From positions 7,480-71,479 of the forward strand of contig CAJARJ010000019.1 in the NCBI GenBank assembly GCA_903944345.1: a stretch of 64,000 nucleotides of DNA. The letters run 5' to 3'. How positions within the stretch are numbered: the first letter of the stretch is position 1; the number at the start of each line of letters is the position of its first letter. The notes beneath the pieces are model-generated. The model saw only the letters and a list, made by a program, of their open reading frames with translations. It was not told where the DNA came from and searched no databases. A program made the position numbers and the translations under genes. Shown here piece by piece: positions 1-64,000 of this stretch. This DNA is from Candidatus Omnitrophota bacterium (GTDB taxonomy: Bacteria; Omnitrophota; Gorgyraeia; Zapsychrales; Fredricksoniimonadaceae).

Positions 1-361
1 GGGCTTTGTTAAAACGATGAATTTCATCAATAAACAGAATTGTCCTCATCCCGGAGGAAGAAAGACGATTCCTGGCTGCTACGATAATACGACGCAACTC
101 CTCCACATTCGACATAACTGCATTTATGCTTTCAAACCGGGCTTTGGTGCGGGCACTAATGCAAAATGCCAGAGTTGTTTTGCCAACCCCGGGAGGGCCA
201 TAAAAAATCAGCGAGCTTATACGATCAGCCTCTATCGAACGAATCAGGAGCTTGCCCGGGCCAAGAATATGTTCCTGGCCATAATACTCTTCAAGCGTTC
301 GCGGGCGCATCCTGGCCGACAAAGGACTGTGCCGGGTGTCGGTGGTTTCGAAAAAATCCAT
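1..361 (-). CDS. rarA: Replication-associated recombination protein A (RarA/MgsA AAA+ ATPase), 5' part only; gene runs off the window start
   Basis: Minus-strand translation from ATG at 361 reads MDFFETTDTRHSPLSARMRPRTLEEYYGQEHILGPGKLLIRSIEADRISSLIFYGPPGVGKTTLAFCISARTKARFESINAVMSNVEELRRIIVAARNRLSSSGMRTILFIDEIHRFNKA. Walker A GPPGVGKTT and the FIDEIHRFNK motif are typical of RarA. Not in the ORF track because it has no in-window stop. An alternative start is MRPRTLEEY at 310. Confidence 0.85.
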   Translation of the reverse strand, partial: MDFFETTDTRHSPLSARMRPRTLEEYYGQEHILGPGKLLIRSIEADRISSLIFYGPPGVGKTTLAFCISARTKARFESINAVMSNVEELRRIIVAARNRLSSSGMRTILFIDEIHRFNKA

Positions 362-383
362 ATTCGTTTCTTCTGCTTTTGTT

Positions 384-414
384 AAAAAAAAACCGCGCGA
401 TAGAAACCGCGCGG
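384..414 (-). terminator. Rho-independent terminator downstream of pheT
   Basis: On the minus strand: CCGCGCGG-uuucuau-CGCGCGG followed by a U9 run (plus-strand A9 at 384-392). 7-bp GC-only stem. Confidence 0.7.
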
Positions 415-567
415 AAAAGATCCACTTATGCCGTTGGAAGCCCGTGTATCGAACCTGATAAACAGGTGGAGTCAAGCTCGCGGTCCAGAGACACACAAAG
501 ACAACAGACTCCCGTAATATTGTATTGGTTCAATATTACAAACCTCCTGACGCGCACAGCAGACAAA

Positions 568-2589
568 CTACCTTCTTTTAATATGAAAAATCTCGGTTAA
601 ACGGGCCGCTATCTTTTCATTCAAGGTATTGACTTCCTCATCCGTCAAAGTCCGCTCTTTTGACTGATAGACTAATGAAAAGACATATCCCCTGAAGCCC
701 GCATCCATCTTATCACCGGAATACAATTCAACAAAGTTGATTTTTTGCAGCAGCCCCGCCCCCAGGCGCATACACTCACTAGTAATAGCGTCAAAACTAA
801 CATCCCGAACAGCTAGAGAAAGATCCCTGGTCATCGAAGGAAAATCATTAAGCTCAAGAAACTTTCTCAATGGCTCCGCCGTCATAAGAACTCCATCCAG
901 ATCAAGTTCCGCAAAATAAAGCCTGCTCTTCTTAATATCAAAACGGGCAAGAACCTCGTCTCGCACTCGACCAATACGGCCGGCATATTGCCCGTTAATA
1001 CTCAACTGCGCCGACTGCCCCGACTCCAGAGCATCATCCTGTTGCGCGGAAAATACCACACCGGAAACTCCCAGTTTTCCCAAAACCGACTGCAATGCAC
1101 CTTTCAAATCAAAAAAATCCAACGTTCTTTTTTCGCTGACCCGCCAATCATCTGAATACTTTCCACCCATCAACAAAGACAAGGACCACATCTCCCTCCC
1201 CGGAAGATAGCGTTTCCCCAACTCAAAAAGACGCAAATCTTTCTGGCCGCGATTAATATTTCCGGACGCGACGGACAACATTCCGACCAGCGCCGTTGGT
1301 TTCATCACTTCCTGTTCGGTCGACATCGGATTCTTCAAGGAAATCAGCGGACCGGTGTAATTTGCCTTCTCGAGTGCAGTTCTACCCGTAAGCGCATAAG
1401 TAATAATTTCATTAAAACCAAGCCCCACCAGCGTTTCATTAGTGCTACGTATAACGCCTTCTTCTTTCTTGTTCACTGAAATATTGGTCGACGGAACCTG
1501 AGGAATCGTCATCGGCAAATTATCATAACCAATGATCCGGGCAATCTCCTCAATCACATCCTGCTTGATTTGAATATCATTACGGAAATGCGGAGGAATA
1601 ACTGTCAGGTGCCGCTCTTCCTGCGGAACCATACAGCCGAGTCTTTTCAATATTCGGCGAGACCTGGTGAGATCCAGATCTGCCCCTATTAAATTCGAAA
1701 TGTCGTCAGAGCATACAACGATTTCCCGGCGAGAAATTTCCGGCTTTTGTGCCACGAAATCCCTGCGCGCATAAAGGGTTCCGCCTGCCTCGGATAAAAC
1801 AAGATCCGTCGCTCGGGCCGAAGCCGTCTCAATTGTTCTCCATGCCGTTCCCCGTTCAAATCGATAACAGGAATCACTGGTCAATGCCAGCTTGCGTGAA
1901 GCCCGGCGGATAACGCCAAGCTCGAAAGAGGCCGCTTCCAACAAAATATTTTTTGTCGCTGAAGTCACCGCCGTATCCATCCCCCCCATAATTCCGGCAA
2001 TGGCCACGGGCCTGCGCTCATCAGCAACCACCAAAATGCTTTCATCCAGTTTTCTTTCCACTCCATCCAAAGTAACTATTTTCTCTCCGGCTCTGGCCCG
2101 ACGCACAATGATCTTTTTTCCCTCGAGACGATCCAGATCAAAAGCATGTAGCGGCTGTCCATACTCGAAAAGTACAAAGTTGGTAACATCCACCACGTTG
2201 GAAAGTTGCTTCAGGCCCAGAGACTGCAAAAATTCTGAATGTTCTGCCGAGAAAGGCTTTACCTTCACTCCGGTGACAATAGTTCCTATATAGCGCCCAC
2301 AGTCTGTAGGATTCTCTATCGAAATATCTATCTCGCCTTTGTCGTCCTGATCCGAAACATCCGGAAGCACCAGGTCACGATCCACAATAGCCGAAATTTC
2401 CCGTGCCAGACCGAGCACGCTCAAGCAATCCGGACGGTTGGGAGTAACTTCTATCTCAAAAACAATATCCTCTCCAACCCGTTCAACGTGTTCTACCTCA
2501 AGCCCTGCCATGGTCATGCGCGTTGACAATTCTTCCGGCGTCAATCCGTGATCAATGTATTTTTTTAACCAGTTCAAACTTAATTTCAT
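568..2589 (-). CDS. pheT: Phenylalanine--tRNA ligase beta subunit
   Basis: 673-aa ORF starting MKLSLNWLKKYIDHGLTPEEL, a typical PheT N-terminus. Ends ...EKIAARLTEIFHIKRR. Directly downstream of pheS in the conserved thrS-infC-rpmI-rplT-pheST cluster. Confidence 0.93.
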   Translation of the reverse strand: MKLSLNWLKKYIDHGLTPEELSTRMTMAGLEVEHVERVGEDIVFEIEVTPNRPDCLSVLGLAREISAIVDRDLVLPDVSDQDDKGEIDISIENPTDCGRYIGTIVTGVKVKPFSAEHSEFLQSLGLKQLSNVVDVTNFVLFEYGQPLHAFDLDRLEGKKIIVRRARAGEKIVTLDGVERKLDESILVVADERRPVAIAGIMGGMDTAVTSATKNILLEAASFELGVIRRASRKLALTSDSCYRFERGTAWRTIETASARATDLVLSEAGGTLYARRDFVAQKPEISRREIVVCSDDISNLIGADLDLTRSRRILKRLGCMVPQEERHLTVIPPHFRNDIQIKQDVIEEIARIIGYDNLPMTIPQVPSTNISVNKKEEGVIRSTNETLVGLGFNEIITYALTGRTALEKANYTGPLISLKNPMSTEQEVMKPTALVGMLSVASGNINRGQKDLRLFELGKRYLPGREMWSLSLLMGGKYSDDWRVSEKRTLDFFDLKGALQSVLGKLGVSGVVFSAQQDDALESGQSAQLSINGQYAGRIGRVRDEVLARFDIKKSRLYFAELDLDGVLMTAEPLRKFLELNDFPSMTRDLSLAVRDVSFDAITSECMRLGAGLLQKINFVELYSGDKMDAGFRGYVFSLVYQSKERTLTDEEVNTLNEKIAARLTEIFHIKRR

Positions 2590-2632
2590 ATTTTTATCCC
2601 GCTCGTCTTGCTCTAAAGAGCGCAGCCCAAAA

Positions 2633-3646
2633 CTAGTACTGCTTCAAAAACCTCACATCATTTTCCACAAATGTCCGAATGTCTCCAATACCGTGTTTCA
2701 GCATCGCTATGCGTTCGACCCCCATGCCAAACGCCAGTCCGCAATACTCTCCGGCAGGATACCCTGCCGCCTCGAAAACTTTAGGATGAACCATGCCACA
2801 ACCAAGAATTTCCAGCCACTTCCCGGCACGCCCTTTAAAAATATTGGACTGAATATCCACCTCGGCCGATGGCTCAGTAAAAGGAAAAAAATGAGGACGA
2901 AATCGCATCACCACGTCTTCACCGAAATATTTCTGACAGAAAGTCGTCAGCAGGCCCTTAAGGTCAGAAAAAGTGACCTGCTTGCCTACAAGAAGACCCT
3001 CAATTTGATGAAACATGAACGAATGACTGGCATCCAAGGCGTCGGGGCGATAAACCTTTCCCGGAATAATAACGGCCAAAGGCGGCTTGAATTTCTGCAT
3101 AACCCGAACTTGTCCCGGAGAAGTATGGCTGCGCAGCAATAAATTTCTCCCAGGCGTCAGCGGGTCAGCCTCATCCAGATAAAAAGTATCAAAAGAATCT
3201 CTCGACGGATGATCAAGCGGAATGTTCAGAGCAGAAAAATTATAAAACTCTCTTTCTATCTCCGGGCCTCTCTGGATGACAAAACCCATGCGCTCGAACA
3301 CATCACAAATTTCATCCATCGTCTGATGAATCAGATGACGTGTTCCCAACGGAGAAACTATCCCGGGAAGAGTGACATCAATTGCATTGCTTTGCTTGTT
3401 CTGTTGCCCAAGAAATATTTTTCGTTCGGCTATCAGCTCTTCTGCCAACTGCCTGATTTCATTGGCCTCTTTTCCAATCAACTTCTTTTCTTCCGGCAAA
3501 GCAGTCGCAAGTCCGACGTACATCTGGGCAACAATTCCTTTCTTGCCTAAAAAACCAAGACGCACTGTCTCCAGCATTTTGTCATCAGCAGCTTCAGCTG
3601 TCGCCCGACGTAGATCTATTTTTATTTTCTCAATATCCAACGGCAT
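2633..3646 (-). CDS. pheS: Phenylalanine--tRNA ligase alpha subunit
   Basis: 337 aa; class II aaRS motifs including FRPHFFPFTEPSAEVDI and GCGMVHPKV; position upstream of pheT. Confidence 0.93.
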   Translation of the reverse strand: MPLDIEKIKIDLRRATAEAADDKMLETVRLGFLGKKGIVAQMYVGLATALPEEKKLIGKEANEIRQLAEELIAERKIFLGQQNKQSNAIDVTLPGIVSPLGTRHLIHQTMDEICDVFERMGFVIQRGPEIEREFYNFSALNIPLDHPSRDSFDTFYLDEADPLTPGRNLLLRSHTSPGQVRVMQKFKPPLAVIIPGKVYRPDALDASHSFMFHQIEGLLVGKQVTFSDLKGLLTTFCQKYFGEDVVMRFRPHFFPFTEPSAEVDIQSNIFKGRAGKWLEILGCGMVHPKVFEAAGYPAGEYCGLAFGMGVERIAMLKHGIGDIRTFVENDVRFLKQY

Positions 3647-3664
3647 ATATTTTGATACCCTCAG

Positions 3665-3700
3665 TTAAATAAAAAGGGATCTTGTTGCCAAGACCCCTTT
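3665..3700 (-). terminator. Putative intrinsic terminator after rplT
   Basis: Minus-strand hairpin AAGGGGTCTTG-gcaa-CAAGATCCCTT (one mismatch) followed by UUUUAUUU, between the rplT stop and the pheS start. Confidence 0.4.
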
Positions 3701-3724
3701 AGGAAAAAACCTGAAGTGCTTTTT

Positions 3725-4108
3725 TCAGTTCTTCTTCATCCGCGTAATCGTCGCGGGTAAGGCCTTATCAGCGATCTGAACAATTTGCGTAAAAGTTTTA
3801 GGATCATTTAACGCAATTTCGGATAGCATTTTACGATCCAGCGTAATTTTAGCTTCTTTCAATCCCCGAATCAGGCGGCTGTAAATAATTCCATTGTCTT
3901 TACAGGCGGCATTGATACGCACAATCCACAAGCTGCGAAAATCCCGTGCGCGGGCCTTACGATGTTTTGTAGAATAACGAAGAGCTCGAATAACTGTCTT
4001 AATCGCTTGCACATAACGATTTTTGCGTTGTCCGAAGTACCCTTTCGTAATCTTGAATATACGTTTGCGTCCGCGTTTACGAGCTACTGACGCTTTAATT
4101 CTAACCAT
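3725..4108 (-). CDS. rplT: 50S ribosomal protein L20
   Basis: 127 aa, very basic; RALRYSTKHRKARARDFRSLWIVRINAACKDNGI matches the L20 core; overlaps rpmI by 8 nt as usual. Confidence 0.92.
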   Translation of the reverse strand: MVRIKASVARKRGRKRIFKITKGYFGQRKNRYVQAIKTVIRALRYSTKHRKARARDFRSLWIVRINAACKDNGIIYSRLIRGLKEAKITLDRKMLSEIALNDPKTFTQIVQIADKALPATITRMKKN

Positions 4109-4298
4109 AGGGCATCATTCTCCTTACTTTCTTCGCATCCGTCGCGACCAAATAGCTGCTTCTACGCAACTTGCGTTTGCGTTTTGCGGTCTTCTTCGAA
4201 AGAATATGTCCGCGATTTGCTCTGCGCTTTTTAACTTTGCCTGACTTGGTGATCTTGAAACGCTTGACCACCCCTTTTTTCGTTTTTAACTTCGGCAT
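4101..4298 (-). CDS. rpmI: 50S ribosomal protein L35
   Basis: 65 aa, MPKLKTKKGVVKRFKITKSGKVKKRRANRGHILSKKTAKRKR, the L35 signature. Confidence 0.92.
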   Translation of the reverse strand: MPKLKTKKGVVKRFKITKSGKVKKRRANRGHILSKKTAKRKRKLRRSSYLVATDAKKVRRMMPYG

Positions 4299-4313
4299 AT
4301 GACCCTCTGATTG

Positions 4314-4847
4314 TTACATCTTTTCTGACTTTGGCGCCAGAACCAGGAACATGATGCGGCCTTCCATCATCACGTCTTTTTCGATCTGCGCTATGTCAGA
4401 AAGTTCGCTGACAAATTTATCCAACAACTTCTTGGCCTGATCCCGAAAAGCCATTTCACGTCCGGAGAAAAACAGATTAACCCGAACCTTATCTTTCTTT
4501 TCCAAGAATGCGCGCGACTGGTTAATTTTAGTTTCCAAATCGTGCTCATCAATATGTGGCTTAATACGAACTTGTTTAAGATGAGAAATATGTGCGTTCT
4601 TTCGAGCCTTTCTCTCTTTTTTTTCCTGCTCGTATTTATACTTACTGTAATCCATTATCCGGCAGACAGGCGGCTTGGCTGTCGGAGCAACTTCAACCAG
4701 ATCAAGCCCAACTTCTTCTGCCATCTGTATTGCCCGGAAAACCGGAAGAACGCCCAACTGTTCAGAATTCGCCCCGATGACTCGCACCTCAGGGATACGG
4801 ATCTGCTCATTGACTCGAATTCGTTTCTGGATGATACAAACCTCCAC
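4314..4847 (-). CDS. infC: Translation initiation factor IF-3
   Basis: 177 aa; IRIPEVRVIGANSEQLGVLPVFRAIQMAEEVGLDLVEVAP and the C-terminal KFVSELSDIAQIEKDVMMEGRIMFLVLAPK are typical IF-3; sits between thrS and rpmI. The true start may be a non-ATG codon slightly upstream. Confidence 0.9.
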   Translation of the reverse strand: MEVCIIQKRIRVNEQIRIPEVRVIGANSEQLGVLPVFRAIQMAEEVGLDLVEVAPTAKPPVCRIMDYSKYKYEQEKKERKARKNAHISHLKQVRIKPHIDEHDLETKINQSRAFLEKKDKVRVNLFFSGREMAFRDQAKKLLDKFVSELSDIAQIEKDVMMEGRIMFLVLAPKSEKM

Positions 4848-4892
4848 TGATTTCTTGTTATGCCTTAAAACGGCAGTTATTATCTTAAAAAA

Positions 4893-6632
4893 CTAAATTT
4901 TGTCAACGATATCTTTCTTGGCCAGTACTGAGAAATCTGTAAGTGACATTGCCCCAAGATCTGTTTCCGGACGTTTTCGAACAGAAACCATACCAGAAGA
5001 AACCTCTTTATCCCCGACAATAAGCATATATGGAATTCTCTGCATGCGCCCTTCACGAATACGTTTACCAAGAGATTCATTACGTGCGTCCACCTCCACA
5101 CGAAAACCTTCTGCTCGCAACGCATCTGCAACATTCCTGGAAAAAGCGTCATGATCACTTTTGATCGGGATAACAAGCGCCTGAACGGGCGACAACCACA
5201 ATGGAAAATTTCCGGAATAATGCTCAATTAATGTTCCAAAAAAACGCTCAACACTACCAAAAAGAGCCCGGTGAATCATTATCGGGCGTTCTTCTTTTCC
5301 ATCCGCATTTGTAAACTTGAGATTAAAACGCTCCGGCAAAGCAAAATCGCACTGAATAGTCGAACACTGCCATCTGCGATTGAGCGCATCTTTAAGTTTA
5401 AGATCAATCTTGGGGCCATAAAAGGCTCCGTCGCCTTCATTGATCTTGAAAACAATTTTCTTTTTTTCCAGAGCACCGCGTAAAGCATTGGTTGCCAGAT
5501 CCCAATCCTCCTGCTTTCCGATAAATTTTTCCGGACGGGTGCTGAGTTCAATTTCATAATCTTTGAAACCGAAAGCAGAAAGTAATTCAAACGCAAGATC
5601 GATCACCTTCTCAATTTCATCCTGCACCTGGTCCCGGCGACAAAAAATATGAGCATCATCCTGAGTAAATCCTCGCACCCTTAGCAAACCGTGTAAAACC
5701 CCGGCTTTCTCATAACGATAAACAGTTCCTAATTCAAAAAATTTTAACGGCAGCTCGCGATAGGAGTGCAACTTTTTTCCGTATATCAACATGTGCCCTG
5801 GACAATTCATGGGCTTAACAGCATATTCTTCGCCATCAAGTTTAAAATAGTACATATTGTCGCGGTAATGCTCTGCATGACCAGAAATTTCCCACAATTT
5901 TCCTCTCAGAAAATTTGGCGTCATGACAAGATCATATCCGCGTTTAAGATGCAGGTCTCTGGTAAAATCCTCTAGGATTTTACGCATTAATGCACCCTTG
6001 GGATGATAGAAAACCAATCCGGCGCCTGCTTCTTCCTGATAAATATGAAACAAATCAAGCTCTGTCCCCAGTTTACGATGATCTCGCTTGTCTGCTTCGA
6101 GAAGAGTCTGCAGGTGGGCGGCTAGCTCTTCTTTAGAAAAGAAACTTGTACCGTAAATTCGCTGCAACATGGGCTGTTTTTCGTCACCATGCCAATATGC
6201 CCCAGCCACGGAGAGTAGCTTAAAAGCCTTGATCTGGCCCGTCGATCTAACATGCGGACCTTTGCATAAATCAACAAATTCACGAGCGCCTGTCACAAAA
6301 AGCGAAATCTTTTCATCAGGTATCCCGGCAATTAACTCAACCTTATAGGTTTCATTTTTTTGACGAAAAAAATCCAGCGCCTCTTGTTTGCTGACGAGTT
6401 CCTGAACAATGGGAAGATTTCGATCTATGATCTTTTGCATGGACTGTTCAATTCGCACAAGATCCTGATCAGTAAAAGATTCTTTCTTCTCAAAATCATA
6501 ATAGAATCCGCTTTCTATAGCAGGACCTATGGTGACCTTGACATCAGGCCACAACTCTTTGACCGCCTGGGCCATGATGTGGGAACAACTGTGACGGAGC
6601 TTGTCAATCTCGCGGGAATAATCCATATGCAC
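4893..6632 (-). CDS. thrS: Threonine--tRNA ligase (begins in the N2/editing domain; no N-terminal TGS domain)
   Basis: 579 aa; editing-domain HSCSHIM motif, class II catalytic core (HRDHRKLGTELDLFH, PMNCPGHMLIY), C-terminal anticodon-binding domain. Confidence 0.92.
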   Translation of the reverse strand: MHMDYSREIDKLRHSCSHIMAQAVKELWPDVKVTIGPAIESGFYYDFEKKESFTDQDLVRIEQSMQKIIDRNLPIVQELVSKQEALDFFRQKNETYKVELIAGIPDEKISLFVTGAREFVDLCKGPHVRSTGQIKAFKLLSVAGAYWHGDEKQPMLQRIYGTSFFSKEELAAHLQTLLEADKRDHRKLGTELDLFHIYQEEAGAGLVFYHPKGALMRKILEDFTRDLHLKRGYDLVMTPNFLRGKLWEISGHAEHYRDNMYYFKLDGEEYAVKPMNCPGHMLIYGKKLHSYRELPLKFFELGTVYRYEKAGVLHGLLRVRGFTQDDAHIFCRRDQVQDEIEKVIDLAFELLSAFGFKDYEIELSTRPEKFIGKQEDWDLATNALRGALEKKKIVFKINEGDGAFYGPKIDLKLKDALNRRWQCSTIQCDFALPERFNLKFTNADGKEERPIMIHRALFGSVERFFGTLIEHYSGNFPLWLSPVQALVIPIKSDHDAFSRNVADALRAEGFRVEVDARNESLGKRIREGRMQRIPYMLIVGDKEVSSGMVSVRKRPETDLGAMSLTDFSVLAKKDIVDKI

Positions 6633-6657
6633 GGGACTCGGTGCTTTCTGAAAAAAA

Positions 6658-6734
6658 TGGTGGACCCAAGAGGACTCGAACCTCTGACCTCTTCCATGTC
6701 AAGGAAGCGCTCTAACCAACTGAGCTATGGGTCC
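6658..6734 (-). tRNA. tRNA-Val (anticodon GAC), CCA encoded
   Basis: Reverse complement GGACCCATAGCTCAGTTGGTTAGAGCGCTTCCTTGACATGGAAGAGGTCAGAGGTTCGAGTCCTCTTGGGTCCACCA. Fully paired 7-bp acceptor; anticodon stem CTTCC/GGAAG with loop TTGACAT; T-loop TTCGAGT. Confidence 0.93.
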
Positions 6735-6848
6735 CAAAAATACCTTGCGACCTGTAAAAGAAGTCTAAAAAAATGATTATACCTTTTCTGCTAGCTGCCG
6801 ACAAGAAAAATCTGGCACATATCCGGATTTCATAAAAATGTTCGAATA

Positions 6849-6931
6849 TGGGCAAGGAGGGAATCGAACCCTCAAGACCTTACGGTCAAAGGATTTTAAG
6901 TCCTTCGTGTATACCATTCCACCACTTGCCC
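6849..6931 (-). tRNA. tRNA-Leu (anticodon TAA), long variable arm, CCA not encoded
   Basis: Reverse complement GGGCAAGTGGTGGAATGGTATACACGAAGGACTTAAAATCCTTTGACCGTAAGGTCTTGAGGGTTCGATTCCCTCCTTGCCCA. Acceptor GGGCAAG/CTTGCCC; anticodon loop CTTAAAA; 15-nt variable arm. Confidence 0.9.
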
Positions 6932-6954
6932 GCAAGGCATTTATTCTATATATC

Positions 6955-7028
6955 TGGAGGCGTGGACCGGATTCGAACCGGTGGTAACGGTTTTGCAGAC
7001 CGTGGCCTTACCACTTGGCGACCACGCC
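6955..7028 (-). tRNA. tRNA-Cys (anticodon GCA), CCA encoded
   Basis: Reverse complement GGCGTGGTCGCCAAGTGGTAAGGCCACGGTCTGCAAAACCGTTACCACCGGTTCGAATCCGGTCCACGCCTCCA. Anticodon stem ACGGT/ACCGT with loop CTGCAAA; T-loop TTCGAAT. Confidence 0.93.
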
Positions 7029-7044
7029 AAAAATATTTTTTCCT

Positions 7045-7581
7045 TTACTCCAAAGATTTAATCGCTGCAAGAATTTCATTAATCTCAGCCAATGCGCCTG
7101 CACCTGTGTCGCCACAAGCAAGTCGACCTTCTTTGGGATTAATAAAATTCATTCCGATCTTTTTTAACTCCGATATATTTCGCTGCACGATTGCATTGCT
7201 ATACATGCCCGTGTTCATCGCCGGCGCAATTAAAAGAGGCGCGTTAATGGTAATAGCTACACAGGTCACGGGATCATCTGCCAGCCCCGCCGCAAGTTTA
7301 CCAATAATATTCGCTGTCGCCGGAGCAATAACCATGACCTGCGCCCATTGGGCAAGAGAAATATGCGCCATATCCCACTGCCCGTCTCTGGCAAACATAT
7401 CTCTACAAACAGGACGCTGTGTCAAGACTTCAAACGTCAAAGGTGTGACAAACTTTTCAGCACACGCCGTCATGACTACAGATACTTCGTAGTGATTGTC
7501 CTGCAAGCGTCGAACCAGATCACAAGCCTTATAAGCGGCAATGCTTCCGGATACGCCCAGAAGAAGATTCTTTTTTTTCAT
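7045..7581 (-). CDS. coaC: Phosphopantothenoylcysteine decarboxylase-type flavoprotein (CoaC domain only, not fused to CoaB)
   Basis: From ATG at 7581: MKKKNLLLGVSGSIAAYKACDLVRRLQDNHYEVSVVMTACAEKFVTPLTFEVL..., the flavoprotein (Dfp N-domain/EpiD-like) fold with the GVSGSIAAYK FMN-binding motif and PAMNTGMY motif. The ORF-track start at 7632 is probably too long. Confidence 0.8.
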   Translation of the reverse strand: MKKKNLLLGVSGSIAAYKACDLVRRLQDNHYEVSVVMTACAEKFVTPLTFEVLTQRPVCRDMFARDGQWDMAHISLAQWAQVMVIAPATANIIGKLAAGLADDPVTCVAITINAPLLIAPAMNTGMYSNAIVQRNISELKKIGMNFINPKEGRLACGDTGAGALAEINEILAAIKSLE

Positions 7582-7585
7582 AATA

Positions 7586-7810
7586 TCAGAGCTGGACAGG
7601 CGCAAACTTCTCGGCCACCCTGTCAAGAACAACCTTGCCCAATCTAACTTCCCTTAGCGCGGTCGTTACCAGCTTTTCATTCGCCGCAGCTTCTACCAGT
7701 TTGGGAGCTCCATTTGCCAGATCCAAAGCACGCTTCGAAACCAAAGACACCAAACTATAAGAGTTATAGTCGGCTTTGGGCAGTAATTCTTCCAGGGGCA
7801 TATAAACCAT
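7586..7810 (-). CDS. rpoZ: DNA-directed RNA polymerase subunit omega
   Basis: MVYMPLEELLPKADYNSYSLVSLVSKRALDLANGAPKLV..., the RpoZ signature; classic gmk-rpoZ adjacency. Start ambiguous (ATG at 7810 or 7801; the track's 7828 is TTG). Confidence 0.82.
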   Translation of the reverse strand: MVYMPLEELLPKADYNSYSLVSLVSKRALDLANGAPKLVEAAANEKLVTTALREVRLGKVVLDRVAEKFAPVQL

Positions 7811-7878
7811 TAGCTTGACCTCTTTCAAGAAACGTTAACGAAAATAGTGTTTCTATATAACACACCTGCGGAAAAAAG

Positions 7879-8490
7879 TCAACGACGGTTGCTCTCGGGT
7901 GCTATTTCTCGAGCAATAATTACACTCAATTCGGCATACGCACGCTCAAGGTCATCATTCACAATAATATAATTATAATGCTTTGCGCACTCCAATTCCT
8001 CGGCGGCCGCTTTCATTCGAATCTCTATGGACTTCGCATCATCTGTCTTACGGGCAATCAAGCGTTCCCGCAAAACTTCGAGTGTCGGTGTTCTAACAAA
8101 AATTTTTAATGCTGAAGGTATTTTCTGTTCCACCTGACTCGCACCTTGAACATCAATACACAACAACAGGCTCTTTCCCTGTCCGAGAATTTCCCTGGTG
8201 CTTTTCATCATGGTTCCATAATAATTGTTATATATTTTCGCCCACTCAAGAAACTGTCCGGATTTAATTTTATATTCGAACATCTTTTGCGAAAGAAAAA
8301 CATAGTCCTGCCCGTTGACCTCTTTCCCCCTTGGTAAACGCGTCGTCGCCGATATAGAACGAAGTATCCGACCATTAAATTTTTTGTCTTTCAGCAAACA
8401 ATCATGCAGGGTCGTTTTACCGGCACCAGACGGGCCGGAAAGAACTATTACCCGGCCCTTTGCCACTGTTTTAACCTCTTCTATCAACAT
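7879..8490 (-). CDS. gmk: Guanylate kinase
   Basis: 203 aa; P-loop GPSGAGKTTL; guanylate-kinase core. Confidence 0.93.
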   Translation of the reverse strand: MLIEEVKTVAKGRVIVLSGPSGAGKTTLHDCLLKDKKFNGRILRSISATTRLPRGKEVNGQDYVFLSQKMFEYKIKSGQFLEWAKIYNNYYGTMMKSTREILGQGKSLLLCIDVQGASQVEQKIPSALKIFVRTPTLEVLRERLIARKTDDAKSIEIRMKAAAEELECAKHYNYIIVNDDLERAYAELSVIIAREIAPESNRR

Positions 8491-8513
8491 AAAAGGACAT
8501 CTTCCTTAAGGCC

Positions 8514-9335
8514 TTACTCAATATTATTGGCCTGTTCGCGAATTTTTTCAATCTTACTCTTTAAGGCAATTACCGCATTGGTCACCAAGTCATCCTGTAA
8601 CTTTGATCCCAGCGTATTTGTTTCACGCTGCATTTCCTGAGCAATAAAATCAAGCTTCTTTCCCGCTTGCTTGCCATCTTTTAATAGCAAGCGCATTTCT
8701 TCAATATAATGATGAAACCTTGCGACCTCTTCGTTAACATCTATACTTTTCTGAAAAGATGAAAATTCTTCCGGCTTAAGGTTTTTCTGCCTGTTACGCA
8801 AAATCTCCAAAGACCGTTTCTCTATGGATTTAAGACGGTCGGTCATTTTCTTTAGTTTATCACTAATGTCGACAACCAAGCTTTTACCCTCACGGGCACG
8901 CATCACTTCTAAACTTTTTACCGCCGACTTGAGTGCTCGTTCTATGGCTGGCCACAATATTGAGGGATCAACAACCGCATCTCGAACATCAACAACACCC
9001 GGCATGCGAATTAGATCTGCCAGTGTCAGATTATTGGTCAACCTATACTTCTTTTCTATGCTCTTGGCATGCTTGAGATATTCATGTATTAATTCTTCGT
9101 TAAAAACGGCCTGTTGACCTGGTCGATCTTGAATTTTTAAAGAAACTGTAACTCGTCCACGTATAAGAACTTTAGATAAAACATCTCTTATTTTTCCCTC
9201 AACAACACCGAAGCCGACGGGCAAATAAAACGCGAGATCAAAAAAACGATGATTCACACTTTTGACCTCGATGGTTCCCTTGATTTTTCCGAACGCAAAC
9301 TGCGCGACACCAAAACCAGTCATTCCCCTAATCAT
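8514..9335 (-). CDS. yicC: YicC family stress-induced protein
   Basis: 273 aa beginning MIRGMTGFG, the hallmark YicC N-terminus, with a helical C-terminal part; usual position upstream of gmk. Confidence 0.8.
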   Translation of the reverse strand: MIRGMTGFGVAQFAFGKIKGTIEVKSVNHRFFDLAFYLPVGFGVVEGKIRDVLSKVLIRGRVTVSLKIQDRPGQQAVFNEELIHEYLKHAKSIEKKYRLTNNLTLADLIRMPGVVDVRDAVVDPSILWPAIERALKSAVKSLEVMRAREGKSLVVDISDKLKKMTDRLKSIEKRSLEILRNRQKNLKPEEFSSFQKSIDVNEEVARFHHYIEEMRLLLKDGKQAGKKLDFIAQEMQRETNTLGSKLQDDLVTNAVIALKSKIEKIREQANNIE

Positions 9336-9547
9336 GATGCGTCCCTTCTTACAATTAATCCTTGTTCTTTAGCCCGAATTTTTCTTTAATGAGGGAATCC
9401 AGATAACCCCCCAACCTTTTCTCATTTTCGTGACTGAAAAACTGCCTTCAACCATTTTCCTCTGTTAGGCTAAGCATTCTTCCCTGAGCGCTAGCAGTCC
9501 ACCTTTAAAGCATTCCTTGATCCTTTTAAAATATGGCAATAAACGTT

Positions 9548-10411
9548 TTATTTACGTAAAATCGAAAGAATACGATCAAGATCATCCAAAGAATAGTACT
9601 CTACCAACAATCGCCCCTTATTGCCCCGCCTATTTTCGACAATAACCTTCGTTCCCAATACTCTGCGCAATTCTTCTTCAAGCGAATCAATTTCCGGGTC
9701 TTTGGACTTTGTTTTATTTTTGTCCTCAGTCTGGACATTTCTGGTTGCCAGCGCTTTTGCTCTTGCTTCCATTTCTCTTACAGAAAATCCCTTTTTTACC
9801 GCCTCCAAAAAAAGCATTTTTCGAGCATTTGGATCCTCTATGACTAAAAGTGCCCGAGCATGTCCCTCAGAAAGAGCTCCATCCGATACCGCCGCACGCA
9901 TATCTTCAGGAAGCTTCAGTAAGCGCAACAAATTAGATATTGTTGCACGGTCTTTCCCGACAGACTTGGCAACATCTTCCTGAGAATACCCAAATTCTTC
10001 ATTAAGACGCTTATAGCTTTCTGCCTTCTCAATCGGATTTAATTCTTCTCTCTGGACATTTTCGACCAACGCTAAAACCAACGCTTCCTTGTCATTCACA
10101 TCCCGTATCATAACTGGTATTTTTTCTAAACCTAGCTTTCGTGCAGCTTTAACTCGTCGCTCTCCGGCTATAACTTCATAACCGTCCCCCGCTCTACGAA
10201 CAAGTATTGGCTGCAATATACCTTTGTCCTTAATTGATGCGGCCAACTCCTCCAATGCACTCTCCGCATAATGCTGTCGCGGCTGAAACCGATTATCTTT
10301 TACCAAATTTAAAGATACTTCTTGTCTTGCCAAAATTTCGAGTGATGAATTACTTTCTTTCTGATCTTGTTGTATCAACGCCGACAGACCCTTTCCTAAA
10401 GCCATGAGCAA
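9548..10411 (-). CDS. parB: Chromosome partitioning protein ParB/Spo0J
   Basis: 287 aa; ParB box GLEKIPVMIRDVNDKEALVLALVENVQREELNPIEKAESYKRL; HTH; downstream of parA. Confidence 0.92.
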   Translation of the reverse strand: MLMALGKGLSALIQQDQKESNSSLEILARQEVSLNLVKDNRFQPRQHYAESALEELAASIKDKGILQPILVRRAGDGYEVIAGERRVKAARKLGLEKIPVMIRDVNDKEALVLALVENVQREELNPIEKAESYKRLNEEFGYSQEDVAKSVGKDRATISNLLRLLKLPEDMRAAVSDGALSEGHARALLVIEDPNARKMLFLEAVKKGFSVREMEARAKALATRNVQTEDKNKTKSKDPEIDSLEEELRRVLGTKVIVENRRGNKGRLLVEYYSLDDLDRILSILRK

Positions 10412-10450
10412 CTTCCTTTCAAATATCGTAACATTCTGTAATTAAAAGAC

Positions 10451-11221
10451 TTATGATTGCAAAGAAAGACCGCAGCACTCTTTGGCTAAATCGGCATATT
10501 TTCTAGCCCCTACCGATTCTCTATCATATAAACAAATAGGTTTACCATGACTTGGGGCTTCACTTAATCGAATGTTTCTCGGAATAACTGTTTTATAAAC
10601 TTTATCTTTAAAATAGTTTTTGATTTCATTTATAACTTCTACTGTCAAGTTAGTTCTAAAATCAGCCATTGTCATTAAAACACCCTCAACTGTTAACGCT
10701 GGATTTAACCCCTCTCTAATTAATGCTATCGTATTAAGTAATTGTGATACTCCCTCCAATGCATAAAACTCGCATTGTATCGGAATAATTATTGAGTCGG
10801 CAGCTACTAAAGAATTTAAAGTCAGCAGCCCCAAAGATGGTGGAGAATCAATTAAAATATAATCAAAAAGACTTTTTACTTCATTTAAAGCTTTCTTAAG
10901 CTTTGTCTCTCTTGACAACACTCCAACCAGTTCAATTTCTGCACCAGTTAAGTGAATATTACATGGAATTAGATAGAGCCCCTTTACAACTGTGGGTAAA
11001 ATTGCTTGTTTGGCCGGAATTTTTCCTAAAATTACTTCATAGATAGATTCTTTTATTTCATTCTTATTAACGCCTACCCCACTCGTTGAATTCCCTTGCG
11101 GATCCATATCAATCAATAATACTTTTTTACCCAGCTCAGCCAACGCAGCCGATAGATTAACCGCCGTCGTTGTTTTTCCAGTTCCACCCTTTTGATTGCA
11201 TATCGCTATTATTTTCGGCAT
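10451..11221 (-). CDS. parA: Chromosome partitioning ATPase ParA/Soj
   Basis: 256 aa; deviant Walker A KGGTGKTTTAVNLSAALAELGKKVLLIDMDPQGN. Confidence 0.93.
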   Translation of the reverse strand: MPKIIAICNQKGGTGKTTTAVNLSAALAELGKKVLLIDMDPQGNSTSGVGVNKNEIKESIYEVILGKIPAKQAILPTVVKGLYLIPCNIHLTGAEIELVGVLSRETKLKKALNEVKSLFDYILIDSPPSLGLLTLNSLVAADSIIIPIQCEFYALEGVSQLLNTIALIREGLNPALTVEGVLMTMADFRTNLTVEVINEIKNYFKDKVYKTVIPRNIRLSEAPSHGKPICLYDRESVGARKYADLAKECCGLSLQS

Positions 11222-11973
11222 AATTTAAGTAGTCCTAAAAGTTATATGAGACAATTTAATACCGCAGCTTGTCTTTAATTATTACCTCTTCGAAATCATA
11301 GCCTCTACACTTGACTTTTGGGCTATCGAAGAAACTTATACAGGATTTTAAATTGTATAATTTTTATAACATCAAAATGAATTTTAAACAATCTATATTA
11401 TTTAAGAAAAATTAATGGTCTAGACTTTTTTCGCTGCTCAGATTGCAATTGGCGACTTTCGTTAGCACCAAATCTCTATTGAAAATGCTATAACATTAAG
11501 CCAACATAAATCCTATTTCATATATTCACTTTTTTGGCAGTACGCCCTTCATCAGGAGGATCTTGCCATTAGCAATCCGATCAATGTTCTACCTTCCTAA
11601 TGCGGCGGGCACATTGTTGACTTTTCTTTGACATTCGCAGCTAAATCAAATTATACATACTTTTATAACAAACTTATTTTATCGTGCAAGATGAGTGTTT
11701 TTGACGATTACGCATTTGCCCATATGCATGCTGATATCGGCCAGCAAACGTGTTTAAAGTCTGTTGAGTTTACCCGCCAAAAATTGCATTTCTGCTTGAT
11801 GGCGTCGATCTGCCGGTATATTTCGCGAGCTTGTCCTTATGAAGCTTACTAAAACATCAGTTGAATATATTCAATAAATAGTTCAATTAGAACAATATCG
11901 GCTAGACAGTAAACTTTAAAATCAGGATATAGAAATAACGACTTATTCTGCAGAAAATTTTCGAAAGGAAGGA

Positions 11974-12159
11974 TTACTTTAAGAAAACCTTGATCTTCGC
12001 TGGCTTAGCCCCACTCATTCCAAAAAGCCCTTTTTGCTCTTCACAAACCACTTTAATGGTTATCATTTCACGTGAAACATTCAGCTTATTCAAGGCAGCC
12101 TGAATGGCATCCTCAATGTTAGTTCCTTCAAACTCGAATGATGCCAAACTTTTTTTCAT
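11974..12159 (-). CDS. Jag/KhpB N-terminal domain protein (61 aa; KH and R3H domains absent)
   Basis: MKKSLASFEFEGTNIEDAIQAALNKLNVSREMITIKVVCEEQKGLFGMSGAKPAKIKVFLK resembles the Jag_N domain; lies immediately downstream of yidC, where jag normally sits. Confidence 0.6.
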   Translation of the reverse strand: MKKSLASFEFEGTNIEDAIQAALNKLNVSREMITIKVVCEEQKGLFGMSGAKPAKIKVFLK

Positions 12160-12164
12160 ATAAA

Positions 12165-13775
12165 CTACTTTGCTAACAATGAAGCCATACTACTTCTGGA
12201 AATATGCCACTGCGTAATTGCAGATAATAGATAAAAGACAACAAAATACACATTCAATCCGCTAGAAAAATTATAAAAAATGAAGCCTATCATAACAGGA
12301 AATACAGTTGCCATCATTTTTTGCTGTGCCGCCTGTTCAGGCGAAACATCCATATTCTGATTGGACATTTTCTGCTGAAACATCATGATAAAAACCATGA
12401 CGATTGGCAATAAATTAAAATAGCTACCCAAAAAAGGGATTTCAAATGGTAGTTTAAATAAATGATCCGGCTGAGACAGATCTTTCATCCAAAGAAAAGA
12501 CTCTCCCCTAAAGTAAAAAGACCGCCATAGTACTTGATATAGCCCAACAAAAATGGGCATTTGCAAAATCATCGGCAAACAACCACCTAAAGGATTAACT
12601 CCATGCTGTTTATAGAGAGCAAGAATTTCTTGGTTTACTTTCTCAGGATTATTCTTAAATTTTTCTTGAACCTGCTTGATTTTAGGTTGAATAGCCTGCA
12701 TTTTCCTCATAGATAGCAGGCTTTTCATTGTCAATGGAAACATTGCTCCATACACTACAAGACTTACCAAAATAATACAAAGCCCCCAAACAGGAATTAA
12801 ACTGTACGTTGCACCAAGCAACCAATAAATTAATTTCGATATGGCATCTAGCCAGGCCCAATCACTAAAAACTAAAATTTTTTGGAAATCTTTTCCTGCT
12901 TTATTAAGCAAATCAAGTTTCTGTGGGCCCAAATAGATATTGAAATCGTAAGTCTTAGTCTGATCTGGAAGAAAATCAAAATCGTTAAGGCTAAAACCTA
13001 AGGCCAAACGATCTGAATTCAATGCAGTTATATTAAAATTTCTCAGAGATGTTTGTGGCTGAAGAATCATGGCAAAGTATCTATCCCGGAGCCCAAGAAA
13101 GGAAACATCAACATCTTGTTTTGAAAAATCCCACTTTTCAGAAAAATTAGAAAGGTTATTCTTCCTATAAGATTTCTTGCTCTCAAGAATTAAATACTCA
13201 AGCAATGTTCGATCAGTTCCATTAATATTTTTGTCCAGTCTGGACGAATCAAAAATTGCCGCAGCTACTTTATAGGGAAACTGTCTTTTGGATCCTGCCG
13301 TATTTCTAATCTTCAAAGAACCAATAACGTTGAAATTATCAACTATTTTAAAAGTTTTGTAAACAACCCAATCATCCCAATCAATTTTATATTCAATAGA
13401 ATTCTGATTCTTGGATGATACTGTAAAAAACTTAGTATTAAATGAGTCTACAGCCAAAATATCATATAAAGGAAATGAATATGCGAATTTCGTCAACTCA
13501 GCATTACTGACTTTGGCTCCAAGAGTGGAGAATGTTAACTTAAGCCCGCTATGGGAAATAGCATCCTCGCTCCCCTGCAATTGATCGCTGTCAGAAATTA
13601 TTGGTTGTGAAAAAGCTTTAGCTTGCGTATTAATACTTGGAGCATCATCAAGTGAGCTTTGTTCCTGTGAAAATGGGGCGAAGGCAAAATCTTTTGGTTT
13701 TGGACCCCAAAAGGTTTGAAAAACAAAAACAACAATAAGTGATAGCGCAACAGCTAAAAATAGACGTTTTTCCAT
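12165..13775 (-). CDS. yidC: Membrane protein insertase YidC
   Basis: 536 aa; conserved C-terminal 60-kDa insertase core (MRKMQAIQPKIKQVQEKFKNNPEKVNQEILALYKQHGVNPLGGCLPMILQMPIFVGLY). Confidence 0.93.
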   Translation of the reverse strand: MEKRLFLAVALSLIVVFVFQTFWGPKPKDFAFAPFSQEQSSLDDAPSINTQAKAFSQPIISDSDQLQGSEDAISHSGLKLTFSTLGAKVSNAELTKFAYSFPLYDILAVDSFNTKFFTVSSKNQNSIEYKIDWDDWVVYKTFKIVDNFNVIGSLKIRNTAGSKRQFPYKVAAAIFDSSRLDKNINGTDRTLLEYLILESKKSYRKNNLSNFSEKWDFSKQDVDVSFLGLRDRYFAMILQPQTSLRNFNITALNSDRLALGFSLNDFDFLPDQTKTYDFNIYLGPQKLDLLNKAGKDFQKILVFSDWAWLDAISKLIYWLLGATYSLIPVWGLCIILVSLVVYGAMFPLTMKSLLSMRKMQAIQPKIKQVQEKFKNNPEKVNQEILALYKQHGVNPLGGCLPMILQMPIFVGLYQVLWRSFYFRGESFLWMKDLSQPDHLFKLPFEIPFLGSYFNLLPIVMVFIMMFQQKMSNQNMDVSPEQAAQQKMMATVFPVMIGFIFYNFSSGLNVYFVVFYLLSAITQWHISRSSMASLLAK

Positions 13776-13778
13776 AGA

Positions 13779-13988
13779 TTACCTTAAAGGATCAAAGCCC
13801 CCTGGATGAAATGGATGACACTTTATGATTCTTCGAAAAGTTAAAGAGAGGCCATTCCATGAGCCATACTGCTGTATAGCCTGAAGGGCATAGTTGGAGC
13901 AGGTTGGAGAAAACCGGCAATTTGCGGGTAATAACGGTCTTAACGCAAACTGATAAGCTCGTACAAGCAAAATCAATAAATGTTTCAT
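13779..13988 (-). CDS. yidD: Membrane protein insertion efficiency factor YidD
   Basis: 69 aa; LVRAYQFALRPLLPANCRFSPTCSNYALQAIQQYG...CHPFHPGGFDP matches the YidD family. Confidence 0.9.
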   Translation of the reverse strand: MKHLLILLVRAYQFALRPLLPANCRFSPTCSNYALQAIQQYGSWNGLSLTFRRIIKCHPFHPGGFDPLR

Positions 13989-14024
13989 GTGCCTACGCCA
14001 AGATACGCAAGTGTAGTCAAAGTA

Positions 14025-14162
14025 TCACTTTGATAAACGCTTACGACCTTTTGCCCGACGAGCACTTAACACTTTACGACCATCAGCCGTAGAGGAGCGC
14101 TTACGAAAACCGTGAACTCGTTTGCCTTTGAGATTTGTGGGAGTCTTAAGATTTAATTTCAT
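14025..14162 (-). CDS. rpmH: 50S ribosomal protein L34
   Basis: From the internal ATG: [45 protein letters not shown] (45 aa), the L34 signature. The longer 66-aa reading in the ORF track is an over-extension. Confidence 0.9.
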
Positions 14163-14470
14163 AATGTGGGAAATTATAACATATGATTTTCCTAAGTCAA
14201 GTATTGAAATCAAATGGCTATGCAAATCATTTGGGCGAACTAAAGAAGTATTGAATCTAATAAGAACAAATAAAGCTCAACAAAAATTAAAGCTCCATAA
14301 TAAACCAAAAAGTACCTTATATTTTACTTCATTAAAACAAACTATCCTATAAGAAGTGTACTAAGATTGTCTGATCGTTGCGTGAACTAAGATTTAAAAA
14401 AGAGGTATCCCAAACATAATGTTGTTGATAAATCAAAACTGATCCGCTCTTCCCGCTGGGTTAAAATAGG

Positions 14471-14498
14471 TTGCGCCTCAAGCTTTCTTTGATATAAT
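14471..14498 (+). promoter_or_regulatory. Candidate sigma70 promoter for dnaA
   Basis: -35 TTGCGC (14471-14476), 16-nt spacer, perfect -10 TATAAT (14493-14498), about 160 nt upstream of the dnaA ATG. Confidence 0.45.
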
Positions 14499-14564
14499 GC
14501 CTAAACTGAATCAAACTTCGAGCTAAGTCTATCAAGTTTTACGGTATAAAAAGTTAATAACAAC

Positions 14565-14573
14565 TGTGGATAA
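14565..14573 (-). promoter_or_regulatory. Consensus DnaA box (TTATCCACA on the minus strand)
   Basis: Plus strand reads TGTGGATAA at 14565-14573 in the rpmH-dnaA intergenic region; a 1-mismatch box TGTTGATAA lies at 14423-14431. Confidence 0.7.
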
Positions 14574-14659
14574 CCTGTTATTAAAATATTAATAAAGACC
14601 TAAGTCGATATGCTGAAATGATTTACATCTCTCTTCTTCATGCACAACCCTAAATCACT

Positions 14660-16009
14660 ATGACGACATTGCAACAATACTGGAACAACGCACAAACCTT
14701 TGTTCAAGACGAGATCGGGGTCTCTTCTTATCAAACATGGTTCTCTAATCTCAATGTAAATTGTCAAAACGATAAAATCATTCTCGAAACCCCGGATGAA
14801 TTCTTCAAAACATGGATTATTGATCATTACGCCGATATCATTCAGAATGCCCTAAAGAAAACCGGTCTTACCAATTGTGACTTCGAAATAGTTGTTTCCT
14901 CTGCATCAGCAAAACAACCTGAAGCGGCCATGCCAGCCGTTATTTCTGTCCAAACCGCTTCTGTTTCATATCCAAAAAATAGAACTTCAAACATACAATC
15001 GCGATTTTCTTTCGAAAATTTTGTTATGGGTTCATCAAATAAAATGGCATTTCGCGCAAGCCAGGCTGTTGCAGAAAATCCTTCAAAAGCTTACAATCCA
15101 TTGTTTATTTATGGGCAATCGGGCATGGGTAAAACTCATCTTATGCATGCGATCGCTAACCAAATTTCTATCAAGTATCCTGCTCAACATTGTCTTTATA
15201 TAACATCTGAGCAGTTTACCAATGAACTAATTGAAGCTATAAAAAACCGTTCCGCATCACAATTTAAACAAAAGTATCGAAATATCGATGTTCTCCTTAT
15301 TGATGATATTCAATTTATCGCCGGAAAAGAATCTACTCAGGAAGAATTTTTCCATACATTTAATGAATTACATAATTCCCACAAACAAATTGTTATGACC
15401 TGTGATCGACCTGCCAAAGAAGTTGCAAAACTGGAAGATCGCCTGGTCACTCGCTTTAGTTGGGGTTTAGCTGTCGATATCCAGCCTCCAGATTTTGAAA
15501 CACGTGTTGCCATCCTAAGAAAAAAAATAGAAGTTGAATCAATAAAAGTTCCAATACCAGATGATGTTATTTTTTTTATTGCGGAACAAATTAAAACAAA
15601 TATTCGAGAACTGGAAGGTGCTCTTATTAGAGTATTGGCAACTTCATTACTGGAAGAAAATCTGATTACTCTTGAATTAACAAGAAATACTCTAAAAGAC
15701 ATGGTCAAAGAAACAACAAAAACAATCAGTCTGGAAATGATTATTCTGACTGTAGCTGACTATTATAAAGTCAATATTTCAGACTTAAAATCAACTCGTC
15801 GAAATCAAACTATTGTTGTTCCCAGACAAATAGGAATGTATTTGTCCAGAAAGCTGACTAAACACTCTTTACCCGAAATAGGAAATGCTTTTGGGGGACG
15901 AGATCATACAACAGTTTTACATTCATGTAAAAAAATTGATGCCGATATTAATGAACAGGCCAGTTTACGTTATGCTATTGAAAAGTTATCAGATATTCTT
16001 AAACGTTAA
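14660..16009 (+). CDS. dnaA: Chromosomal replication initiator protein DnaA
   Basis: 449 aa; AAA+ Walker A GQSGMGKTHLMHAIAN; C-terminal DNA-binding domain (TTVLHSCKKI). Confidence 0.95.
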   Translation: MTTLQQYWNNAQTFVQDEIGVSSYQTWFSNLNVNCQNDKIILETPDEFFKTWIIDHYADIIQNALKKTGLTNCDFEIVVSSASAKQPEAAMPAVISVQTASVSYPKNRTSNIQSRFSFENFVMGSSNKMAFRASQAVAENPSKAYNPLFIYGQSGMGKTHLMHAIANQISIKYPAQHCLYITSEQFTNELIEAIKNRSASQFKQKYRNIDVLLIDDIQFIAGKESTQEEFFHTFNELHNSHKQIVMTCDRPAKEVAKLEDRLVTRFSWGLAVDIQPPDFETRVAILRKKIEVESIKVPIPDDVIFFIAEQIKTNIRELEGALIRVLATSLLEENLITLELTRNTLKDMVKETTKTISLEMIILTVADYYKVNISDLKSTRRNQTIVVPRQIGMYLSRKLTKHSLPEIGNAFGGRDHTTVLHSCKKIDADINEQASLRYAIEKLSDILKR

Positions 16010-16027
16010 TAACAACTAGTTTATATG

Positions 16028-16036
16028 TTATCCACA
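16028..16036 (+). promoter_or_regulatory. Consensus DnaA box TTATCCACA
   Basis: Perfect 9-mer 19 nt after the dnaA stop, followed by a very AT-rich stretch (16060-16145) before dnaN. Confidence 0.7.
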
Positions 16037-16160
16037 AAAAAAATTGCTATAAACTATTGATTTTAAATAACTTTTATTCCTTATTGATCTTATTAAGGTT
16101 ACCTACTTATACAGATACTATTTATTTCTATTAATTAAGATTTAAAGAAGGAGAGAAAAA

Positions 16161-17245
16161 ATGCGAATTAAAATACTAAAAGATGATTTATTACAAGGCA
16201 TACAAACGGTTCAAAATATCGTTGCTTCAAAGGCAACTTTACCTATTTTATCGAATATGCTACTAGAAACAAAAAAAGATTCTTTAAAGTTAAATACTAC
16301 TGATTTAGATATCGGAATATCCTGTGAAATACCTGTTAATATTATTGAAGATGGGGCGATTACTATTCCCGCCAAAAGATTTCATGATATTATTCGCGAG
16401 TTGCCAGCAGGAGATTTGACAATTTCTGTCAAAAAGAACAATCAGATTGAAATAGAAGGACTTAATTGTCGAATTAAATTAATGGGACTTCCTAAAGAAG
16501 AGTTTCCACAGTTCCCGGAATTTAAGGATAAGGAGGCTGTAAGAATTAAACAGTCTGATTTGAAAGAAATGTTCAGGTTAACAGCTTTTGCTGTTTCACA
16601 TGAAGAATCACGTTATGTATTAAACGGTATTATGCTGGAAATATCAAATAATACAATACGGATGGTTGCGACAGATGGAAAAAGATTAGCAAAAGCAGAA
16701 AGAAATTTAAATCTTCCGGTTACAAAAGATGTGGCTGTGATTTTACCGGTCAAGGCTGTTCAGGAAGTTAATAGAAATTTGAAGGATGATGGCGATGTTA
16801 TTATGGTCTCAGCGGTGAATCAGGTTCTTTTTGATATCAGCGGGGTGTTGATTGCAACACGCATAATTGAGGGAGATTTTCCTAATTATAGTCAGGTTAT
16901 TCCCAAAACAAACGTTCCAAAAATTACTTTGAATACTAATGATTTTCTTTCGGCTATACGCAGGGCAAATTTGTTAGCTACACCAGATTTTCAGGCGGTT
17001 AAATTTGAGGTATTTAAAGAAAAACTGGTAGTTTCGAAATCTACACCCGATATTGGAGAGTCCAGAGAAGAGTTGGCCATTCAGTATAGCGGCACAGAAA
17101 TGGTTGTGGGTTTTAATCCACAATATATGATAGATGTGCTTAAAAACATAAATGATGAAAAGATTGAACTTGAAATCCTTGGGCCAGACAAGCCTTGCGT
17201 AATTCGTAAAGAAAATTATTTATATTTGGCTCTGCCTATGAGATT

Positions 17246-17249
<4 letters not shown>
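16161..17249 (+). CDS. dnaN: DNA polymerase III beta sliding clamp
   Basis: 362 aa; MRIKILKDDLLQGIQTVQNIV...PILSNMLLE, the typical DnaN N-terminus; RBS AAGGAGAG 8 nt upstream. Confidence 0.95.
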
Positions 17250-19980
<2,731 letters not shown>

Positions 19981-20013
19981 ACAGAGATAAATGCTTAGAA
20001 AGGCATTGGCGGT

Positions 20014-22479
20014 ATGAAGGATTTTACAAAAAAAGAGCGAATTGTTCCGATTCCCATCGAAGAGGAAATGAAAAGTTCCTACATTTCCTATTCTATGAGC
20101 GTTATTGTCGGCCGGGCTTTGCCGGATGTGCGTGACGGCCTCAAGCCGGTGCATCGCCGCATATTGTATGCGATGAAAGAGCTGCATCTTGAACATAACA
20201 AGTCGTACAAAAAGAGCGCGCGTATCGTGGGTGAAGTTTTGGGTAAATATCATCCGCACGGGGATTCTGCTGTTTATGACACCATGGTCAGAATGGTGCA
20301 AAGTTTTTCGCTTCGCTATCCACTGGTTGATGGTCAGGGAAACTTTGGATCCATAGATGGAGATTCTGCGGCGGCTATGCGGTACACTGAAGCCAGGATG
20401 GCTCCTATTGCTGAGCCGCTCTTAGCCGATATCGACAAGAACACGGTTGACTATACCCCCAATTTCGATTCAACATTAGAAGAGCCGTTGATTCTTCCCG
20501 CCGCATTACCCAATCTTCTTGTGAATGGTTCGAGTGGTATCGCGGTCGGCATGGCGACTAATATGGCGCCGCATAACCTTAACGAGATTGTCGACGGAAT
20601 AAGCATTCTTCTGGACAATCCTGAGGTCGAAATTGCGGATCTGATGAAGTGTGTGAAGGGGCCGGATTTCCCTACAGGGGGGATTATCTGTGGTCGCGAG
20701 GGCATAAAAGATGCGTTTATGACCGGACGCGGTAAGGTGACTTTACGCGGCAAGGTTGGGATTGAGAAACAGAAGAACGGCAAAGATTTCATTATTATCA
20801 CCGAAATTCCTTACCAGGTGAACAAGTCGAATCTGGTATCTGCAATTGCGGATCAGGTGCAGAATAAGAGTGTTGATGGTATTACGGATATTCGGGATGA
20901 GTCTGATAAAGACGGAATTCGGGTTGTGATCGAACTGCGACGGGATGTTGAGGCGCAAATTATCCTGAATTATCTGTACAAGCATACGCAACTGGAAGTT
21001 ACTTTTGGTGTCATTAATCTTGCACTGGTCAACAATAGTCCGCGTGTCCTTAATTTGAAGCAGCTTATGTCTTATTATATCGATCACCGTCGTTTGGTGA
21101 TTCGTCGCAGGACACAATATGAGCTGGATAAAGCTTTGCGACGCGCACATATTCTGGAAGGATTGCGGATTGCCCTCGAAAATATTGATGAGATAATACG
21201 TGTTATTCGCAAATCATCCTCCACTCTGGAAGCCAAAACGGCCCTGATGAAAAAATTTGGGCTGACGGAAATCCAGGCGCAGGCTATTCTGGAAATGCAG
21301 CTGCAAAAGTTGACTGGTCTTGAGAGAGACAAGATCGAGCAGGAATATAATGAGCTGCTTAAGGCGATCGATGAGTACCGACAGATACTCGCTGATCCTA
21401 AAAGAGTCGATGCCATCATTCGTAATGATCTGGCAGCGTTAAAGGATCGTTTTGGAGACGAGCGCCGGACGGAGATTGCGGGCAAGGCAGATGAGATTGA
21501 GATAGAAGATTTGATTGTCGACGAGGACATGGCCATCACCGTGACCAATACTGGTTATATCAAGCGTACGCCGGTTGATGCCTATCGCAAGCAGAAGCGC
21601 GGTGGCAAAGGTGTTACGGGTATGACGACCAAGGAAGAGGATTTTGTTGAAAGACTTTTTGTCGCTTCGGCCAAGGATTATCTTTTGATTTTTTCCAATA
21701 AGGGGATTATCCGTTGGTTGAAGGTGTATGAAATTCCGATGGCCTCCCGTCAAGCCAAGGGAAAAGCTATTGTTAATCTTTTGTCTTTTTCCAGTGACGA
21801 GTCGATCAGTGCGATTGTGGCGGTCAAAGAATTCAATGACGAGCAGTCTTTGATCATGGCGACTTTTCGTGGAACGGTGAAGAAAACAAAACTTTCTGCT
21901 TACAGCAATCCCCGTAAGGGAGGAATTATTGGCATTACCCTAGATAAGGGGGATGCCTTGATCGGTGTGGCGCTTGCCGACGGCAAGCAGCATGTTCTTT
22001 TGGCTACAAGAAAAGGGCAATCGCTACGTTTTCTGGAAACGCAAATCCGTGACACCGGACGCTCTGCTATGGGGGTGCGAGGAATCGCTTTGGACAAAGA
22101 TGACGAAGTTGTGGGGATGATCGTGTTTCCCGCAGATGTGGATAAAACAGGGAATACTCTTTTGACTTGTTCGACACTTGGTTTTGCCAAGAGATCCAAA
22201 TTCGAAGATTACCGGACGCAAACGCGCGGCGGCAAGGGGATTATTAATCTCAAGTGTACGCCCAGAAATGGAGTTGTTGCCGGAATCCTTGTGGTGCATG
22301 AAGATGACGAGATTATGACGGTAACTAAACAAGGCTCAATTATTCGTTGTAAGCCGGCAGATGTTCGAATGACGGGACGCAGTGCGGTTGGGGTTAAGCT
22401 TGTTTCTTTGGAGGAAGCGGATGCCGTTGCTTCTATTGCGAACGTGATTGCCCGGGATGAAGTAGAGGTAACAGAGTAG
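20014..22479 (+). CDS. gyrA: DNA gyrase subunit A
   Basis: 821 aa; active-site region [14 protein letters not shown]-like region [19 protein letters not shown]-terminal beta-pinwheel repeats. Confidence 0.96.
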
Positions 22480-22494
22480 GCGTTTCAATTTTAC

Positions 22495-22522
22495 TTGACG
22501 ATTAGAAAGCCTTAAATATAAT
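22495..22522 (+). promoter_or_regulatory. Candidate sigma70 promoter for tRNA-Glu
   Basis: -35 TTGACG (22495-22500), 16-nt spacer, -10 TATAAT (22517-22522), about 30 nt upstream of the tRNA 5' end. Confidence 0.5.
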
Positions 22523-22552
22523 ATAGCGCTACTTTGAATAAAAGTAGTTTTC

Positions 22553-22629
22553 GACCCCATCGTCTAGTCTGGTCAGGACACAAGCTTTTCAAGCTTGGAA
22601 CGCGGGTTCAAATCCCGCTGGGGTCGCCA
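22553..22629 (+). tRNA. tRNA-Glu (anticodon TTC), CCA encoded
   Basis: GACCCCATCGTCTAGTCTGGTCAGGACACAAGCTTTTCAAGCTTGGAACGCGGGTTCAAATCCCGCTGGGGTCGCCA. Acceptor GACCCCA/TGGGGTC; anticodon loop TTTTCAA; T-loop TTCAAAT. Confidence 0.92.
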
Positions 22630-22744
22630 TAATTTTTTCTCATCCGCTGATTCCGAGTGTTCAAAGCTTTCCCTTTCCAAGTCCGGCAAAAAGATTAAAT
22701 ATTAGGATATAAAGTCATAAAAAAGGTTATAGTAGGATTACTAT

Positions 22745-23740
22745 ATGTCTAAGAAAGTTGTCAAAATAGCTGTTAGTGGTGCGGCAGGTCAAATAGGCTA
22801 CTCGCTGTTGTTTCGTCTGGCAGCGGCCCAATTATTCGCAATGGACTGCCGTATTGAGTTAAGCCTGCTGGAACTTGAACCAGCAATGTCTGCCCTTAAA
22901 GGCGTTGTTATGGAGCTGGAGGATTGCGCTTTTCCGCAGTTAGCCAGTATCAAAATTTCATCCGATCCATATGAAGCTTTTGCGGATGCCGACTGGGCAC
23001 TTTTGGTGGGTGCCGCTCCACGGAAAGCCGGAATGGAGAGAGCGGATTTGTTAAAGATTAATGCGTCTATCTTCTTGCAACAGGGCCGGGCATTAGCTGC
23101 AGCCGCACGCAAGGACTGTCGAGTGCTTGTGGTCGGGAATCCTTGTAATACCAATGCTTTTATTGTTAAAGAAAGCGCAGTTGGCTTAGATCCAAAAAAT
23201 ATTTTTGCCATGATGATGCTTGACCAGAACCGGGCGGCAGCACAAATAGCTCGTAGGGCGGCAGTGGACGTTACCGAGATCAGGCGGATTGGAATATGGG
23301 GGAATCATTCAACAACACAGTTTCCAGATTTTTATCATGCCACTATTTCCGGCCGAAATGTTCGCGATGTTATTGCCGATGACAGGTGGCTCCAGACTTT
23401 TTTTATTGAGACTGTTCAGAATCGCGGGGCAGACATAATCAAGTCCAGAGGCATGTCTTCAGCTGCTTCAGCTGCTAATGCCGTTGTCGACACGATGGCT
23501 GCAATCCTCACGCCAACCCTTGAGAATGATTTTTTTTCTGTCGCACAGATATCATGCGGTGAATATGGCGTGCCGGAGGGATTGATTTTCGGATATCCCG
23601 TATGTTCAAACGGTACCCGACTTATGGTTGTTTCGGGGCTGACGCATGAAATTTTTGCGGAACAGAAGATTAAGGCGACCATACAAGAGCTGGTACAGGA
23701 AAGGGATGCGGTCAAGGATGTTCTTAAAAAACAGCACTAG
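22745..23740 (+). CDS. mdh: Malate dehydrogenase (NAD-dependent, cytosolic/LDH-like type 2 family)
   Basis: 331 aa; N-terminal Rossmann VKIAVSGAAGQIGYSLLFRLAA, characteristic of type-2 MDH; catalytic IWGNHS. Confidence 0.88.
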   Translation: MSKKVVKIAVSGAAGQIGYSLLFRLAAAQLFAMDCRIELSLLELEPAMSALKGVVMELEDCAFPQLASIKISSDPYEAFADADWALLVGAAPRKAGMERADLLKINASIFLQQGRALAAAARKDCRVLVVGNPCNTNAFIVKESAVGLDPKNIFAMMMLDQNRAAAQIARRAAVDVTEIRRIGIWGNHSTTQFPDFYHATISGRNVRDVIADDRWLQTFFIETVQNRGADIIKSRGMSSAASAANAVVDTMAAILTPTLENDFFSVAQISCGEYGVPEGLIFGYPVCSNGTRLMVVSGLTHEIFAEQKIKATIQELVQERDAVKDVLKKQH

Positions 23741-23812
23741 TTTTTTGAATGCCTGCTTGTTTTCCCGTAGTTAAAAGATATAATCTGATTATCTTAAATA
23801 AACGGAGGAGTT

Positions 23813-24775
23813 ATGATGGATTTCACCAGGACTAGAGCGGTAATTTTTACCGGCTTGATAGTATTGTTATCAACCGGATGTGATGCGTTTGTTTCCAAGC
23901 CAAAAACAACCAGCAAAAGTAGTTCGCGTTCAGCGGCAACAGATGCCAAGAAGGTTGATGTTGCGGCGATCAAATCAGAATCTGCAGCCAAGATGCTTAC
24001 CGAGCCGTTACCGGCTGGCGTTGTTGCCAAAGTCGGAGAATGGACGCTAACTCTTGAGGAATTTGAGGGGCGACTGAAAGGTGTCAAACAGGTTGTTCCG
24101 GATTTTGATGCGCGCGAGCCAGGCGCAAAAGAGGCCGTTCTCGATGAGCTTTTGCGTCAGCAATTGTTGGTTTACGAAGGTCGCCGTCAGAAGGTTGATC
24201 AGACGCAAGATATACGCAATGCGGTGAAAGATTTCGAGAACACCCTAATTGTTAGGGAGTTTGCCGAAAGCTTGGTGAAGGGCGTTCTGGCGACCGAGCA
24301 GGACGCGCGCGAATATTATGATGCTAACCCAGATGTGTTTATAGTTCCGGTTGAGAAAAGGGTTCGTGAAATTGTTTTGTTGACGGAAGCCGAAGCCAAG
24401 AGCGTTCTGGTTGAGCTTTTGCAGGGGGCGGACTTTGCACAGATAGCCAAAGACCGATCTAAAGGTAAATCGGCAGTTCTGGAAGGCGATTTGGGTTATT
24501 TAACGGAACCCCCTTTTGAGCTTATGAAAAAAGAGATCGATCCGCTGAAGAAGGGGGAGATATCCCGTGTTTTTAGCGGACCAGAAGGGTATTATCTGGT
24601 CAAGGTAGAAGATGTGCGTGGCGGAAACAAGCAACCATATGCTGAGATTGAAACGGATTTGGTTAAATGGCTTACCGGACAGAAACAGCAGCAGGCGGTT
24701 ATGGAGGTCATAGCCAAAACGGCTGAGACCGTCAAGGTTCAGGTGAATGCCGAATTACTTAAGGGCGACAAGTAA
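23813..24775 (+). CDS. Parvulin-type peptidyl-prolyl isomerase lipoprotein (SurA/PrsA-like)
   Basis: 320 aa; lipobox LLSTGC at residues 19-23; SurA-like chaperone N-region; PpiC domain DFAQIAKDRSKGKSAVLEGDLGYLTEPPFELMKK...GPEGYYLVKVEDV. Confidence 0.75.
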   Translation: MMDFTRTRAVIFTGLIVLLSTGCDAFVSKPKTTSKSSSRSAATDAKKVDVAAIKSESAAKMLTEPLPAGVVAKVGEWTLTLEEFEGRLKGVKQVVPDFDAREPGAKEAVLDELLRQQLLVYEGRRQKVDQTQDIRNAVKDFENTLIVREFAESLVKGVLATEQDAREYYDANPDVFIVPVEKRVREIVLLTEAEAKSVLVELLQGADFAQIAKDRSKGKSAVLEGDLGYLTEPPFELMKKEIDPLKKGEISRVFSGPEGYYLVKVEDVRGGNKQPYAEIETDLVKWLTGQKQQQAVMEVIAKTAETVKVQVNAELLKGDK

Positions 24776-24789
24776 CCGGGAGACAAGAT

Positions 24790-25701
24790 ATGGATCTTTT
24801 CGAAAACAAAAAGCAGTTGATCATGATTGCCGCCGCTGTTGTGATCGGCATTGTGGCTTCTGTCATGGTTGCTGGTTTTGTTTCGACGCGCATTAACGAG
24901 GAAACACAAATTTTGGCAGATCGATATCAACAGGCACAGAAGCAGAGAGAGCAGCAATATAACGAGCAAATGGCGGGAATGAATCAGAAAATTGCCGCAA
25001 TGGATCAAAATTACAAAAAAGCCATTGAGGAGTCCAGTCGGGCGGCCGACAAGCGACTGGCAGATGCTGTCGCAGCTGCTAAAGCCGCAGCTGCAGCTGA
25101 ATCAGCCAGAAAGGCGACCGAAGATGCTCAAAAGAATCCGCCCAAAAAGCCAAAACCTTCTCTGGCATTACGTACTCCTGCCGGGAAAAGGGCGATCACA
25201 TTAAAGATAGAGTCTATTGGCGCGGTTGGGGGGTTAATTAATCCGGGAGATTACGTTGACATTATTGCGCACTTGAATCTTCCCGCTGAGCCCGTTGCTG
25301 ACAAACAAAAAAAAGTTGTTACGGCCATGATTTTTCAGAGGGTGCAGATATTGGCTGTGAATACAAATCTTGATCAGATGGGGGAGTACGATGCTCAGCA
25401 GAAAGATGCTGCGCTGAAAATAACCTTTGCGGTTGACCCTCAGGAAGCTGGCCTTTTATCATTTGCAGAAAAGAACGGAAAATTGGAAATGGCTCTACGA
25501 GGCCCCAATGAAAGCAAGAGTGTGATGCTATCTAGTGCGACCTGGTCGACACTTGCCGAGTATGTTCTGGAAAATAGTGGCGCGGATTTGAAGATTCCCG
25601 ATTCAGAGTGGGGGGAAGAGGCACCTGTGGCTGAAGTGGAAACTGTTGACGTTGTTGAAGCTAAACCGTACATTCCGGTCTATCGGGGTGGAAAGGAGTA
25701 G
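24790..25701 (+). CDS. cpaB: Flp pilus assembly protein CpaB/RcpC-like (SAF domain) with an Ala/Lys-rich insert
   Basis: 303 aa; N-terminal TM (IMIAAAVVIGIVASVMVAGFV); SAF-like RAITLKIESIGAVGGLINPGDYVDIIA and QRVQILAVNT motifs; immediately upstream of the secretin. Confidence 0.72.
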   Translation: MDLFENKKQLIMIAAAVVIGIVASVMVAGFVSTRINEETQILADRYQQAQKQREQQYNEQMAGMNQKIAAMDQNYKKAIEESSRAADKRLADAVAAAKAAAAAESARKATEDAQKNPPKKPKPSLALRTPAGKRAITLKIESIGAVGGLINPGDYVDIIAHLNLPAEPVADKQKKVVTAMIFQRVQILAVNTNLDQMGEYDAQQKDAALKITFAVDPQEAGLLSFAEKNGKLEMALRGPNESKSVMLSSATWSTLAEYVLENSGADLKIPDSEWGEEAPVAEVETVDVVEAKPYIPVYRGGKE

Positions 25702-25704
25702 GGA

Positions 25705-27378
25705 ATGTTGGCGTCAATAAATAGAAAATCGGTTGTTTTTGACCGCTCACTCAGGCTTGTTTTGATTCTTTGCCTTTTATCGTTTACTTCTGTCACGGTT
25801 CATGGGGCGGGAAATTTTGATCAGGTTCAGATTCTTAAAGGTGACATGGTCAAGATAGACACCAAAGCGCTAACTAAAGTGTCGATTACGGATCCTGAAA
25901 TTGCAGATATTAGTGGAGCCTCCGCAGAAGGCATCACTGTTATTGGAAAAGAAACAGGCCAGACTGTGTTATTTATCTGGGACGGCGATGTCAAGACAAC
26001 TACGATTGTTCAGGTAGTTCCTGAAAATACTGCATACCTTAAGAGTCGCGCCGAAAGCCTTTTGTTTAGTGCCAACATTCATGAGGTGATAGTTTCAGAA
26101 AGTCCTTATGAAGGTCGGATTGTTTTGACCGGAGAGTTGACGGCCGAAAAAAGAAACATTATGGAGAAGGCGCTTGAGCCATTATTTGGTAAGTATTTGA
26201 ATTTGGTAGGTGATGCGGTCAGTGAGGATATGATACAGATCGATATGCAGGTTACGGATTTATCGACAACTTTGACTAAAGAGCTGGGGGTTGATTGGTT
26301 TTCCGGTACGCAGTCAGGTGATGGAGCCACAGGGAAAGTAACTGGAACTATTGGTGATGGTCTAAATCCCATGGCGGTCGAGGTTCCTCCTGATCAAGCC
26401 GGAACATTTAATGATATGTTCAAGATAGGAAACTTCTATCGTTCAACTGATAGTGCGTTAATAGCCAAAATTAATGCCTTAATTATAGAAGGTCGGGCTC
26501 GCGTTTTGTCCAAGCCGAGGCTTGTTGTCATGAGCGGGAAGCAGGCAACGTTTCTTGTTGGTGGAGAAATCCCGATCAGAACGACAACAACTAATGCCAG
26601 TGGTGGGTCAACGCAGGAAAATGTCGAATACAAAGAGTATGGGGTGAGCTTGATGATGACCCCAACGATTCGTAACGACAAAGTCGACTTGTTGATGAAT
26701 GTTGAAATTAGTGATATTGATGCGGCCAATTCGAGCGGAGATGATGTAGCTTTTACGACTCGCACCGCCCAAACGCAGCTTTTTTTGGATGATCGACAGA
26801 CTATCGTTCTGGCCGGCCTGATACGCAAGCAGGATGGGGTTACCGTCCGAAAAGTTCCTTTGTTGGGAAGTATTCCAGTTCTGGGGATGCTTTTTCGTAG
26901 CAAAAAGACTCCTGCTAATGTCGGGGACAGTGAACTAGTTATCTCCCTGACACCGACGATTATTGCATCAGCCAATAAGAATAAAGGGGCGCGCGCCTTT
27001 CAGGCAAAAAAAGGTGGTTCTGCGAATTTTGAGCGGGATCTGTCTTCTTCATACGTTTCGGTGTCTCAAGCGTTGGCCCCGTATGCCAGACAGGTTCAGG
27101 AAAAGATATCTGCATTTATTGTTTTTCCTTATGAGGCGCGTAGAAATGGCTGGGAGGGTGTCGTAAAATTGGCTCTCATTATCAAACGCGACGGCTCCTT
27201 GAGGGATGCTTTTATTCAGGAATCTTCGGGATATGAAATTTTTGATTTGGATGCTCTTAATACAGCGCGGGGGCTTTCCCCATATTTTCCAATCCCGGAT
27301 GATATTCGCAGTGACGAAGTTTCGGTAACAATACCAATAGCCTATAGATTTGATTCTGTTAATCAAAAAGTTCAATAA
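25705..27378 (+). CDS. cpaC: Tad-type secretin (CpaC/RcpA) with a C-terminal TonB-C-like domain
   Basis: 557 aa; signal peptide; secretin C-domain (LVVMSGKQATFLVGGEIPIRTTTTNASGG...VPLLGSIPVLGMLFRSKKT...SELVISLTPTII); then an extra ~100 aa FIVFPYEARRNGWEGVVKLALIIKRDGSLRDAFIQESSGYEIFDLDALNTARGLSPYFPIP matching the TonB C-terminal fold consensus. Confidence 0.88.
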   Translation: MLASINRKSVVFDRSLRLVLILCLLSFTSVTVHGAGNFDQVQILKGDMVKIDTKALTKVSITDPEIADISGASAEGITVIGKETGQTVLFIWDGDVKTTTIVQVVPENTAYLKSRAESLLFSANIHEVIVSESPYEGRIVLTGELTAEKRNIMEKALEPLFGKYLNLVGDAVSEDMIQIDMQVTDLSTTLTKELGVDWFSGTQSGDGATGKVTGTIGDGLNPMAVEVPPDQAGTFNDMFKIGNFYRSTDSALIAKINALIIEGRARVLSKPRLVVMSGKQATFLVGGEIPIRTTTTNASGGSTQENVEYKEYGVSLMMTPTIRNDKVDLLMNVEISDIDAANSSGDDVAFTTRTAQTQLFLDDRQTIVLAGLIRKQDGVTVRKVPLLGSIPVLGMLFRSKKTPANVGDSELVISLTPTIIASANKNKGARAFQAKKGGSANFERDLSSSYVSVSQALAPYARQVQEKISAFIVFPYEARRNGWEGVVKLALIIKRDGSLRDAFIQESSGYEIFDLDALNTARGLSPYFPIPDDIRSDEVSVTIPIAYRFDSVNQKVQ

Positions 27379-27396
27379 ATAATTGTTTCAGAAATT

Positions 27397-29571
27397 ATGG
27401 CAGCTAAAACGATAACAGTATTTAGTAATAAAGGCGGCGTCGGGAAGACATTTCTCTGCGTTAATAGTGCCTGTTCGCTGGCTTTGTCTGGTAAAAAAGT
27501 TCTTCTGATTGATCTGGATTTCCAGGCAGGACAGGATATGGCGCGCATGCTGAATCTTGTTCCGCGCAGCTCTATTGTTGAATCTTTTTCTCAGTTGGAG
27601 AATCAGGAAGATCCTGCGGTCATCAAGAAATTCGTCATGACTCACGCCATTGGCGTAGATTTTATTTCTGCAGTTTTAAGTTATCGGGAAATGGGGCAGA
27701 TTACTCCAGATAATATACGACCGTTTCTGAGAAAGGCTCAGCAGCTTTACGATTTCATCATTATTGATGTTGGAAAATCATTTACCGAAGTCCTGCTTTC
27801 AGTGTTGGACATGTCCAATCTTATTTTGCTTGCCGTTACTCCTGATATTTTAGCGGTATACCAGATCAAATGGGGCCTAGAGTTGTTGCAAAGCCAGCAT
27901 TTTCCGATGAAAATGATTAAAGCCGTTTTAAATCGTTCGGAAAGTCAAGGCGGAGTTGTGTGGCAGGAAGTTAAGGCGGCGTTAGGTTGCGATATTCTTG
28001 CCAGAATCCCATCAGACGGAAAAGTTGTCGGAAGTGCTCTTAATCGTGGAATTCCATGTGTGGTCGACAGTCCGCGGGCGCGTGTTTCTATGGCATTTTC
28101 GGATCTGGCAGAAATGCTGTGCAACGAAAACAATTATGTGCAGACCACGGAAGTCCTAAGGGTTCGCATAGTCGATGATAAAAAGCAGGATAATTTCTGG
28201 GAAAAGTTTGGTATTACGGAAAAAGCTTCCGGTTCACCAATAAAATATTCAAGCCAAAAAGATGAAGACGAAGGGGTTCGGCTTAAAAAAAGGATTCATG
28301 CAAAACTTGTTGATCGCATGAACCTCAAATCGATAACACCGGAAGCATTGGCAGACCCCGAGCAGGCGGCTAATATTAAGAAACAGGCTGAACGAATTAT
28401 TGTGGATCTCATCACTGAGGAGGCTGGAGCGATTGTTTCTTCTCATCAGGAAAGATCCAAGCTTGTTACCGAAATAGTTAATGAGGCGCTTGGGCTTGGT
28501 CCGTTGGAGGATTTGCTGGCAGATAATGCTATTACGGATATCATGGTTAATAACAAGGATGAGATCTATATTGAGAAATCCGGAAAAATTTTCCTGACCG
28601 GGCGAAAATTTATTTCAGATCAGCAGGTTCGCTCGACAATCGATCGCATTATTGCACCCTTAGGAAGGCGTATTGACGAATCTGTGCCAATGGTGGATGC
28701 TCGTTTGCCGGATGGATCGCGTGTCAATGCTATCATTCCTCCGCTTTCTTTGCGGGGCCCGATGATCACAATTCGTAAGTTTGCCCAGGATCGGTATACG
28801 GTAGAAGATCTTTTACAGCGTTTTCATAGCCTTTCGCGTCCGATGGCGGATTTTATTCAGGCCGCTGTTGTTAGCCGCAAGAATATGCTTGTGTCCGGCG
28901 GGACGGGTTCAGGAAAAACGACCCTCCTTAATATTATTTCAAATAATATTCCGGATGGTGAAAGAATTATTACACTGGAAGATGCGGCCGAGCTCAAGCT
29001 GATCAAGCCGCACTGGGCGCGCCTTGAGTCGAGGCCCCCGAACGTTGAGGGTAAAGGAGCGATTACGATAAGGGATCTTTTTATCAATACCCTGCGTATG
29101 CGGCCAGATCGAATTATTATTGGTGAGTGCCGTGGCCCGGAAGTTCTGGACATGCTACAGGCCATGAATACTGGCCACGATGGATCGCTAACAACCATCC
29201 ATGCGAATTCCACCAGAGATGCCGTAACCCGGCTCAATTCCCTCATTCTTTTAAGTGGAGTAGAGCTACCGTTACAAGCGGTTTATGACATGATTGCGTC
29301 GGCGTTGGATATTATTGTTCAAGTTGCCCGCTTATCGGATGGATCCCGTAAAATTATAGGGATTTCCGAATTAACCGGACGCATTGTGAACGGACTGCCT
29401 GAACTTAAAGATATTTTCGAATTTCGTCATACGGGAATAGATAAAGATGGCCGGGTGATGGGGGATTTTGTGCCAACAGGATATGTACCCGAGTGCTACG
29501 ATGATTTTGTTAAACGCGGGGTTGCTCTCTCTAAAGAAATATTTTCTATAGACCACGTTGTTTCCGCCTGA
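27397..29571 (+). CDS. tadA: Fused TadZ/CpaE-like (MinD/ParA ATPase domain) and TadA/CpaF secretion ATPase
   Basis: 724 aa. N-terminal ~250 aa has the deviant Walker A VFSNKGGVGKTFLCVNSACSLALSGKKVLLIDLD (MinD/ParA/CpaE). A K/E-rich linker follows. C-terminal ~450 aa is a CpaF/VirB11-family ATPase (Walker A LVSGGTGSGKTTLLN, IGECRGPE, His-box TIHANS). Confidence 0.85.
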   Translation: MAAKTITVFSNKGGVGKTFLCVNSACSLALSGKKVLLIDLDFQAGQDMARMLNLVPRSSIVESFSQLENQEDPAVIKKFVMTHAIGVDFISAVLSYREMGQITPDNIRPFLRKAQQLYDFIIIDVGKSFTEVLLSVLDMSNLILLAVTPDILAVYQIKWGLELLQSQHFPMKMIKAVLNRSESQGGVVWQEVKAALGCDILARIPSDGKVVGSALNRGIPCVVDSPRARVSMAFSDLAEMLCNENNYVQTTEVLRVRIVDDKKQDNFWEKFGITEKASGSPIKYSSQKDEDEGVRLKKRIHAKLVDRMNLKSITPEALADPEQAANIKKQAERIIVDLITEEAGAIVSSHQERSKLVTEIVNEALGLGPLEDLLADNAITDIMVNNKDEIYIEKSGKIFLTGRKFISDQQVRSTIDRIIAPLGRRIDESVPMVDARLPDGSRVNAIIPPLSLRGPMITIRKFAQDRYTVEDLLQRFHSLSRPMADFIQAAVVSRKNMLVSGGTGSGKTTLLNIISNNIPDGERIITLEDAAELKLIKPHWARLESRPPNVEGKGAITIRDLFINTLRMRPDRIIIGECRGPEVLDMLQAMNTGHDGSLTTIHANSTRDAVTRLNSLILLSGVELPLQAVYDMIASALDIIVQVARLSDGSRKIIGISELTGRIVNGLPELKDIFEFRHTGIDKDGRVMGDFVPTGYVPECYDDFVKRGVALSKEIFSIDHVVSA

Positions 29572-29574
29572 ATA

Positions 29575-29916
29575 ATGACTGCATATAATATTTCTCGCCA
29601 GACTTTAATTGCAAAACAAGTGCGGTTCGCAGATAGCCCATGGGCGCGCATGAAGGGCTTATTGGGACGCGACTCCTTGAATTCTGATGAGGGATTACTT
29701 ATAACCTGTTGCAATTCAATTCACATGTTTTTTATGCGGTTTTCCATTGATGCTATTTTCTTAGACCGTAATAATAGTGTTGTTGGACTTGTTTGTGCAA
29801 TTCCGCCGTTTTCTTTAAGTCCTGTTTTCTGGAATGCTTCCAAGGTGCTGGAATTGTCAAGTGGCACCATAAAGTTATCAGGTACAGAACTTAACGACAA
29901 GATTGAAATTTCCTGA
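29575..29916 (+). CDS. DUF192 family protein
   Basis: 113 aa; conserved DUF192 core IHMFFMRFSIDAIFLD. Confidence 0.7.
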   Translation: MTAYNISRQTLIAKQVRFADSPWARMKGLLGRDSLNSDEGLLITCCNSIHMFFMRFSIDAIFLDRNNSVVGLVCAIPPFSLSPVFWNASKVLELSSGTIKLSGTELNDKIEIS

Positions 29917-30027
29917 GTATATACTTCCGCGAAAAAGATTACTTAAACCTTTCTCACATATCATAAAAGTGCTAAATTAAAACTGTCCACTCTGGACATT
30001 AATCTCGGTTATCAGGATTGGCAAGAT

Positions 30028-31833
30028 ATGGGAGTAACTTACAAATTAAAATCAGAAGTGGTTGATTTTATAGTAGAGAGCAAGCGGAGTGTCCCCTCGC
30101 TAAGTTGCCGGAAGCTGGTTGATCTTGTTCGGCAGCGTTTCTCGATGGATGTTTCGAAATCTTCGATTAATGCAGTTCTTAAAGAGTCTGACTTGAGCAG
30201 CCCAGTTGGACGCCATCCCAAGGGGGTTCCGCTTAAGAATTTTTTTATTCCCAAAGAGAAAAAAGAAAGCTTATTGCAGCAGGTTCAGCCATTTCTTGTT
30301 CCGGAAACTGTTGAGGTTGAGCCGTTGATGGAATTAAGGGAGGATTTTATCCAGCAGTTACCCCCGGAATTACCGCAAGTTGCGCAAAGCGACCAGCCTT
30401 TGAGGCTGGCGCCGGATATCATGAAGCTTGGCTTAGTAGAAGATGTTGCGCCAGAAGACTTTATATTACCGGAAAAGCCTTCAAATTTGAGCGACCCGGA
30501 GCCGGAACAAATTTGGAACATTTCAGATAATTTGCTATTTGAAAAAGGCGGAGCAATTTTTTTTGCTGCCATGTGGTGGCAACGGGCAAGATCTCCGGTG
30601 ATTGGTCAGGCTGTATGGCGCAGTGGTATTTTTGATGGCGGGCGTTTTCTTGAGACTGACTTTATACAATGGCTGGAAGGTCTCTTTTTGTTTCAAGCGA
30701 TTTTCGAAAAAAAGCAAGAGGACTTCTCGCGCGAAGAAATGCGAACGCTTACGGCGCTTTTTGCACACAAACAAACCGATCTTCCTGTGCCCTTAATAAG
30801 GAAGGAAGCATCAGCCGAGGAAAACAGGCGGTTGGCTTGGGACATTGAATCGGCATTGGCAGAAGCTTTTAGCATGGTTAGTTGTTATGAGCTGATCACC
30901 AGATCGGGTCGCAAAGTGCTGATGAATGCTTTTTTAGCCGGTTTTTTGCAGAATTTGCAGGAGGCAGGAAATTCTAGTCTTCCATTATTTTTTGCAATTG
31001 AGCGGGTTGCAGACCGTTTGGTGAATAATATTGAGCCATTGACGCTGCTGTATGGCGCTGGTCAAGATCCTTTTTCGCCATTGTTTGCTGAATACTGGGA
31101 TTTATTGACCGGAGAAACGCAAGATCCGATAGATAGAGTACTGGTTCATATGGTGGATGGCCGGGTTTTCCCGATGTTTGAACGTTTGGCGGCGATCAGT
31201 CGTTCGGTTGTTTTAATTGGGCCGGATCGGGAACAGGTTCTATCGGGCATTGATTTCGGGATTATTGCTGATGGCACAGCGTTTCACTGTGCTTTTACAG
31301 AAAGGACAGCTTCTTATTGCAAAGGGCTTGCAACTATTGCTGGAAAGAAAATTTATGCTTTTTGGGTGAGAGGGCTAGATCAGTCAGAACAGAAAATAAT
31401 ATTGACCAATATTTCTGCCAGTGCTTGTACTGATAATGAGATTGTGGCCCTTTTGTTCAGGACTTATGCACAGCAGCCGGTAACGGATATTTCGCAAAAG
31501 CTTCATCCATTGGAAAATCGGCCATTTTTAGTGGAGAAGCAAGGGAATTTGACCACAATTTTTTATACTCTTTATGAGTATCTGCATCGGGAGCTTGTAG
31601 CCAGTGTATTTCCCGTTCTTAGTCAGCTGGCACTTGATGAATTCAGAAATAATGTTTACACCTTACCGGCGCATATTATTAATCAGCCGGGGGCCTTGCT
31701 GGTTCGACTGCAAGCTGAACCCGGACATCCTTTTTTTGATGCCTTGGTTGAGGCGGCCAGATGGATTAATGCCCAGGACATTCGCGATCAACAAGGGCGC
31801 AGGCTGTATCTTTCCGTAGCTTCTTCTAAATAA
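30028..31833 (+). CDS. Hypothetical 601-aa protein with an HTH-like N-terminus
   Basis: Long ORF with protein-like composition; N-terminal ~50 aa (VVDFIVESKRSVPSLSCRKLVDLVRQRFSMDVSKSSINAVLKE) resembles a DNA-binding HTH; remainder unrecognised. Preceded by the palindrome TGTCCACTCTGGACA (29984-29998). Confidence 0.55.
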   Translation: MGVTYKLKSEVVDFIVESKRSVPSLSCRKLVDLVRQRFSMDVSKSSINAVLKESDLSSPVGRHPKGVPLKNFFIPKEKKESLLQQVQPFLVPETVEVEPLMELREDFIQQLPPELPQVAQSDQPLRLAPDIMKLGLVEDVAPEDFILPEKPSNLSDPEPEQIWNISDNLLFEKGGAIFFAAMWWQRARSPVIGQAVWRSGIFDGGRFLETDFIQWLEGLFLFQAIFEKKQEDFSREEMRTLTALFAHKQTDLPVPLIRKEASAEENRRLAWDIESALAEAFSMVSCYELITRSGRKVLMNAFLAGFLQNLQEAGNSSLPLFFAIERVADRLVNNIEPLTLLYGAGQDPFSPLFAEYWDLLTGETQDPIDRVLVHMVDGRVFPMFERLAAISRSVVLIGPDREQVLSGIDFGIIADGTAFHCAFTERTASYCKGLATIAGKKIYAFWVRGLDQSEQKIILTNISASACTDNEIVALLFRTYAQQPVTDISQKLHPLENRPFLVEKQGNLTTIFYTLYEYLHRELVASVFPVLSQLALDEFRNNVYTLPAHIINQPGALLVRLQAEPGHPFFDALVEAARWINAQDIRDQQGRRLYLSVASSK

Positions 31834-31898
31834 AGCACGTTCAGTGGGTTGACGGGAAAAGCTGATATGCTATACTTCAAATGTCTTTAAGAGATAAG

Positions 31899-31930
31899 AG
31901 ATCCTAAAAGCATTAAACAGGATCTTTTTC
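31899..31930 (+). terminator. Putative intrinsic terminator after the 601-aa gene
   Basis: AGATCCT-(13-nt loop)-AGGATCT followed by TTTTTCGCTCTTTT; a second small hairpin CCGCC-ttag-GGCGG at 31944-31957. Confidence 0.45.
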
Positions 31931-32111
31931 GCTCTTTTAGGTTCCGCCTTAGGGCGGTACATGATCGCTTGGCTGTTATTAAAAGGTCAAGCGGCCTTTT
32001 TCGGAGTGATCCGCAAAAGGATATAAGCCCGGACATAGGGGCCGTTTCCGTTTCGTGTCTGTTTGGAACGAAACCCGGGCGTAACTTCTTTCAAACGCAG
32101 GTGACGCAACG

Positions 32112-32264
32112 ATGAGATGGGTAACAAACCGCAATGCTCAAAATCTTATTGAATATACCCTTGTCGTTGCCGTTGTTTCGGCTGCAGTTGTGGCCATGAG
32201 CACCTACGTGTTTCGCGCTGTTCAGGCGGCACAGAAAGAAATTATAAGGGAAGCCCAGGAATAG
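32112..32264 (+). CDS. flp: Flp-family pilin (50 aa)
   Basis: MRWVTNRNAQNLIEYTLVVAVVSAAVVAMSTYVFRAVQAAQKEIIREAQE: short basic leader, then EY at the Flp processing position and a hydrophobic helix. Below the ORF-track length cutoff. Confidence 0.7.
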   Translation: MRWVTNRNAQNLIEYTLVVAVVSAAVVAMSTYVFRAVQAAQKEIIREAQE

Positions 32265-32296
32265 TTTGTTCTCATCCGGATTTTTAAGGAGGATGT

Positions 32297-32503
32297 ATGA
32301 AGTTAAGGAATAAAAGAGGTCAAGGAACACTCGAGTATGTGATCTTGGTCACAGCAGTAATCGTTGTAGTTATTTATTTTCTTATGGGAACAGGTCAGGG
32401 GTCATTCCAGAACACAATGAATGGTGCATTAAACGAGGCCACTGAAGGAATGTCCACGATGTCCGGTCGTTTTGATGCGGCGTTTGCTCCTCCGGCCCCT
32501 TGA
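32297..32503 (+). CDS. flp: Flp-family pilin
   Basis: MKLRNKRGQGTLEYVILVTAVIVVVIYFLMG...; RBS AAGGAGG upstream. Confidence 0.85.
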   Translation: MKLRNKRGQGTLEYVILVTAVIVVVIYFLMGTGQGSFQNTMNGALNEATEGMSTMSGRFDAAFAPPAP

Positions 32504-32554
32504 GGTTGTGAAGAGTTGACAGAAAGAACAGAATGGCTCAACTGGAGGTAAATC

Positions 32555-32947
32555 ATGTTAAAGGTGTTAAGAAATAAAAAGGCTCAGAATACGGCGGAAT
32601 ACGCCATTCTGATCGCTTTGGTTGTTGGCGCTGTGGTCGCCATGCAGTCTTACGTTCAGCGCGGACTGCAGGCTAGAACACGAGGAACTTCATTGTATAT
32701 GAGAGACGAGATCTCAAATGCGATGAAAGCGGCCGATGCCAGTATGGCCGCCAGTATCGGTAATACCGGGCAGTACAATCCGTATTATCTGGATCAGCAG
32801 TATGAAACGACTCGCGATAGTGAAGAGACTGCAACTGCGGCTCCTTCCAATATCGTGTTGACGGGAACGTCAAATAAGTCTCGTGCTGCCGCCGGATATG
32901 ATGCGACTCTATATAATGGGGATGTAGGCGCAACGGGTCAGGATTAA
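32555..32947 (+). CDS. flp: Flp-family pilin with extended C-terminal domain
   Basis: MLKVLRNKKAQNTAEYAILIALVVGAVVAMQSYVQRGL...; paralog of the gene at 33522. Confidence 0.85.
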   Translation: MLKVLRNKKAQNTAEYAILIALVVGAVVAMQSYVQRGLQARTRGTSLYMRDEISNAMKAADASMAASIGNTGQYNPYYLDQQYETTRDSEETATAAPSNIVLTGTSNKSRAAAGYDATLYNGDVGATGQD

Positions 32948-32976
32948 AAAGCAGGTATTAAACAGGAGAGAAAATA

Positions 32977-33303
32977 ATGAGTATAAGAACAAAAAACAAT
33001 AAGGGACAAACGACCCTGGAGTATATCATCCTGATCGTTATTATCATTGCCGCCCTGTTGACTATACAAGGGTATCTCAAACGCGGCATTCAGGGGCGTC
33101 TGCGCAGTTCAGCGGACGATATTGGTGAGCAGTATGAATCGACAGCCACTAATCATACAAGAACAACGCGAGTTGCCTCTGTTACCAATGAGCGAACGAC
33201 ACAGGCCGGGGAATTCACCGGGTTTATTGGCCAGGAAAACAAGACAGTTGACGAATCTTATAACACGGCTAATGCAGAAATTGTGTACATGCCGGCGCCC
33301 TAA
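32977..33303 (+). CDS. flp: Flp-family pilin with extended C-terminal domain
   Basis: MSIRTKNNKGQTTLEYIILIVIIIAALLTIQGYLKRGIQGRLRSSADDIGEQYE...; paralog of the genes at 33916 and 35058. Confidence 0.85.
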   Translation: MSIRTKNNKGQTTLEYIILIVIIIAALLTIQGYLKRGIQGRLRSSADDIGEQYESTATNHTRTTRVASVTNERTTQAGEFTGFIGQENKTVDESYNTANAEIVYMPAP

Positions 33304-33318
33304 TCAGGAGAGAAACGC

Positions 33319-33501
33319 ATGAAAACAAACAAAGGTCAAAGTACTCTTGAATATGTACTGTTAGTGACAGCAGTTCTGGTGGTCATTATAGGTTGGGTGG
33401 CAGGGCCGGCATCTCCTTTCAAGCAGGCGGTCAACAATACCTTGTATGACGCATCAAATCAAATTGAGTCCATGTCCCAGCGCATTATGGCGGGGAAATA
33501 G
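33319..33501 (+). CDS. flp: Flp-family pilin
   Basis: MKTNKGQSTLEYVLLVTAVLVVIIGWVAGP...; paralog of the gene at 32297. Confidence 0.85.
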   Translation: MKTNKGQSTLEYVLLVTAVLVVIIGWVAGPASPFKQAVNNTLYDASNQIESMSQRIMAGK

Positions 33502-33521
33502 TTGTATAACGAGGAGGATCT

Positions 33522-33887
33522 ATGTTAAAAAGAACTCGCGATCGCAAAGGCCAGAATACGGCGGAATACGCGATCCTGATTGCGCTGGTTGTTGGAGCGG
33601 TTATTGCGATGCAGACTTACGTGCAGCGCGCCTTGAACGGACGGGTTTTTGATACGACCAAATATATGGCCGATAAAACCGCAGAAGTTACAGGAAACGG
33701 GTATCAGTATGAGCCGTATTATACAAATTCGGATTATCAGGTGGATAAAAACACTGGAGAAATCCGTAATCAGTATAATGCCGAGATTGGGATGTATTCG
33801 ACAGCTGAAACATTAAGAGCTGGTAATGAGGTGTCGGATTTTAACCGAGATGGCCTTACGGATTACGGTGACGTAGTTGTTCCGTAA
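33522..33887 (+). CDS. flp: Flp-family pilin with extended C-terminal domain
   Basis: MLKRTRDRKGQNTAEYAILIALVVGAVIAMQTYVQRAL...; paralog of the gene at 32555. Confidence 0.85.
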   Translation: MLKRTRDRKGQNTAEYAILIALVVGAVIAMQTYVQRALNGRVFDTTKYMADKTAEVTGNGYQYEPYYTNSDYQVDKNTGEIRNQYNAEIGMYSTAETLRAGNEVSDFNRDGLTDYGDVVVP

Positions 33888-33915
33888 TTTAATGGAAATT
33901 ATCAGGAGGCATTGC

Positions 33916-34245
33916 ATGAGAATCAATCTAAAAGGAAAAAACGGGCAAACAACCCTTGAGTACGCGATTTTGGTTATGATTATTATTGGCGCTTTGTTGA
34001 CGATTCAGGCCTACATCAAGCGCGGTATTCAGGGGCGGGTCAAAAGTTCGGCGGATGATATCGGCGAGCAATACGATCCGGGTAACACAAATTATGTTAA
34101 GGTAACTAATTCGATATCCAATACCCGCCAGACGTTTAATTCCGGTATTTCACGTTCGGAGTTAACGGCGGCGGATACGGTGGATGTTTCGACCTTCCAG
34201 GAGATAAGTAATCTGGAGTCGGGTGGTTATTGGGGAACACCGTAA
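33916..34245 (+). CDS. flp: Flp-family pilin with extended C-terminal domain
   Basis: From the internal ATG with RBS AGGAGG 6 nt upstream: MRINLKGKNGQTTLEYAILVMIIIGALLTIQAYIKRGIQGRVKSSADDIGEQYD... The track start at 33877 is probably too long. Confidence 0.82.
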   Translation: MRINLKGKNGQTTLEYAILVMIIIGALLTIQAYIKRGIQGRVKSSADDIGEQYDPGNTNYVKVTNSISNTRQTFNSGISRSELTAADTVDVSTFQEISNLESGGYWGTP

Positions 34246-34275
34246 TACGGTTTGGCTTTAGAGCCTTCAGGCTTT

Positions 34276-34318
34276 AAACATCAATGCCGGTTCCGTGACG
34301 GAACCGGCATTGATGTTT
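34276..34318 (+). repeat. Perfect 20-bp inverted repeat with 3-nt loop (hairpin or attenuator) inside the pilin array
   Basis: AAACATCAATGCCGGTTCCG-tga-CGGAACCGGCATTGATGTTT. A smaller hairpin AGCC-ttca-GGCT lies at 34262-34273. Located 30 nt after the stop of the 33916 pilin gene. Confidence 0.8.
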
Positions 34319-34330
34319 AGAAAGAAAAAT

Positions 34331-34681
34331 ATGATTAAGATGTTTCACGGACAACGCGGTCAGAGTGTGGCAACAGAATATGTTGTCATTTTTTTTCTGG
34401 CGATTGCCGCGGTGGCTGCAATGGCCATGTATGTCCGGCGCGCGTTTCAGGGGCGGGTTTATGATGCGAGAATGTATACAATGCAGAAAGCTGCCCAGGC
34501 TTTGGGAGAGTCGGTTCCTTTTGAGTATGAGCCATATTATGCCCAGACGGATAGCAATCTGGCCAAAAGAGCGGATGAAATGACGAGCATTAGTGGTGCT
34601 GAGGTTGTTCTGCGGACGTCTTTCGAAGCTACCACCACGAATAGTCATAGCGTGCAAAGGCAACCGGACAGAGGAATTTAG
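34331..34681 (+). CDS. Flp-like pilin, divergent (start uncertain)
   Basis: MIKMFHGQRGQSVATEYVVIFFLAIAAVAAMAMYVRRAFQGRVYDA...; G-x4-EY motif plus hydrophobic helix. Upstream in-frame ATGs at 34295 and 34313 lie inside the hairpin. Confidence 0.7.
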   Translation: MIKMFHGQRGQSVATEYVVIFFLAIAAVAAMAMYVRRAFQGRVYDARMYTMQKAAQALGESVPFEYEPYYAQTDSNLAKRADEMTSISGAEVVLRTSFEATTTNSHSVQRQPDRGI

Positions 34682-34707
34682 TCGAAATTGCTGTCGGGGG
34701 AAGCGAG

Positions 34708-35061
34708 ATGTTAAAAAAGAAACGTGCCCAGTCACTGGCTGAATACTCGATGTTAACCAGTATTATTGTGGCGGCTATTGTGGTTGTTTATCCGCTGGTC
34801 AAGCGCGGGCACCAGAGTTTGATTAAAGTGGTGGCTGATCAGGTTGGAAGCCAGAGGGATGCTGAGCAGGACTTTTCGCGAGGCTCTTCTTATCTGGCCT
34901 GTTCGGAAACTCGATATAACAGCCGCATTGGTGATGTAGTTCAGGAGGATGGGTACATAGACGGATCGGGAACTGCGCATTTTGCTTATATCCGAACTTA
35001 TGACCAGTCAACCAACAGTTCGAGTATTGAGATTACAAACATGGAGCATGATACGCAATGA
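34708..35061 (+). CDS. Flp-like pilin, divergent
   Basis: MLKKKRAQSLAEYSMLTSIIVAAIVVVYPLVKRGHQ... Confidence 0.72.
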   Translation: MLKKKRAQSLAEYSMLTSIIVAAIVVVYPLVKRGHQSLIKVVADQVGSQRDAEQDFSRGSSYLACSETRYNSRIGDVVQEDGYIDGSGTAHFAYIRTYDQSTNSSSIEITNMEHDTQ

Positions 35062-35390
35062 TCAGGCGCACAAATCAAGACGGACAGACAATTCTTGAGT
35101 ATTCGATCATCATGATTATTGTGATAGCTACTCTTATCACTATGCAGGGCTATATCAAGCGCGGCTTTCAGGGACGCTGGAAATCGGCAGTGGACGATCT
35201 TGGGGAGCAGTATGACCCCCGCGCGGTTTGCAGTACGATTGTTTATTCACAGTCCTCTAATTCAGTTGCCAGTGTTCGCGTGATGGATCATACATCCCAG
35301 AGTGGAATATCGGGCAAGTATACTATACGCAACGATCAGGTGCAGTCTTCAGAGACTAAAACCGGGACAACGGAAGTTCGCCGTCCCTAG
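35058..35390 (+). CDS. flp: Flp-family pilin with extended C-terminal domain
   Basis: MIRRTNQDGQTILEYSIIMIIVIATLITMQGYIKRGFQGRWKSAVDDLGEQYDP...; third member of the KGQTTLEY..KRGIQGR subfamily; ATGA overlap with the preceding gene. Confidence 0.85.
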   Translation: MIRRTNQDGQTILEYSIIMIIVIATLITMQGYIKRGFQGRWKSAVDDLGEQYDPRAVCSTIVYSQSSNSVASVRVMDHTSQSGISGKYTIRNDQVQSSETKTGTTEVRRP

Positions 35391-35402
35391 CGGAAAGATA
35401 TT

Positions 35403-36659
35403 ATGGGGGATGTTCGTAAAAGTTCAGACTGGCGCAAGGCTCAGGCGACCATTGAAATAGCAGCTTTTGGGGCTATTGTTATTTTTATTATTGGATTGAT
35501 TGTTCAGCAAGGATACAGTTCTACCCAACAGCAGAATATACAGCTACAGGCGCTAAGGATAGCGTTGCTAAAGTCTTATGAGAGTTCGCTGCAGGGCAGT
35601 TCGGCCCGTAATTCGGGGAGTTTTATGCTGATTGAGGATCGGCTTTCTCCGGCGGTGGGGAAATATGGCCCGCTGGATCGGCAGGTTTTTATGTCGAGTG
35701 GATCCGGTGTTATGAGCTATTTGTTGTTTCGTCCGATTGATTGGGAAGATTTGCCCAGAGACCTTCCGCTAACGGATGTTAGCGTTAACGGGCAGGATTT
35801 TGTTTTCAGAACAGCTGCTGCCGTCAAGTATACGATTAATCCAGGCTCAATTGTTGCCAATGATAGCATCACCATGCAATCGGGATCTGATCCTGATGCG
35901 GCCAGATTAAGCGAGGAAGGACTATGGGCCTGGCAGAGCATCGTCAAGTATAGCGAAGATTGGACCGGAAGTGCGGACTGTTCCAATATGCGCCGGAATG
36001 CAGCTAAAGAGAAGCCCTGTTCGGCTGCTGTGCAGGACAAGATTCCTTGGAAATGGAAAAAGGTTTCCTGGGGAGAGGCGGCTTCCGAGATTAATCTGGA
36101 TGACGGGGTTTACCCGAGTTACGATATTGATGGCGACCGTAGCGAAGAAACTCTTTACAAGATGAGCGGCAATACGGTATGGGTGATTGATTGGAACGCA
36201 GGTGATGTTGACAACAGTGCGGATGAATGGGAGTTTGCGGACGAAGAAGATATCCCCGGACTCAAAGACACAATGGAAATTGTCTCCATGCCGCTTTATC
36301 CCGGTGATCGTAACACATTGGAGATCAGGGAAAACGGAGCTTCCAGCCGAGCGACCAGCCTCAGCAGTAAAAGCCAGATGGATATTATTACCCGCAAGTT
36401 TGTGATGAATCCGCGCATGATCGGAGGAGGGACGCTTTGCTCAGGCGGCACACCTACCCAAGGATCAGTCGAAGCCTGCTGTCAGGGAGAGGGGTGTTGC
36501 TCTTCAGCTGACAATGCTTATAAAACCTGTTTTCAGTATGTTGACGGTTATGGCAGGAAGGTTCTTTATATTCGTAGCCGCATTCAAGATGAACGAAAGA
36601 GCGGATGGACGACTCCGGTGGTTCCGGCGGATATTGGAGATCGGACGATTTTCAAGTAA
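35403..36659 (+). CDS. TadE-like pseudopilin with a large Cys-containing C-terminal domain
   Basis: 418 aa; N-terminus KAQATIEIAAFGAIVIFIIGLIV resembles the TadE/TadF pseudopilin motif; 8 Cys including the cluster EACCQGEGCC. Confidence 0.65.
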   Translation: MGDVRKSSDWRKAQATIEIAAFGAIVIFIIGLIVQQGYSSTQQQNIQLQALRIALLKSYESSLQGSSARNSGSFMLIEDRLSPAVGKYGPLDRQVFMSSGSGVMSYLLFRPIDWEDLPRDLPLTDVSVNGQDFVFRTAAAVKYTINPGSIVANDSITMQSGSDPDAARLSEEGLWAWQSIVKYSEDWTGSADCSNMRRNAAKEKPCSAAVQDKIPWKWKKVSWGEAASEINLDDGVYPSYDIDGDRSEETLYKMSGNTVWVIDWNAGDVDNSADEWEFADEEDIPGLKDTMEIVSMPLYPGDRNTLEIRENGASSRATSLSSKSQMDIITRKFVMNPRMIGGGTLCSGGTPTQGSVEACCQGEGCCSSADNAYKTCFQYVDGYGRKVLYIRSRIQDERKSGWTTPVVPADIGDRTIFK

Positions 36660-36682
36660 GAGGTTCGTAAAGGGGAGCGGTT

Positions 36683-36925
36683 ATGCTGGATCATATTCCG
36701 AAATCAAACCATTCGTGCGTCGGGCAGAGCACTGTGGAGTTCTGTTTCGGACTTTTTATTGTGTTGTTGCTTTTTTTTGCCCTGGTTCAGGCTGTACGGT
36801 GGGTGGTTCTGGAGAAGATCGAGTTGCGAGTTGATTTTGAACGTTCCTTGCAGACAGGCAGTGGAGCGTATCAGCAGCTGAATCCGCACTTTCATCGATT
36901 GCGGCCTTTGGACATGGAATATTAG
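36683..36925 (+). CDS. TadE-like pseudopilin (80 aa)
   Basis: GQSTVEFCFGLFIVLLLFFALVQ TadE-type N-terminal motif. Confidence 0.65.
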   Translation: MLDHIPKSNHSCVGQSTVEFCFGLFIVLLLFFALVQAVRWVVLEKIELRVDFERSLQTGSGAYQQLNPHFHRLRPLDMEY

Positions 36926-36944
36926 CGGCGGCATTTAACCCCGG

Positions 36945-39773
36945 GTGGTTTGTTTTATGAAAAAAATAATGATGGATAACAGGGGGCAGATGGCGCTGTT
37001 GATGGTTTTGGTTGCTGCCATAGCGCTGGTGTGCCTGGCCATGACTCTGAATCTCACCCGGGTGGCGGCCACAAAAACGTTGACCATGATTGCAGCCCAT
37101 CAGGCATCTTCTTACACAGCTTCGCAAATGGCCAGCTATGCTCAGATGCAGAAAGAAACACAACTCGGAGGAAAGCAGAAAGTTTGTAAGAACACAGGAC
37201 TGCTGTCTTCTTTGTTGACATTTATTATTGTTCTGGTGATTGCGGTGATTGTGACGGTAGCTTCATATGGAACTGCGGGTCCTTCGATGTGGACTGTTGT
37301 TGCTGCGTGGGCAGCTGTAGCTATTTCGGCGGCCTCGGTGGTGTTGCAGGCTACGGTTATTCAGCCCGGATTGACCAAAATGTGGAATAAATTGCAGATG
37401 ACGATAGCAACGACGGAGGATCGTTTTCTGGAGATGGGACTGCAGGTGGCGCTTTCCGGAGCGGTGAGCGATAGTGAGCAAATTCCGGATTATTATGATT
37501 ATAATATGAACGGGGTGATATGGGATGGAGATATAAATTCTGATGAGCAGGATCAGATTTCCCGATTTTCTTATTACTACACGAAACATTTGCTGGATGC
37601 TTCGGCGGAATATGCTTCTTCAGGTGGCGTGGCCGGCATTAATCAGATGAAAACCATTTTAGGGGAGATTCGGGAGTCCTTTGGCCTTGAGATTGATCAT
37701 GGTTGTTGTGCAGACAAGGGGTATCACCCCGCTTTATGTAATCCATGTTGTGTCAGCAAGGAGTTGCGTCCGGGGTCCTGTCACCCGGAGATAGCTGATC
37801 CTGAGCTTTTTCCGGATGTCCCCTCCGAATGTATGGCTGGGGTCATGCCCTACTATCCGTTGAATTACGATCCTCTTTTTTGTAAGCGTATCCCTGATTC
37901 TTCCGTACCTGAGAGTGATCCCAAAAATAATACCATGGCTGCGGTGATGGGGATGGATGATGGAAATATGTCCATGACCAGGGTCTTTCCTAATCAGGCG
38001 TACTCAAGAGAAGCTTTGGACTCGATCAGAAACATGTTTCGTGGTGAGGATAGTGACGGCAAGCTGTTTCCGTTGTTATGGATGAATGCCGACGGCGCTC
38101 CTGAAACGTATAATCTTCGGGCCTCCGATATTACGGAGGCGTCGGCTAATTGTCATTGGTGTTCGGCGGATGGAGGGTTACCCAAGTGTGACAATGCGGG
38201 CAGTAATTATCATTATTGGAGAAATCCGTACACTGGGGCGGCTTTTACCCAGTTGGATCTGGGGGATCCGGTTTGTTCCGGGGACGGTTGCTGCGTTAAC
38301 AGACTTGTTCAGACAAGCGGTTCTTTACATGGCTTGCAAATGGACAAGGTTCAGGGTCTGGAAAGTGTCAGGAATTTCTCCGGACATGAAAGTTTTTTTG
38401 AAGAAGATCCTCCGGATGCAGATTGTCCCGGTAGTAGTGGTTTATGGCGCAAAGGATCAGACTTGTACTGTTCTTCGACCATTCCCTACTATGCCAATTG
38501 TTCCAAAGTTCAGGGCATGAGTTGTCAGGAAGAATATTCCGAAGATTCATGTGAGTGCAGTGAGTCCTTGAGGAAGGATATCTGGCGGGATGATGATCTG
38601 GATGATTTTACCGTCTGGCTGCGACAGGCGGCCACTTTAATTGATAGGTTTATGCAAACCAGCAGTCCGGCCTTGTTTGCCCAGATTGACGATTATTACG
38701 AAGACTTCACCAAACTTGTTGAAGAGTTGAGAGCCAAAAGAGGGCTCATGGAAGGTTGGCGGACGGGCTTTCAGCAGTGGCTGGATCGCACCGATTTCGC
38801 CGAAGGTGGTTTATGGTGCCTTCCAAATGATCCGAACACCTTGGCTATAGATGAGCGTGCCGCAGTGCTGGCTGCAGGACCATATGGTAGTGTTCAGTCT
38901 GTTGTTGCCTGCCTGGATTATAATAAAGATAATGCGGTTAAGCTGCAAACGTGTATTGACAATTCACAGACTTGTGCCAGCGGCCCGCGTCGCCTGGGTC
39001 CGGCCGGAGACCTGGAGTCGAACCAGAAGGCCGCCGTGAATGCCGATATCAAATTCCGCAAACGCTGGGAGTATTTAAGCGGGATTTATAATTTATCGGT
39101 CAGAGTACGCGACAGCCTGACCAGGGCTATTGATACGGTCGATGAATCCAGGTTGAACTCCTTGCTGTCCGCGCTGGAGAGTGTCAAGACGTCCTATGGA
39201 GCAGTCACGGGCAACAATTTTCTTATTTACGGCTGGAAAAGCGGGCAGGGAAAAGGCGGAAAATTGTGGCATGTGGTCAAGGCGGACTTATGGTTACCCA
39301 AGCGTTGTGATGGATTTGACTGTCGGGCTACACGTTTCCCATGGGTAAAAACTTATAAAAAGGGTTCTTTCAAGCGCTGTTACGAGTTATTTTCATATAA
39401 TGGTTGTGTGAAAACACTGGTTAAACGTTATGACGCTTCACCCAGAAGTCTTTATAATGAAAATGCCCAGTTTGGCAGTGGTTTGGCTGTATGGTTTCCT
39501 CGTAACAACAAAAACACAGGAAGCGCGACTATCAACGACGGACTGGATGAGTGTAATCAGGTTGAGTCAGGAGTGCCTTCAGGGGCTTTTATTCTTAGCA
39601 CACAGACCATGAGTTCAGCCCCAGCGGCTTGTCAGAATGCTCTGGCGGGAGCCCTCAGTTCTGCTACAACAGGAAGTGAGCTTTGTGCTGCTTATGAAAT
39701 GGTTGGCAGCGGTTATCAGGTAAGATTTCTGGACTGTAATCAGTGTGGCAGTGTAGATCCACATAATGACTAG
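36945..39773 (+). CDS. TadG-like large pseudopilin / putative pilus tip protein, cysteine-rich (942 aa, ~36 Cys)
   Basis: N-terminus NRGQMALLMVLVAAIALVCLAMTLNLTRVAATKTLTMIAAHQAS matches the TadG N-terminal pattern; remainder is rich in Cys clusters (GCCADKGYHPALCNPCC, CECSES, CNQCG). Confidence 0.7.
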   Translation: MVCFMKKIMMDNRGQMALLMVLVAAIALVCLAMTLNLTRVAATKTLTMIAAHQASSYTASQMASYAQMQKETQLGGKQKVCKNTGLLSSLLTFIIVLVIAVIVTVASYGTAGPSMWTVVAAWAAVAISAASVVLQATVIQPGLTKMWNKLQMTIATTEDRFLEMGLQVALSGAVSDSEQIPDYYDYNMNGVIWDGDINSDEQDQISRFSYYYTKHLLDASAEYASSGGVAGINQMKTILGEIRESFGLEIDHGCCADKGYHPALCNPCCVSKELRPGSCHPEIADPELFPDVPSECMAGVMPYYPLNYDPLFCKRIPDSSVPESDPKNNTMAAVMGMDDGNMSMTRVFPNQAYSREALDSIRNMFRGEDSDGKLFPLLWMNADGAPETYNLRASDITEASANCHWCSADGGLPKCDNAGSNYHYWRNPYTGAAFTQLDLGDPVCSGDGCCVNRLVQTSGSLHGLQMDKVQGLESVRNFSGHESFFEEDPPDADCPGSSGLWRKGSDLYCSSTIPYYANCSKVQGMSCQEEYSEDSCECSESLRKDIWRDDDLDDFTVWLRQAATLIDRFMQTSSPALFAQIDDYYEDFTKLVEELRAKRGLMEGWRTGFQQWLDRTDFAEGGLWCLPNDPNTLAIDERAAVLAAGPYGSVQSVVACLDYNKDNAVKLQTCIDNSQTCASGPRRLGPAGDLESNQKAAVNADIKFRKRWEYLSGIYNLSVRVRDSLTRAIDTVDESRLNSLLSALESVKTSYGAVTGNNFLIYGWKSGQGKGGKLWHVVKADLWLPKRCDGFDCRATRFPWVKTYKKGSFKRCYELFSYNGCVKTLVKRYDASPRSLYNENAQFGSGLAVWFPRNNKNTGSATINDGLDECNQVESGVPSGAFILSTQTMSSAPAACQNALAGALSSATTGSELCAAYEMVGSGYQVRFLDCNQCGSVDPHND

Positions 39774-39793
39774 TCTGAGAGAGGCGGTTTAAA

Positions 39794-40168
39794 TTGTTTA
39801 ACAGACGCGCCTATTCGGTTCTGGAATATCTTGTCATTTTTGTTGTTGTTATTGCCGCTTTGCTGGTTTTGGGGTCGTATATTCATAGTGCCATGCAGGG
39901 GCAATTTCGCACTGCGGGGGCGACAATGGCTGATCTTCGCCAGCATGAAACATCAAGTCAGGACTGCGCCTATGACGATCAGCTTGGGATATGGTATTCT
40001 GTTGCTTGTGTTGATAACGGCTGGGGCACGAATTGCCGTTATGCGGGTGTTGATAATGTCAATATGCGCGCGGAGTGTCGCAGCAACCCCTGTAATGGGC
40101 AATGTCCATTCTCCTGTTGTCAGGAAAATGTGAAACGTAGTTGTGCGATGCCTTGTGCTCCTTCCTGA
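39794..40168 (+). CDS. Pilin-like protein with a Cys-rich C-terminal module (14 Cys in 124 aa)
   Basis: SVLEYLVIFVVVIAALLVLGSYIHSAMQGQF pilin-like N-terminus, then CAYDD...CVDNGWGTNCRYAG...CRSNPCNGQCPFSCCQENVKRSCAMPCAPS. Confidence 0.7.
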   Translation: MFNRRAYSVLEYLVIFVVVIAALLVLGSYIHSAMQGQFRTAGATMADLRQHETSSQDCAYDDQLGIWYSVACVDNGWGTNCRYAGVDNVNMRAECRSNPCNGQCPFSCCQENVKRSCAMPCAPS

Positions 40169-40219
40169 TAAGTGGCATGGATGTTGTCCTGAACAGCAGA
40201 AAAATTTACAAGGAGAAAC

Positions 40220-41065
40220 ATGTTAGCGGTCAGTCTGTTTCTGTTTTTTCTTAGCGTGATGATATCTGTTTATTACGTGATTCCTTTTGTTGTTAGAAGG
40301 ATTATTGAGGTCAACAAGAATCGCGCACGCAATTTTGCCCGGGACATGGATCGAACCATGTTAACCCAGGACATTCAAAAAGTTCGGGTTCTTTTTATTA
40401 TCGGACCTTTTGTTTGTGGAGCCGCCGGTTTTTTTCTGGGTGGAGTGATTGGTGTTCTGGTTGGATCAGCGGTCGGTTTTGTGATCCCCAGAACGTATGC
40501 GTCTATCTTGCAGGGTCAGAGACGGGAACAGTTTGAAAAACAACTGGTGGATGCCCTTATGATCATGTCCAGTTCGTTTCGGGGCGGCTTGAGTCTGGTT
40601 CAGTCTATGGAATCGGTAGTTGATGAAATGCCCGATCCTATCCGCCAGGAATTCGGGCTCGTTCTGGGCGAGAACAAGATTGGAGTTCTTTTGGATGACG
40701 CTTTCAATCGACTTTATAAACGTTTGCCGTCACCGCCATTACAGCAAATGATTAGTGCTATTTTGCTGGCACGCGAGACGGGCGGAAATCTGCCGGCTAT
40801 CTTTTCGCGAATTGTGAGCACTATACGTGAACGTCGAAAGATCGAGGATAATCTTAAAGTTCTGACTTTGCAGGGTAAGCTGCAGGCTTTTGTGATGAGC
40901 GGCTTGCCGGTAGGGTTCTTTTTTCTGGTCAATACAACCAATCCCAATTATTTTAAGATCATGACCAATACCGATACGGGGCGCATGCTGTTGGCGGTTT
41001 GTGCGTTTTTATGGGTTCTTGGAACTTTCATGATCATAAAGATCAGTACTATCAAGGAGGTCTGA
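40220..41065 (+). CDS. tadB: Tad pilus inner-membrane platform protein TadB (GspF-like)
   Basis: 281 aa; T2SS-F domain (LYKRLPSPPLQQMISAILLARETGGNLPAIFSRIVSTIRERRKIEDNLKVLTLQGKLQAFVMSGLP). Confidence 0.85.
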   Translation: MLAVSLFLFFLSVMISVYYVIPFVVRRIIEVNKNRARNFARDMDRTMLTQDIQKVRVLFIIGPFVCGAAGFFLGGVIGVLVGSAVGFVIPRTYASILQGQRREQFEKQLVDALMIMSSSFRGGLSLVQSMESVVDEMPDPIRQEFGLVLGENKIGVLLDDAFNRLYKRLPSPPLQQMISAILLARETGGNLPAIFSRIVSTIRERRKIEDNLKVLTLQGKLQAFVMSGLPVGFFFLVNTTNPNYFKIMTNTDTGRMLLAVCAFLWVLGTFMIIKISTIKEV

Positions 41066-41066
41066 C

Positions 41067-41957
41067 GTGCTTCTTCTGAGTTTGATTCTAATCACACTGT
41101 CGGTAACCATTTTGATTTGTGCCTTTCTTCCTGGTTTAAGCGAGTTCCGGCCACAGCCCAAGATCCAGAATTTTGGACAAATGCCGGATTTCTTTGGAAA
41201 GAAAAAGAAACAGGAAGGCAATGACTTTATAAAAGGTTTGGCGCTCTTTAATCGCCCCCTGATTGGCGGCGAGATGCGTTTGCGGCTGGTGAGGGACTTG
41301 TCTATCGCCCAGTTGAATATGACTCCGGAAGAGTTTATGCTGATTAAAGAAATCATGATAGTTGTATTACTTGTTTTTGTTCCCGGTTTCTTTCCGGGAG
41401 ACATGCTTATCTTTGCTGTTTTAATGTCGGTTGCCTTTGGGTATTTCGCTCCGGAGTTCTGGCTTAAAGGAAAGATCAAGAAGGTCAAAGAGGATTTCGT
41501 GCGTTATTTGCCGGACACGGTTGATCTTTTGGGTTTATGCGTTAATGCAGGGCTGGATTTCATGATGGCGCTTAAATGGGTTTCGGAGAAGTCTTCGCCT
41601 AATGTAGTGGTCAATGAAATGAACAGCTTGTTGCAGGAAATTAGTGTTGGTAAGCCCAGGCGGGAGGCGTTACGTGATGCTGCGCGCAAGTACGAATTGG
41701 CGGATCTTTCTACGTTTTCGCGGACATTGATCCAAGCGGATAAAATGGGGACATCGGTGTCTGAAGCGCTCAATATTCTTTCTGAGGATATGCGTCAGGC
41801 GCGCTATCGTCGCGGAGAAGCCATGGCTCTTAAGGCCCCCATCAAGCTTTTGGTTCCGTTGCTTTTCTGTATCTTTCCGGTAGTCGGGATTCTGGTTGGA
41901 GGACCGATTTTTCTTGATTTTATGACCAATAACCCTATGAAAAAGATGGGGATGTAA
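41067..41957 (+). CDS. tadC: Tad pilus inner-membrane platform protein TadC (GspF-like)
   Basis: 296 aa; T2SS-F domain (YLPDTVDLLGLCVNAGLDFMMALKWV...LSTFSRTLIQADKMGTSVSEALNILSEDMRQARYRRGEAMALKAPIKLLVPLLFCIFPVV). Confidence 0.85.
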   Translation: MLLLSLILITLSVTILICAFLPGLSEFRPQPKIQNFGQMPDFFGKKKKQEGNDFIKGLALFNRPLIGGEMRLRLVRDLSIAQLNMTPEEFMLIKEIMIVVLLVFVPGFFPGDMLIFAVLMSVAFGYFAPEFWLKGKIKKVKEDFVRYLPDTVDLLGLCVNAGLDFMMALKWVSEKSSPNVVVNEMNSLLQEISVGKPRREALRDAARKYELADLSTFSRTLIQADKMGTSVSEALNILSEDMRQARYRRGEAMALKAPIKLLVPLLFCIFPVVGILVGGPIFLDFMTNNPMKKMGM

Positions 41958-41989
41958 TAAAGTCATCATTTTCTATTAGCGAATAAAAA

Positions 41990-42016
41990 TGTCCAGTCTG
42001 AGGCTGGACATTTTTA
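41990..42016. terminator. Strong intrinsic terminator (bidirectional appearance) after tadC
   Basis: AAAAA-TGTCCAG-tctgagg-CTGGACA-TTTTT; 7-bp stem flanked by an A-run and a T-run. Confidence 0.8.
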
Positions 42017-42443
42017 TTAAAGATTGTCCATTCTGGTGTTTGCAGAGCATTTATTTATCCCTAAAGAGTGCCCAATCAAATTAATAAATGCTTACTGGCT
42101 AAGAGGAGTCCTGATTGAAAAGTTAGGTAGATAAAGTGCGAATAGTTTCCTTCCATTTTGGAAATGAGCAAAGGATTGTAGCGTATAAATTCGTCTGGTA
42201 TTGATTCTGTTTATAGGGTTTAATTTACGCCATAACGCGCAGGATAAAGAGAATTTGCAGGGAATTAAAAAACAATTTAAGATCATTTATATTGAGGAAT
42301 GTAACCTGTTGTCAGTAAAAGTGATTTTATTGTAAATAGATTTGCCAGCGAATTGTCTTGCCTATACTATAATGTTATACTTCGTCCATCGATTGACTTG
42401 AGGTATCGAGTCGATATTTTGGGTTTATTGACGGAGTCCCGGT

Positions 42444-45400
42444 ATGGACAAGCAGCTGGATTCAAAGACCGTCGAGTCTTTTTCAACCGTTGCCGCAGCT
42501 GAAGCGCCTATCAGCGTTTATGCCGAGGGTGGCTTCCGGAGTCGTTTTAATTTCTGGATCCGCGCGGTTTCTGTTATTCTCATCTGCATTTTTCTTCCTG
42601 ATCAGATTGGCTGGGCTTTCAATTATAATCCGGCCGTGATTTATCCCCAGAATGCACTTAATTACCAGCCCGCACCGGTTTTAACTTCAGCCGAACGTTC
42701 TTCTGCGCAGATTGCTGGCAGTGTCGGTTTTCTTTTGAATCAGGTAAAAGGTCTTGAGCAAGCGCGCTTTGAGCTGAAGCTTAATCCTGCAAATGCTCTT
42801 CAGCTGGCGAAAGAGCTCAAGCAACCGGTTTTGGCAATCGATAGCCGTAGAAGTTTTAACGAATTGGCCATATCAGAAATTACGCAATGGCTGGCTGAGC
42901 CTCAGGTTCATATCCTTAATTGCGGCGTTTACGCGCTCAAGGATTTGTTGGATTTTGAGGGGATCAGCAAAACACCCGAAGAGCTGTCGGTCATAACCAT
43001 TCTGGCGGATCTTCTAAGCGATGTGCTTCGGACCGGGGACGAGCGTCTGAAAACATCATTGTTTGCCTTGAGCCAGGCTATGGATGCGTTTGGGCTGGAG
43101 TACCAGGCGGTCAAGCTTCGTCCGGAAAATCTCCGGTTGTTGGCCACACCTTTTATTGCTCATTTTAAAGATGAACATTTCGTAACAGTGCTGCGGATAG
43201 AGGGGGACACGGTTTATTTGAACGACATCGGAAACCCCGGTCAGATGTCGATCTCTGAGTTGGCGCAGCGGGCTTCCGGGTTTGCCCTGGCTCGGGAGAT
43301 GAAGTTTTTTGTGAAAGCTGGCTTTGAACGTGTTGCGCAAAACACACAAACATTCGTTTGGGGTGACAAATGGCGTAATAAGTCAGATGAACTGCCCGGG
43401 CTCGTGTCCAATTCTCAGATAGCCATGCAGGTAGGAATACAAGTTGTGGGGGCGCTGGCGGCCGCTTGGATGGGGCCAGGCGGATGGGCGGCGTATGCGA
43501 CGTTTTCCATGAGCATGGCAGCATCTTCTTTCGCGCAGGCGGTTGGACAGGTTTGTCAGATGCGCGGAGGCAGCGGTCAAAGCTGCATGTTGTTAAGTAC
43601 TGCGATTAGCGTTGGACTGACTATGGGGACTTCGGCGCTGCTTTCTGCCGGACAGGCGGCAGGAACCCAGGCTGCGGGTCAGGCTTTGGCTAAAGATGGA
43701 GTCACGAATGCTTCGGCTCAGGTTTCGCAGGAAACGGTCAACAAGGCGGCGTCTGAAGCGGCGGGAGCCATTTCTCGTAGCGGAGAGATTGCGACACAGG
43801 AGGCCATCACCTCGTCTGTGACCAAGGCGTTTGCCAATCAGGGGATTGCTGTCTCGGGCGAGTTGGGGGCCAAAATTAGTGCGGCTGCCGCGGCTAACGT
43901 TACCGCCAAGGTTGCCGAAGCTTCGGCTTCAACTATGGCATCAACATTTGCTGCCGGTTTTGCGCAAGGAGCTATTATTGGTGTCGCCAAAGGGGCGGTG
44001 GAGTACCAGGTTGTCAAGATGATCGACAAGGCTCTGGGGGACGACGATTATATTCTCAAGAGCACAGTGCAGGCCATTGCTTCATCGGTCGCAGGGGCGA
44101 TGGTGGGATCGATTGTTCAGTGGGGAATCAGTAATGCGGTCACCGCTTACAACGAGTCTTCCGCGGCAAATACCGATACAGAAACAGCCGCTGCGTCAAC
44201 AGACACTTCAGCAACATCGACACAGGCGGCGACTACAGCAACAGACTCGGCCATGATTCGCCTGACCAAGCTGGACGGCGGCTTTAATCCGTATGACTTG
44301 GGCAAGAATTCATTAGGAACGGTATTGTCGCGCACATTGATGGATCGTTCGCTTTTGGCCGGAGTTGTCGGGCATTTGGCGGCCATGGGCGTGCGCTATG
44401 CGGTTTCCGGTGGCGCGGTGACCCAGGAAGAAGAGGGAGATTTATCTGTTGTGTTGGGCCAGCTGGGTAATACCTTCGGCCAGATGGCTGGAAACTTTGC
44501 GATGGGCCAGAGTAAAATCGGTTATGACAACCGTACGCCGGAACAAACGGTCAAGGATGCCAAGGACTGGACAGCTTTGTTTAAACAGGCTATCCCTAAA
44601 GCCGTGGTTTCTGCCGGCCTGACTTATGCGCTCCTGGCCATGGAAGAAAGCGTTATCGGAGACGATGACGGGTCTCATTCCTATAAAGAAAAACAGATGG
44701 CGTTTCGCAACACCGCGTTTATGATCTCGGGCGTTATGACTGGCCTGGCTCTGGGGTTAGCGGCGGAGTATGCTCATCAAGATGCTGATTCTCCTGTGGG
44801 TGCGACAACCTCTTCTGTTGTAGAGGATGGCCGGTTAGAGGCTGGTTACAAGACTGGCTATTGGCAGCAGCAAAAAGAATTTCAGATGGATTTCTGGGGT
44901 CTTGGCGCCATGCAGACGCTCACCAACGAGATGGGCGGAACACCGTATTCGTTAAATGCGGGGCTGGCTGCGGGCCAGTTAACCAGCACCATGCAGGGGT
45001 TAACCGGTTTTACGCCTCAAACCGCCTGGCAGATAGACAAGATGTGGCTGGCAACCAAGAAGGCCAATTCGGAGCTTTCAGCAGACAACAGGGAATCAAA
45101 CAGCGTTCTTAAGTTGCGTCACCGTATTGCAATCTTCGATATTATTGATCCTGGCATGATCAATATTGATTATGTTAACTCACAATTCTCGGCCGGAGTT
45201 GTCAGCAATGTTATTGCTACCGGAGAGATTGCAGCCAGCGCGACTTTCGCTCGTGGAAGCATTGACGGGCAGCAGTATTTGACCGATTGGGGTTTCCAGT
45301 GGCGGCCGGCCATAACCAGGGATATTGTCACTCCGGATGGCAAGCCTACCGGGCGGGCATTGGTTTTTATGGGGGCTACAAATGATGTTAACCGTTTGCT

Positions 45401-48400
45401 GGATTTTCGGGGAGTTGAAAATCTTGGGCTGTCGCGGGAAACCGATCCGAAGACCGGCAAAGTTCGGGAGAGCCTGACGGGAACTTATACTAAAGAGTAC
45501 GCGCACGCGACAGGACTTGATAAGGCTATGGCCGGAATCGACGATCTGACCAGAGAGCTTAACAGTGCGGGAGTCAATGGAATTTCTGCCGAAAGATTGC
45601 AGGCGGCGCTGGCTAAGAATGGCCTGAAAGGGGCGGTGGTTTCGAGCGGCCCGGACGGTTCACAGAAGGTTCTGGTTGATGTCGATGGAAAGACGGTAAG
45701 CCTGGATGCCTCTCTTTTACAGCAGGCAGGTCTCATTGCGCCGGCTGGTGTGGATAAGAATGGCAAGTTGCAGTGGAAGTTTAATGCGGGTTCTGCCCCT
45801 GGATCTGTTTTTTCAAACAGAAATGCCAAGGGAACAGTTTTTTCCTTTTCAGGGGCTGAGGTGGTAGCCGATACCAGTTCACCTGTTTATTTCTTGCACA
45901 AGATTGCTGGCTTGCCGGGGGCTCCTGTTGATTGGGCGCGTTCGACCCAGCCGGAAAATGTATGGAAGAATTACACAGTTGATCTGGGTGCCCGTAACGC
46001 GGCCATGACCAATAATCCAGGCACGACATTCTCCGCACAGCAAATAAATCAGCCCGGTGGAGCCAGTCAGTCTGTGTTTAGCCTGGAGCTTGATTATGCC
46101 GGTAACAGTGGAAATCCGTTGCAAATGGCCAGCGGATACAGAGGTATCAAGAAGAACCGGGCCGGAGAGGCTGATCGCAAGACACTTTCATTTGACCTGA
46201 CCGCCCAGGCTAATCCTGATGGTTCTGCTGTTTTTGGCGAAAGAAGAAATCTTTCTATTGCCGGACTGGTGATCGAGCCCGGCAACAAGAGCGTTATGGA
46301 TCTTGCTTTTACGTCTATGAATAATGTCGGAGGCAACAACCTTCGATATAACGTAACCGGTGTCAATACGGTGACCGGAGAGGTTTTTGATCTGGCCCGT
46401 TTCAAAAAAGCTTTTGAAGCCGGAATCAGAAAGCAGGAACAGATTGGCCTGCTAGATTTGTTTCTGCCGCAAATGTCCGGAAAAACGGCGGCGGCGTGGC
46501 TTTCGGTGATGGCCACATCCCAGGCTTTGGGGCAGTTGACGCCGGGGATTACGGCTCCGGTTTTAATGAATATGGGAATAAGGCAGAAGGGGTCGGCTCT
46601 GCCGGAAGCGTCCCTCGTTTCCTCTATAGACGGAAAGATTAATCCCTTACAGTTGAATACCTATACAGCCGACGGACAGGTCAAGGATGTGTTGCGTGTC
46701 ACGGCGCGCAATACGCCGCTTCTTCAGCTTGCCGCGGGAGGCGGAGCGAATAACTTTCTGGGGAATGTGCACAATGTTTCGAGAACTTTTCTGAACAACC
46801 ATTTGCCGATGGGTTCGGCGGATCGCTTTGGCTATTATTATGCCGCAGGGACTCCTTCCGTCGGCAAAGGTGGAGGGAAAGTCACCCAGTATGATTCCCA
46901 GTTGTTGCCGATGTTTAGCGGTGATGAAGTTGGGTTGGAAGGCTGGCTGAGAGAAGGGACGGTGGCCAGGATCAGCGACGGCAAGAAAAAGGGATCGTAT
47001 AAGGGCAAGATCCTCTCAGACTTTTTTCTGGTTAATCCGCTGGATCCGGCGGCCGGAGAATTGGTGCGCCTTGTCGGAGAGATCGGTATTACCCGCGCCG
47101 GGCATGGCCAGACATTAACGGCTGAAGAAGGAAAAACGATCAAAAATTTTGCCTTGCAGCAGGCCCCCGAGGGCATAGTGGCTGTTATTGACAATAACGG
47201 CCTGTCACCGTTTCTGGAACGCGCGGTGCTGGCTTATCCGCACAAGGGAGCTTTCAGTCCCGAACAAGGCGGACAGGTGGGAGATATTACCCTGACCACC
47301 AATCAGACGGGACACGCTTTGTCCAAATATCCCAAGTTGGGTTTTGTGTTTCATGACAAGGCTGGTTGGCAGTTGTTGCCGGAACAAAGCAGTTCTTCAA
47401 CAACAAAAGATCGTTACCGTCGCGGCGACGGGGCCATTATGGAGCGGTTGTTCAAGCGGACGATTCGTATTTTTGGCAGGCAGACTATAACTCAGAAAGA
47501 TGGCAGCGTGACGGGATCAACTATCGATCCGGCGATTTCCAAGCGCAAGGTTTCGGATACGGGTTGGGTGCAGATGGGCGAAAGAATGATCGCGCCGCCG
47601 CCAGCTCCGAAGCCAGTGGCTAGGGCGGCTGGGGGAAGTGGAGACGGATCGCAGAAGGTGGGGGCGGAGATCGAATATACCGAACAGTCTTTGGATACAG
47701 CGGCTCGAGAACAAGTAGCAAAGGCGAAAAAAGATCAAGGAATTGATGTTCCGCCAACTGAGCAGGAGGTTGCTGCGGCGAAAAAGAGCATTCTGGCAGA
47801 ATTAAACTCTTCTGAGTCTGTCGAGGGAGGGGGAACAAAAGGTGAATGGATGCGCTTTAGGCTGCAACAGTCCGCGGCAAGAAAATCAGCGGCAGCCTTT
47901 GAGCAAGGCGGAGAAGATAATGAAGCGCTTCTTGCTGAACAGGAAGCTGCCAGCGAGGCGGGGTCAGGGGTCTTTTCCGGGCTTGATAAACCTGTGACCG
48001 AGAAAAGCCTTGAACGAAAAGTTAAAGCGCAGCAAACAAATGACAATACAGTCCACCTAAAGCCAGATCAGGGAGCGATGGGGTCGTATCTTACGGGGGC
48101 TGTTGGAGCGCCCAAGGCCGAGGAGCTTTATCCTGAAGTAAAGGGTTCAGGGGAACAAACGGCCAAGACGGGGTCTCAGTGGAAAAAAGCAAAAACCGAG
48201 CAGGTTTCTTTGGCGATCGAAGCTAATGGTGTGGTGACCCCAGGGGCCATAACCTTTGAAGCAACAACCTATCTCGGACGTAAAGGGGCAGCGGGGCAAG
48301 CCGCGGAACAAATCAATGTATGTGTTCAGACTAATTGCAAGGCTGTCGAGACACCCTATCAGGCCGCATATGACGCAAAAACAGGTCAATGGCTTTTGAC

Positions 48401-51400
48401 AGGAGTTGATGGCAAGGGAGTTTACGGAATCTCTACTCCTTTGGGAGGGGTGAAGCCTCAGGAGGGAAACTCGACACAGGTTGCCGGTAATGGTCTTGAT
48501 GGTCGCGTGACATTAAGAAGATTTGTTGGTCTTGATGCCAATGGCCAAGCTATTTATATGATGACGCTGGACTCTCAAACTCCTGGACCCAACAGCAATA
48601 TTCAGATTGCGGAAACAGGCAAACAAGCGGTTCCTGATGGTATGCAGGTTAATAATAATCAAGTTAGCTTACAGGCCCCCGCGGTTGGGGTTGGAAACGG
48701 TTTTATTACATTCAAGGAAGATCGCAAGACCGGGCAGGTGACTTTTCAGGATAACAATATGTATTATGCCGTGGATATGGCCAAGAATCAGAACGGCATT
48801 GAGTTGTGGCACAATGATTCGCGGACCCCGGGGGGACAGGTCTTGACTCTTGATCCGCAATATAATGTTGATGGATCGGGCCAATACAATGCGGTTTTGA
48901 AGCAGGGCTCCCAGTTGACAATAGCCGACGGAAGTTATGGAAAGGTTATCGGCAGCTCTTCTGTTGATGGTGAGGGAATGGATTTTCGTCAAGGTATTTT
49001 TGCCGGGGGCAATCTGCATTTTGTTAATAATCTCAAGAGCGGCATTATGAGCTTGTCGGCTGACCCCAACCAGTTTTATATCGATAAAACGGGTGACGGG
49101 ATGGTATTGAATCGTAATGGTCAGTCGATCAACGGAGCTCTTTGGCAGACGAGCAAGAGCGGAGCATCATCTTGGCTGAGTTTTGACAGAGCAGAGTTTG
49201 GCTCGAAAACAGATCCTTCCCTATTCGGAACTCCGGTCAGATTAGGGGTTCCTGATCAGGAAGGCAAGGCCATTGCGGTTAATTCTCCGGAGTTGATCAA
49301 AGTTCAATCTTCGGAAAGTGTGGCAGAGCTGTCCGCGAAAGCAACATATGATGCGGCGCACGCTGAAGTTCAGAAATTGCAAGCGCAATTAAGCCAGCCG
49401 GGGTCGATATTATTCGAGGGAGATGTTCCTGTTGCAAGAGAGGCTGTTGCCGCGCAGTTGGCCAATGCGTTGACAAAAGAAGGCAGCGCTCGAAAGGCTT
49501 ATGCTGTGGCGGCAGAGCAAAGATCAGCAAAAGAAGCAAATGCCAGCGGAAAAGGCGCGGAGACAGAATTTATTAATCAAACCATGGGCGAGAAGGCGCA
49601 AGATCCTGCCGCCCAGGAAACAGCGAGGCTTTATAAGGATGAGGGTAGCGATCAGGTCTGGGCAACCGGAGAGTTGTCTTTTGTTCTCGGAGAGCTCAAT
49701 ACAACAACTCCTGCAGCATGGGGAGTTTTCCGTGGGCAAATGACAGACCAAGAAATAGCAGACAAGACAGGTTTGCAGATCACCCCAGAATTTTCTGCAG
49801 AACGTAAGGCTTTTGAGGACGAACTTGCTAAAAATGGAGAGGTTTCTCAAGAAGACTTTGCCAGAATCGCCCCGCACTGGTCTGAGATATTCAAAGATGA
49901 AACACAAAGAAGAAAACTTGCTTCGGCTGATTCGCATCTTGATCAGTTTGTCAATAACGGCAATGTTACGCCGCTAACGTATATGAACAGCGATTCTTTA
50001 TATACATATGTTAGCGGGAAGTCTTCTGTTGAGGGAATAAAAGACGCCACGGCGGTATATGATAAAAGCGGCCAATTGACGGGTTATACCGACAGAGATG
50101 GTCGCATGGTGACGTTTACAAACGCCATTCCTTTGATCAAGCTGGTTGATCCCACAGGAGAGAAGGTTTACAGCCAGACCGTTCTTTACGGAGGAAGCTT
50201 TAAAGGCGGGGAGAATCGTCAGCTGCTCGAGGGTGCGGTTGCCGGTCAGATGGATTATTTGACGGGATCCGGTTTGAGCAAAGCGCCGCTGGAACAACAG
50301 TTTATTCAACTAAAAGATGGGAAAAGGTTTATTACCCAGATCAAATGGTCAGAACTTGGCATGGATGAAGCTGGGCCCGACCGTCCTTTGGGCTTGGCGG
50401 TAAATGTCAATAATCTTAGTCTTGGTTTGCAAAATCAGTTGCAGGGTAATCTTTCCGGCATCAGCCCTGTCAGCTTGAGCGATCAAGCCAAGGGCATGCT
50501 GGCATATAGAGACAAAGAAGGTCATGAGCGGATTGTCGCATTTCCTGCTATGGAGCGGGGGTCAAATACGGATATCATGTCAACGAACATCATGGCGTTT
50601 AATCCGGGGGATGTTCTCTCTATTAATCATTTTGCTCCCAAATTTGTTAATTTATCGGCAAAAGATGCGCCCTATGATCAGGCTCAGCAGGTTATCAGTA
50701 TTCCTGAAAGTCAACTGAAAGCGGTGAATATAGGGCAAGATTTTTCTTTTCAGGCAGCTCCGCCGAATCTATCAGGAGCCAAATCTGGGACAGTCAACCA
50801 AGGAGCCAATGAAGCCTCTGCGACTTCTGATTCTGTCGAATCGCGTCGGACTCAGATGCAGGGGCAGGACCTGGCTTCGGTTTACGCGATTGATTCCAAA
50901 GGAACCGTAACCGCTGGTCCAGATACAACGCAAGCTATCGAGTTTAACACGGGAGAGAAGCTGATTGGCCGCGTTGGCTTTCAGATAGGAACAATAAATC
51001 AGGGTGGTGTGCCGGTTTTAAGCAAAGAAATACAGTTTGCCGGGCAAGCTCCGGGGTCTGTGGTCGGCTGGAAGGGAACCGATGCAGAGCTGAAGAGTAT
51101 CACGGGAGAGCGGATTGCGCAATTCAAAACACCTGACGGGAAAACAAATGTAACTCCATATATTGGCGGATGGGTTTATAAAGGAGAAGGGCACGTCGAT
51201 TTTTTTGCTGACCGTGGACGAGCTCAGACGGAAATAAGTCAGGGAAAGAGTGTATTAAGAGTAGTTGAGAGTGTTCCGGGGTATCTCATGGTTGTGCCGG
51301 TACAGTATTCTTTTGATTTATCGAAACCAAAGATTGCAGGTAAGGAATTTGTTATTGATGCCAAAACCGGACAAAAGCTTACACAGAGCGTCGGTCAGGT

Positions 51401-54400
51401 TGGTACAGATCACGGTCTTTTTTATGTGACCACGGATAAATTTATTAAGGAATATGAAGGTTTTACTTTTTTTGAAGGACAATCGCTACCCGCTATCAGG
51501 CGTTGGCTTATGAAGGATAATGGGATTGTGGCGGATATCAGAACTCTTTTGGGCAAGCCAAGAGCAGGAATGGATTATCAGGATGCGTATGATTACAGTA
51601 CATTTTCAACCTGGAAAGGGTTGAAAGGTTTGGCTGCGGGGTATGGGGTTGCGCAGTATCTTGGATGGACCGCGGTTTCTGCAGGCATCGGGGGGGCGGT
51701 GGGAGGCTATGCTAACGACTGGGATCGAGCGGCTATATTTGAGGGGACTTTGAACGGAGGAGTGGATGGTGCGGCATTGGGAGGGGTTGTTGGGATCGGG
51801 GGTGGAGTGTTACAGGCTGCCGCAAAAGCAGGCTATGTTCAGAAGCTGCAATCGTTGAGTCCGGCGGTTAAGATGGGAGCCTCTTCGGTTGGCTGGGGGT
51901 CTTATGGTGTTGGTCAGGGGATGTTTAGTAATTATATGGCCGGCAAAGATATTACCGATGGCAACTGGAAAGAGTGGACCAGTCGGTTTGTGATTGGTGC
52001 CGCAACAGGTGCGGCCGGACGCGGGTTATCGGCAACCAGGTCGCCGGCATTGAATGCCGTGGCAGGAAATGTTTATACGAAGAGTCTGGTGACCACTGTT
52101 GCAGGAGGAGCAGCAGCCCGGAGTTTCGAGGAAGGCGGCAAGGGCAATTCGGCCGGAACCTTTTTGTTTGATGTTGGCTCGGGAGTTGTTGGAGCGTTCG
52201 CAATCTCCGGTGCGGGGGTATGGGGCAGATCTATTCTGGGCCAGACAGCAGGGAAAACGGTTTCTGCGCCAGCCTCCTCTGTTTGGTATGACTCTTGGGC
52301 CGCAAGTAGCAATCTCTTTAAGTCCTCTGTCGGCAAGACGACGGCAAAGTCTGTTTCATTAGCTGAGCGCGGAGCCGCGGCTGTTCGTCCCTATACCGCT
52401 CCAGTTGGAAACTTTTTTGATGCCAATCCTGCAGTAAGACAATTTGTAATGCCCTTTTCCGGAAAAAACTACAATACAGCGCTGGGTGAAATACGCGGGC
52501 TTGCCGGGGCAGGAAAGATGTCTTATCTTGAGTATTCCGCAAAAGTTTCGAAGCTCGCAGCCTCCGGAGTTCTTGGCGGATCGACTTGGGGAGGCGTGGC
52601 CGGGTATGCGTTGTCATATGGCAATCCCAATGAGCTCACATCTGAACAACGGATGGGTTATGCGGCTTATGGCGCTTTTGCGGGGGGCGCGTTGGCTCTT
52701 CTGGTTGCCGCTCGTCCGGCTATGCAGAACTGGTCACGAACAACCCCTGAGGGGCGCACTCTGGAGAAGGTGGATATTACAAATTTTACTCCGAATATGG
52801 CCGGACGCATGGCTTTAACGGGGGCAACCGATTTTGCCTTGATGATGCCGGCTTGGAATATTGTGACTGTTCCGGTACACGCTGCGGCAGAAAAACTTCT
52901 TGGAAAGAGCGAAAACTGGAAGGAAGCCTGGAAAAGTTCTGATATCAGATTTCGTACGGGGATGGACGGATCTTTAATAGATCCCACAGACCTGTTAGCT
53001 CGCAAGGCTCCTGGCGATATGTTAAGCGGTGCCCAGATGGGCGTTATGCTGGGACCGACCATGGGGCTTTTACAAAAGCCATTAAGCGCCGTGACCAGAA
53101 ATGAGAACGGTTTCTGGGGCAAGTTCTGGAAAGGTGAAAATCTGGCCGGAAAATTAACACCTTTTGCCGGACATTCGATGCCCAGAACCATTGCGACTTT
53201 GTCTTTTGTCGAGGTAGGAACCGAGCAGGCCATGCATGCCTTTGGACAGGGACGCATTGACCGGTGGGGTCAAGAGGGCATGGCAAAGGTCGAAAAATTA
53301 ATGGCGCTTGATCAGGTGTCGCGAGAGTTGGAATTGCAGCGTTTGGGAGATTCGGGATTAAAGACTTTTTTTGATACAGGAGATTTCTCCGCGGACGCGG
53401 TCAGGAATTATGGTATCAGTTACGCTGAAGGGCAGGTTGCCGCATTAGCCTCGAATGTTGCGTTTGCTTCGCTTTTCTTCAAGCCGACGGCCAGTCCTCG
53501 TCCGGTTGATTATCGTGCCCAGCGTATAGCCGCGGCGAAGGAATTGCGCGCTGCAAGAAAAGAGGTTGAGACGGCAGAAACGGCATGGAGGGCGGCCCCG
53601 ACTGATTCACAAAAGATAACGGCACATGCTGCTGCCATCGGCAAGGTAGAGAGGGCCAAACAGAAAATCTTCAGGGCTAACGCCAGCGAAGCCGCCGTTG
53701 AATTATCTAAATTTCGAACGGGCACCGGGGACGAGGGAAAAGCGGATGGGAAAACAAAAAATGTAGAGGCGATAGAGACCAAGTATAACAAAAGTATTAA
53801 TCTTGCAGAGGCCAGTGCCCGGCGGGCGAGCTGGGCGCAAACGGTTTCGACCTTGGCCGAGAACGGGGTTGTCAAATTTGATATTGATCTGCAAAGTCAG
53901 GCCGACAAGGCTCTGGCGGAAGTTAACAACCGGCAAGCGGAATATAGTCAGAATGCTTCGCCGGAGAATAAGGCGCAGGTTGACAATGCTTTAATAAATT
54001 TTTCGAAGCTTCAGAAGCAAATCAATAGAGCCGAATATGAGGCAAAGGAGATTGTTCTGAAAGCACGGATTAAAAAAGGTGAAGGAGCTGCCCCTTCAGC
54101 GTTGAAGAAGGATGCGCAGAAAGCTCAAGTGGAACTGGCTTTGTTGCCCCTAGAGAGGCTGCTCGCCCCGCGCATCGCCGTCGTTGATCAGCGAATTGCT
54201 ACTAAAAGAGCGCAGAGGGACGGGCTGGTTCGTGAAGGAATAGAGGCAGCCGAACGGGAAACGTCACCTGATAATAAGACGGCTGAAACAAGCGGAAGTA
54301 CCCGTGTTGAACCTCCCGAGAGCGTTGAGACGCCCGCTCAAGCAGCGCTCAGACAAGAGCGAATTCAGGCATTGGATCACGAGATAGCCGTGCAGGAGGG

Positions 54401-57400
54401 AGTTCGTGATCGTTTGGTAACAATGATGGAAAAATGGATCGCGCCTCTTGTTGAAAGTCGTAAACAGGCCGGCGAGACCAGCCCTACCGGTGGCATCAAC
54501 TCAAAGATTGTACGTGAGGCCGTTGAAGATCATCTGGCGAATGATCCACTGGAAAGGTCTCAACTAGAGACAAGCGCCGGGAGGCTGGAAGGTTCCAGCG
54601 GCAAGAAAGTTGAAGCAGGATCCAAAGAATATGGCGAAGCGGTTGAGGCCGCGCAGATTCTGGCGCGGCATAATTTGAGGACAGTCGAGAGACAAAGGGA
54701 CTCCCGCAGCGAAGAGTGGGTCGCAGATGAGCAGCTGCAGCGGGCGCAAAGGGAACTTGCCGAGGTAGAAAAGGAGCTTGGTTCCGCCACAGCTTCTTCT
54801 GCAGACACCAGGGTTGACACGAAAGATTCCGTGCCGCAAACCGCGGATACCGATGTTGTCAAGGCTTTGCAGCAAAGGAAGGCTGACCTGAACACCGAAA
54901 TTTCCCGATTGGAGGCATTTCTTCAAGAAAATTCCTCGTCAGCACAACCAAAAGAGATCGCTCAATTAAAGAGAGAACACAGGCAGGCTGTCGCTGCTGC
55001 CGAGGTAGCCGATAAGCACCGGGCTTTGCACGAGAGTGGTCAGACAGCGGAAAAGGTTTTGAAATCACAGGAGGCCGGCGGCAAAAGATGGTATGCCTCA
55101 GCAGAAGGGTTTGTCAGGAGGCACAAGGCTTTATTGACCCTGGAACAGCGCAAGCTGGCTTCCAAAGAATTGGAGTTGGCGCAAGCAAAGCAGAAGCTTG
55201 AAAATAGCTTGCAGGCACCCGAGCAAGCCGAAACTAAAGAAAAGATCGAGGCTCTGGAGAAAGATGTTTTTAATCTCCAAAAGTTGATGCTGGCTCACGA
55301 GTCCAGACTTGGTTGGGCCGAATTTTTTGCGGGAGCCAGGGCAAAGGGACAAATTAATCCATTAGAGTTTTTAAGCCTCAAGGGAAAAATAGAACGAATT
55401 GAGCATGATCCCAGTTATTCCAGAGAGCAGGCCGAAGATCTGGCGAGCAAAAAGCAGGAACTGGATAAGTTCGAGGCGACAGTAAAGGCTTTGGAGGCTG
55501 CGAAAGAGTCCTATGAAAAGGGGGAGAATGTCGATGCTGCTGCCAGTCTGCAGAAAGCGGCGGAAAATGATCCTGGATTAAGGGAGGTTTTTCCGGAATT
55601 ATTCAAGACAAGCAAGCCATCCGCTCCCGAACAGTCCGAAGCGGTTGAACAGCCAAAGCCGGCAGAGGCGGAAGCTTCCAGACAGCAAGCTACGCCAGCC
55701 CAACAGCAGCAGGCCCGTCCACAGGGAGATTTGGCAGCCAGGCAAAAAGAACAGGCGGCTCAGCTGGAAGCAATGCGTCAGCGGCAAGCTTCCAGTTCCG
55801 GAAAAACGTCGGTTGCCGCAGAAAAGCCGACGGCGGAGAAACCCGAAGCCCCGGCAAAAGTTGAGCTGTCCGAAAGTGTATCTGAATCTGTCAGAGCGGA
55901 AGGTCAGTCGAAGGAAACAATTGAGCTTCCTGAAAATATTCCATGGTCACAAGTCCAGCAGAATGTTCTTGAACGGATGGCACAAGTTGCTGGCCTTAAA
56001 GAAGGTTCGACATTGGAAGGAAGCAAAGACAGGCTGGACAAGGATATAGCCGGGCATACACAATCGGTGGGGACTCATTATGATCTTGCTCTCAGGCAGT
56101 ATGAAGTCGAGATAGCTGGCAATAAAGCACTGACTACGGGTGAAAGAAAAGCTCGCTTGGACCTTGTCAGAAGCGAGCTGGCGTTTCAGCGCGAGCATAT
56201 GCTTCGTCTGTTTCAGGCAGAACGAACGCCTTTGGAGGAGGCGCGATTTGAAGCATCCGAGTACAAGCTTGATGTGCAGGCCGCGAAATGGGAGCTGAAC
56301 AGGCCGCAGGATATTCATTTGAGCGGGGAGGGACACCTCTCTGCCTTCGATCAAATGCGGGATGAAGCCAGGACGGAGTTGGACAAGATTGATGTGCCCG
56401 ACTTGTCGGCACTGTTAGAGCACCGGGCCGCCCCCAGGGTTATTACCAGAAGAATGGTTGGAGCAAAAGGACTGGACTGGAAGAAATTCGTGGATGCTCT
56501 GCCCCAAGAAGGTGTTGAGCGCGATGCTCATCAAACTGATCAGGTCACGCTAACAAAAGATTTTGATAGAACCAAGACGGGCGGCTACCTTAAAGGCAAA
56601 GATGCCGCAGAGGTTGTTTTGAATAGAAGTCTTGATCCGAAAGAGGTTGAAGTTAAAGTTGAACAGACATTAAACCGCTTAAGAGAAGTGAAGGAACGGG
56701 TTGCGGCCATGAGAGTGGTCGGTGACATGGTTCGTGAAATGGCCGATGCCCGTGAGCTGAAAGGGACAGCGCTGTATCTTGTGAAAGCCGCCGAAGCCAC
56801 CGCAGTCCGGATTGATCTGAGAAAAAGATACGACAATCTGTTTCTTGAATTGAGGGATGATTACCGCATTCCTTTGAAGGATTTGACGCCAGAACAGCAG
56901 TTGGCGGTGGTAAAGTTCAATAAATATGTTTTTGGTGAATCCGGTGATTATCTGACACCAAAAGAATTCGTTGGGAGGGTGAGGGATGTACAAGAATCAG
57001 TTTTGTCCATTTTGCAGGACCAAGCTAAGGGGTTCGGGGAAGGTGCGGAAAATATAGTTGGCGAATTAAGCAGGATTGAAGCAAGAATTCAAGAGGTTGG
57101 AAACGAAATTGATTTGGCCTATTCCCTGGCGGTTTTGTCGCACGCAAGGACGGATAAGTCGGCGACTCCGGCGATAGAAGATCTTTTGCGTCAGGTGGAA
57201 CACTCCAAAGATGTGCCGATTGATCAGCAAACAATAGACAACATCAAGGAGCAGGCGGGGAGCATTCTTCCTTCTGCCAAAGAGGTAGCTGTTTCGACAG
57301 AGAAAGAGCCCTTTGCCAAACGAGCTCTCGACTATCTTGGCCAGGGTTCGCAACAGCAGAAAGACCAGGCGATTTTTGCCGTAACCAAACGGCTGACAAC

Positions 57401-60400
57401 GCTGGAGAAAACGGTCGAGACAGCCCAGGAACGTTCCCGTTTGCGCCGAGACCTGGAGCCTTTGCGTCGGGCGGTTACGGTCTTGCAGACCCAGGAATAT
57501 ATCCGGCACGATATATTTAGAAAGCTTGAGGCTGCGCGCACGAATAATTCAACTCGGGAACAGGAGATTGACCTGATTGAACGTGAAGCTAAGCGCATGA
57601 CGTATATTGACACGGATGTTTTTCGCTCCCTTGAAATGGGTCGTCCGGGGGAGCGCGCTTTTATGGATTATCTGATGTTGACGGAGTTGTTTAGAAATCC
57701 CGAGATCAAGACCCCGAAAGAGTTGGAAGCAGCATTGAAAAAGAAACTTAGTGGCGATGAGAATCTCAAACCGGATAGGATTGAGCAGGAATTGACACAA
57801 GGGGACAATCAAAATCGCCTGCAGATCACGTTAGATGTATTCAACCAGCATAAAAACACTGCTCCGATTAAAGCCCTCAATCAGATGCTAAAAGATTTGA
57901 ACAGAACGCATACTTCGGTGACAGATGGTTTCAGATCCGCCTTGAGCAGACGGGAGGGGTTGAGCCCGGAGGGTGAAGCGGGCAATATCGTAGATAAGAG
58001 GATTCGAGAAGCTCAGGAACAGATAGAGAGTATGTTGGAAATTATGTATGCCAAAGATTTTGAACTCGACAGAGGGGCCGAGATTACCGAGACGCTGCGA
58101 ACAGATAATAGTGGTGTAACCGAAATGAAACGCCGCTTTGTGATGGCGGAAGGTATTGCCCAGCAGGCTATTGGCTTGCCCGGAACGGTGGTGGTCAAGG
58201 GTACGGGAGGTGGTAAAACGCTTATTCAGCTCATGGGAGTGGAGTTAAGTCATATTGTCAGTGGACGCCAGGGGGCCACCACGACCATCATCACGCCTGA
58301 ACCGGCTAATATGATTGATTACATGAAAAGAGTCAATGAATTGTATGGTAAGGCAAAAGGACAGGGGGAGACAGATCACAAGACCAGATATTTTGCCGTT
58401 TCTGAAGGCAAGGTTTATCGTTTTGATGGAGAAAATGGTGTCAATAAGGATGGCTGGAAGCTTGTCACCAGAGGTGGCAAGCCTGTGGAGGCGCGGGAAT
58501 TCGAAATGACAGACAAGAAGGAGGGAGAATCTGCGGTTGTTATGATGACCTCCCGCGATGCTTATGATATGCGGATTCAGCCCGATTCCAAGGGGTATGA
58601 GTTCTTGAAATCTATGAAAGAGGGAAAGAACGAAGTTATTATGGATGATATTCAGGAAATGACCCGCGGTTCGGGGCTTGTTCTGGGTGGAGCTTATTCT
58701 GTAAAGGAACTGATTGCCAATGGCGGGCGGGCGGAAGCTGATGAAATTAGGGGGGCGGCCCAGATGGCTGCGCAGGTTTATAATTTAACAAAAAACTATT
58801 TATCCGAACGTTCCCTGAGTACTGCATTTGAGCGGGTGGATGCTCAACTGGTTGACCATATCAAGTCGCAGGTTTTTGGAAATGGGGTCGGTCGGCTTCC
58901 TTATTCCGAAACGTCCGAGAAACGCGTTTATGAGTTTATTGATGCGGCCTGGCGGCATTTCCGTCGGGTCAAAGGCAGCGATTATCATGAAGTTGTTGTG
59001 GATGAGAAAACAAAAAGCACGGCTTATGTTGTCAGGGTCAAGGATGTCCGCGGCGAAAGAGGAGTAGAGTTGACCTGGGAAGGCGAAAATCATCAGGGCC
59101 CCAGAACCCAGAGATTTGAGAAAGAAGAGGATTTCTACAGTTTTCTGAAGCAGAACGCCGAAGCCATGACTTTGGGGTATTCCAAGGGGTTTGTTCTGGC
59201 TGATCGGTCAGTGGCCACCAAGGATCATATTTTTCATGATCCGGCAGACGCGGCCATTTGTTCAGTTGCGGTGGGAGCTGACCTGCGGGTTACTGCTGAT
59301 TATCTGGTGCGGCCCAAGAAAGCCTTGTCGGCTGATATTTTCAAGGTTGCCTCTCTGGTCGGGGCGGAACGGATAACGTTTTATAGCGCGTCTCCGGATC
59401 TTGATGCTATCAAGGAGATGGGGCTGGATGTCACCTTTTCTCGGGATGGAGGAATGCGTCAACGGGGCGATCTGGTTCTGGTGGGCAGAGCTCCGGAACT
59501 AAAACAGGGGCAGTTGGAATTTCGTTATGGCCGCGGCCGCGAGATGCTGACGGAAGCGGTGCAACAGATTGTGCGTGATATTCGTGCGGACCCGTTTACT
59601 GTCCAAAGAAGAGCGGGCGAACGCGTAGTTGCCGTCAAGGTAGGGGTTCTGGTTCTGGATCGCGCGGATTATGCCCATGAGGCCAGGGAGGCGGCTCTTG
59701 CCGCCACACGGCATGATCCTTACCAGCATGTGGTTGAAGTGACTTTTACAGGAGACCGGAAACAAAGCATAATTGCCGCGCAGGCCAGGTTGCAGGAAGT
59801 GGCTGCCGGGTATTTTACGAAAGACATGTTTGAACGCGTTGGCCCCAAGGATCAAACCTGGGAGCAGTTCGTGGAAGACTGTCTTGGTAAGAATATAATT
59901 TTGCGTGATCCGGACAAGGTGGATCCGAACACGCGCGCGAACACGGAAACGCTGCAAGACTTTGTGACGGCTGGCAAGATTCGTTTTACTACCGATGCCG
60001 CCACGCATCCCAAAGTGTCCCGGGAGATCCAGACCATTATTGAGAAGTCTTCAAAGCAGAAGATCATTGTTGTCCTTCCCAAATTTGAAGCCGGTTCGAA
60101 TCTGCTGGAGTTTTTCTCTGACAAAGGAGAGCGGATCCTTTTTGGCGCTTCTATCCGTCATGTCGGGCGCATGGAAGACAGCACGTTTTACCTTCAGCTG
60201 GTCGGACGCGGAACTGATAATTACAAAGAAACAGAGACCAATCGCGCTTACTTGTTGGGTGGTAAAATGACCACTTATGTGGACACCGCACGTATGTCGG
60301 CCACGCAGCGGGAGGCGTTTAGGGCGGCAGAGAATAAGGAAGAGAAGCTCTGGGAGCTGGCGCATACCTATGAGCGTGAGCTGGGCGTGCAGGCCGCTCA

Positions 60401-63400
60401 CCGGGCCAGATATTCCCTGTTGGATCTAAAGCTCGATGGTTATGGCCTCGAAACCAAATTAAGCGATACCGAACGTAATCAGCAGGCTCATTACGACAAG
60501 ATCATTCTGGAAAAAGGAGAAATGTATCGCGGCTTTTCCAGTTTCTATCTTCCGGAAAGAAATACGCAGTCTGTTCGCTGGTCTGTGCTTGACCGGATGG
60601 ATCTGGCAGAAGAAGGAGTTTCTTACAGAGCCTGGCAGGACTCGTTTCGCCCCTTCCGGGAAACACAGTCGGGCACACAGCTTGTGCGGGAACTGGTTTC
60701 CCAGCAGGCCGTGTCTTCCGAGGATCTGGACCGGTTGATGTTCACCCGCGATCAGAGCGGGCGTATTACAGACTCTCCTGTTTTCGAGATCGGGCGTAAC
60801 GGCGGCTTGACCGGTAATACGACGATGGTTGGAACCGTGGCCATGCGTATTTTACAGGATGAGCATCATGGCGGTCAGCCAGCCACCCGCAACGATCTGG
60901 AGGGCATACTCAACCGGGCGCGCCAGGAAGTGACCAGCTACATTTCTGCCGGAGCCAAGCTGGAGCAGGGAACAGATGGCGAGCTCATGTGGGTCAAGCG
61001 GGATGACGAGGGTCTTTATATGGACGTTATTCCGGCCGGAACAAAAAGATATAAGGTGAACGCTGCCGATACGCAGGAGTTTCAGGTGGTGGAGCGTTAT
61101 AATTACAATCCTGCCGGTCAGGGAGCGTATTGGGCAAAAAGTTTCCTGGCTTTGCCCTCGGGCGCTCCAGCCCAGGGACTGACGGTGCACGGAACAATAA
61201 TTCCTGACGGAGCGCAGGTGGACCAGAGTGGACAGTATGTCTTGACACAGAATTTTTCTCATCCTGACCAGCCGAATGTTCTGGCTTTGCTGGTGAACGG
61301 GCAGATGATCGTCAAGGAAAAAGGAGAGCTCTCCAAAGAGGATGTGGAGGCGGCCGGAGGAGATTGGGAGCAGATCAAAGAAAAGTTGACCCAGGCCAAA
61401 GAGCGGCTGGCCGACATTAAAGAGGATACGATCATATTTGATTCTGCTGTGACGGCAGAAAAAGCGCAGGCACTGCTTTTGGATATGTCCGCAACACAAC
61501 CGCTTCGGCGAGTGATTCAAGCGGCTGTTGAAGGTTATTATCAGCTAAATGCGCATTTGCCCCGCGAACGGCTGGCGGCGATTGTTGGGGAGAATAACGT
61601 TGGTGTTTTGGAAACCGCTTTGCAGCAAGCGGGTCTTGTTGATGCGGCGGGAACTGTGCAGGAGAAGAAAAAAGTAGTACTTGAAAAAGACGAACCTGCG
61701 CAGTCATGGACGGCCCTGATGCCCTCCCGGATGCCTTCCAGAGTAAACACGGCAGAAGATGAGAAAGACAGGGCACAGAAAGCTGAAAAGAGAGCCCGCG
61801 ATCTGGCTGTAGCTTTAAACTTGCCCAGGAGCTACCACGAGCATGCTTTGGCCATTCTGGAAAGCCTGAGAGATTCTTTGGAAATAGATATTCCTTTGCG
61901 GCAGTTTGTTTCGGGCACAGAGCGCCTGCAAGCTCCGGATGGAATTGTGCGTTTGTCGGCTGAAACTATGGACAGACGCGTTATTGACGTCTCTCTTCAG
62001 AGTCAGACGGCTCGCCGTGAAGGACAGCTGCGTCAGCAGGCTGGCGAGCGGGGAGACTTGGATGCTGTTCGGGCGCACACCAGAAATATCAACCGGTCGC
62101 TTGCCGGAATTCTGAAGTATCGCGCCGGACTTTCTTTGGCCCCTACGGTGACGAAAGAAATCTTCAAGGATATCAAGGATGCGGCTGTTAATAAAGATGC
62201 ATTGATTCAGGCATTGAGAGCTGCCGGGTATATTGATGACAAAGGCTTTTTAAAAGATGACAGTTTCTTTGCTGTGAAAACTGCGGCAGATCTGAATATT
62301 GGCCTTGATCTGAAAGATGAAGACAAGGACAAGGTCTTTGAGGCGCTGGTCAAGGCGGAAACAATCCGTATTAATATTGATCGTGGTTTGTCACGTTCAG
62401 AATATACGCTGGAAGATTTTGACGGAAAACAGGAGAAGGCACAGGCTTTACTGGATCAAATTCGCAGGGATTCCAGTATTAGCGCTCCGACTCCGCAAGA
62501 CGGCCATCCCGCTGAAGATCCGGTAGCGGCGCTTAATCAGTTGTTGTCTGACCAGACAGGATCTGCGTTCTTGCCCCAAAAGGATTCTGTCACTCCTCTG
62601 GAAGTCCGCCGGGCCATCAAGGCTAAATATGAAAAACTGGCTCCCGAGGATCGCGATCTGGGCCAGGATAAAGATGAGCTGACCATTCGTCTTTTGCGTA
62701 CGCTGGGGAGCAAAGTTCGTGATGTAAAAGGTGATCTTGTCCCCTTGTCCCAAATTCGTCAGCTGGAAATGGATTTTTCCCTGCTGGATGACGGCCAGGC
62801 GGCGCAGGCCACAAATTCTTCGATCAAGCTGGGCCTTGATGCGTTTCTCACCGCGCTGGCGGACAATAACAAGTCCGGTTTCCGTTTTGTTCGTCACGAA
62901 GGTATGCACGTCTGGGATCGCAATCTCTCCCGGCATAAACTGGAGGCCCGGCGAATTGCGGGCAAAGTGGATGTCATCCCCCGTTCGGCACGCATACGGT
63001 TTGAGGATTATAAAGTTTTTCAGACAGACACTCTGCGTGCCAGATTGAATGAAAACAAGGTTGGAATTTTGAGTGATCCTTTTGCTTTTATCAGGGACAT
63101 GGAAACGCTGGGCTATGTCAGGAAAGAAAAGGATCATTACATTAAGACCGACAAGTTCTACCAGGAAACCAACGGAATGGTTTTTAAGAAACTTCCCGGG
63201 TATGACACGCAGGAACAGCGCAAGTTTGTTTTTGAGCTTCTTAATAATGGAGAAGAAATCGGTATATATGACAAGGATTTTGCTCTTGGCGAAGTCTTTA
63301 CCCAGAGAAAGGAAGGCAGGGATTATCTGCAGGAATTGTCCCGGGCCATGGAGCAGGGAGATATGCAGGAGGTTCGGCGGATGTCTGCCATTGTGGAAGA

Positions 63401-64000
63401 CAATTTCCAGCGCTCGCGTGAAATGGCTTATCGTTTTTATGGCGGGTATCAGAAATTCTTGTCACAGTTGAAGGGGGAAACAAGGCAGGCCGACTGGAAA
63501 GTGGAAGCGGAAACAGGTTCAGGAGAAAATATTCTGCTTGTTCCGGTTACGGAGCACGCATCTTTGCGGATTCCGGTTGGAAACAAGACACTCGAAGATA
63601 TAAATTCGCCGGCGAATCGGGAGAATCTCCAAACACTTGTACAAAACGAGCTTGTGGAACTGGAGCATTTAACGGCGGAAATGGATGCCTATTTGCAGTT
63701 GGCCAAGAAGCATGCCACAGATCGCTTCCTGTACACTGTTTTAAACCGGGCCAGGTTGTCAAAGAATCTTGACCAAACCGTTCCGGTGGCCGGGGAAAAA
63801 GACGCTTCATCGACCTTTAAACTGCGGATCGTTGCCGGTATTTTAAGTTCGGATTTTATGAAAAAGGAAGCCGCTACCAAGGATGGAAAAGCGGTAACGA
63901 TTTATTCCAACCCGAAAACCGGCTGGCGTATGCATGTGGATCAGAAGACCGGATTGATTCACAGGTTTGACAGAACGCCAGGGGTTTCCGAGGATGCCGT
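42444..64000 (+). CDS. Giant multidomain protein, N-terminal >=7,185 aa (ORF still open at the window end)
   Basis: ATG at 42444 preceded by GGAG (42433-42436) and an in-frame TGA at 42429. The codon frame with starts at positions congruent to 0 mod 3 is open to 64000: hand-checked at 47400, 49980, 54960, 60000, 63960, with protein-like sequence throughout. The ORF track shows no plus-strand ORF in this frame because there is no in-window stop. Recognisable parts: TM helix FWIRAVSVILICIFL; C39-like Cys/His motifs (NCGVYAL ... HFVTVLRIEGDTVYLNDIGNPG); Gly/Ala-rich hydrophobic modules; ~1,400-aa coiled coil; SecA-like ATPase (KGTGGGKT, VIMDDIQEMTRGSGLVLGG, LVGRGTD..LLGG). Confidence 0.85.
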   Translation, partial: MDKQLDSKTVESFSTVAAAEAPISVYAEGGFRSRFNFWIRAVSVILICIFLPDQIGWAFNYNPAVIYPQNALNYQPAPVLTSAERSSAQIAGSVGFLLNQVKGLEQARFELKLNPANALQLAKELKQPVLAIDSRRSFNELAISEITQWLAEPQVHILNCGVYALKDLLDFEGISKTPEELSVITILADLLSDVLRTGDERLKTSLFALSQAMDAFGLEYQAVKLRPENLRLLATPFIAHFKDEHFVTVLRIEGDTVYLNDIGNPGQMSISELAQRASGFALAREMKFFVKAGFERVAQNTQTFVWGDKWRNKSDELPGLVSNSQIAMQVGIQVVGALAAAWMGPGGWAAYATFSMSMAASSFAQAVGQVCQMRGGSGQSCMLLSTAISVGLTMGTSALLSAGQAAGTQAAGQALAKDGVTNASAQVSQETVNKAASEAAGAISRSGEIATQEAITSSVTKAFANQGIAVSGELGAKISAAAAANVTAKVAEASASTMASTFAAGFAQGAIIGVAKGAVEYQVVKMIDKALGDDDYILKSTVQAIASSVAGAMVGSIVQWGISNAVTAYNESSAANTDTETAAASTDTSATSTQAATTATDSAMIRLTKLDGGFNPYDLGKNSLGTVLSRTLMDRSLLAGVVGHLAAMGVRYAVSGGAVTQEEEGDLSVVLGQLGNTFGQMAGNFAMGQSKIGYDNRTPEQTVKDAKDWTALFKQAIPKAVVSAGLTYALLAMEESVIGDDDGSHSYKEKQMAFRNTAFMISGVMTGLALGLAAEYAHQDADSPVGATTSSVVEDGRLEAGYKTGYWQQQKEFQMDFWGLGAMQTLTNEMGGTPYSLNAGLAAGQLTSTMQGLTGFTPQTAWQIDKMWLATKKANSELSADNRESNSVLKLRHRIAIFDIIDPGMINIDYVNSQFSAGVVSNVIATGEIAASATFARGSIDGQQYLTDWGFQWRPAITRDIVTPDGKPTGRALVFMGATNDVNRLLDFRGVENLGLSRETDPKTGKVRESLTGTYTKEYAHATGLDKAMAGIDDLTRELNSAGVNGISAERLQAALAKNGLKGAVVSSGPDGSQKVLVDVDGKTVSLDASLLQQAGLIAPAGVDKNGKLQWKFNAGSAPGSVFSNRNAKGTVFSFSGAEVVADTSSPVYFLHKIAGLPGAPVDWARSTQPENVWKNYTVDLGARNAAMTNNPGTTFSAQQINQPGGASQSVFSLELDYAGNSGNPLQMASGYRGIKKNRAGEADRKTLSFDLTAQANPDGSAVFGERRNLSIAGLVIEPGNKSVMDLAFTSMNNVGGNNLRYNVTGVNTVTGEVFDLARFKKAFEAGIRKQEQIGLLDLFLPQMSGKTAAAWLSVMATSQALGQLTPGITAPVLMNMGIRQKGSALPEASLVSSIDGKINPLQLNTYTADGQVKDVLRVTARNTPLLQLAAGGGANNFLGNVHNVSRTFLNNHLPMGSADRFGYYYAAGTPSVGKGGGKVTQYDSQLLPMFSGDEVGLEGWLREGTVARISDGKKKGSYKGKILSDFFLVNPLDPAAGELVRLVGEIGITRAGHGQTLTAEEGKTIKNFALQQAPEGIVAVIDNNGLSPFLERAVLAYPHKGAFSPEQGGQVGDITLTTNQTGHALSKYPKLGFVFHDKAGWQLLPEQSSSSTTKDRYRRGDGAIMERLFKRTIRIFGRQTITQKDGSVTGSTIDPAISKRKVSDTGWVQMGERMIAPPPAPKPVARAAGGSGDGSQKVGAEIEYTEQSLDTAAREQVAKAKKDQGIDVPPTEQEVAAAKKSILAELNSSESVEGGGTKGEWMRFRLQQSAARKSAAAFEQGGEDNEALLAEQEAASEAGSGVFSGLDKPVTEKSLERKVKAQQTNDNTVHLKPDQGAMGSYLTGAVGAPKAEELYPEVKGSGEQTAKTGSQWKKAKTEQVSLAIEANGVVTPGAITFEATTYLGRKGAAGQAAEQINVCVQTNCKAVETPYQAAYDAKTGQWLLTGVDGKGVYGISTPLGGVKPQEGNSTQVAGNGLDGRVTLRRFVGLDANGQAIYMMTLDSQTPGPNSNIQIAETGKQAVPDGMQVNNNQVSLQAPAVGVGNGFITFKEDRKTGQVTFQDNNMYYAVDMAKNQNGIELWHNDSRTPGGQVLTLDPQYNVDGSGQYNAVLKQGSQLTIADGSYGKVIGSSSVDGEGMDFRQGIFAGGNLHFVNNLKSGIMSLSADPNQFYIDKTGDGMVLNRNGQSINGALWQTSKSGASSWLSFDRAEFGSKTDPSLFGTPVRLGVPDQEGKAIAVNSPELIKVQSSESVAELSAKATYDAAHAEVQKLQAQLSQPGSILFEGDVPVAREAVAAQLANALTKEGSARKAYAVAAEQRSAKEANASGKGAETEFINQTMGEKAQDPAAQETARLYKDEGSDQVWATGELSFVLGELNTTTPAAWGVFRGQMTDQEIADKTGLQITPEFSAERKAFEDELAKNGEVSQEDFARIAPHWSEIFKDETQRRKLASADSHLDQFVNNGNVTPLTYMNSDSLYTYVSGKSSVEGIKDATAVYDKSGQLTGYTDRDGRMVTFTNAIPLIKLVDPTGEKVYSQTVLYGGSFKGGENRQLLEGAVAGQMDYLTGSGLSKAPLEQQFIQLKDGKRFITQIKWSELGMDEAGPDRPLGLAVNVNNLSLGLQNQLQGNLSGISPVSLSDQAKGMLAYRDKEGHERIVAFPAMERGSNTDIMSTNIMAFNPGDVLSINHFAPKFVNLSAKDAPYDQAQQVISIPESQLKAVNIGQDFSFQAAPPNLSGAKSGTVNQGANEASATSDSVESRRTQMQGQDLASVYAIDSKGTVTAGPDTTQAIEFNTGEKLIGRVGFQIGTINQGGVPVLSKEIQFAGQAPGSVVGWKGTDAELKSITGERIAQFKTPDGKTNVTPYIGGWVYKGEGHVDFFADRGRAQTEISQGKSVLRVVESVPGYLMVVPVQYSFDLSKPKIAGKEFVIDAKTGQKLTQSVGQVGTDHGLFYVTTDKFIKEYEGFTFFEGQSLPAIRRWLMKDNGIVADIRTLLGKPRAGMDYQDAYDYSTFSTWKGLKGLAAGYGVAQYLGWTAVSAGIGGAVGGYANDWDRAAIFEGTLNGGVDGAALGGVVGIGGGVLQAAAKAGYVQKLQSLSPAVKMGASSVGWGSYGVGQGMFSNYMAGKDITDGNWKEWTSRFVIGAATGAAGRGLSATRSPALNAVAGNVYTKSLVTTVAGGAAARSFEEGGKGNSAGTFLFDVGSGVVGAFAISGAGVWGRSILGQTAGKTVSAPASSVWYDSWAASSNLFKSSVGKTTAKSVSLAERGAAAVRPYTAPVGNFFDANPAVRQFVMPFSGKNYNTALGEIRGLAGAGKMSYLEYSAKVSKLAASGVLGGSTWGGVAGYALSYGNPNELTSEQRMGYAAYGAFAGGALALLVAARPAMQNWSRTTPEGRTLEKVDITNFTPNMAGRMALTGATDFALMMPAWNIVTVPVHAAAEKLLGKSENWKEAWKSSDIRFRTGMDGSLIDPTDLLARKAPGDMLSGAQMGVMLGPTMGLLQKPLSAVTRNENGFWGKFWKGENLAGKLTPFAGHSMPRTIATLSFVEVGTEQAMHAFGQGRIDRWGQEGMAKVEKLMALDQVSRELELQRLGDSGLKTFFDTGDFSADAVRNYGISYAEGQVAALASNVAFASLFFKPTASPRPVDYRAQRIAAAKELRAARKEVETAETAWRAAPTDSQKITAHAAAIGKVERAKQKIFRANASEAAVELSKFRTGTGDEGKADGKTKNVEAIETKYNKSINLAEASARRASWAQTVSTLAENGVVKFDIDLQSQADKALAEVNNRQAEYSQNASPENKAQVDNALINFSKLQKQINRAEYEAKEIVLKARIKKGEGAAPSALKKDAQKAQVELALLPLERLLAPRIAVVDQRIATKRAQRDGLVREGIEAAERETSPDNKTAETSGSTRVEPPESVETPAQAALRQERIQALDHEIAVQEGVRDRLVTMMEKWIAPLVESRKQAGETSPTGGINSKIVREAVEDHLANDPLERSQLETSAGRLEGSSGKKVEAGSKEYGEAVEAAQILARHNLRTVERQRDSRSEEWVADEQLQRAQRELAEVEKELGSATASSADTRVDTKDSVPQTADTDVVKALQQRKADLNTEISRLEAFLQENSSSAQPKEIAQLKREHRQAVAAAEVADKHRALHESGQTAEKVLKSQEAGGKRWYASAEGFVRRHKALLTLEQRKLASKELELAQAKQKLENSLQAPEQAETKEKIEALEKDVFNLQKLMLAHESRLGWAEFFAGARAKGQINPLEFLSLKGKIERIEHDPSYSREQAEDLASKKQELDKFEATVKALEAAKESYEKGENVDAAASLQKAAENDPGLREVFPELFKTSKPSAPEQSEAVEQPKPAEAEASRQQATPAQQQQARPQGDLAARQKEQAAQLEAMRQRQASSSGKTSVAAEKPTAEKPEAPAKVELSESVSESVRAEGQSKETIELPENIPWSQVQQNVLERMAQVAGLKEGSTLEGSKDRLDKDIAGHTQSVGTHYDLALRQYEVEIAGNKALTTGERKARLDLVRSELAFQREHMLRLFQAERTPLEEARFEASEYKLDVQAAKWELNRPQDIHLSGEGHLSAFDQMRDEARTELDKIDVPDLSALLEHRAAPRVITRRMVGAKGLDWKKFVDALPQEGVERDAHQTDQVTLTKDFDRTKTGGYLKGKDAAEVVLNRSLDPKEVEVKVEQTLNRLREVKERVAAMRVVGDMVREMADARELKGTALYLVKAAEATAVRIDLRKRYDNLFLELRDDYRIPLKDLTPEQQLAVVKFNKYVFGESGDYLTPKEFVGRVRDVQESVLSILQDQAKGFGEGAENIVGELSRIEARIQEVGNEIDLAYSLAVLSHARTDKSATPAIEDLLRQVEHSKDVPIDQQTIDNIKEQAGSILPSAKEVAVSTEKEPFAKRALDYLGQGSQQQKDQAIFAVTKRLTTLEKTVETAQERSRLRRDLEPLRRAVTVLQTQEYIRHDIFRKLEAARTNNSTREQEIDLIEREAKRMTYIDTDVFRSLEMGRPGERAFMDYLMLTELFRNPEIKTPKELEAALKKKLSGDENLKPDRIEQELTQGDNQNRLQITLDVFNQHKNTAPIKALNQMLKDLNRTHTSVTDGFRSALSRREGLSPEGEAGNIVDKRIREAQEQIESMLEIMYAKDFELDRGAEITETLRTDNSGVTEMKRRFVMAEGIAQQAIGLPGTVVVKGTGGGKTLIQLMGVELSHIVSGRQGATTTIITPEPANMIDYMKRVNELYGKAKGQGETDHKTRYFAVSEGKVYRFDGENGVNKDGWKLVTRGGKPVEAREFEMTDKKEGESAVVMMTSRDAYDMRIQPDSKGYEFLKSMKEGKNEVIMDDIQEMTRGSGLVLGGAYSVKELIANGGRAEADEIRGAAQMAAQVYNLTKNYLSERSLSTAFERVDAQLVDHIKSQVFGNGVGRLPYSETSEKRVYEFIDAAWRHFRRVKGSDYHEVVVDEKTKSTAYVVRVKDVRGERGVELTWEGENHQGPRTQRFEKEEDFYSFLKQNAEAMTLGYSKGFVLADRSVATKDHIFHDPADAAICSVAVGADLRVTADYLVRPKKALSADIFKVASLVGAERITFYSASPDLDAIKEMGLDVTFSRDGGMRQRGDLVLVGRAPELKQGQLEFRYGRGREMLTEAVQQIVRDIRADPFTVQRRAGERVVAVKVGVLVLDRADYAHEAREAALAATRHDPYQHVVEVTFTGDRKQSIIAAQARLQEVAAGYFTKDMFERVGPKDQTWEQFVEDCLGKNIILRDPDKVDPNTRANTETLQDFVTAGKIRFTTDAATHPKVSREIQTIIEKSSKQKIIVVLPKFEAGSNLLEFFSDKGERILFGASIRHVGRMEDSTFYLQLVGRGTDNYKETETNRAYLLGGKMTTYVDTARMSATQREAFRAAENKEEKLWELAHTYERELGVQAAHRARYSLLDLKLDGYGLETKLSDTERNQQAHYDKIILEKGEMYRGFSSFYLPERNTQSVRWSVLDRMDLAEEGVSYRAWQDSFRPFRETQSGTQLVRELVSQQAVSSEDLDRLMFTRDQSGRITDSPVFEIGRNGGLTGNTTMVGTVAMRILQDEHHGGQPATRNDLEGILNRARQEVTSYISAGAKLEQGTDGELMWVKRDDEGLYMDVIPAGTKRYKVNAADTQEFQVVERYNYNPAGQGAYWAKSFLALPSGAPAQGLTVHGTIIPDGAQVDQSGQYVLTQNFSHPDQPNVLALLVNGQMIVKEKGELSKEDVEAAGGDWEQIKEKLTQAKERLADIKEDTIIFDSAVTAEKAQALLLDMSATQPLRRVIQAAVEGYYQLNAHLPRERLAAIVGENNVGVLETALQQAGLVDAAGTVQEKKKVVLEKDEPAQSWTALMPSRMPSRVNTAEDEKDRAQKAEKRARDLAVALNLPRSYHEHALAILESLRDSLEIDIPLRQFVSGTERLQAPDGIVRLSAETMDRRVIDVSLQSQTARREGQLRQQAGERGDLDAVRAHTRNINRSLAGILKYRAGLSLAPTVTKEIFKDIKDAAVNKDALIQALRAAGYIDDKGFLKDDSFFAVKTAADLNIGLDLKDEDKDKVFEALVKAETIRINIDRGLSRSEYTLEDFDGKQEKAQALLDQIRRDSSISAPTPQDGHPAEDPVAALNQLLSDQTGSAFLPQKDSVTPLEVRRAIKAKYEKLAPEDRDLGQDKDELTIRLLRTLGSKVRDVKGDLVPLSQIRQLEMDFSLLDDGQAAQATNSSIKLGLDAFLTALADNNKSGFRFVRHEGMHVWDRNLSRHKLEARRIAGKVDVIPRSARIRFEDYKVFQTDTLRARLNENKVGILSDPFAFIRDMETLGYVRKEKDHYIKTDKFYQETNGMVFKKLPGYDTQEQRKFVFELLNNGEEIGIYDKDFALGEVFTQRKEGRDYLQELSRAMEQGDMQEVRRMSAIVEDNFQRSREMAYRFYGGYQKFLSQLKGETRQADWKVEAETGSGENILLVPVTEHASLRIPVGNKTLEDINSPANRENLQTLVQNELVELEHLTAEMDAYLQLAKKHATDRFLYTVLNRARLSKNLDQTVPVAGEKDASSTFKLRIVAGILSSDFMKKEAATKDGKAVTIYSNPKTGWRMHVDQKTGLIHRFDRTPGVSEDA

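What the first reader, a model, noticed from the sequence alone, without database searches (positions are those of the whole stretch)
13988..14025. rnpA is missing from the conserved rpmH-rnpA-yidD-yidC cluster
rpmH (14025-14162) is followed after only 36 nt by yidD (13779-13988), then yidC and a jag remnant. In most bacteria the RNase P protein gene rnpA sits between rpmH and yidD. No minus-strand ORF in or near this gap resembles RnpA (small, basic, RNR motif). RnpA may therefore be relocated, or replaced by a protein-only RNase P as in Aquificae. Either would be notable for RNase P evolution.
Basis: partly seen in the sequence, partly recalled or inferred. Interest (0 to 1): 0.55.

Follow-up and report, generated by a model that had tools for sequence, protein, structure and literature searches.

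The report
RNase P protein gene cut from rpmH operon
In this Omnitrophota bacterium and a whole well-supported clade of its relatives, the RNase P protein gene (rnpA) has been cleanly removed from its near-universal place between rpmH and yidD; the sequence I could reach does not show whether it moved elsewhere in the genome (ordinary) or was lost (remarkable).

Summary
On the minus strand, rpmH (14025-14162) is followed after 36 nt by yidD (13779-13988), then yidC and a 61-aa Jag_N protein. There is no rnpA, no remnant of it and no overlapping frame. Nothing in the 64-kb window matches RnpA, RNase P RNA or a PIN/HARP nuclease.

This is not a local accident. The organism is an Omnitrophota MAG. 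Sixteen distinct genomes have the same rpmH-yidD (or rpmH-yidC) junction, with gaps of -10 to 194 nt. They form one clade (200/200 bootstraps on YidC+DnaA+DnaN) that includes Zapsychrus (class Velamenicoccia). All other Omnitrophota lineages sampled keep rpmH-rnpA-yidD-yidC, as do 54 of 56 outgroup loci. This points to a single ancient excision.

RNase P activity is still needed: the tRNA genes are clustered or lie 23-35 nt downstream of promoter-like sites.

I could not reach the rest of any genome in the clade, so relocation and loss remain unresolved. No relocated Omnitrophota-type rnpA turned up in three large protein searches. Every Omnitrophota-type rnpA whose context I saw is canonical. 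Published HARP surveys list no Omnitrophota.

My estimates are: a relocated or divergent rnpA elsewhere about 0.6, true loss with an unknown replacement about 0.25-0.3, and HARP about 0.05.

The parts
14025..14162 (-). rpmH (ribosomal protein L34, 45 aa), first gene of the operon
   Evidence: PF00468 E=1.1e-16; sequence
14173..14200 (-). Promoter-like site for the rpmH operon: TTGACT, 16 nt, TG-n-TATAAT. It matches 11 of 12 consensus positions and has an extended -10. The -10 hexamer ends 10 nt before the rpmH ATG, so the leader would be very short.
   Evidence: Consensus scan. This is a prediction only; the total number of promoter-like sites in the region is no higher than in shuffled sequence.
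13989..14024 (-). 36-nt rpmH-yidD spacer, at the position where rnpA sits in most bacteria. It holds no ORF and no RnpA remnant.
   Evidence: The equivalent gaps in 15 related genomes are -10 to 194 nt.
13779..13988 (-). yidD (membrane protein insertion efficiency factor, 69 aa)
   Evidence: PF01809 E=4.3e-29
12165..13775 (-). yidC (membrane insertase, 536 aa); starts 3 nt after the yidD stop
   Evidence: PF02096 E=5.6e-55 and PF14849 E=2.9e-14; homologues named as Omnitrophica/Omnitrophota YidC
11974..12159 (-). Jag_N-only protein (61 aa). This is a conserved short form in Omnitrophota, not a pseudogene.
   Evidence: PF14804 E=2.6e-18; proteins of 61-100 aa at the same position in relatives
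14660..16009 (+). dnaA, divergent from rpmH. Perfect DnaA boxes lie at 14565 and 16028, which marks this as the origin region.
   Evidence: Pfam hits; DnaA-box count
6658..7028 (-). tRNA-Cys / tRNA-Leu / tRNA-Val cluster, with spacers of 23 and 114 nt. These are substrates that need 5' processing. A promoter-like site at 6804-6776 lies 35-40 nt upstream of tRNA-Val.
   Evidence: the same cluster is conserved in the related loci
22553..22629 (+). tRNA-Glu with encoded CCA. A promoter-like site (TTGACG, 16 nt, TATAAT) at 22495-22522 predicts a 5' leader of about 23 nt.

Best explanation
In the common ancestor of a large Omnitrophota clade, rnpA was deleted cleanly from the ancestral rpmH-rnpA-yidD-yidC-jagN operon. 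The clade includes this organism and Zapsychrus, class Velamenicoccia (GTDB c__Koll11; o__UBA10015). The deletion left rpmH abutting yidD. The remaining four genes are tightly spaced (36, 3 and 5 nt) behind a strong promoter-like site just upstream of rpmH and are most likely one transcript.

The cell still needs RNase P. Its tRNA genes are clustered or sit tens of nucleotides downstream of promoter-like sites, and three of four encode CCA, which suits a classical type-A ribonucleoprotein enzyme. The most likely situation is therefore that RNase P is still the ordinary RNA-plus-protein enzyme, with its protein subunit encoded by an rnpA copy somewhere outside the 74 kb I could see. That copy may be divergent.

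Shown: the absence, its clade-wide distribution, its single origin and the need for leader removal. Inferred: that an rnpA gene exists elsewhere.
For: Anatomy of the locus.

Clade-wide distribution. Sixteen distinct genomes (window, L005-L008, L010-L013, L015, L018, L020, L021, L023, L024, L071) have rpmH followed directly by yidD or yidC, with gaps of -10 to 194 nt. Omnitrophota lineages outside this clade keep rnpA in place: L014, L017, L019, L032, L048, L052, L088, L090, L093, L095, L097-L099.

Single origin. The rnpA-less genomes are monophyletic in 198/200 and 200/200 bootstraps of a YidC+DnaA+DnaN neighbour-joining tree.

Need for RNase P.

Relocation does occur in bacteria at about the frequency needed to explain loci like this. 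1 of 63 RnpA loci from metagenomes is away from rpmH/yidD/yidC (L148). 2 of 56 informative outgroup rpmH-yidC loci lack rnpA (L082, L083).

HARP has not been reported in Omnitrophota.
Against: No relocated Omnitrophota rnpA was found anywhere.

Two profile searches of the 5.8-billion-protein collection and one exhaustive HMMER scan of 1.84 billion representatives returned many Omnitrophota-type RnpA proteins. None lies on the large contigs of the rnpA-less clade (311,881; 2,008,960; 872,346; 473,314; 343,315 nt). Every Omnitrophota-type rnpA whose context I could see is in the canonical place.

These negatives are weak. The first two searches depend on a word index, only the best 120-150 hits are listed, and a third RnpA type would score below the listed cut-off.

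Omnitrophota are already known to lack or disguise other 'universal' markers (TIGR03594, PF02978, PF13603; Seymour et al. 2023). The operon is also eroding further in some members: yidD is gone from it in L007 and L011, and Jag is reduced to its N domain.
Confidence: 0.58

Rival explanations
1. True loss. The clade has no RnpA homologue at all. RNase P RNA would then work with a non-homologous protein partner or none, or an undescribed protein enzyme would remove tRNA leaders.
For: The excision is clean and ancient, and it is stable across a deep clade. No Omnitrophota-type rnpA was found outside the canonical site in any search. No rnpA lies in the 64-kb window or in the 10 kb beyond its left end. 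The phylum is known to miss other near-universal markers. The two short RnpA forms, 88-90 aa in L032 and L052, hint at relaxed constraint on the protein within the phylum.
Against: RnpA is essential in every bacterium tested, to my knowledge. The only documented free-living exceptions carry HARP, and no HARP is reported for Omnitrophota. Only about 4-7% of one genome was inspected. The searches could easily miss a divergent copy. Relocation occurs elsewhere at about 2%.
Confidence: 0.27
2. Replacement by a HARP-type protein-only RNase P (a PIN_5-like protein of about 23 kDa), as in Aquificaceae, with loss of both rnpA and rnpB.
For: This is the only known precedent for a free-living bacterium without rnpA. 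HARP occurs sporadically in the related PVC phyla Verrucomicrobia and Planctomycetes.
Against: No window ORF scanned has a PIN/HARP hit. A survey of more than a million genomes found 178 bacterial HARP carriers in a few orders from extreme habitats. Omnitrophota appear neither in its text nor in Table S1. Three of four tRNA genes here encode CCA, and a HARP was reported to cleave CCA-bearing precursors about 10-fold more slowly.
Confidence: 0.05
3. Artefact: a mis-assembly or a local deletion in one MAG, or an rnpA hidden by overlap with rpmH as in Thermus.
For: None found. Thermus-like rnpA ORFs that enclose rpmH do exist in other metagenomic loci (L125, L154-L157).
Against: Independent assemblies from other samples have the identical junction. 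Fifteen further genomes share the state. No alternative frame across rpmH or the spacer matches the RnpA profile.
Confidence: 0.01
4. RNase P is dispensable because tRNAs are transcribed without leaders, as in Nanoarchaeum equitans.
For: Tiny symbionts without rnpB, rnpA or rpmH are discussed in the P finder paper. Omnitrophota are ultra-small and often host-dependent (abstract).
Against: tRNA-Cys, -Leu and -Val form a cluster with spacers of 23 and 114 nt, conserved across the clade. The best promoter-like sites lie 23-40 nt upstream of tRNA-Glu and tRNA-Val, not at the +1 distance.
Confidence: 0.02

Closest known systems
Canonical bacterial rpmH-rnpA-yidD-yidC-jag cluster next to dnaA (E. 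coli, B. subtilis and most bacteria)
   Same: Same neighbourhood and order: dnaA is divergent from rpmH, followed by yidD, yidC and jag, then parA and parB. It is kept intact in sister Omnitrophota lineages and in 54 of 56 outgroup loci.
   Different: rnpA is missing, Jag is reduced to its N-terminal domain, and mnmE, mnmG and rsmG are absent from the locus.
Aquificaceae (Aquifex aeolicus): no rnpA and no rnpB; RNase P is the protein-only enzyme HARP
   Same: rnpA is absent from the expected place in a free-living bacterial lineage.
   Different: No HARP or PIN-domain gene was seen here, and none is reported for Omnitrophota. The loss of rnpB is untested. The habitats are not extreme.
Thermus thermophilus: rnpA overlaps rpmH in another frame (known from my own background knowledge)
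   Same: An unusual rpmH/rnpA arrangement that can make rnpA look absent.
   Different: No overlapping RnpA-like frame exists here. Overlap-type ORFs were seen only in other loci (L125, L154-L157; long forms).
Bacteria with rnpA relocated away from rpmH/yidD/yidC (for example metagenomic contig WBZP01000686.1, locus L148)
   Same: This would be the same outcome if the clade's rnpA sits elsewhere. The rpmH-yidD junctions without rnpA in L082 (a Legionellales MAG) and L083 (Fidelibacterota) look the same.
   Different: In L148 the relocated gene itself is seen, flanked by an archease-like ORF and trpC/D/G-like ORFs (identified by reading the translations, not by a domain scan). For the Omnitrophota clade no relocated copy has been seen.
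Reduced endosymbionts that lack rnpB together with rpmH, rnpA and yidD (P finder paper, PMC7191817)
   Same: Absence of rnpA in small-celled, host-associated bacteria.
   Different: In those the whole cluster is gone in genomes of a few hundred kb. Here rpmH, yidD and yidC are intact and the genomes are about 1-3 Mb.

Membership tests
Conserved rpmH-rnpA-yidD-yidC-jag gene cluster | rpmH present, adjacent to dnaA | tested here: met
   PF00468 E=1.1e-16 at 14025-14162; dnaA is divergent at 14660
Conserved rpmH-rnpA-yidD-yidC-jag gene cluster | rnpA directly downstream of rpmH | tested here: not met
   The spacer is 36 nt; the RnpA profile finds nothing in six frames
Conserved rpmH-rnpA-yidD-yidC-jag gene cluster | yidD and yidC follow | tested here: met
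   PF01809 E=4.3e-29; PF02096 E=5.6e-55
Conserved rpmH-rnpA-yidD-yidC-jag gene cluster | Full-length Jag/KhpB (Jag_N + KH + R3H) | tested here: not met
   Only Jag_N is present, 61 aa. The same holds across Omnitrophota.
Bacterial ribonucleoprotein RNase P (RnpA + rnpB RNA) | RnpA protein with the RNR motif (PF00825/TIGR00188) encoded in the genome | not testable with these tools
   Absent from the 64-kb window and from the called genes 10 kb beyond its left end. The rest of the genome could not be read. Protein-database searches found no copy assignable to the clade.
Bacterial ribonucleoprotein RNase P (RnpA + rnpB RNA) | RNase P RNA (Rfam RF00010/RF00011) encoded in the genome | not testable with these tools
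   No match in the window at gathering threshold, in 11000-14800 at E<=10, or in 18 loci of the clade. The rest of the genome is unreachable.
Bacterial ribonucleoprotein RNase P (RnpA + rnpB RNA) | Substrates with 5' leaders and, for type A, often an encoded 3'-CCA | tested here: met
   There is a tRNA cluster, predicted leaders of 23-40 nt, and CCA encoded in 3 of 4 tRNA genes. The promoters are predictions only.
HARP protein-only RNase P (Aquifex type) | PIN_5-like protein of about 190-200 aa encoded in the genome | tested here: inconclusive
   No PIN-type hit in any window ORF scanned. The genome outside the window was not tested. Literature surveys list no Omnitrophota.
HARP protein-only RNase P (Aquifex type) | Absence of both rnpA and rnpB from the whole genome (the Aquificaceae condition) | not testable with these tools
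Thermus-type overlapping rpmH/rnpA | RnpA reading frame that encloses rpmH in another frame | tested here: not met
   No RnpA-like fragment overlaps 14025-14225 in any frame
Leaderless tRNA transcription (Nanoarchaeum type, RNase P-free) | Every tRNA gene has its own promoter placed so that transcription starts at tRNA +1 | tested here: not met
   The Cys-Leu pair is only 23 nt apart. The best promoter-like sites are 23-40 nt upstream of the tRNA 5' ends.

The most novel reading that the evidence does not exclude
A deep, species-rich clade of Omnitrophota (including Zapsychrales/Velamenicoccia and this organism) has no RnpA homologue and no HARP. If so, either its RNase P RNA works with a new protein partner or none, or tRNA 5' ends are made by an undescribed enzyme. 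This would be a second independent departure from the RnpA-dependent RNase P among free-living bacteria, and the first outside thermophiles.
Probability: 0.25. Interest if true: 0.85.

Novelty: new variant of a known kind. Interest (0 to 1): 0.45.

Why it matters
rpmH-rnpA is among the most conserved gene pairs in bacteria, and RnpA is regarded as universal apart from the Aquificaceae (HARP) and a few tiny endosymbionts.

I show that one event removed rnpA from this operon in the ancestor of a large part of the phylum Omnitrophota. These are ultra-small, often host-dependent or predatory bacteria that are already known to lack other 'universal' markers. I found no paper that mentions this.

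If the gene merely moved, the result is a useful synapomorphy and an annotation caveat. If it is gone, the clade offers a natural experiment on how a bacterial RNase P ribozyme copes without its protein, or on a new tRNA 5'-processing enzyme. The question can be settled in minutes by scanning the complete Omnitrophota genomes that are now public.

Tried and rejected
1. Hidden or overlapping rnpA. A six-frame RnpA profile search of the whole window gave a best E of 0.29. Rejected.

2. rnpA elsewhere in the window. Pfam scans of all plausible small and medium ORFs found pilins, DciA, DUF192 and similar, but no PF00825 and no PIN domain.

3. RNase P RNA in the odd 752-nt gene-free spacer at 11222-11973. 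There is no Rfam hit at E<=10. The spacer is poorly conserved against the 86%-identical relative L005, and its fold is no better than shuffled sequence (z=-1.2). Rejected.

4. rnpB near oriC in relatives. None was found in 18 loci.

5. Finding the species in GTDB genomes with its own YidC gave no hit. An alignment query worked.

6. Fishing for a relocated rnpA of the clade. I ran Omnitrophota RnpA profiles against 5.8 billion proteins, using contig lengths as a fingerprint for the clade's big contigs. I also ran an exhaustive HMMER scan of 1.84 billion representatives, a cluster look-up (no organism names returned) and seven context look-ups. Every context was canonical and nothing could be assigned to the rnpA-less clade. 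This is uninformative rather than negative.

7. A metagenome scan with the RnpA alignment A6 failed because no stretch was conserved enough. The scan with A5 gave 63 loci, of which 62 are canonical and one is relocated, but that one is from a high-GC non-Omnitrophota organism.

8. A YidC-only tree gave only about 45% support for the clade, so I did not rely on it. Concatenation with DnaA and DnaN gave 99-100%.

9. Per-genome KO, Pfam and TIGRFAM tables of Seymour et al. 2023 are truncated in the held copy. Only genomes 58, 104 and 194 are visible, and all three carry rnpA. Genome 194 is class Omnitrophia. Genome 104 I take to be the Gorgyraia organism SKK-01, from its 2.5-um cell size. I did not place genome 58.

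10. I could not obtain a HARP sequence to search with, because the paper supplements are not held.

Full report
**1. What is at the site**

The minus strand carries four genes in a row:
- rpmH, 14025-14162, 45 aa, PF00468 E=1.1e-16
- yidD, 13779-13988, 69 aa, PF01809 E=4.3e-29
- yidC, 12165-13775, 536 aa, PF02096 and PF14849
- a 61-aa protein that is only a Jag_N domain, 11974-12159, PF14804 E=2.6e-18

Between the rpmH stop (TGA, 14027-14025) and the yidD ATG lie 36 nt and no ORF. yidC starts 3 nt after yidD, and jagN starts 5 nt after yidC.

A strong promoter-like site sits at 14200-14173: TTGACT, 16 nt, TG-n-TATAAT, matching 11 of 12 positions. Its -10 hexamer ends 10 nt before the rpmH ATG. 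I infer that the four genes form one operon.

dnaA (14660-16009), dnaN, a DciA-like gene, gyrB and gyrA run the other way, with perfect DnaA boxes at 14565 and 16028. This is the classical origin-proximal neighbourhood, minus rnpA.

**2. Is rnpA hidden?**

No.
- I iterated a profile from three RnpA sequences recalled from memory over all ORFs of 88 sources. It picked up 60 RnpA genes in other loci and none in the window.
- The resulting 62-sequence profile was run with all HMMER filters off against every stop-to-stop fragment of at least 20 aa in six frames of the window. The best hit had E=0.29.
- This also excludes a Thermus-type rnpA that overlaps rpmH.
- Pfam scans of all plausible ORFs found no Ribonuclease_P and no PIN-type nuclease.
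- Rfam found four tRNAs and a 6S RNA, but no RNase P RNA.
- Four further assemblies from other samples (L001-L004) have the same junction, so it is not an assembly error.

**3. Who is it?**

YidC homologues down to 34% identity are named Candidatus Omnitrophica or Omnitrophota by their sources.

**4. Comparative picture**

I fetched 80 loci from GTDB species genomes with a YidC alignment and further loci through exact-protein look-ups. I then annotated rpmH, rnpA, yidD, yidC and jagN in all of them.

*Genomes without rnpA at the junction.* Sixteen distinct genomes have rpmH followed directly by yidD or yidC: the window, L005, L006, L007, L008, L010-L013, L015, L018, L020, L021, L023, L024 and L071.
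- The rpmH-yidD gaps are -10 to 81 nt.
- L007 and L011 have lost yidD from the locus as well, with rpmH-yidC gaps of 61 and 194 nt.

*Genomes that keep rnpA.*
- 54 of 56 informative outgroup loci keep rpmH-rnpA-yidD-yidC.
- So do all other Omnitrophota-type loci, which have the same gyrB-dciA-dnaN-dnaA | rpmH... synteny: L014, L017, L019, L032, L048, L052, L088/L090, L093/L095 and L097-L099.

*Phylogeny.*
- A YidC-only tree groups the rnpA-less genomes, but with only about 45% bootstrap support.
- Concatenating YidC, DnaA and DnaN (about 1,310 columns) makes them monophyletic in 198/200 and 200/200 replicates. The rnpA-retaining lineages fall outside.
- These are quick neighbour-joining trees, not a full phylogenomic analysis. 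Even so, the pattern is one ancient excision.

*Taxonomy.* Mapping names onto Table S1 of Seymour et al. 2023 (PMC10066038) gives:
- L011 is Zapsychrus unditaenarius, class Velamenicoccia. It is rnpA-less.
- L017 (Makaraimicrobium) and L048 (Taenaricola) are class Gorgyraia, and L032 is class 2-02-FULL-51-18. All three retain rnpA.
- In the part of their annotation tables that is held, genomes 58, 104 and 194 carry K03536, PF00825 or TIGR00188. Genome 194 is class Omnitrophia. Genome 104 is probably the Gorgyraia organism SKK-01, judging by its 2.5-um cell size (my inference).

**5. Does the organism still need RNase P?**

Almost certainly.
- tRNA-Cys, -Leu and -Val form a cluster with spacers of 23 and 114 nt. 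The cluster is conserved across the clade.
- tRNA-Glu lies about 23 nt downstream of the predicted start of a TTGACG-16-TATAAT site.
- tRNA-Val lies about 35-40 nt downstream of a TTGTCG-17-TATAAT site.
- Three of the four genes encode CCA.

Leaders must therefore be removed. A Nanoarchaeum-style leaderless solution does not fit.

**6. Where is the protein?**

This I could not determine. The tools gave access to the 64-kb window, the called genes 10 kb beyond its left end (MgsA, RNase Y, YmdB, aminoacyl-tRNA synthetases; no PF00825), and about 13 kb around oriC in each relative.

I tried to fish for a relocated copy in four ways:
- Profiles of the nearest rnpA-retaining lineages against 5.8 billion proteins gave 267 and 356 hits. 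None of the listed hits lies on the clade's long contigs.
- An exhaustive HMMER scan of 1.84 billion representatives gave 34,187 hits. The top 150 are mostly of the two Omnitrophota RnpA types already known.
- Seven context look-ups were all canonical.
- A metagenome scan gave 63 RnpA loci. Of these, 62 are canonical. One, L148, is a genuinely relocated rnpA, but in a high-GC non-Omnitrophota contig.

So relocation exists in bacteria at roughly 2%. That is similar to the 2 of 56 outgroup loci that lack rnpA at the junction (L082, L083). No relocated Omnitrophota copy was seen.

These negatives are weak. Two searches rely on a word index, only the best 120-150 hits are listed, and a third RnpA type absent from the profile would score below the listed cut-off (79 bits).

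**7. Literature**

- No held paper combines Omnitrophica or Omnitrophota with RNase P.
- Neither the 2023 phylum study nor a 2026 preprint on 176 complete genomes mentions RNase P or rnpA.
- HARP is reported in Aquificae and sporadically in Proteobacteria, Thermodesulfobacteria, Nitrospirae, Verrucomicrobia and Planctomycetes (PMC10941002).
- A 2025 survey of over a million genomes found 178 bacterial carriers, none of them Omnitrophota in its text or Table S1 (PMC12153264).
- Seymour et al. note that Omnitrophota systematically lack three 'universal' CheckM markers (TIGR03594, PF13603, PF02978). Searching their CheckM output for PF00825 and TIGR00188 gave no occurrences, so these appear not to be in the marker set used there. 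A missing rnpA could therefore have gone unnoticed.

**8. Verdict**

It is a clade-defining, single, clean excision of rnpA from one of the most conserved operons in bacteria.

| Explanation | My estimate |
|---|---|
| rnpA copy elsewhere in the genome, possibly divergent | about 0.6 |
| True loss with an unknown replacement or a protein-independent ribozyme | about 0.25-0.3 |
| HARP | about 0.05 |
| Artefact or leaderless tRNAs | under 0.03 |

The decisive test is a whole-genome scan of complete genomes of the clade for PF00825/TIGR00188, RF00010 and HARP. It is trivial to run, but it was not possible with the tools available here.

Noticed in passing
window 42432-64000 (+): One stop-free reading frame of at least 7,189 codons runs off the right end of the window. 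The ORF listing hides it for that reason, which makes the region look gene-free. GC is 0.50-0.53, against 0.36-0.47 around oriC. The only Pfam hit is Peptidase_C39 at residues 205-286. It fits the giant proteins described for Omnitrophota.
   Followed up: partly
window 24790-41957 (+): A Tad/Flp-type pilus cluster. It holds RcpC/CpaB, a secretin fused to a TonB_C domain, a ParA-like domain fused to a T2SSE ATPase, two T2SSF proteins and a TadE-like protein. It also has at least eight small pilin-like genes with archaeal-type 'Class III signal peptide' N-termini (32297-35390, 39794-40168). Three large proteins there have no Pfam match (30028-31833, 35403-36659, 36945-39773).
   Followed up: partly
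window 11974-12159 (-), and the same position in L005-L024, L088, L090: Jag/KhpB is reduced to its N-terminal domain alone (61-100 aa) in nearly all Omnitrophota loci. The KH and R3H RNA-binding domains are gone. Outgroups have Jag proteins of 200-350 aa.
   Followed up: partly
window 11222-11973: A 752-nt gene-free, AT-rich spacer lies between jagN and parA. A similar spacer is present in the 86%-identical relative L005, but it is only about 110-155 nt in L006 and L007. It is poorly conserved, has no Rfam hit, folds no better than shuffled sequence and has no DnaA boxes. Its origin and role are unknown.
   Followed up: partly
L007 5927-6001; L011 5806-6001: Within the rnpA-less clade, two genomes (one of them Zapsychrus unditaenarius) have also lost yidD from the operon, so rpmH is followed directly by yidC. 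The operon seems to be eroding stepwise.
   Followed up: no
L082 (Legionellales MAG MED1261) 4903-5284; L083 (Fidelibacterota MAG) 4879-5320: Two unrelated outgroup genomes also have rpmH followed within 7 nt by yidD, without rnpA. Their relatives (L042, L072) keep it.
   Followed up: no
L148 4893-5285 (contig WBZP01000686.1): A clear rnpA (130 aa, with an NRNRIKR motif) lies far from any rpmH, yidD or yidC in a high-GC contig, between an archease-like ORF and trpC/trpD/trpG-like ORFs (identified by eye from the translations). This is an example of a relocated rnpA.
   Followed up: partly
L125, L154-L157; proteins P0387, P0389, P0404, P0406, P0408, P0409, P0428-P0430, P0457: In several metagenomic loci the rnpA reading frame starts upstream of rpmH and encloses it in another frame, as described for Thermus. 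Matching RnpA database entries of 166-195 aa carry lysine-rich N-terminal extensions that look like out-of-frame rpmH. These could be real overlaps or over-extended gene calls.
   Followed up: no
window 6848-7492 (+) versus 7045-7632 (-): The public gene call on the 311-kb contig is a 214-aa ORF with no Pfam hit, and it overlaps the tRNA genes. The opposite strand encodes a 195-aa Flavoprotein (PF02441, E=1.4e-33), which is the gene called in other assemblies and in relatives. The public call is probably a strand error.
   Followed up: partly
window 415-568 (-): A 6S RNA (RF00013, 58 bits) lies immediately downstream of pheT. The same match appears in L092.
   Followed up: no
L095/L096 826-4701: GyrB of an rnpA-retaining Omnitrophota relative is 1,291 aa long and carries an intein (PF14890).
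   Followed up: no
L032 4935-5207; L052 4803-5069 (P0125): The RnpA of the 2-02-FULL-51-18 lineage is only 88-90 aa by the available start codons. It lacks the N-terminal 25-30 residues present in other RnpA proteins.
   Followed up: no

Follow-up and report, generated by a model that had tools for sequence, protein, structure and literature searches.

The open reading frame at positions 25705-27378 of the forward strand is a single intact frame of 557 amino acids, as read from the sequence of the 64-kb stretch of Omnitrophota DNA analyzed here (hereafter, the window). Its product is the outer-membrane secretin (CpaC/RcpA type) of the Omnitrophota Tad machine. The gene lies within a Tad locus that also includes CpaB/RcpC, TadZ/CpaE, TadA/CpaF, TadB, TadC, and Flp pilins, and the synteny of this locus is kept in 80 loci. 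From the N- to the C-terminus, the protein contains a signal peptide, CpaC/RcpA-type N-domains, the secretin core, a disordered linker, and a module resembling the C-terminal domain of TonB (TonB_C). The features of the locus, all on the forward strand, are listed below.

23813..24775, + strand: lipoprotein SurA/PrsA-like peptidyl-prolyl isomerase (PPIase), first gene of the conserved block (Pfam Rotamase_2/Rotamase/SurA_N_3)
24790..25701, + strand: CpaB/RcpC alignment-complex protein (Pfam RcpC, E 2.7e-23; TIGR03177 above cutoff)
25705..25806, + strand: Sec-type signal peptide of the secretin, residues 1-34 (...SVTVHG/AG read from the sequence; putative cleavage site)
25819..26019, + strand: all-β N-terminal domain typical of CpaC/RcpA (T2SS-T3SS_pil_N), residues 39-105 (Pfam PF13629 and model)
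26029..26214, + strand: second periplasmic α/β N-domain, residues 109-170 (secondary structure; pLDDT 91-97 in the model)
26230..26964, + strand: secretin core (double β-barrel region), residues 176-420, ending ...SELVISLTPTII (Pfam Secretin, Foldseek)
26965..27066, + strand: flexible low-complexity linker, residues 421-454 (short helix at 423-433, then disordered)
27067..27354, + strand: TonB C-terminal-type module, residues 455-550, helix-helix-strand-strand-helix-strand (Pfam, TIGR01352, model)
27355..27378, + strand: short C-terminal tail, residues 551-557, and stop codon (semi-conserved only)
27397..29571, + strand: CpaE/TadZ-like (MinD-type) domain fused to a CpaF/TadA ATPase (Pfam AAA_31/ParA at the N-terminus, T2SSE at 365-646)
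32112..41957, + strand: rest of the Tad cluster, with ~10 Flp-like or class-III-signal pilin genes, TadE-like and large pseudopilin-like ORFs, TadB, and TadC (ORF list; Pfam Flp_Fap, Class_IIIsignal, TadE, T2SSF twice)

The PPIase gene ends 14 nt before cpaB, whose stop codon is located 3 nt before the secretin start. Downstream, the CpaE/TadZ-CpaF/TadA gene of the window begins 18 nt past the secretin stop with no gene in between; the median gap between secretin and cpaE is 50 nt, and the frame of the CpaE/TadZ-CpaF/TadA fusion is unbroken in 69 of 70 loci. An OMP-like gene, whose product ends in ...GSKFG[LMV][NQ]F, is inserted directly 3' of the secretin gene in three of the 80 loci (L011, L021, and L030). 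A scan of the operon for promoters and terminators returned nothing above shuffled expectation. No TPR, TadD-, CpaD-, or OmpA-like gene was detected when the large ORFs of the 64-kb window were scanned with Pfam; TadD or CpaD could be encoded outside of this window.

In the structural model of the secretin (full-length pLDDT of 85.7), the signal peptide forms a helix at residues 8-29 and then a break at 31-35, modeled with low confidence. The all-β N-terminal domain contains seven strands (pLDDT 94-97) and matches T2SS-T3SS_pil_N (PF13629) at residues 53-104, with an E value of 2.5e-8 and 33.9 bits against a cutoff of 23. The modeled fold of residues 109-170 suggests a ring-building N-domain. 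The Pfam Secretin family (PF00263) matches residues 259-420 (E 9.8e-43, 146 bits vs. a cutoff of 27.5), and the peptide SELVISLTPTII is present at residues 409-420 (nt 26929-26964), in agreement with the view of the initial annotation that a complete secretin C-domain ends near position 26950. Foldseek searches with the model recovered 40 secretin chains at E ≤ 4e-11, including the type II secretion secretin GspD (9wfd, 5.6e-28) and the Tad secretin RcpA (8odn, 2.1e-15), as well as PilQ and InvG. The assembled outer-membrane channel would be expected to consist of a ring of 13-14 subunits, with their C-terminal tails located in the periplasm.

The extension that follows the secretin core, previously estimated at ~130 residues, measures 137 (421-557) and begins with the linker. 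In the model, pLDDT falls below 50 at residues 432-450. The linker is ~34-37 residues long in the window, ranges from ~23 to 230 residues across relatives, with 27-162 aa in one set of relatives and 23-196 aa in the representatives, and is rich in Ala, Pro, Val, Lys, and Glu in the family. This disordered, low-complexity region of variable length behaves as a tether.

The domain at the end of the tether was recognized by both sequence and structure comparisons. Pfam TonB_C (PF03544) matches residues 473-548 with an E value of 2.3e-17 and 63.7 bits (curated cutoff 24.6), and the NCBIfam model tonB_Cterm (TIGR01352) scores 57.9 bits (cutoff 27.1); these scores are far beyond chance. The consensus match first read from the tail peptide (FIVFPYEARRNGW...PYFPIP, residues 471-531) is therefore borne out by two profiles, and all three families by which the initial annotation would identify the protein (Secretin, T2SS-T3SS_pil_N, and TonB_C) exceed their curated cutoffs. 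The YP motif of TonB_C is represented by F474-P475 in the window; Y is found at the first position in 87% of the family and P is invariant, as are G485, G497, S508, G509, and D514. A phmmer search of the PDB identified the C-terminal domain (CTD) of Helicobacter pylori TonB at E 4e-5. A model of the module alone (pLDDT 95, pTM 0.84) adopts the TonB-CTD fold, a three-stranded sheet against helices, and lies ~2 Å from experimentally solved domains of this type. In Foldseek, its 23 best PDB matches were all TonB, FusB, HasB, or TolA-III structures (TM up to 0.80, rmsd 1.6-2.1 Å), of which H. pylori TonB-CTD (5lw8/6sly) was the best (TM 0.73-0.80, rmsd 2.0-2.1 Å).

The secretin-TonB_C architecture is not peculiar to this genome. 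It is present in 120 of the 120 best homologues and is retained in homologues down to ~40% identity. All 80 of the best species-level loci encode it, within one syntenic Omnitrophota Tad operon throughout, and secretin and TonB_C are strictly in one ORF in 78 of them; of the two exceptions, L054 reflects a trivial overhang of the alignment, with the frame unchanged, and L074 has a frame change. Among the best 150 representatives, the fusion occurs in at least 73 clusters at 50% identity, and two tandem TonB_C modules are found in about one-sixth of representatives (13 of 73 fusions). It is also found in hundreds of independent assemblies (NCBI, JGI, ENA, and Logan). The fusion is real and old, and its phylogenetic distribution, which the initial annotation had raised as a question, establishes it as the standard form of the Tad secretin across Omnitrophota rather than a rare one. 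Some of the proteins bear the taxon labels Planctomycetales, Elusimicrobia, or Elulimicrobium. These labels are not evidence of spread outside Omnitrophota, because these loci are syntenic with the others and their GyrA/MDH identities fall within the same range. One divergent cluster is labeled "Hydrothermarchaeota archaeon," lies on a 3.5-kb contig, and is probably mis-binned.

In the family, mean pairwise identity reaches 57% in the TonB_C module and 58% in the secretin core, compared with 13% in the linker, and the module has a fixed length of 91 amino acids with zero indels. Its identity close to that of the core, as opposed to that of the linker, together with its fixed length and lack of indels, indicates that the module is under selection. 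A word-index homologue search with the tail alone returned only two short fragments. The nearest non-secretin relatives of the module are arrays of three to eight TonB_C modules, in Peptidase_M56-TonB_C arrays and OEP/TolC-TonB_C fusions. Related modules are also carried by TolC-type (OEP) channels, where they are N-terminal.

No account of a secretin-TonB_C fusion turned up in full-text literature searches or in the main papers on Omnitrophota and Tad, which agrees with the unfamiliarity of the arrangement remarked on in the initial annotation. A 2026 preprint mentions "TonB-domain content" beside giant genes, with no connection to a secretin. Databases automatically name the fusion proteins "TonB family protein" or "CpaC," and the former is misleading, as several hundred of the proteins so named are in fact secretins.

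Delivery of secretins to the outer membrane, their assembly there, and their retention all require assistance, and the solutions that have been studied differ, comprising an S-domain with a pilotin, AMIN domains, and a belt of CpaD. Among these, the RcpA-TadD pair of Pseudomonas aeruginosa involves the same class of secretin, with a pil_N-type N-domain and secretin core, and shares the operon logic of RcpC/CpaB, TadZ, TadA, TadB/C, and Flp pilins (8odn; PMC10499894). The C-terminal S-domain of RcpA is a random coil, whose final four residues are essential and mediate binding to the pilotin TadD (PMC10499894). In both systems a disordered tail follows the barrel and carries the contact with an accessory factor, the Omnitrophota contact being a predicted one. 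The RcpA tail, however, is a coil of ~35 residues that inserts its last four residues into the TPR lipoprotein TadD, whereas the Omnitrophota tail, at 27-230 aa, terminates in a folded TonB_C module of 91 aa, sometimes in two, and no TadD-like gene was found in the window. The tail thereby occupies the pilotin-binding position of canonical Tad secretins. The Caulobacter lipoprotein CpaD is encoded right after cpaC and belts the barrel near the outer membrane, where it is essential and has been proposed to provide a tie to the cell wall (PMC13170226). The accessory element is likewise encoded immediately 3' of the secretin core, although CpaD is a separate lipoprotein with a predicted OmpA-like fold, while the Omnitrophota element is fused, with a fold of the TonB/TolA type. 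The AMIN domains of PilQ, which serve in anchoring and placement, are also extra periplasmic domains present in cis on a pilus secretin in one or more copies per subunit; they differ from the TonB_C module in being N-terminal, in their fold, and in having been shown to bind peptidoglycan (PMC5285504).

With TonB and TolA themselves, the module shares the C-terminal fold and the motifs (Y/F)P, EG.V, DG, SSG, and, in the last strand, IPI.Y (PMC12204202); the Pro-rich spacer that often precedes it may be comparable to theirs. Unlike these proteins, the secretin lacks an N-terminal transmembrane helix, a motor-binding (SHLS-type) motif, and an ExbB/ExbD or TolQ/R partner in the window, and its module is anchored to an outer-membrane channel instead of the energized inner membrane. 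A functional tie between a TonB-family protein and a type IV pilus machine with its secretin has a precedent in PocAB-TonB3 of P. aeruginosa, in which a separate, motor-linked TonB paralogue acts in trans (PMC5285504); in Omnitrophota, only the C-terminal domain is involved and it is fused. The multi-module Peptidase_M56 arrays and OEP/TolC fusions offer another parallel, as they use TonB_C as a modular periplasmic unit detached from energy transduction, but on other carriers, in three to eight copies per chain, and with N-terminal modules in the OEP fusions.

The TonB_C tail probably serves to attach the pore to a helper protein or to the cell envelope, not to transmit energy. In the mechanism that we propose, the last strand of the barrel leads into the disordered tether and then into one TonB_C module, or two in some relatives, and every one of the 13-14 subunits in the ring would display a TonB-type module close to the outer membrane's inner face. 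C-terminal domains of the TonB/TolA fold are established to capture partner peptides by β-strand addition (PMC12204202), and the secretin module may similarly capture a short extended peptide of its partner. The resulting tie to the envelope would promote secretin assembly, placement, or mechanical anchoring, and the tail would do in cis what TadD of Pseudomonas and CpaD of Caulobacter do in trans. The first gene of the operon encodes a candidate for the partner, the lipoprotein SurA-like PPIase. The full proposal, a tethered docking or anchoring module with the PPIase as its best candidate partner, is one to which we assign about even confidence.

The PPIase shares with pilotins its lipoprotein nature and is encoded in the same operon as the secretin. 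Its gene is found in 69 of 80 loci, with 10 of the 11 misses attributable to contig ends, and a lipobox (...G|CD) is present in the window protein, whose mature form would begin at Cys23, and in all 32 of the 32 N-termini inspected. The evolutionary distances of TonB_C and PPIase exhibit a partial correlation of 0.41-0.51 (permutation p ≤ 0.002), a value based on partial Mantel statistics over ~70 pairs, an indirect measure known to yield false positives and to which shared compositional drift of soluble periplasmic domains might contribute. After background correction, this covariation is the highest of 15 pairs; it survives rank correlation, the dropping of two-module loci, and subsampling, and is about as high as that between the PPIase's own two domains (0.54). 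TonB_C does not covary with its own secretin body as it does with the PPIase. As an exploratory lead drawn from sequence covariation, the PPIase is therefore the best candidate partner of the module. No TonB-box-like motif was seen by eye in the PPIase tether, and the conserved VLA+VGxWTLT segment is the start of the SurA-N domain. The lengths of the secretin linker and the PPIase tether show no rank correlation (Spearman 0.06), and four extremely long linkers account for the Pearson value of 0.44. Asp at position +2 of a lipoprotein specifies inner-membrane retention by the rules of E. coli, and sorting rules differ between phyla; because the PPIase carries this residue, it fits a classical pilotin poorly under the E. 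coli rules.

A different ligand is envisioned in an explanation in which the tethered modules bind peptidoglycan or another polymeric component of the envelope and hold the secretin against pilus retraction. Peptidoglycan binding by TonB C-termini was described in older work. The high copy number of the module, with 13-14 per ring and a doubling in about one-sixth of representatives, would suit such an anchor, as would the three- to eight-module arrays of its nearest non-secretin relatives, a layout typical of wall-binding repeats. By the geometry that we infer, the shortest linkers (23-31 aa) would restrict the module to roughly the distance from the outer membrane to the wall, and wall-anchoring accessories of pilus secretins provide a precedent (PMC5285504, PMC13170226). 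The occurrence of the same module type on TolC-type channels also favors a more generic envelope ligand, because no PPIase was seen at the loci of these channels. Against this explanation, the established activity of the fold is peptide capture by β-strand addition (PMC12204202), and a specific covariation with the PPIase is not expected of a wall anchor, which we accordingly consider unlikely. The initial annotation had offered a peptidoglycan anchor, a periplasmic partner, and a substitute for an absent pilotin or TadD; the evidence is compatible with each and leans toward a protein partner.

The peptide captured might instead be a TonB box, in which case the modules would bind TonB-dependent receptors or other barrels, gathering them around the secretin or influencing how they are used. 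The module is indeed a canonical TonB-CTD, and the solved structures nearest to it are those of functional TonBs, among them complexes with BtuB, FhuA, FoxA, and TbpA; an OMP-like gene directly follows the secretin gene in L011, L021, and L030, and TonB3/PocAB is needed for type IVa pili in Pseudomonas (cited in PMC5285504). Yet this insertion is limited to 3 of 80 loci, no gene for a TonB-dependent receptor was found in the window (Pfam) or the conserved locus, and a motorless, tethered TonB_C would block a receptor, not energize it, making this explanation improbable. Quite improbable as well is binding of the module to CpaB/RcpC or another Tad component, which would link the subcomplexes of the two membranes. 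In Tad machines, the secretin has to be bridged to the alignment complex, by CpaI in Caulobacter (PMC13170226) and by the RcpC hairpin in Pseudomonas (PMC12307814), and some linkers (up to ~200 aa) could span the periplasm. Nevertheless, many linkers, at 23-40 aa, are too short to extend from the barrel rim to the inner membrane, the secretin keeps normal N-domains for that contact, and the residual covariation of TonB_C with CpaB is almost nil (0.03-0.19).

That the secretin incorporates a working TonB-like device for transducing force or opening the gate is very improbable. Such a function is favored only by the TonB_C fold and by the Pro/Lys/Glu-rich spacer of some homologues, which recalls domain II of TonB; many homologues possess such a disordered spacer, also rich in Ala and Val, but it spans 37 aa in the window and 23 aa in the shortest relatives. 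The N-terminus consists of a signal peptide and secretin domains, not a transmembrane helix with a motor-binding motif, the tail is anchored on the non-energized outer membrane, and ExbB/ExbD were absent in Pfam scans of the 64-kb window and in tblastn mapping of the conserved locus. Because a cleavable signal peptide replaces the membrane anchor and the window and conserved locus offer no link to an ExbB/ExbD motor, the tail cannot be an energy transducer. Finally, an artefact of misassembly, two-gene read-through, or chance similarity can be dismissed in view of the hundreds of independent assemblies, the single frame seen here and at 78 of 80 loci, which also argues against a frameshift or separate gene, and profile scores far above cutoffs (63.7 bits vs. 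24.6 for TonB_C). The initial identification of a Tad, CpaC-type secretin with a C-terminal TonB-type domain thus stands on HMM scores, fold match, and wide distribution.

If the docking reading is true, these secretins would represent a further solution to the problem of secretin placement, one that reuses the C-terminal domain of TonB. To our knowledge, this domain is known almost only from energy transduction. A broader and more tentative proposal is that the TonB_C tail and the SurA-like lipoprotein PPIase constitute a new secretin-helper pair that replaces the S-domain/pilotin contact, and that detached TonB_C modules serve Omnitrophota as a general accessory of outer-membrane channels, both Tad secretin and TolC-type. 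Were this so, TonB_C on outer-membrane channels would be an envelope-organizing principle undescribed in model bacteria. Omnitrophota are ultra-small, probably predatory or parasitic bacteria, in which Tad pili are thought to mediate host contact, and the 137-aa tail and the neighboring lipoprotein PPIase provide defined targets for understanding the biogenesis of their Tad machinery.

The Tad secretin of this locus, the outer-membrane pore of the Tad adhesion-pilus machine, ends in a TonB C-terminal-type domain. The initial annotation had read this combination from the sequence alone, and Pfam and Foldseek agree for both halves; the two peptides that it quoted lie in the open reading frame (ORF), at aa 409-420 and 471-531. 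The fusion in the window is genuine, and has the following parts:

25705-27378, + strand: secretin::TonB_C ORF, uninterrupted frame, 557 aa
aa 53-104: T2SS-T3SS_pil_N, Pfam E 2.5e-8, above curated cutoff
aa 259-420: Secretin, Pfam E 9.8e-43, above curated cutoff
aa 473-548: TonB_C (the module), Pfam E 2.3e-17, 63.7 bits versus cutoff 24.6

NCBIfam tonB_Cterm also passes on the tail (57.9 versus cutoff 27.1), and among solved sequences the tail comes closest to the Helicobacter pylori TonB C-terminal domain (E 4e-5). Among 5.8 billion proteins searched there were 578 relatives; all three Pfam domains occur in 120/120 of the best (39-53% identity), and those that have a name are called ‘TonB family protein [Candidatus Omnitrophota]’ or ‘pilus assembly protein CpaC’. 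Relatives are present in 205 genomes (one genome per species scanned). When the module profile was searched against 1.84 billion cluster representatives, 73 of the best 150 matches were secretin fusions (60 single-module, 13 double-module). The fusion belongs to a conserved family. All 80 retained loci align through residues 543-556, and the secretin and TonB_C parts share one frame in 78 of them, which disposes of the frameshift or separate gene that would have refuted the initial annotation and, together with the conservation of the family, essentially excludes an artefact. Some public records (L013, L016, L017, L019 and various loci from L032 to L076) are labeled ‘uncultured Planctomycetales’, ‘Elusimicrobia bacterium’ or ‘Candidatus Elulimicrobium sp.’. 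The taxonomic labels are probably wrong, and the records were counted with the same lineage, since gene order and the identity range of the adjacent gyrA and mdh are those of the Omnitrophota loci.

Conservation is unevenly spread along the protein. The secretin core (mean pairwise identity 58%) is conserved in length and the module (57%) is fixed at 91 aa with no indels, while the linker between them (13%) varies from 23 to 229 aa, is enriched in Ala, Pro, Val, Lys and Glu, and resembles the TonB spacer in composition. Module residues Y460, P475, A478, G485, G497, S508, G509 and D514 are invariant in a 102-sequence alignment, in which Q465, P526 and Y547 reach 98-99%; the latter three are invariant in a 57-sequence set. 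Long family members (640-830 aa) contain a second tandem module. The family anatomy read from these alignments marks the module as a selected binding unit carried by a flexible tether. Two divergent cluster representatives, P0212 (1091 aa) and P0236 (1045 aa), combine a secretin with two TonB_C modules and long extra regions, including a 312-aa tail beyond the second module of P0212; a member of one such cluster, on a 3.5 kb contig labeled as a Hydrothermarchaeota archaeon MAG, is probably mis-binned.

The predicted structure has the same organization. An AlphaFold2 model of the full-length secretin (102 homologues in the alignment; mean pLDDT 85.7) gave pLDDT 85-97 for the N-domains and core, <50 for residues 432-450, a stretch therefore predicted to be disordered, and 91-97 for residues 455-550, which form a helix-helix-strand-strand-helix-strand arrangement. 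In Foldseek searches of the PDB, the body resembled GspD (9wfd, E 5.6e-28) and the Tad secretin RcpA (8odn, E 2.1e-15), with further matches to PilQ and InvG. Structure prediction of the tail, proposed beforehand as a check, returned the TonB C-terminal fold: the module-only model (pLDDT 95, pTM 0.84) had TonB, FusB, HasB or TolA domain III as 23/23 top matches, the best being the H. pylori TonB domain (TM 0.73-0.80, rmsd ~2 Å), and it also matched TonB in complex with TbpA, BtuB, FhuA and FoxA.

TonB and TolA are defined by a motor-binding N-terminal transmembrane helix, a periplasm-spanning spacer and a C-terminal domain for target binding by β-strand addition (PMC12204202). The window protein carries a TonB_C domain, yet it is not a TonB, because it starts with a signal peptide, ahead of the secretin domains, and motor genes are absent nearby; the name ‘TonB family protein’ is misleading for such proteins, and energy transduction by the tail is essentially excluded on the same grounds. 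Known secretins differ in their accessory elements. In Pseudomonas aeruginosa RcpA, the post-barrel region is a random-coil S-domain. Its last four residues dock inside the pilotin lipoprotein TadD, and no secretin is formed when they are missing (PMC10499894). Caulobacter CpaD, an essential lipoprotein encoded directly after cpaC and with a predicted OmpA-like fold, forms a belt around the barrel (PMC13170226), and PilQ carries in cis AMIN domains that bind the wall (PMC5285504). Since the Omnitrophota tail begins where the RcpA S-domain begins, it should leave the barrel close to the inner face of the outer membrane, presumably in 13-14 copies per ring. As the shortest linkers (23-31 aa) leave the inner membrane out of reach, the ligand would lie, on geometric grounds, close to the outer membrane or at the wall.

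The conserved gene block runs gyrA, mdh, lipoprotein PPIase, cpaB, secretin::TonB_C, cpaE::cpaF, DUF192, 601-aa protein, ~10 pilin genes, pseudopilin-like ORFs, tadB and tadC, with gaps of 14 nt (PPIase-cpaB), 3 nt (cpaB-secretin) and 18 nt (secretin-cpaE::cpaF). Neighborhood features, in the window unless a related locus is named, are:

23813-24775, +: SurA/PrsA-like peptidyl-prolyl isomerase (PPIase), lipoprotein signal …LLSTG|CD, Asp at +2
27397-29571, +: CpaE/TadZ (MinD-type)::CpaF/TadA ATPase fusion, 724-aa single protein
29575-29916, +: DUF192 protein, in 66/80 loci
30028-31833, +: 601-aa protein, no Pfam/NCBIfam match, in 58/80 loci
32112-35390 and 39794-40168, +: pilin-like and small ORF region, ~10 tandem small pilin-like genes, Flp or class III signal N-termini
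35403-36659, +: pseudopilin-like ORF, 418 aa, no Pfam match
36945-39773, +: Cys-rich pseudopilin-like ORF, 942 aa, no Pfam match; a second on the same strand, 124 aa, no Pfam match
42432-64000, +: giant ORF, at least 7,189 aa, running off the window end
L011 9673-10875, L021 9646-10647, L030 9674-10822: OMP-like gene inserted between secretin and cpaE, 333-400 aa

Pfam searches of the large ORFs in the window found no TPR pilotin (TadD) or OmpA-like lipoprotein (CpaD), and no ExbB/ExbD or TonB-dependent receptor. The cpaE::cpaF gene, uninterrupted in 69/70 related loci, is a second conserved fusion of the operon; the DUF192 and 601-aa genes, neither with a known Tad role, always come after cpaF. 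The pilin repertoire is unusually large for a single Tad locus. The inserted OMP-like proteins have a signal peptide, a …GSKFG[LMV][NQ]F C-terminus and no significant Pfam match, and the same position in L014 holds an unrelated AAA ATPase. The window lies next to the replication origin, the gene set of which (yidC, dnaA, dnaN, dciA, gyrB, gyrA) occupies, with mdh, 12165-22479 directly beside the operon; the gyrA-mdh-Tad adjacency is kept in many loci, and the position agrees with the V. archaeovorus LiM Tad locus (bases 12382-29832 of CP019384.1; PMC10066038). The giant ORF begins ~475 nt past tadC, behind a terminator-like hairpin (AAAAATGTCCAGTCTGAGGCTGGACATTTTTATT), and has a Peptidase_C39-like stretch at aa 205-286 (E 3e-9; first 2,000 aa scanned). 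Omnitrophota have been reported to carry giant genes beside their pilus or secretion loci (PMC10066038; preprint 10.64898/2026.06.07.730766).

An exploratory partner test compared pairwise evolutionary distances among the proteins of 80 loci after removal of shared phylogenetic signal. The module covaried most with the upstream PPIase (partial r 0.41-0.51, permutation p ≤ 0.002 with four control sets, although partial Mantel tests overstate significance and shared compositional drift is possible), the highest of 15 protein pairs. This result was unaltered by rank correlation or by dropping two-module loci, and the pair ranked first in 90% of random half-samples. At the domain level, TonB_C scored 0.51-0.52 with each PPIase domain, compared to 0.54, 0.35 and 0.23 for domain pairs within PPIase, CpaF and CpaB, respectively. 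The module did not comparably track its own secretin body, and the residual PPIase-body link was 0.05-0.10 with TonB_C controlled. The known secretin-CpaB contact scored 0.28-0.32, so the method does pick up real partners. As further caveats to this pairing, linker and PPIase tether lengths showed no rank correlation, and no TonB-box-like motif was seen in the PPIase. The PPIase, which is unusual in a Tad locus, heads the operon, is present in 69/70 loci with sufficient upstream sequence and is a SurA/PrsA-type chaperone with an Ala/Pro-rich tether of 35-95 aa. This lipoprotein helper and the C-terminal element of the secretin formally parallel the pilotin-S-domain pair, and the PPIase is the leading, unproven, candidate partner of the module.

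Outside the secretins, the module is most closely related to proteins that carry 3-8 TonB_C modules in tandem. Arrays joined to OEP, the TolC-type channel domain, occur in at least 12 clusters, and two outer-membrane examples are:

L081 3320-6871: P0280, six N-terminal TonB_C + OEP, cluster labeled Omnitrophota
L082 7853-10243: P0148, three N-terminal TonB_C + OEP

L082 also carries a truncated ORF (>2,294 aa) beside P0148. The module thus recurs on two outer-membrane channel families that are unrelated to each other, as would suit a generic unit for docking or anchoring in the envelope. There is about an even chance that it supports the assembly or stability of the secretin by docking or anchoring. 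Recurrence on TolC-type channels also keeps alive the anchoring of the secretin to peptidoglycan, itself an unlikely function. Capture of TonB boxes, the other main rival, is a poorer prospect still. No published description of a secretin-TonB_C fusion was found in the literature searched; the proteins are already in databases under misleading names. In this Tad secretin a tethered TonB-type module stands in place of the pilotin-binding tail, a form that is fixed across Omnitrophota.

Follow-up and report, generated by a model that had tools for sequence, protein, structure and literature searches.

A Candidatus Omnitrophota bacterium encodes a fused TadZ-TadA ATPase in its Tad pilus locus

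Introduction

The closest described counterpart of the protein reported here is the "atypical TadZA fusion ATPase" of Bdellovibrio bacteriovorus, a protein devoid of the receiver-like domain (ARD) that has been studied functionally and found to work (July 2026; bioRxiv 10.64898/2026.07.08.737194), with an earlier reference being cited there for the prediction of TadZA. According to the same preprint, the TadZ part of the Bdellovibrio protein, together with the linker, binds the polarity hub RomR. For the two separate proteins CpaE and CpaF of Caulobacter, an in-situ model places six CpaE dimers (12 copies) round one CpaF hexamer, and CpaE is said to bear a C-terminal amphipathic helix (PMC13170226). 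For the Omnitrophota, the word "fused" is absent from the survey of the phylum (Seymour et al. 2023) and from the giant-gene preprint, and the fused ATPase goes unmentioned in those passages of a 2026 Omnitrophota genome preprint that concern Tad, pilus, CpaF and secretin.

Here, we describe a TadZA fusion encoded in a stretch of 64,000 nucleotides (hereafter, the window) from a Candidatus Omnitrophota bacterium. A first-pass annotation of this DNA had held that TadZ/CpaE and TadA/CpaF are separate proteins in the described Tad systems, a statement that the Bdellovibrio fusion contradicts.

The tadZA gene and its locus

The tadZA gene is a single ORF that begins with ATG, is free of internal stops and encodes 724 aa (Table 1). 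It is confirmed that a TadZ/CpaE-type positioning ATPase and a TadA/CpaF motor ATPase are encoded as one polypeptide, as the first-pass annotation had claimed. Both halves were recovered by domain searches, with AAA_31/CbiA/ParA at aa 4-240 and T2SSE at aa 365-646 (201.5 bits) in Pfam, and minD_arch at aa 5-249 (88.1 bits) and the TadA-family ATPase at aa 326-656 (318.6 bits) in NCBIfam. The deviant MinD-type Walker A (KGGVGKT, aa 12-18) and the CpaF-type Walker A (GGTGSGKTT, aa 501-509) are both present as annotated, but they are spaced by 489 residues and not by 470.

Then, could a missed stop or frameshift in the assembly have joined adjacent tadZ and tadA genes? Unfused tadZ and tadA are neighbours in most phyla, often with a gap of 0-20 nt, and one sequencing error could imitate a fusion. 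However, two assemblies made independently, ENA ERZ27313537 and Logan ERR4221774, agree without a difference over 6175 nt of DNA, the exact 724-aa protein is present on at least 11 contigs, and the frame through the linker is kept in 117 full-length homologues with 63-100% identity. Moreover, the ARD is present in unfused TadZ and absent from the fused forms, a difference that no error could yield. The same architecture is carried by related genomes, being common to more than 115 protein clusters at 90% identity, of which the named ones are Candidatus Omnitrophota. Because the DNA is identical in independent assemblies and the frame is kept in the homologues, the fusion is not an assembly artefact; that reading is refuted for practical purposes, with a negligible chance of being correct. 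A scan for a separately translated TadA found no internal in-frame start preceded by a Shine-Dalgarno-like motif, which is uninformative, since the annotated start is equally devoid of such a motif.

Judged from the sequence, tadZA encodes the motor in a type IVc (Tad/Flp) pilus locus of this bacterium. The locus is full, comprising cpaB, the secretin gene, tadZA, a DUF192 gene, about 10 Flp pilin genes, tadB and tadC, and it adjoins the chromosomal origin. Only 18 nt separate the end of the secretin gene from tadZA, and DUF192 also follows tadZA in one other Omnitrophota locus, the only other one that extends past tadZA and shows DUF192. No second tadZ was found within the 64-kb window, where, apart from tadZA, only the chromosomal parA beside parB is ParA-like. 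It was also observed that this origin-proximal Tad locus, with tadZA in it, lies directly upstream of a giant ORF.

Table 1. Positions in the window of tadZA, of its predicted domains and motifs, and of the other Tad-locus genes
Feature	Position	Strand	Basis or remark
cpaB/rcpC, first Tad-locus gene	24790..25701	+	RcpC 82.5 bits; TIGR03177 85.8 bits, above cut-off
Secretin (CpaC/RcpA type) with C-terminal TonB_C	25705..27378	+	Secretin 146 bits; TonB_C 63.7 bits
tadZA (TadZ-like ATPase domain, linker, TadA/CpaF motor)	27397..29571	+	ORF and domain searches
TadZ-type ParA/MinD-fold ATPase domain, aa 1-250	27397..28146	+	Pfam, 3EA0 match, AF2; no N-terminal receiver-like domain
Deviant Walker A KGGVGKT, aa 12-18	27430..27450	+	Motif and homologue conservation
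Disordered interdomain linker, aa 255-290, 36 residues, K/D/E/S-rich	28159..28266	+	AF2 pLDDT <50, entropy, composition
FWEKFG motif inside linker, aa 267-272	28195..28212	+	Conservation and hydrophobic moment
TadA NTD1-like three-helix region, aa 292-364	28270..28488	+	AF2 helices, alignment to 9E24, domain definitions of PMC11300603
NTD2 and catalytic CTD, aa 365-724	28489..29568	+	T2SSE, CpaF match, Foldseek, motifs
Walker A GGTGSGKTT of motor	28897-28923	+	Motif
Walker B RIIIGECRG of motor	29110-29136	+	Motif
His box of motor	29170-29208	+	Motif
DUF192 gene	29575..29916	+	Starts 3 nt past the tadZA stop
About 10 Flp / class-III-signal pilin paralogues	32112..35390	+	Gene array
tadB	40220-41065	+	T2SSF 60.5 bits (tadB/tadC 60.5 and 57.2)
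tadC	41067-41957	+	T2SSF 57.2 bits (tadB/tadC 60.5 and 57.2)

The N-terminal TadZ-type domain

Sequence comparison and the AF2 model agree in assigning the N-domain to the TadZ type. Its Walker A, KGGVGKT, matches the TadZ consensus K/RGGxGxS/T, and the ParA/MinD fold is indicated by Pfam as well as by the structure match. The best PDB match by sequence is 3EA0 (64 bits), followed by archaeal MinD (52 bits), while 3FKQ is absent among the PDB matches of the N-domain at E<=0.001. Foldseek superposes the modelled domain, whose block-mean pLDDT is mostly 75-95, on 3EA0 with a TM of 0.89-0.90 and an rmsd of 2.2-2.4 A, the better values (0.90 and 2.2 A) being reached over 240 residues. The closest unfused homologues (<=37% identity, 157 bits) are encoded by genes immediately upstream of tadA, and 47 GTDB loci have the N-domain homologue as an ORF of its own whose end lies just ahead of tadA, the position that is filled here by the fusion itself. 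In most unfused homologues 130-200 residues precede the ATPase domain, whereas here the ATPase fold starts from residue 4, which agrees with the earlier statement that a receiver-like N-domain is missing.

It should be considered whether the N-domain, instead of being a TadZ orthologue, is a cell-division MinD, an FlhG or another ParA-like ATPase that was captured independently by tadA. Such a capture would fit the scores of minD_arch (88 bits) and minD_bact (68 bits), which exceed that of CpaE_hom_Actino (34.6 bits), the retention of both Walker A lysines as in MinD, and the absence of the ARD. However, all of the minD and CpaE scores in NCBIfam fall far under the family cut-offs, and the MinD equivalogs are not reached (68.2 against 212.9 for minD_bact and 88.1 against 201.75 for minD_arch). 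The top solved match by both sequence and fold, 3EA0, is neither MinD nor FlhG; the strongest unfused homologues are tad-linked and lie upstream of tadA, many of them also having KGGxGK[ST]; and no minC or minE occurs nearby, the neighbours being tad genes. An independent capture is consequently very improbable. The domain does belong to the MinD/ParA class, as first annotated, and it does not score better as a non-MinD P-loop.

Could the TadZ-type domain, on the other hand, be a degenerate and catalytically dead scaffold that serves TadA merely as extra bulk or as a surface for binding? The intrinsic ATPase activity of canonical TadZ is low (PMC6668835; PMC13170226), and the Walker A is degenerate in some fused relatives, for example PKEGVGKT in Elusimicrobiales, or KGGVGAS. 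In 91 Omnitrophota homologues, however, K12, G13-G16, D39 (switch I, LLIDLD) and D124 (Walker B, FIIIDVG) are invariant, and K17 and T18 are conserved in at least 90%. The residues for nucleotide binding and those of the dimer signature are thus intact. Purifying selection on the N-domain is clear, with a mean top-residue frequency of 0.74. A dead scaffold is therefore unlikely in this clade.

The C-terminal motor and the linker

By sequence and by the AF2 model, the C-part is a complete CpaF-type motor, with NTD1, NTD2 and a CTD bearing all the catalytic boxes. Its match to CpaF (8RJF/9E24) reaches 373 bits, whereas archaeal GspE/FlaI, the family that comes next, gives 125 bits, and Foldseek aligns it to CpaF 8RJF with a TMt of 0.86 and 44% identity. 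The TIGR03819 score of 318.6 bits is below the cut-off of 373, which belongs to a model built for an actinobacterial subfamily. Note that the AF2 model is a monomer with a pTM of 0.45, and is thus silent on interdomain and oligomer geometry.

Between the two halves lies a flexible and charged linker, as the first-pass annotation had it, although the K/E-rich segment drawn there (28140-28450) is too long, with disorder confined to nt 28159-28266. The pLDDT falls below 50 only at aa 255-290, which is also the region with the highest column entropy of the whole protein in the homologue alignment. The K/E-rich stretch that follows (aa 292-364) is helical, with AF2 helices at 292-308, 315-342 and 350-364, and is the counterpart of NTD1 of CpaF, which has three helices.

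Within the variable linker a short motif, FWxKFG, stands out, in which W268 is invariant and F267, K270, F271 and G272 are conserved in at least 90%. The hydrophobic moment of the linker region peaks here at 0.50 (aa 262-272). The motif is internal, at a position equivalent to the TadZ C-terminal helix, and the C-termini of unfused TadZ have similar basic-aromatic tails. The motif is consequently a candidate for a retained amphipathic, membrane-targeting helix of the TadZ C-terminus. However, whereas the tails of MinD and most TadZ are cationic, the net character of this segment is slightly acidic, and therefore it could alternatively be a protein-binding motif.

Distribution and origin of the fusion

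Besides Omnitrophota, the fusion was found in Elusimicrobiales, WOR-3 and Spirochaetota. Among the best 150 representatives at 50% identity, 73-88 are fused; the one fused representative out of 10 that could be given a taxon name is from Spirochaetota. TadZA fusions are common in metagenomes and uncultured bacteria. A wider occurrence in Firmicutes, Actinomycetota, Acidobacteriota and others was rejected, since the "full-length" tblastn matches in GTDB turned out, by a check of frames and stops, to be adjacent but separate tadZ and tadA. FHA-TadA forms interleave with the TadZ-fused ones among the best matches and in the C-domain tree.

Neighbour-joining trees (100 bootstraps) were built for the N-domain, the C-domain and the concatenate, and their deep nodes are unsupported. 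In all three, a single branch separates 77-81 of the 81 fused proteins, together with no more than 2 of the 45 unfused ones, from the rest, although the bootstrap of this branch is at most 21. A Bdellovibrio homologue (Bdellovibrio sp. HCB288) aligns collinearly with the window protein in one HSP, with 39% identity over 702 aa. Taken together with the absence of the ARD from all fused forms, the rcpC-secretin-tadZA order common to the window and the Bdellovibrio loci, and the grouping of Omnitrophota TadB/TadC with Bdellovibrionales (Seymour et al. 2023), this segregation suggests a common origin of the Omnitrophota and Bdellovibrio fusions.

These observations have to be weighed against recurrent convergence, in which the Omnitrophota fusion would be independent of Bdellovibrio TadZA, fusion being eased by the adjacency of tadZ and tadA, and no single lineage would exist. 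The Omnitrophota-type and Bdellovibrionota-type proteins form separate clades (bootstrap 88-98 and 81, respectively) beneath deep nodes without resolution, the N-domain of the window protein matches some unfused Firmicutes TadZ better (157 bits) than it does the fused Bdellovibrio N-domains (80-103 bits), and the linkers are unrelated in sequence. Convergence is possible, although we regard it as less likely than not.

With similar reserve, we put forward that TadZA may be one ancient, ARD-less lineage of Tad motors spread over Omnitrophota, Bdellovibrionota, Elusimicrobiota, WOR-3 and Spirochaetota, in which the tether and the retained membrane-binding tail would have replaced the ring assembly and polar targeting provided by the receiver domain. 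If true, this single lineage would be a distinct Tad subtype of predatory or epibiotic, often ultra-small bacteria, and would imply a TadZ:TadA ratio of 6:6 and not the 12:6 ring modelled for Caulobacter.

Proposed mechanism and implications

The fused TadZA, with an ARD-less ATPase domain, a tether of about 36 residues and a CpaF-type motor, probably works with its N-domains acting in cis. The C-terminal halves would assemble beneath the TadB/TadC platform into the usual hexamer, which would power the insertion and extraction of pilins, while the six tethered N-domains might form ATP-dependent sandwich dimers round the hexamer and touch the inner membrane via the linker motif. In this way, the N-domains could take over in cis what the separate CpaE dimers do in Caulobacter, namely recruitment and ring formation. 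Since the tether guarantees co-assembly, the receiver-like domain, which links free TadZ dimers mutually or to a polar landmark, may be dispensable, or delegated to another protein, cf. RomR in Bdellovibrio. The 1:1 stoichiometry and co-localisation that the first-pass annotation had drawn from the fusion follow logically from the covalent link.

The fusion speaks for TadZ and TadA being coupled directly, both physically and in function, for which the basis in the unfused pair is tomogram fitting and AlphaFold predictions. It would also mean that the TadZ receiver domain can be dispensed with when a tether holds the ATPase domain at the motor, and its role would be narrowed to contacts between dimers or with a landmark, and not motor activation. 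Since it is common within Omnitrophota and occurs in at least four further phyla, TadZA is a recurrent architecture and not a one-off "atypical" case of Bdellovibrio. Omnitrophota are uncultured, ultra-small and presumed to be predators or parasites; because of the origin-proximal position of the Tad locus, directly upstream of the giant ORF, tadZA would belong to the presumed host-attack apparatus. Annotation pipelines label the protein "MinD", "CpaF" or "TadA", and consequently tools that seek a separate tadZ may score such loci as TadZ-less.

Comparison with known systems

In Caulobacter crescentus, CpaF (8RJF/8RKD/9E24) shares with the C-part the NTD1-NTD2-CTD organisation and the catalytic motifs (44% identity, Foldseek to 8RJF), and CpaE has the same ATPase fold as the N-part; the amphipathic motif that comes after this fold in the window protein may correspond to that of CpaE. 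However, CpaE and CpaF are two proteins, whereas a single polypeptide without a receiver domain is found here, in which the TadZ tail and linker take the place of the disordered NTD0 of CpaF. The TadZ:TadA ratio would be fixed at 6:6, in contrast to the modelled 12 CpaE to 6 CpaF (PMC13170226).

The TadZ of Eubacterium rectale (3FKQ) and that of Aggregatibacter actinomycetemcomitans are likewise ATPases of the ParA/MinD superfamily encoded beside tadA, and they share with the N-domain a Walker A that fits the consensus given above. A receiver domain is likewise missing from 3EA0, a ParA-family ATPase of Chlorobium tepidum that consists of the ATPase domain alone (about 245 aa), but it is a stand-alone protein, and the second lysine is absent from its Walker A, KGGDGGS. 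3EA0 is reported to be a tad-locus TadZ homologue (Xu et al. 2012). The FHA-TadA fusions (Kil-type motors of Myxococcota and relatives) resemble the window protein in attaching an N-terminal regulatory domain to a TadA/CpaF motor via a long linker, but that module is FHA and not a ParA/MinD ATPase.

The closest likeness is to the TadZA of B. bacteriovorus HD100 (tad locus 1), which has the same order of an ARD-less ParA/MinD-like TadZ, a flexible linker and a C-terminal TadA. The identity of the N-domains is only about 25-30%, and the linkers are unrelated, with FWxKFG in the window protein and a motif like LQxLKxLxRPK in Bdellovibrionota. Because the linker is unconserved between Omnitrophota and Bdellovibrio, the RomR-binding role is not transferable. 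Unlike in Bdellovibrio, tadB does not directly follow tadZA in the window, where DUF192, a 601-aa protein and the pilin array lie between them and tadB and tadC stand together. The window protein is a further example, from Omnitrophota, of the known TadZA design, and not a new type of machine.

A single ORF with two ATPase halves

In Pfam, residues 4–240 of the tadZA protein match AAA_31, CbiA and ParA, and residues 365–646 match T2SSE. In NCBIfam, the TadA-family ATPase model reaches 318.6 bits at residues 326–656, and two MinD-type models score 88 and 68 bits at residues 4–252, both far under cut-off. This domain search and the stop-free 724-codon frame bear out the first-pass annotation, which had read MinD-type and CpaF halves in one ORF. 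However, the deviant Walker A (KGGVGKT, residues 12–18) and the motor Walker A (GGTGSGKTT, residues 501–509) lie 489 residues apart, not 470 as it had claimed. The receiver-like N-terminal domain (ARD) is absent, as it had proposed, since the MinD fold already starts at residue 4.

Could an assembly artefact have joined two genes? All 6175 of the 6175 nucleotides compared are identical to the window in two independent assemblies (Logan ERR4221774 and ENA ERZ27313537), and the linker is in frame in all 117 full-length homologues (690–745 aa, 63–100% identity) found among the best 120 matches in a search of 5.8 billion proteins, which together rule this out. A protein identical to that of the window occurs on at least 11 contigs. 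The two-domain Pfam content is common to the 117 homologues, whose named members are Candidatus Omnitrophota/Omnitrophica, so the same architecture recurs in related genomes. The fused-ORF observation is correct and robust.

In the AlphaFold2 model (91-sequence alignment, mean pLDDT 76, pTM 0.45), residues 1–250 form a well-folded alpha/beta domain, residues 255–290 are disordered (pLDDT <50), and residues 292–364 form three helices, with the confident TadA core downstream. Against Caulobacter CpaF, the C-part scores 373 bits by sequence and reaches a TM of 0.86 at 44% identity by fold. When CpaF is divided into domains as in Hohl et al., 2024 (PMC11300603), the three helices correspond to NTD1, whereas the linker takes the place of NTD0, which in CpaF is disordered and dispensable. 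The K/E-rich linker initially placed at 28140–28450 merges tether and NTD1 helices, because the disorder covers only residues 255–290; a flexible tether does exist, but it comprises ~36 residues (28159–28266), and the K/E-rich remainder belongs to the TadA NTD1 helices.

Genomic setting

Coordinates of the features in the window
Feature	Position (nt)	Strand	Remarks
Origin region thrS-yicC-parB-parA-yidC-dnaA-dnaN-gyrB-gyrA	4893–22479		
Tad secretin	25705–27378	+	C-terminal TonB_C at aa 473–548, 63.7 bits
tadZA	27397–29571	+	One 724-codon ORF, ATG start, zero internal stops
DUF192 gene	29575–29916	+	Start 3 nt past tadZA stop
601-aa protein	30028–31833	+	After DUF192 gene
Pilin array	32112–35390	+	~10 tandem Flp/class-III-signal paralogues, 50–130 aa
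Giant stop-free frame	42432–64000	+	At least 7189 codons, open at window end

The chromosomal origin genes of the window are those listed in the table and mdh, and the Tad locus is therefore origin-proximal; that of Velamenicoccus archaeovorus LiM occupies genome coordinates 12382–29832 (Seymour et al., 2023). The complete locus comes after the origin genes, in the order PPIase, cpaB/rcpC, secretin with C-terminal TonB_C, tadZA, DUF192, the 601-aa protein, the pilins, a 418-aa unknown, a TadE-like gene, a 942-aa unknown, tadB and tadC. The PPIase-cpaB-secretin-tadZA order is also found in two other Omnitrophota loci (L001 and L002), and in L001 DUF192 again follows tadZA. Apart from tadZA, the window has one ParA-like gene, the chromosomal parA beside parB, so a separate tadZ is absent from it. 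The 601-aa protein has zero family matches in Pfam or NCBIfam.

The secretin-TonB_C fusion is unusual; the match reaches into the TonB_C region in L002 and in a third Omnitrophota locus, L003, but not in L001. A G/xxxxEY-type segment is conserved at the N-termini of the pilin paralogues, and their C-termini diverge. The giant frame starts ~475 nt downstream of tadC, and its only Pfam match is a Peptidase_C39-like domain (residues 205–286 of the frame); the frame fits the 'giant ORFs' reported beside pilus/secretion genes in Omnitrophota.

Identity of the N-domain and the linker motif

By both sequence and fold, the best solved match of the N-domain is 3EA0, a 245-aa ParA-family ATPase of Chlorobium tepidum (64 bits vs. 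52 bits for archaeal MinD; TM 0.90 and rmsd 2.2 Å vs. TM 0.70–0.83 for FlhG, FleN and MinD). In 47 GTDB loci (Firmicutes, Actinomycetota, Chloroflexota, Acidobacteriota, Proteobacteria, Nitrospirota and others), its homologue is a separate ORF ending just 5' of tadA, with up to 37% identity and 157 bits; in most of them it carries 130–200 additional N-terminal residues and is the canonical, ARD-bearing TadZ. The 3EA0 match and, more tellingly, these tadA-linked homologues mark the N-domain as a TadZ-type ATPase that has lost its ARD, and not as a recruited cell-division MinD. Across 91 Omnitrophota homologues, K12, G13–G16, D39 (switch I) and D124 (Walker B) never vary and K17/T18 are at least 90% conserved, which speaks for a functional nucleotide switch.

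The linker is the most variable stretch of the protein, yet it contains FWxKFG at residues 267–272, at the regional peak of helical hydrophobic moment (0.50); among Omnitrophota homologues W268 is invariant, and F267, K270, F271 and G272 are at least 90% conserved. The C-termini of unfused TadZ proteins carry short basic-aromatic motifs, e.g., KKGLFKLWARGK, KGWLDRLWKRG, GGFFARFRR and KRKNFGLFG, and similar motifs occur within the linkers of several other fused proteins, e.g., KKKKGFSLFGRKK and KKDIFGIFKRKRK. The in-situ study of the Caulobacter machine attributes to CpaE a conserved amphipathic helix at the C-terminus, through which it associates with the inner membrane (PMC13170226). We infer that FWxKFG is a retained TadZ tail, now internal; a protein-binding motif is equally possible, because the segment is not cationic.

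Distribution and origin of the fusion

Single-ORF fusions with checked frames were found in Omnitrophota (L001–L003), Bdellovibrionota (L004, L005, L013–L015 and L018) and an unclassified MAG (L006). The N-domain profile, confirmed by Pfam, adds Elusimicrobiales (L027, L028 and L080) and WOR-3 (L061), and another fused protein, P0146, is from Spirochaetota by its NCBI name. An exhaustive search covered 1.84 billion representatives at 50% identity, and phmmer identifies 73 of its best 150 matches as fused; when ten locus ORFs are included, the profile detects the N-domain in 88 of 160 sequences. Nearly all fused representatives have an ATPase domain that begins no later than residue 27, and fused forms are therefore ARD-less as a rule. 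The TadZA class is thus widespread and consistently ARD-less. In the three Elusimicrobiales loci, the Walker A of the N-domain is degenerate (SGPQRGMGKT or SGPKEGVGKT), and the lost KGG signature lysine suggests that the TadZ half of this lineage might be inactive or fail to dimerise.

Most other top matches are TadA proteins with different N-terminal extensions, including those of loci L039, L046, L055 and L058. Pfam places an N-terminal FHA domain in all three extended TadA proteins checked (P0177, P0180 and that of L055, from the myxobacterium Archangium), and therefore at least two kinds of N-terminal regulatory fusion to TadA exist, FHA- and TadZ-type. In some representatives of 830–1600 aa (P0121, P0122, P0124–P0126 and P0128), a single predicted protein holds two to four CpaF-like cores in tandem; genuine tandem fusion or read-through in gene calling could account for this.

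Neighbor-joining trees (100 bootstraps) were built for the N-domain, the C-domain and their concatenate. The Omnitrophota-type and Bdellovibrionota-type fused clades have bootstraps of 88–98 and 81, respectively. In all three trees one branch, with a bootstrap of at most 21, separates 77–81 of the 81 fused sequences from all but at most two of the 45 unfused ones. These trees hint at a single fusion event with later transfer between phyla, and recurrent fusion of the always-adjacent tadZ and tadA is possible. Locus L078 (Bacillaceae bacterium Marseille-Q3522) has an unfused pair with frames ~130 nt apart, whose sequences cluster with fused proteins in two of the trees (C-domain and concatenate); it may be a fusion secondarily split or frameshifted.

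Comparison with known systems

The view that TadZ/CpaE and TadA/CpaF are always separate in described systems is outdated, since an "atypical TadZA fusion ATPase" has been described in tad locus 1 of B. bacteriovorus (Tesseur et al., July 2026, bioRxiv 10.64898/2026.07.08.737194). According to that preprint, which credits the prediction of the fusion to an earlier reference, this TadZA has no ARD, is needed for predation and localises dynamically, and its TadZ+linker region binds the polarity hub RomR. The window protein and the fused protein from Bdellovibrio sp. HCB288 align in one collinear HSP (39% identity over 702 aa). The HCB288 locus has the same rcpC-secretin-tadZA order; there, tadB but not tadC comes after tadZA, matching the HD100 description. 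Hence the first-pass annotation was right on the anatomy but not on the novelty: the window protein belongs, as an Omnitrophota example, to the TadZA class earlier reported from Bdellovibrio.

Omnitrophota Tad loci have been reported, with TadB/TadC grouping with Bdellovibrionales (Seymour et al., 2023). The word "fused" is absent from that paper and has no match in the giant-gene preprint, and the Tad/pilus passages of a 2026 Omnitrophota genome preprint do not mention a fused ATPase. What this analysis adds is the breadth and ARD-less nature of the class, the TadZ-tail-like motif conserved in the Omnitrophota linker, and the obscuring of the TadZ half of fusions by annotation pipelines.

In the Caulobacter in-situ model, the CpaF hexamer is ringed by six CpaE dimers (PMC13170226). 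In TadZA, the TadA halves would build the hexameric motor under TadB/TadC, and the six tethered TadZ domains could form ATP-sandwich dimers around it and contact the membrane via the linker motif, supplying in cis the role of Caulobacter's free CpaE ring. The tether would render the ARD unneeded for co-assembly, and localisation cues, if any, might come from a partner protein, as with RomR in Bdellovibrio. TadZ:TadA would thus be fixed at 6:6, in contrast to the 12:6 of the Caulobacter CpaE:CpaF model.

Follow-up and report, generated by a model that had tools for sequence, protein, structure and literature searches.

The 64-kb window, the whole stretch of DNA analysed here, comes from an Omnitrophota relative and carries a tandem array of ten small genes (P1–P10) that, together with p124, p80, p418 and p942, appears to make up the pilin set of a Tad-type (type IVc) filament machine, one conserved in Omnitrophota directly upstream of a giant gene; we give this reading a probability of about 70%. 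By sequence, the small genes encode type IV pilins (Flp/class III signal peptide) and lie within a Tad-type locus. The locus runs in the order PPIase, RcpC, secretin, TadZ-TadA, DUF192, pilin array, large pseudopilins, TadB, TadC and giant ORF, with the full set of Tad machinery encoded on the strand of the array. The features are listed below, with the predicted cleavage site marked by an arrow.

24790-25701, + strand: RcpC/CpaB, assembly machinery, upstream of the array
25705-27378, + strand: secretin with a C-terminal TonB_C domain
27397-29571, + strand: fused TadZ-TadA ATPase
29575-29916, + strand: DUF192
30028-31833, + strand: 601-aa protein with no family assignment; N-terminal ~80 aa resemble a helix-turn-helix
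31849-31876, + strand: candidate pilin-operon promoter, TTGACG-16-TATACT with TG before the second hexamer; 10/12 matches, top-ranked sigma-70-like site
32112-32264, + strand: P1, 50 aa, NRNA↓QNLIEY..., short Flp-type pilin, probably helix-only; first gene of the array
32297-32503, + strand: P2, 68 aa, NKRG↓QGTLEY, short, type P2/P5
32555-32947, + strand: P3, 130 aa, NKKA↓QNTAEY, long, type B (P3/P6), QY-NPYY motif
32977-33303, + strand: P4, 108 aa, NNKG↓QTTLEY, long, type C (P4/P7), ADDIGEQYE motif
33319-33501, + strand: P5, 60 aa, TNKG↓QSTLEY, short, P2 paralogue (44% identity)
33522-33887, + strand: P6, 121 aa, DRKG↓QNTAEY, type B, P3 paralogue (42% identity), QYEPYY motif
33916-34245, + strand: P7, 109 aa, GKNG↓QTTLEY, type C, P4 paralogue (65% over 66 aa)
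34313-34681, + strand: P8, 113-128 aa by start choice, GQRG↓QSVATEY, type B-related, E at +6
34708-35061, + strand: P9, 117 aa, KKRA↓QSLAEY, divergent, related to type C
35058-35390, + strand: P10, 110 aa, NQDG↓QTILEY, related to type C, VDDLGEQYDP motif
35403-36659, + strand: p418, WRKA↓QATIEI..., large pseudopilin-like protein with a Cys-rich C-terminal part; candidate tip subunit
36683-36925, + strand: p80, CVG↓QSTVEF, TadE-like minor pilin (TadE PF07811, 20.4 bits against a cut-off of 22.9)
36945-39773, + strand: p942, NRG↓QMALLMVL, large, Cys-rich, pilin-like N-terminus without E at +5
39794-40168, + strand: p124, 124 aa, NRRA↓YSVLEY, eleventh Flp-like pilin, Cys-rich C-terminus
40220-41065, + strand: TadB, platform protein with one T2SSF domain
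41067-41957, + strand: TadC, platform protein with one T2SSF domain
42444-64000, + strand: giant gene, >7,185 aa, stop-free to the window end; N-terminal TM helix and a Peptidase_C39-like domain

The array occupies 32112-35390 on the + strand, its close-packed genes starting at 32112, 32297, 32555, 32977, 33319, 33522, 33916, 34313/34331, 34708 and 35058. The first-pass annotation, whose quoted peptides are P4, P3 and P2, had placed eleven pilin genes in this interval; the tandem same-strand array stands, but the count is ten, the eleventh Flp-like gene being p124, which lies beyond it after three larger pseudopilin-like genes. In all ten products a basic leader ends in G or A at -1 and is followed by Q at +1, an E-Y pair that never varies, and a hydrophobic helix. 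A six-frame scan of the window for this signature (K/R in the leader, then G, A or S, 4-5 residues, E followed by Y, F or W, and 18 mostly hydrophobic residues) returned 12 ORFs, all on the + strand and all between 32112 and 40168 within the Tad locus, compared with a mean of 0.11 and a maximum of 2 in 100 shuffles. When 43 Tad loci from other phyla, taken with full flanks, were compared, the number of small signature ORFs per locus had a median of 1 and a maximum of 3, so the pilin number here is, as had been proposed, far above that of ordinary Tad loci. In 2017 a set of four flp genes was described as the largest known at that time (Avidan et al. 2017, PMC5430801). Seven of the ten array products are 108-130 aa long and the remainder 50-68 aa, which gives the longer ones the C-terminal extensions noted in the first pass, here ~50-80 aa beyond the short pilins.

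In an alignment of all pilin-like products E-Y is invariant and Q at +1 near-invariant. Of the G-x4-EY processing signature originally described, the EY part is conserved, but Gly is not universal, with Ala at -1 in 4/11 Flp-like genes, and in P8 five residues rather than four separate G and EY. The resulting E at +6 of P8 reflects a one-residue insertion that also occurs in its orthologues in three related loci (L085, L086 and L088). A logo of 134 distinct sites in the clade gives G 66% and A 33% at -1, Q at +1 in 97% and E at +5 in 100%; classical PilD-type enzymes cut Ala at -1 less well. Comparison with Pfam families likewise gave partial agreement with an Flp assignment: the majority of array genes score higher on Class_IIIsignal (PF04021) than on Flp_Fap, with P2 (35.3 bits) and P5 (24.8 bits) above the Class_IIIsignal cut-off of 23.7 and P4 at it (23.6 bits), P1 reaches 20.1 bits with Flp_Fap, under the cut-off, and the Pfam pilin models gave no match for P8-P10 and p124, the Pfam search with P9 being without any match. 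The 48 homologues of P1 are 47-68 aa long; many are named Flp and 14/48 have a precomputed PF04964 match.

The array genes are separated by short gaps, with strong ribosome-binding sites and no internal terminators, and the start of P10 overlaps the stop of P9. Each P gene has its own start codon, in most cases with a strong Shine-Dalgarno sequence, as in P2. For P7, the ATG at 33916 is preceded by a Shine-Dalgarno sequence and the ORF reaches upstream to a TTG at 33877, and P8 could start at GTG 34295 or at ATG 34313, 34331 or 34340. The candidate promoter lies in the 279-bp gap between P1 and the gene for the 601-aa protein, conservation of which is limited in most relatives to the N-terminal ~80 aa; the sigma-70-like promoter scan overall was not enriched relative to shuffles, and the site is a lead. 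An hhalign comparison shows the profiles of types B and C to be homologous (probability 99.5%). AF2 models these pilins as a single long helix followed by a beta-meander with moderate to low confidence (P7, helix 13-51 and four strands 58-97, pLDDT 69; P6, helix 8-57 and then low-confidence strands), and a small beta-sheet domain after the helix is predicted in most of the six types other than P1. None of the beta-domain models (pLDDT 50-70) matched the solved pilins with which they were compared.

Related Omnitrophota-type loci contain 6-11 such pilin genes each, with synteny kept, indicating that the large array is the standard layout for this Omnitrophota group and not peculiar to this genome. 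The several subfamilies recognized at first pass resolve into seven types (P1, P2/5, P3/6, P4/7, P8, P9 and P10), each with an orthologue in most relatives and in mostly the same order, P1 being the best-conserved pilin at 63-68% identity. The window has an extra copy of a three-gene unit, P2-P3-P4 / P5-P6-P7, and the count of ten appears to stem from an old tandem duplication of this unit. Downstream, the positions of p418 after the array and of p942 after p80, where TadG would lie, are conserved in relatives, with no Pfam match for either protein; p80 has orthologues in L084, L087 and L088, and p124 in L088.

Consistent with the first-pass annotation, neither a prepilin peptidase (Peptidase_A24) nor a TPR/TadD protein was found in any ORF of the 64-kb window, and precomputed Pfam matches for the 10 kb to its left include neither. 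The absence of an in-locus tadV is not anomalous, since the Tad detection model initially allowed tadV to be encoded away from the locus and TadV is missing from Bdellovibrio Tad loci and indeed from every Bdellovibrio genome (Avidan et al. 2017, PMC5430801).

In the proposed working of this set, each pilin would be made with a class III signal peptide (two K/R residues, then G/A↓Q-S/T-x-x-E-Y) and would enter the inner membrane; an A24-family prepilin peptidase, whose gene would lie elsewhere in the genome, would then cleave it behind the G/A. By homology, the TadZ-TadA ATPase and the TadB/TadC platform would next assemble the subunits into a fibre, with the RcpA-type secretin as its exit. 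P1 is the most likely major subunit, because it heads the array and is a short, probably helix-only member of the Flp family with the highest conservation. The other six types would probably serve, in low abundance, as minor or adapter pilins to prime assembly, and they may couple the shaft to a Cys-rich tip built of p418, p80, p942 and p124, which would contact prey cells. These are candidate roles, assigned from gene order, size and conservation, and a tie between the pilin machine and the giant protein is suggested by gene neighbourhood. The Omnitrophota group here is probably predatory, and the predator V. archaeovorus expresses a Tad complex.

Alternatively, the locus might encode a T2SS-like secretion machine. 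Its pseudopilus would be short and periplasmic, made of one major and many minor pseudopilins, and would drive hydrolases, or fragments processed from the neighbouring giant protein, out through the secretin; no long external adhesive pilus would form. The T2SS has one major and four minor pseudopilins of alpha+beta fold, to which the helix and beta-sheet predicted for types B and C would correspond, and the periplasmic PPIase and TonB_C secretin are conserved in the locus. However, the machinery is wholly of the Tad type (TadZ, a CpaF-like ATPase, RcpC and two platform proteins with one T2SSF domain each), GspC, GspL and GspM were not found, P1 is a member of the Flp family, and the Q-x-x-x-E-Y site differs from the G↓F/M-T-L-x-E of T2SS pseudopilins. 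The giant protein, moreover, bears its own N-terminal TM helix, and proteins of this kind reportedly have numerous transmembrane regions (West-Roberts et al. 2023, bioRxiv 10.1101/2023.11.21.568195). We consider such a secretion machine unlikely.

Much less probable is that the paralogues serve as alternative major pilins, exchangeable for one another in antigenic or phase variation of the fibre, as many tandem copies with a constant N-terminus, differing C-termini and lineage-specific duplications might suggest. The orthologues keep mostly the same array position where the ATPase is only 61-72% identical, and the paralogues are 25-65% identical to one another and thus old; their own start codons, mostly with strong Shine-Dalgarno sequences, show that they are not silent cassettes, and the array is identical in three contigs from other samples, with 0-1 SNP in 12.7-22 kb. 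Of the complex or antigenically variable fibre first suggested, the compositional complexity survives, whereas the conserved orthologous types argue against antigenic variation and for fixed, distinct roles. That the small ORFs encode some other kind of small membrane or secreted peptide, such as substrates of the C39 peptidase domain in the giant protein, is remoter still. Several lack a Pfam match and a C39-like domain starts the adjoining giant gene, but C39 peptidases cut at a double-glycine motif absent from these leaders, and the invariant E at +5 with a 20-residue hydrophobic helix is the hallmark of type IV pilins. In every relative the genes sit between those for the Tad ATPase and the platform, and homologues have independently received Flp, UPF0333 or class III signal peptide annotations.

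The Tad filament machine favoured here has several known counterparts. A conserved secretion-system locus of this type upstream of Omnitrophota giant genes, with mention of the small-gene array, has been described (West-Roberts et al. 2023, bioRxiv 10.1101/2023.11.21.568195) and restated (bioRxiv 10.64898/2026.06.07.730766); it matches the window locus, including the giant gene, and its small genes are not dissected in those papers. The present analysis adds the number of small genes, their sorting into seven orthologous types, the G/A↓Q...EY site, a predicted shape of helix plus beta-sheet, and the duplication of the triplet, and Tad (T4cP) is a better description of the machinery than T2SS. 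The classical loci, flp-tadV-rcpCAB-tadZABCDEFG of Aggregatibacter and cpa of Caulobacter, share TadA, TadB, TadC, TadZ, RcpA and RcpC with the locus here, as well as an Flp pilin with G↓xxxxEY and TadE/F/G-like pseudopilins. Classical loci have 1-3 flp genes, tadV and tadD in the locus and separate TadZ and TadA, whereas here there are 10-11 pilins, mostly of 108-130 aa, no tadV or tadD, and a fused TadZ-TadA. Archaeal Epd (EppA-dependent) pili and class III signal peptide proteins (PF04021) are a further counterpart, Tad systems being thought to derive from an Epd-like archaeal system; they have in common with the pilins here Q at +1, E at +5 and G or A at -1; the +6 residue is F there and Y here, as in Flp, and the setting here is a bacterial diderm one with secretin and RcpC. 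Bdellovibrio and like organisms resemble the window in their multiple flp genes and TadV-free locus, Bdellovibrio loci have a fused TadZ-TadA of the same architecture, and the TadB and TadC of Omnitrophota cluster with those of Bdellovibrionales. Their flp genes, however, number four, with only two inside the locus, compared with 10-11 pilins here, and the Bdellovibrio Flp proteins are short; three of the flp genes are non-interchangeable and each required for Bdellovibrio predation (Avidan et al. 2017, PMC5430801). The Kil Tad system of Myxococcus xanthus, likewise a predator system with an unusually large pilin repertoire, has 1 major and 14 minor pilins (one major Flp, 2 Flp-like adapters and 12 TadEFG-like tip pilins, the tips being Cys-rich) and takes its peptidase partly from outside the locus (Herrou et al. 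2025, PMC12075869). Kil distributes its pilins among four clusters, in the form of three-gene tips that can replace one another, whereas the ten small pilins here form one operon; the expanded class is small and Flp-derived here and TadEFG-like in Kil, and in place of the T3SS* partner of Kil, not seen here, stands the giant gene. By analogy with such predatory Tad systems, one Flp major pilin accompanied by specialised minor and adapter pilins would fit the arrangement in the window.

The ten small pilin genes P1-P10 lie in a continuous run: from 23.8 kb onward, all genes in the window are on the + strand. The genes of the run are as follows, with a slash marking the predicted cleavage point in site strings.

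From 23.8 kb, +, Rotamase_2 PPIase, the first gene of the run, preceding RcpC
After the PPIase and before the secretin, +, RcpC
25705-27378, +, RcpA-type secretin (T2SS-T3SS_pil_N) with a C-terminal TonB_C domain at residues 473-548
27397-29571, +, TadZ-like ParA (ParA/AAA_31) fused to a TadA/CpaF T2SSE ATPase, 724 aa
29575-29916, +, DUF192 gene, next after the ATPase
30028-31833, +, 601-aa protein of no family, preceding the array
32112-35390, +, P1-P10, ten small genes filling the whole stretch
34313-34681, +, P8-type pilin within the array, GQSVATEY, with a one-residue insertion that places Glu at +6 and not +5
After P10, +, p418, 418 aa, starting KA/QATIEI
After p418, +, p80, TadE-like (TadE 20.4 bits against a cut-off of 22.9), G/QSTVEF
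After p80, +, p942, Cys-rich, 942 aa, starting RG/QMALLMVL
39794-40168, +, p124, Flp-like, RRA/YSVLEY
After p124, +, TadB and TadC, 281 and 296 aa, with one T2SSF domain each
42432-64000, +, giant gene, a stop-free frame of >7,185 codons to the window end, likely start ATG 42444

The tandem array reported in the first-pass annotation is real, and the three peptides quoted there were located in P4, P3 and P2, but 32112-35390 holds ten such genes and not eleven, the eleventh being p124 further downstream. The products of P1-P10 are 50, 68, 130, 108, 60, 121, 109, ~116-122 (P8), 117, and 110 aa long, and their genes are separated by -4 to ~85 bp, depending on the start chosen for P8, with good Shine-Dalgarno sequences preceding most of them. 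Each product consists of a short Lys/Arg-rich leader, a G or A, the sequence Q-x-x-x-E-Y, and a hydrophobic segment of ~20 residues. An alignment of P1-P10 with p124 shows an invariant E-Y and an almost constant Q at +1, and the residue at -1 is G in seven and A in four of the 11 proteins; the G-x4-EY site first described is borne out, with Ala at -1 in those four and five residues before EY in P8. The class III-type layout (a short basic leader ending in a small -1 residue, then Q at +1 and E at +5 within ~20 hydrophobic residues) holds for all but two proteins: P8 has its E at +6, and p124 has Y at +1. A six-frame scan of the window found 12 signature ORFs, all on the + strand and all within 32112-40168, whereas 100 shuffled windows averaged 0.11, with no more than 2 in any of them, so that the signature is far beyond chance. 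The first reading of these genes as pilins in a Tad locus is supported. Across the clade, 134 distinct sites have two Lys or Arg residues, then G (66%), A (33%), or S at -1, followed by Q (97%)-S-T-L-E (100%)-Y (90%). The insertion in P8 is common to three orthologues in related loci (L085, L086, and L088), suggesting a specialised, non-shaft role for this type. Scans for terminators inside the array gave nothing convincing, the promoter scan as a whole was not above shuffles, and Rfam matched neither a riboswitch nor any other RNA family within the array or ahead of it.

The mature form of P1 is 41 aa, and P1, P2, and P5 fit the Flp-like size of a single helix of ~40-60 aa, whereas the seven proteins of 108-130 aa exceed it and have a predicted additional beta-meander. 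At the Pfam gathering cut-offs (32.2 bits for Flp_Fap, PF04964, and 23.7 bits for Class_IIIsignal, PF04021), the profile check proposed in the first-pass annotation gave the following scores. PF04021 is exceeded by P2 (35.3 bits) and P5 (24.8 bits), P4 is borderline at 23.6 bits, and P7 (19.3), P6 (17.5), and P3 (15.7) are below the cut-off, with no match for P1, P8, P9, and P10. None of the ten reaches the PF04964 cut-off: P1 scores 20.1 and P6 14.5 bits, and the other eight have no match. Since 14 of 48 P1 homologues, many of them annotated as Flp pilin, carry a precomputed PF04964 match, P1 is best regarded as a divergent Flp; by this test, the remaining nine do not belong to PF04964. NCBIfam gave sub-threshold matches only for P1-P10. 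The families of the long pilin types comprise 57 and 172 database clusters; nearly all of these lack Pfam domains and are labeled UPF0333, Flp, or hypothetical.

The pilins of relatives were each compared with the window set. In the closer relatives (ATPase identity 61-72%), a single best match in the window stands out for nearly every pilin, and the order P1, P2/5, P3/6, P4/7, P8, P9, P10 is mostly kept. The P1-type, with a mature helix of ~41 aa, is the best conserved of the pilins (63-68% identity across relatives); the P2/5-type is short, the P3/6-type (type B) carries a QYEPYY motif, and the P4/7-type (type C) an ADDIGEQYDP motif. The count of ten in the window results from a doubling of the unit P2-P3-P4, with P5-P6-P7 as the second copy (both units together at 32297-34245, +), and the protein identities between copies of only 44, 42, and 65% indicate that this duplication is old. 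Other lineages have duplicated other members, as in the related locus L087, where type B occurs three times, and in L103 and L106, which carry alternating B/C pairs. The homology of types B and C extends well past the N-terminal helix (hhalign probability 99.5%, E = 2.5e-22, 78 columns). AlphaFold2 prediction from a family alignment gave for type C a long helix followed by a four-stranded meander (pLDDT 69; 55-72 in the sheet) and for type B a similar shape at low confidence (pLDDT 64.5), and neither the models nor the profiles of the two types had a significant match to any solved structure.

The number of pilin genes is exceptional for Tad loci generally but typical for this clade. In 43 Tad loci of other phyla that share the fused TadZ-TadA and have full 10-kb flanks, the median count of small signature genes is 1 and no locus has more than 3, which bears out the unusually large set noted at first. 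The 28 related loci, obtained by a type C pilin profile scan of metagenomes together with one looked-up homologue, have arrays of 6-11 small signature genes (for example, 7 in L088 and L085, 8 in L087 and L111, 9 in L106, and 11 in L103), and the longer of them show the same synteny as the window from the PPIase through the start of the giant gene. The window locus itself recurs as an exact match on metagenome contigs of up to 312 kb, and three other contigs are identical to the window. Among named homologues, those closest to the ATPase belong to Candidatus Omnitrophota MAGs (60% and 51% identity), and pilin homologues, where named, come from Candidatus Omnitrophota or Omnitrophica. The window contains no rRNA. 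The shorter locus L030, from an unrelated uncultured bacterium, contains seven signature ORFs, and six of them form a tandem run of short Flp-like genes (716-2099, +; 52-66 aa, KGQ..EY) upstream of its Tad genes; this is an independent expansion of short pilins.

The machinery has the components by which MacSyFinder/TXSScan define a Tad (T4cP) system, namely a TadA-type ATPase, TadZ, TadB with TadC, the RcpA secretin, and RcpC, so that by gene content it is assigned to Tad, with tadV missing from the locus. The TadZ-TadA fusion has full-length matches in many phyla, among them Bdellovibrio, Firmicutes, Acidobacteriota, Actinomycetota, and Chloroflexota, and the secretin-TonB_C fusion is shared by L001 and L111, two of the related loci. 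All Omnitrophota loci examined have a DUF192 gene after the ATPase, and of 77 Tad loci from other phyla (L010-L082), 31 contain a homologue, usually ~1-5 kb downstream of the ATPase. DUF192 looks like a recurrent, uncharacterised Tad accessory; a literature search found no link between DUF192 and pili. Of the 601-aa protein, only the first 60-100 residues, which are weakly HTH-like, are kept in most relatives, the rest being variable in sequence and length (~600-830 aa), and it may be a locus-specific regulator. The larger pseudopilin-like proteins p418 and p942 have pilin-like N-termini and no Pfam match. Cys-rich C-terminal parts are present in p418, p942, and p124 (35403-40168, +), and P1-P10 have 0-1 Cys each.

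The lack of a TadV/CpaA peptidase and of TadD was first noted for 24.8-42 kb; neither Peptidase_A24 nor a TPR/TadD-like protein was found in any ORF in the window, nor in the parent contig's annotation of the 10 kb left of the window. No prepilin peptidase was found in 30 related loci, where the only multi-TM ORFs are TadB and TadC. The tadV gene may be encoded elsewhere in the genome, an arrangement that the Tad detection model initially allowed for (Denise et al. 2019). Cleavage of the small pilin leaders by the C39 domain of the giant gene product was considered and rejected, as the leaders contain no double glycine.

The first 23 kb of the window comprise a chromosome origin region, with a GC-skew sign change near 16 kb and a GC content of 35-36% at 10-18 kb. 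Its features are the following.

415-568, -, 6S RNA, adjoining pheT
6661-7028, -, cluster of three tRNAs
6848-7492, +, 214-aa ORF, called as a gene on one public contig
22553-22626, +, single further tRNA
Within 1-23000, -, yidC, jag, and parAB
Within 1-23000, +, dnaA, dnaN, gyrB, and gyrA

The 214-aa ORF is probably spurious, since two tRNAs of the cluster and a flavoprotein gene on the opposite strand overlap with it. The Tad locus begins ~8 kb past dnaA; for V. archaeovorus LiM, the Tad locus has been cited at positions 12,382-29,832 of the genome. At the other end of the locus, the frame at 42432-64000 is an Omnitrophota giant gene, the product of which has an N-terminal TM helix and a Peptidase_C39-like domain, with no other Pfam match in the remaining ~5,189 aa. 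A pilin signal was looked for at its N-terminus and is not present.

As a rule, a conserved secretion system of >10 subunits lies ahead of the giant genes of Omnitrophota (West-Roberts et al. 2023, bioRxiv 10.1101/2023.11.21.568195), an association repeated in a 2026 preprint (bioRxiv 10.64898/2026.06.07.730766). Tad complexes have been described across Velamenicoccia, Omnitrophota TadB and TadC are akin to those of Bdellovibrionales, and the complex is expressed in the predator V. archaeovorus (Seymour et al. 2023). Given these descriptions, the window is a further example of a known locus type: the Tad genes lie directly upstream of a giant gene with an N-terminal C39 domain, homologues of gspD/E/F, rcpC, the Rotamase_2 PPIase, and many small class III signal peptide genes are all present, and the host is, by its nearest relatives, an Omnitrophota member. 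The large array had already been noted, and what is added here is the dissection of its small genes.

A Tad-type filament is the most economical reading of the locus. We propose that P1 would be the shaft subunit, that the other six conserved types (P2/5, P3/6, P4/7, P8, P9, and P10) would be minor or adapter pilins, and that the Cys-rich p418, p80, p942, and p124 would form the tip, the processing and assembly of these proteins being likewise proposed. A serious rival is a pseudopilus resembling that of a type II secretion system (T2SS) and serving secretion. In such systems GspF has two T2SSF domains, GspC/L/M are present, and the pseudopilin site is G/(F/M)TLxE. Identity as a Gsp system was rejected, as the window has two single-T2SSF platform proteins, TadZ and RcpC in place of GspC/L/M, and the site Q-x-x-x-E-Y; a T2SS-like function is unlikely on balance but has to be taken seriously, because only gene neighborhood ties the system to a function. 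A bolder extension, a long shot when its three parts are taken jointly, is that the fibre is a distinct type IV filament subclass, an obligate heteropolymer or ordered stack of at least seven conserved Flp-derived mini-pilins; that it is physically coupled to the giant membrane protein and presents or positions it on prey; and that, tadV never having been found in the locus, the leaders are cleaved by a peptidase with an archaeal-like tolerance of G/A/S at -1 or by a non-A24 enzyme. The antigenically variable fibre that the multiple paralogues had first suggested is disfavoured by orthologues that keep their order across relatives, by individual ribosome-binding sites, and by the old divergence of the paralogues.

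Omnitrophota are widespread, uncultured, ultra-small bacteria suspected of being predators or parasites of other microbes, and the giant genes with the adjoining pilus/secretion locus are the main genomic clue to this lifestyle. While the system is not of a new kind, its "many small genes" resolve into an ordered set of seven conserved types, one of them an Flp-like candidate for the shaft and the other six probably minor or adapter pilins, which are concrete targets for metaproteomics, cryo-ET of Velamenicoccus co-cultures, and structure prediction of complexes. The array offers a clean, testable way into how Omnitrophota attach to or attack other cells. The best functional precedent for such a filament is the Kil Tad pilus of Myxococcus, where a single major Flp pilin is joined by two Flp-like adapters and twelve tip pilins, and where disulfide-rich tips set the prey range (PMC12075869); the Cys-rich p418, p942, and p124 resemble these tip pilins. 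Bdellovibrio, where TadV is missing from the genome, has three flp genes that are not interchangeable and are each needed for predation (PMC5430801). With the proposed roles, a view drawn from Myxococcus would come to apply to another, unrelated lineage of predators as well: that Tad pili owe their function to elaborate sets of minor pilins.
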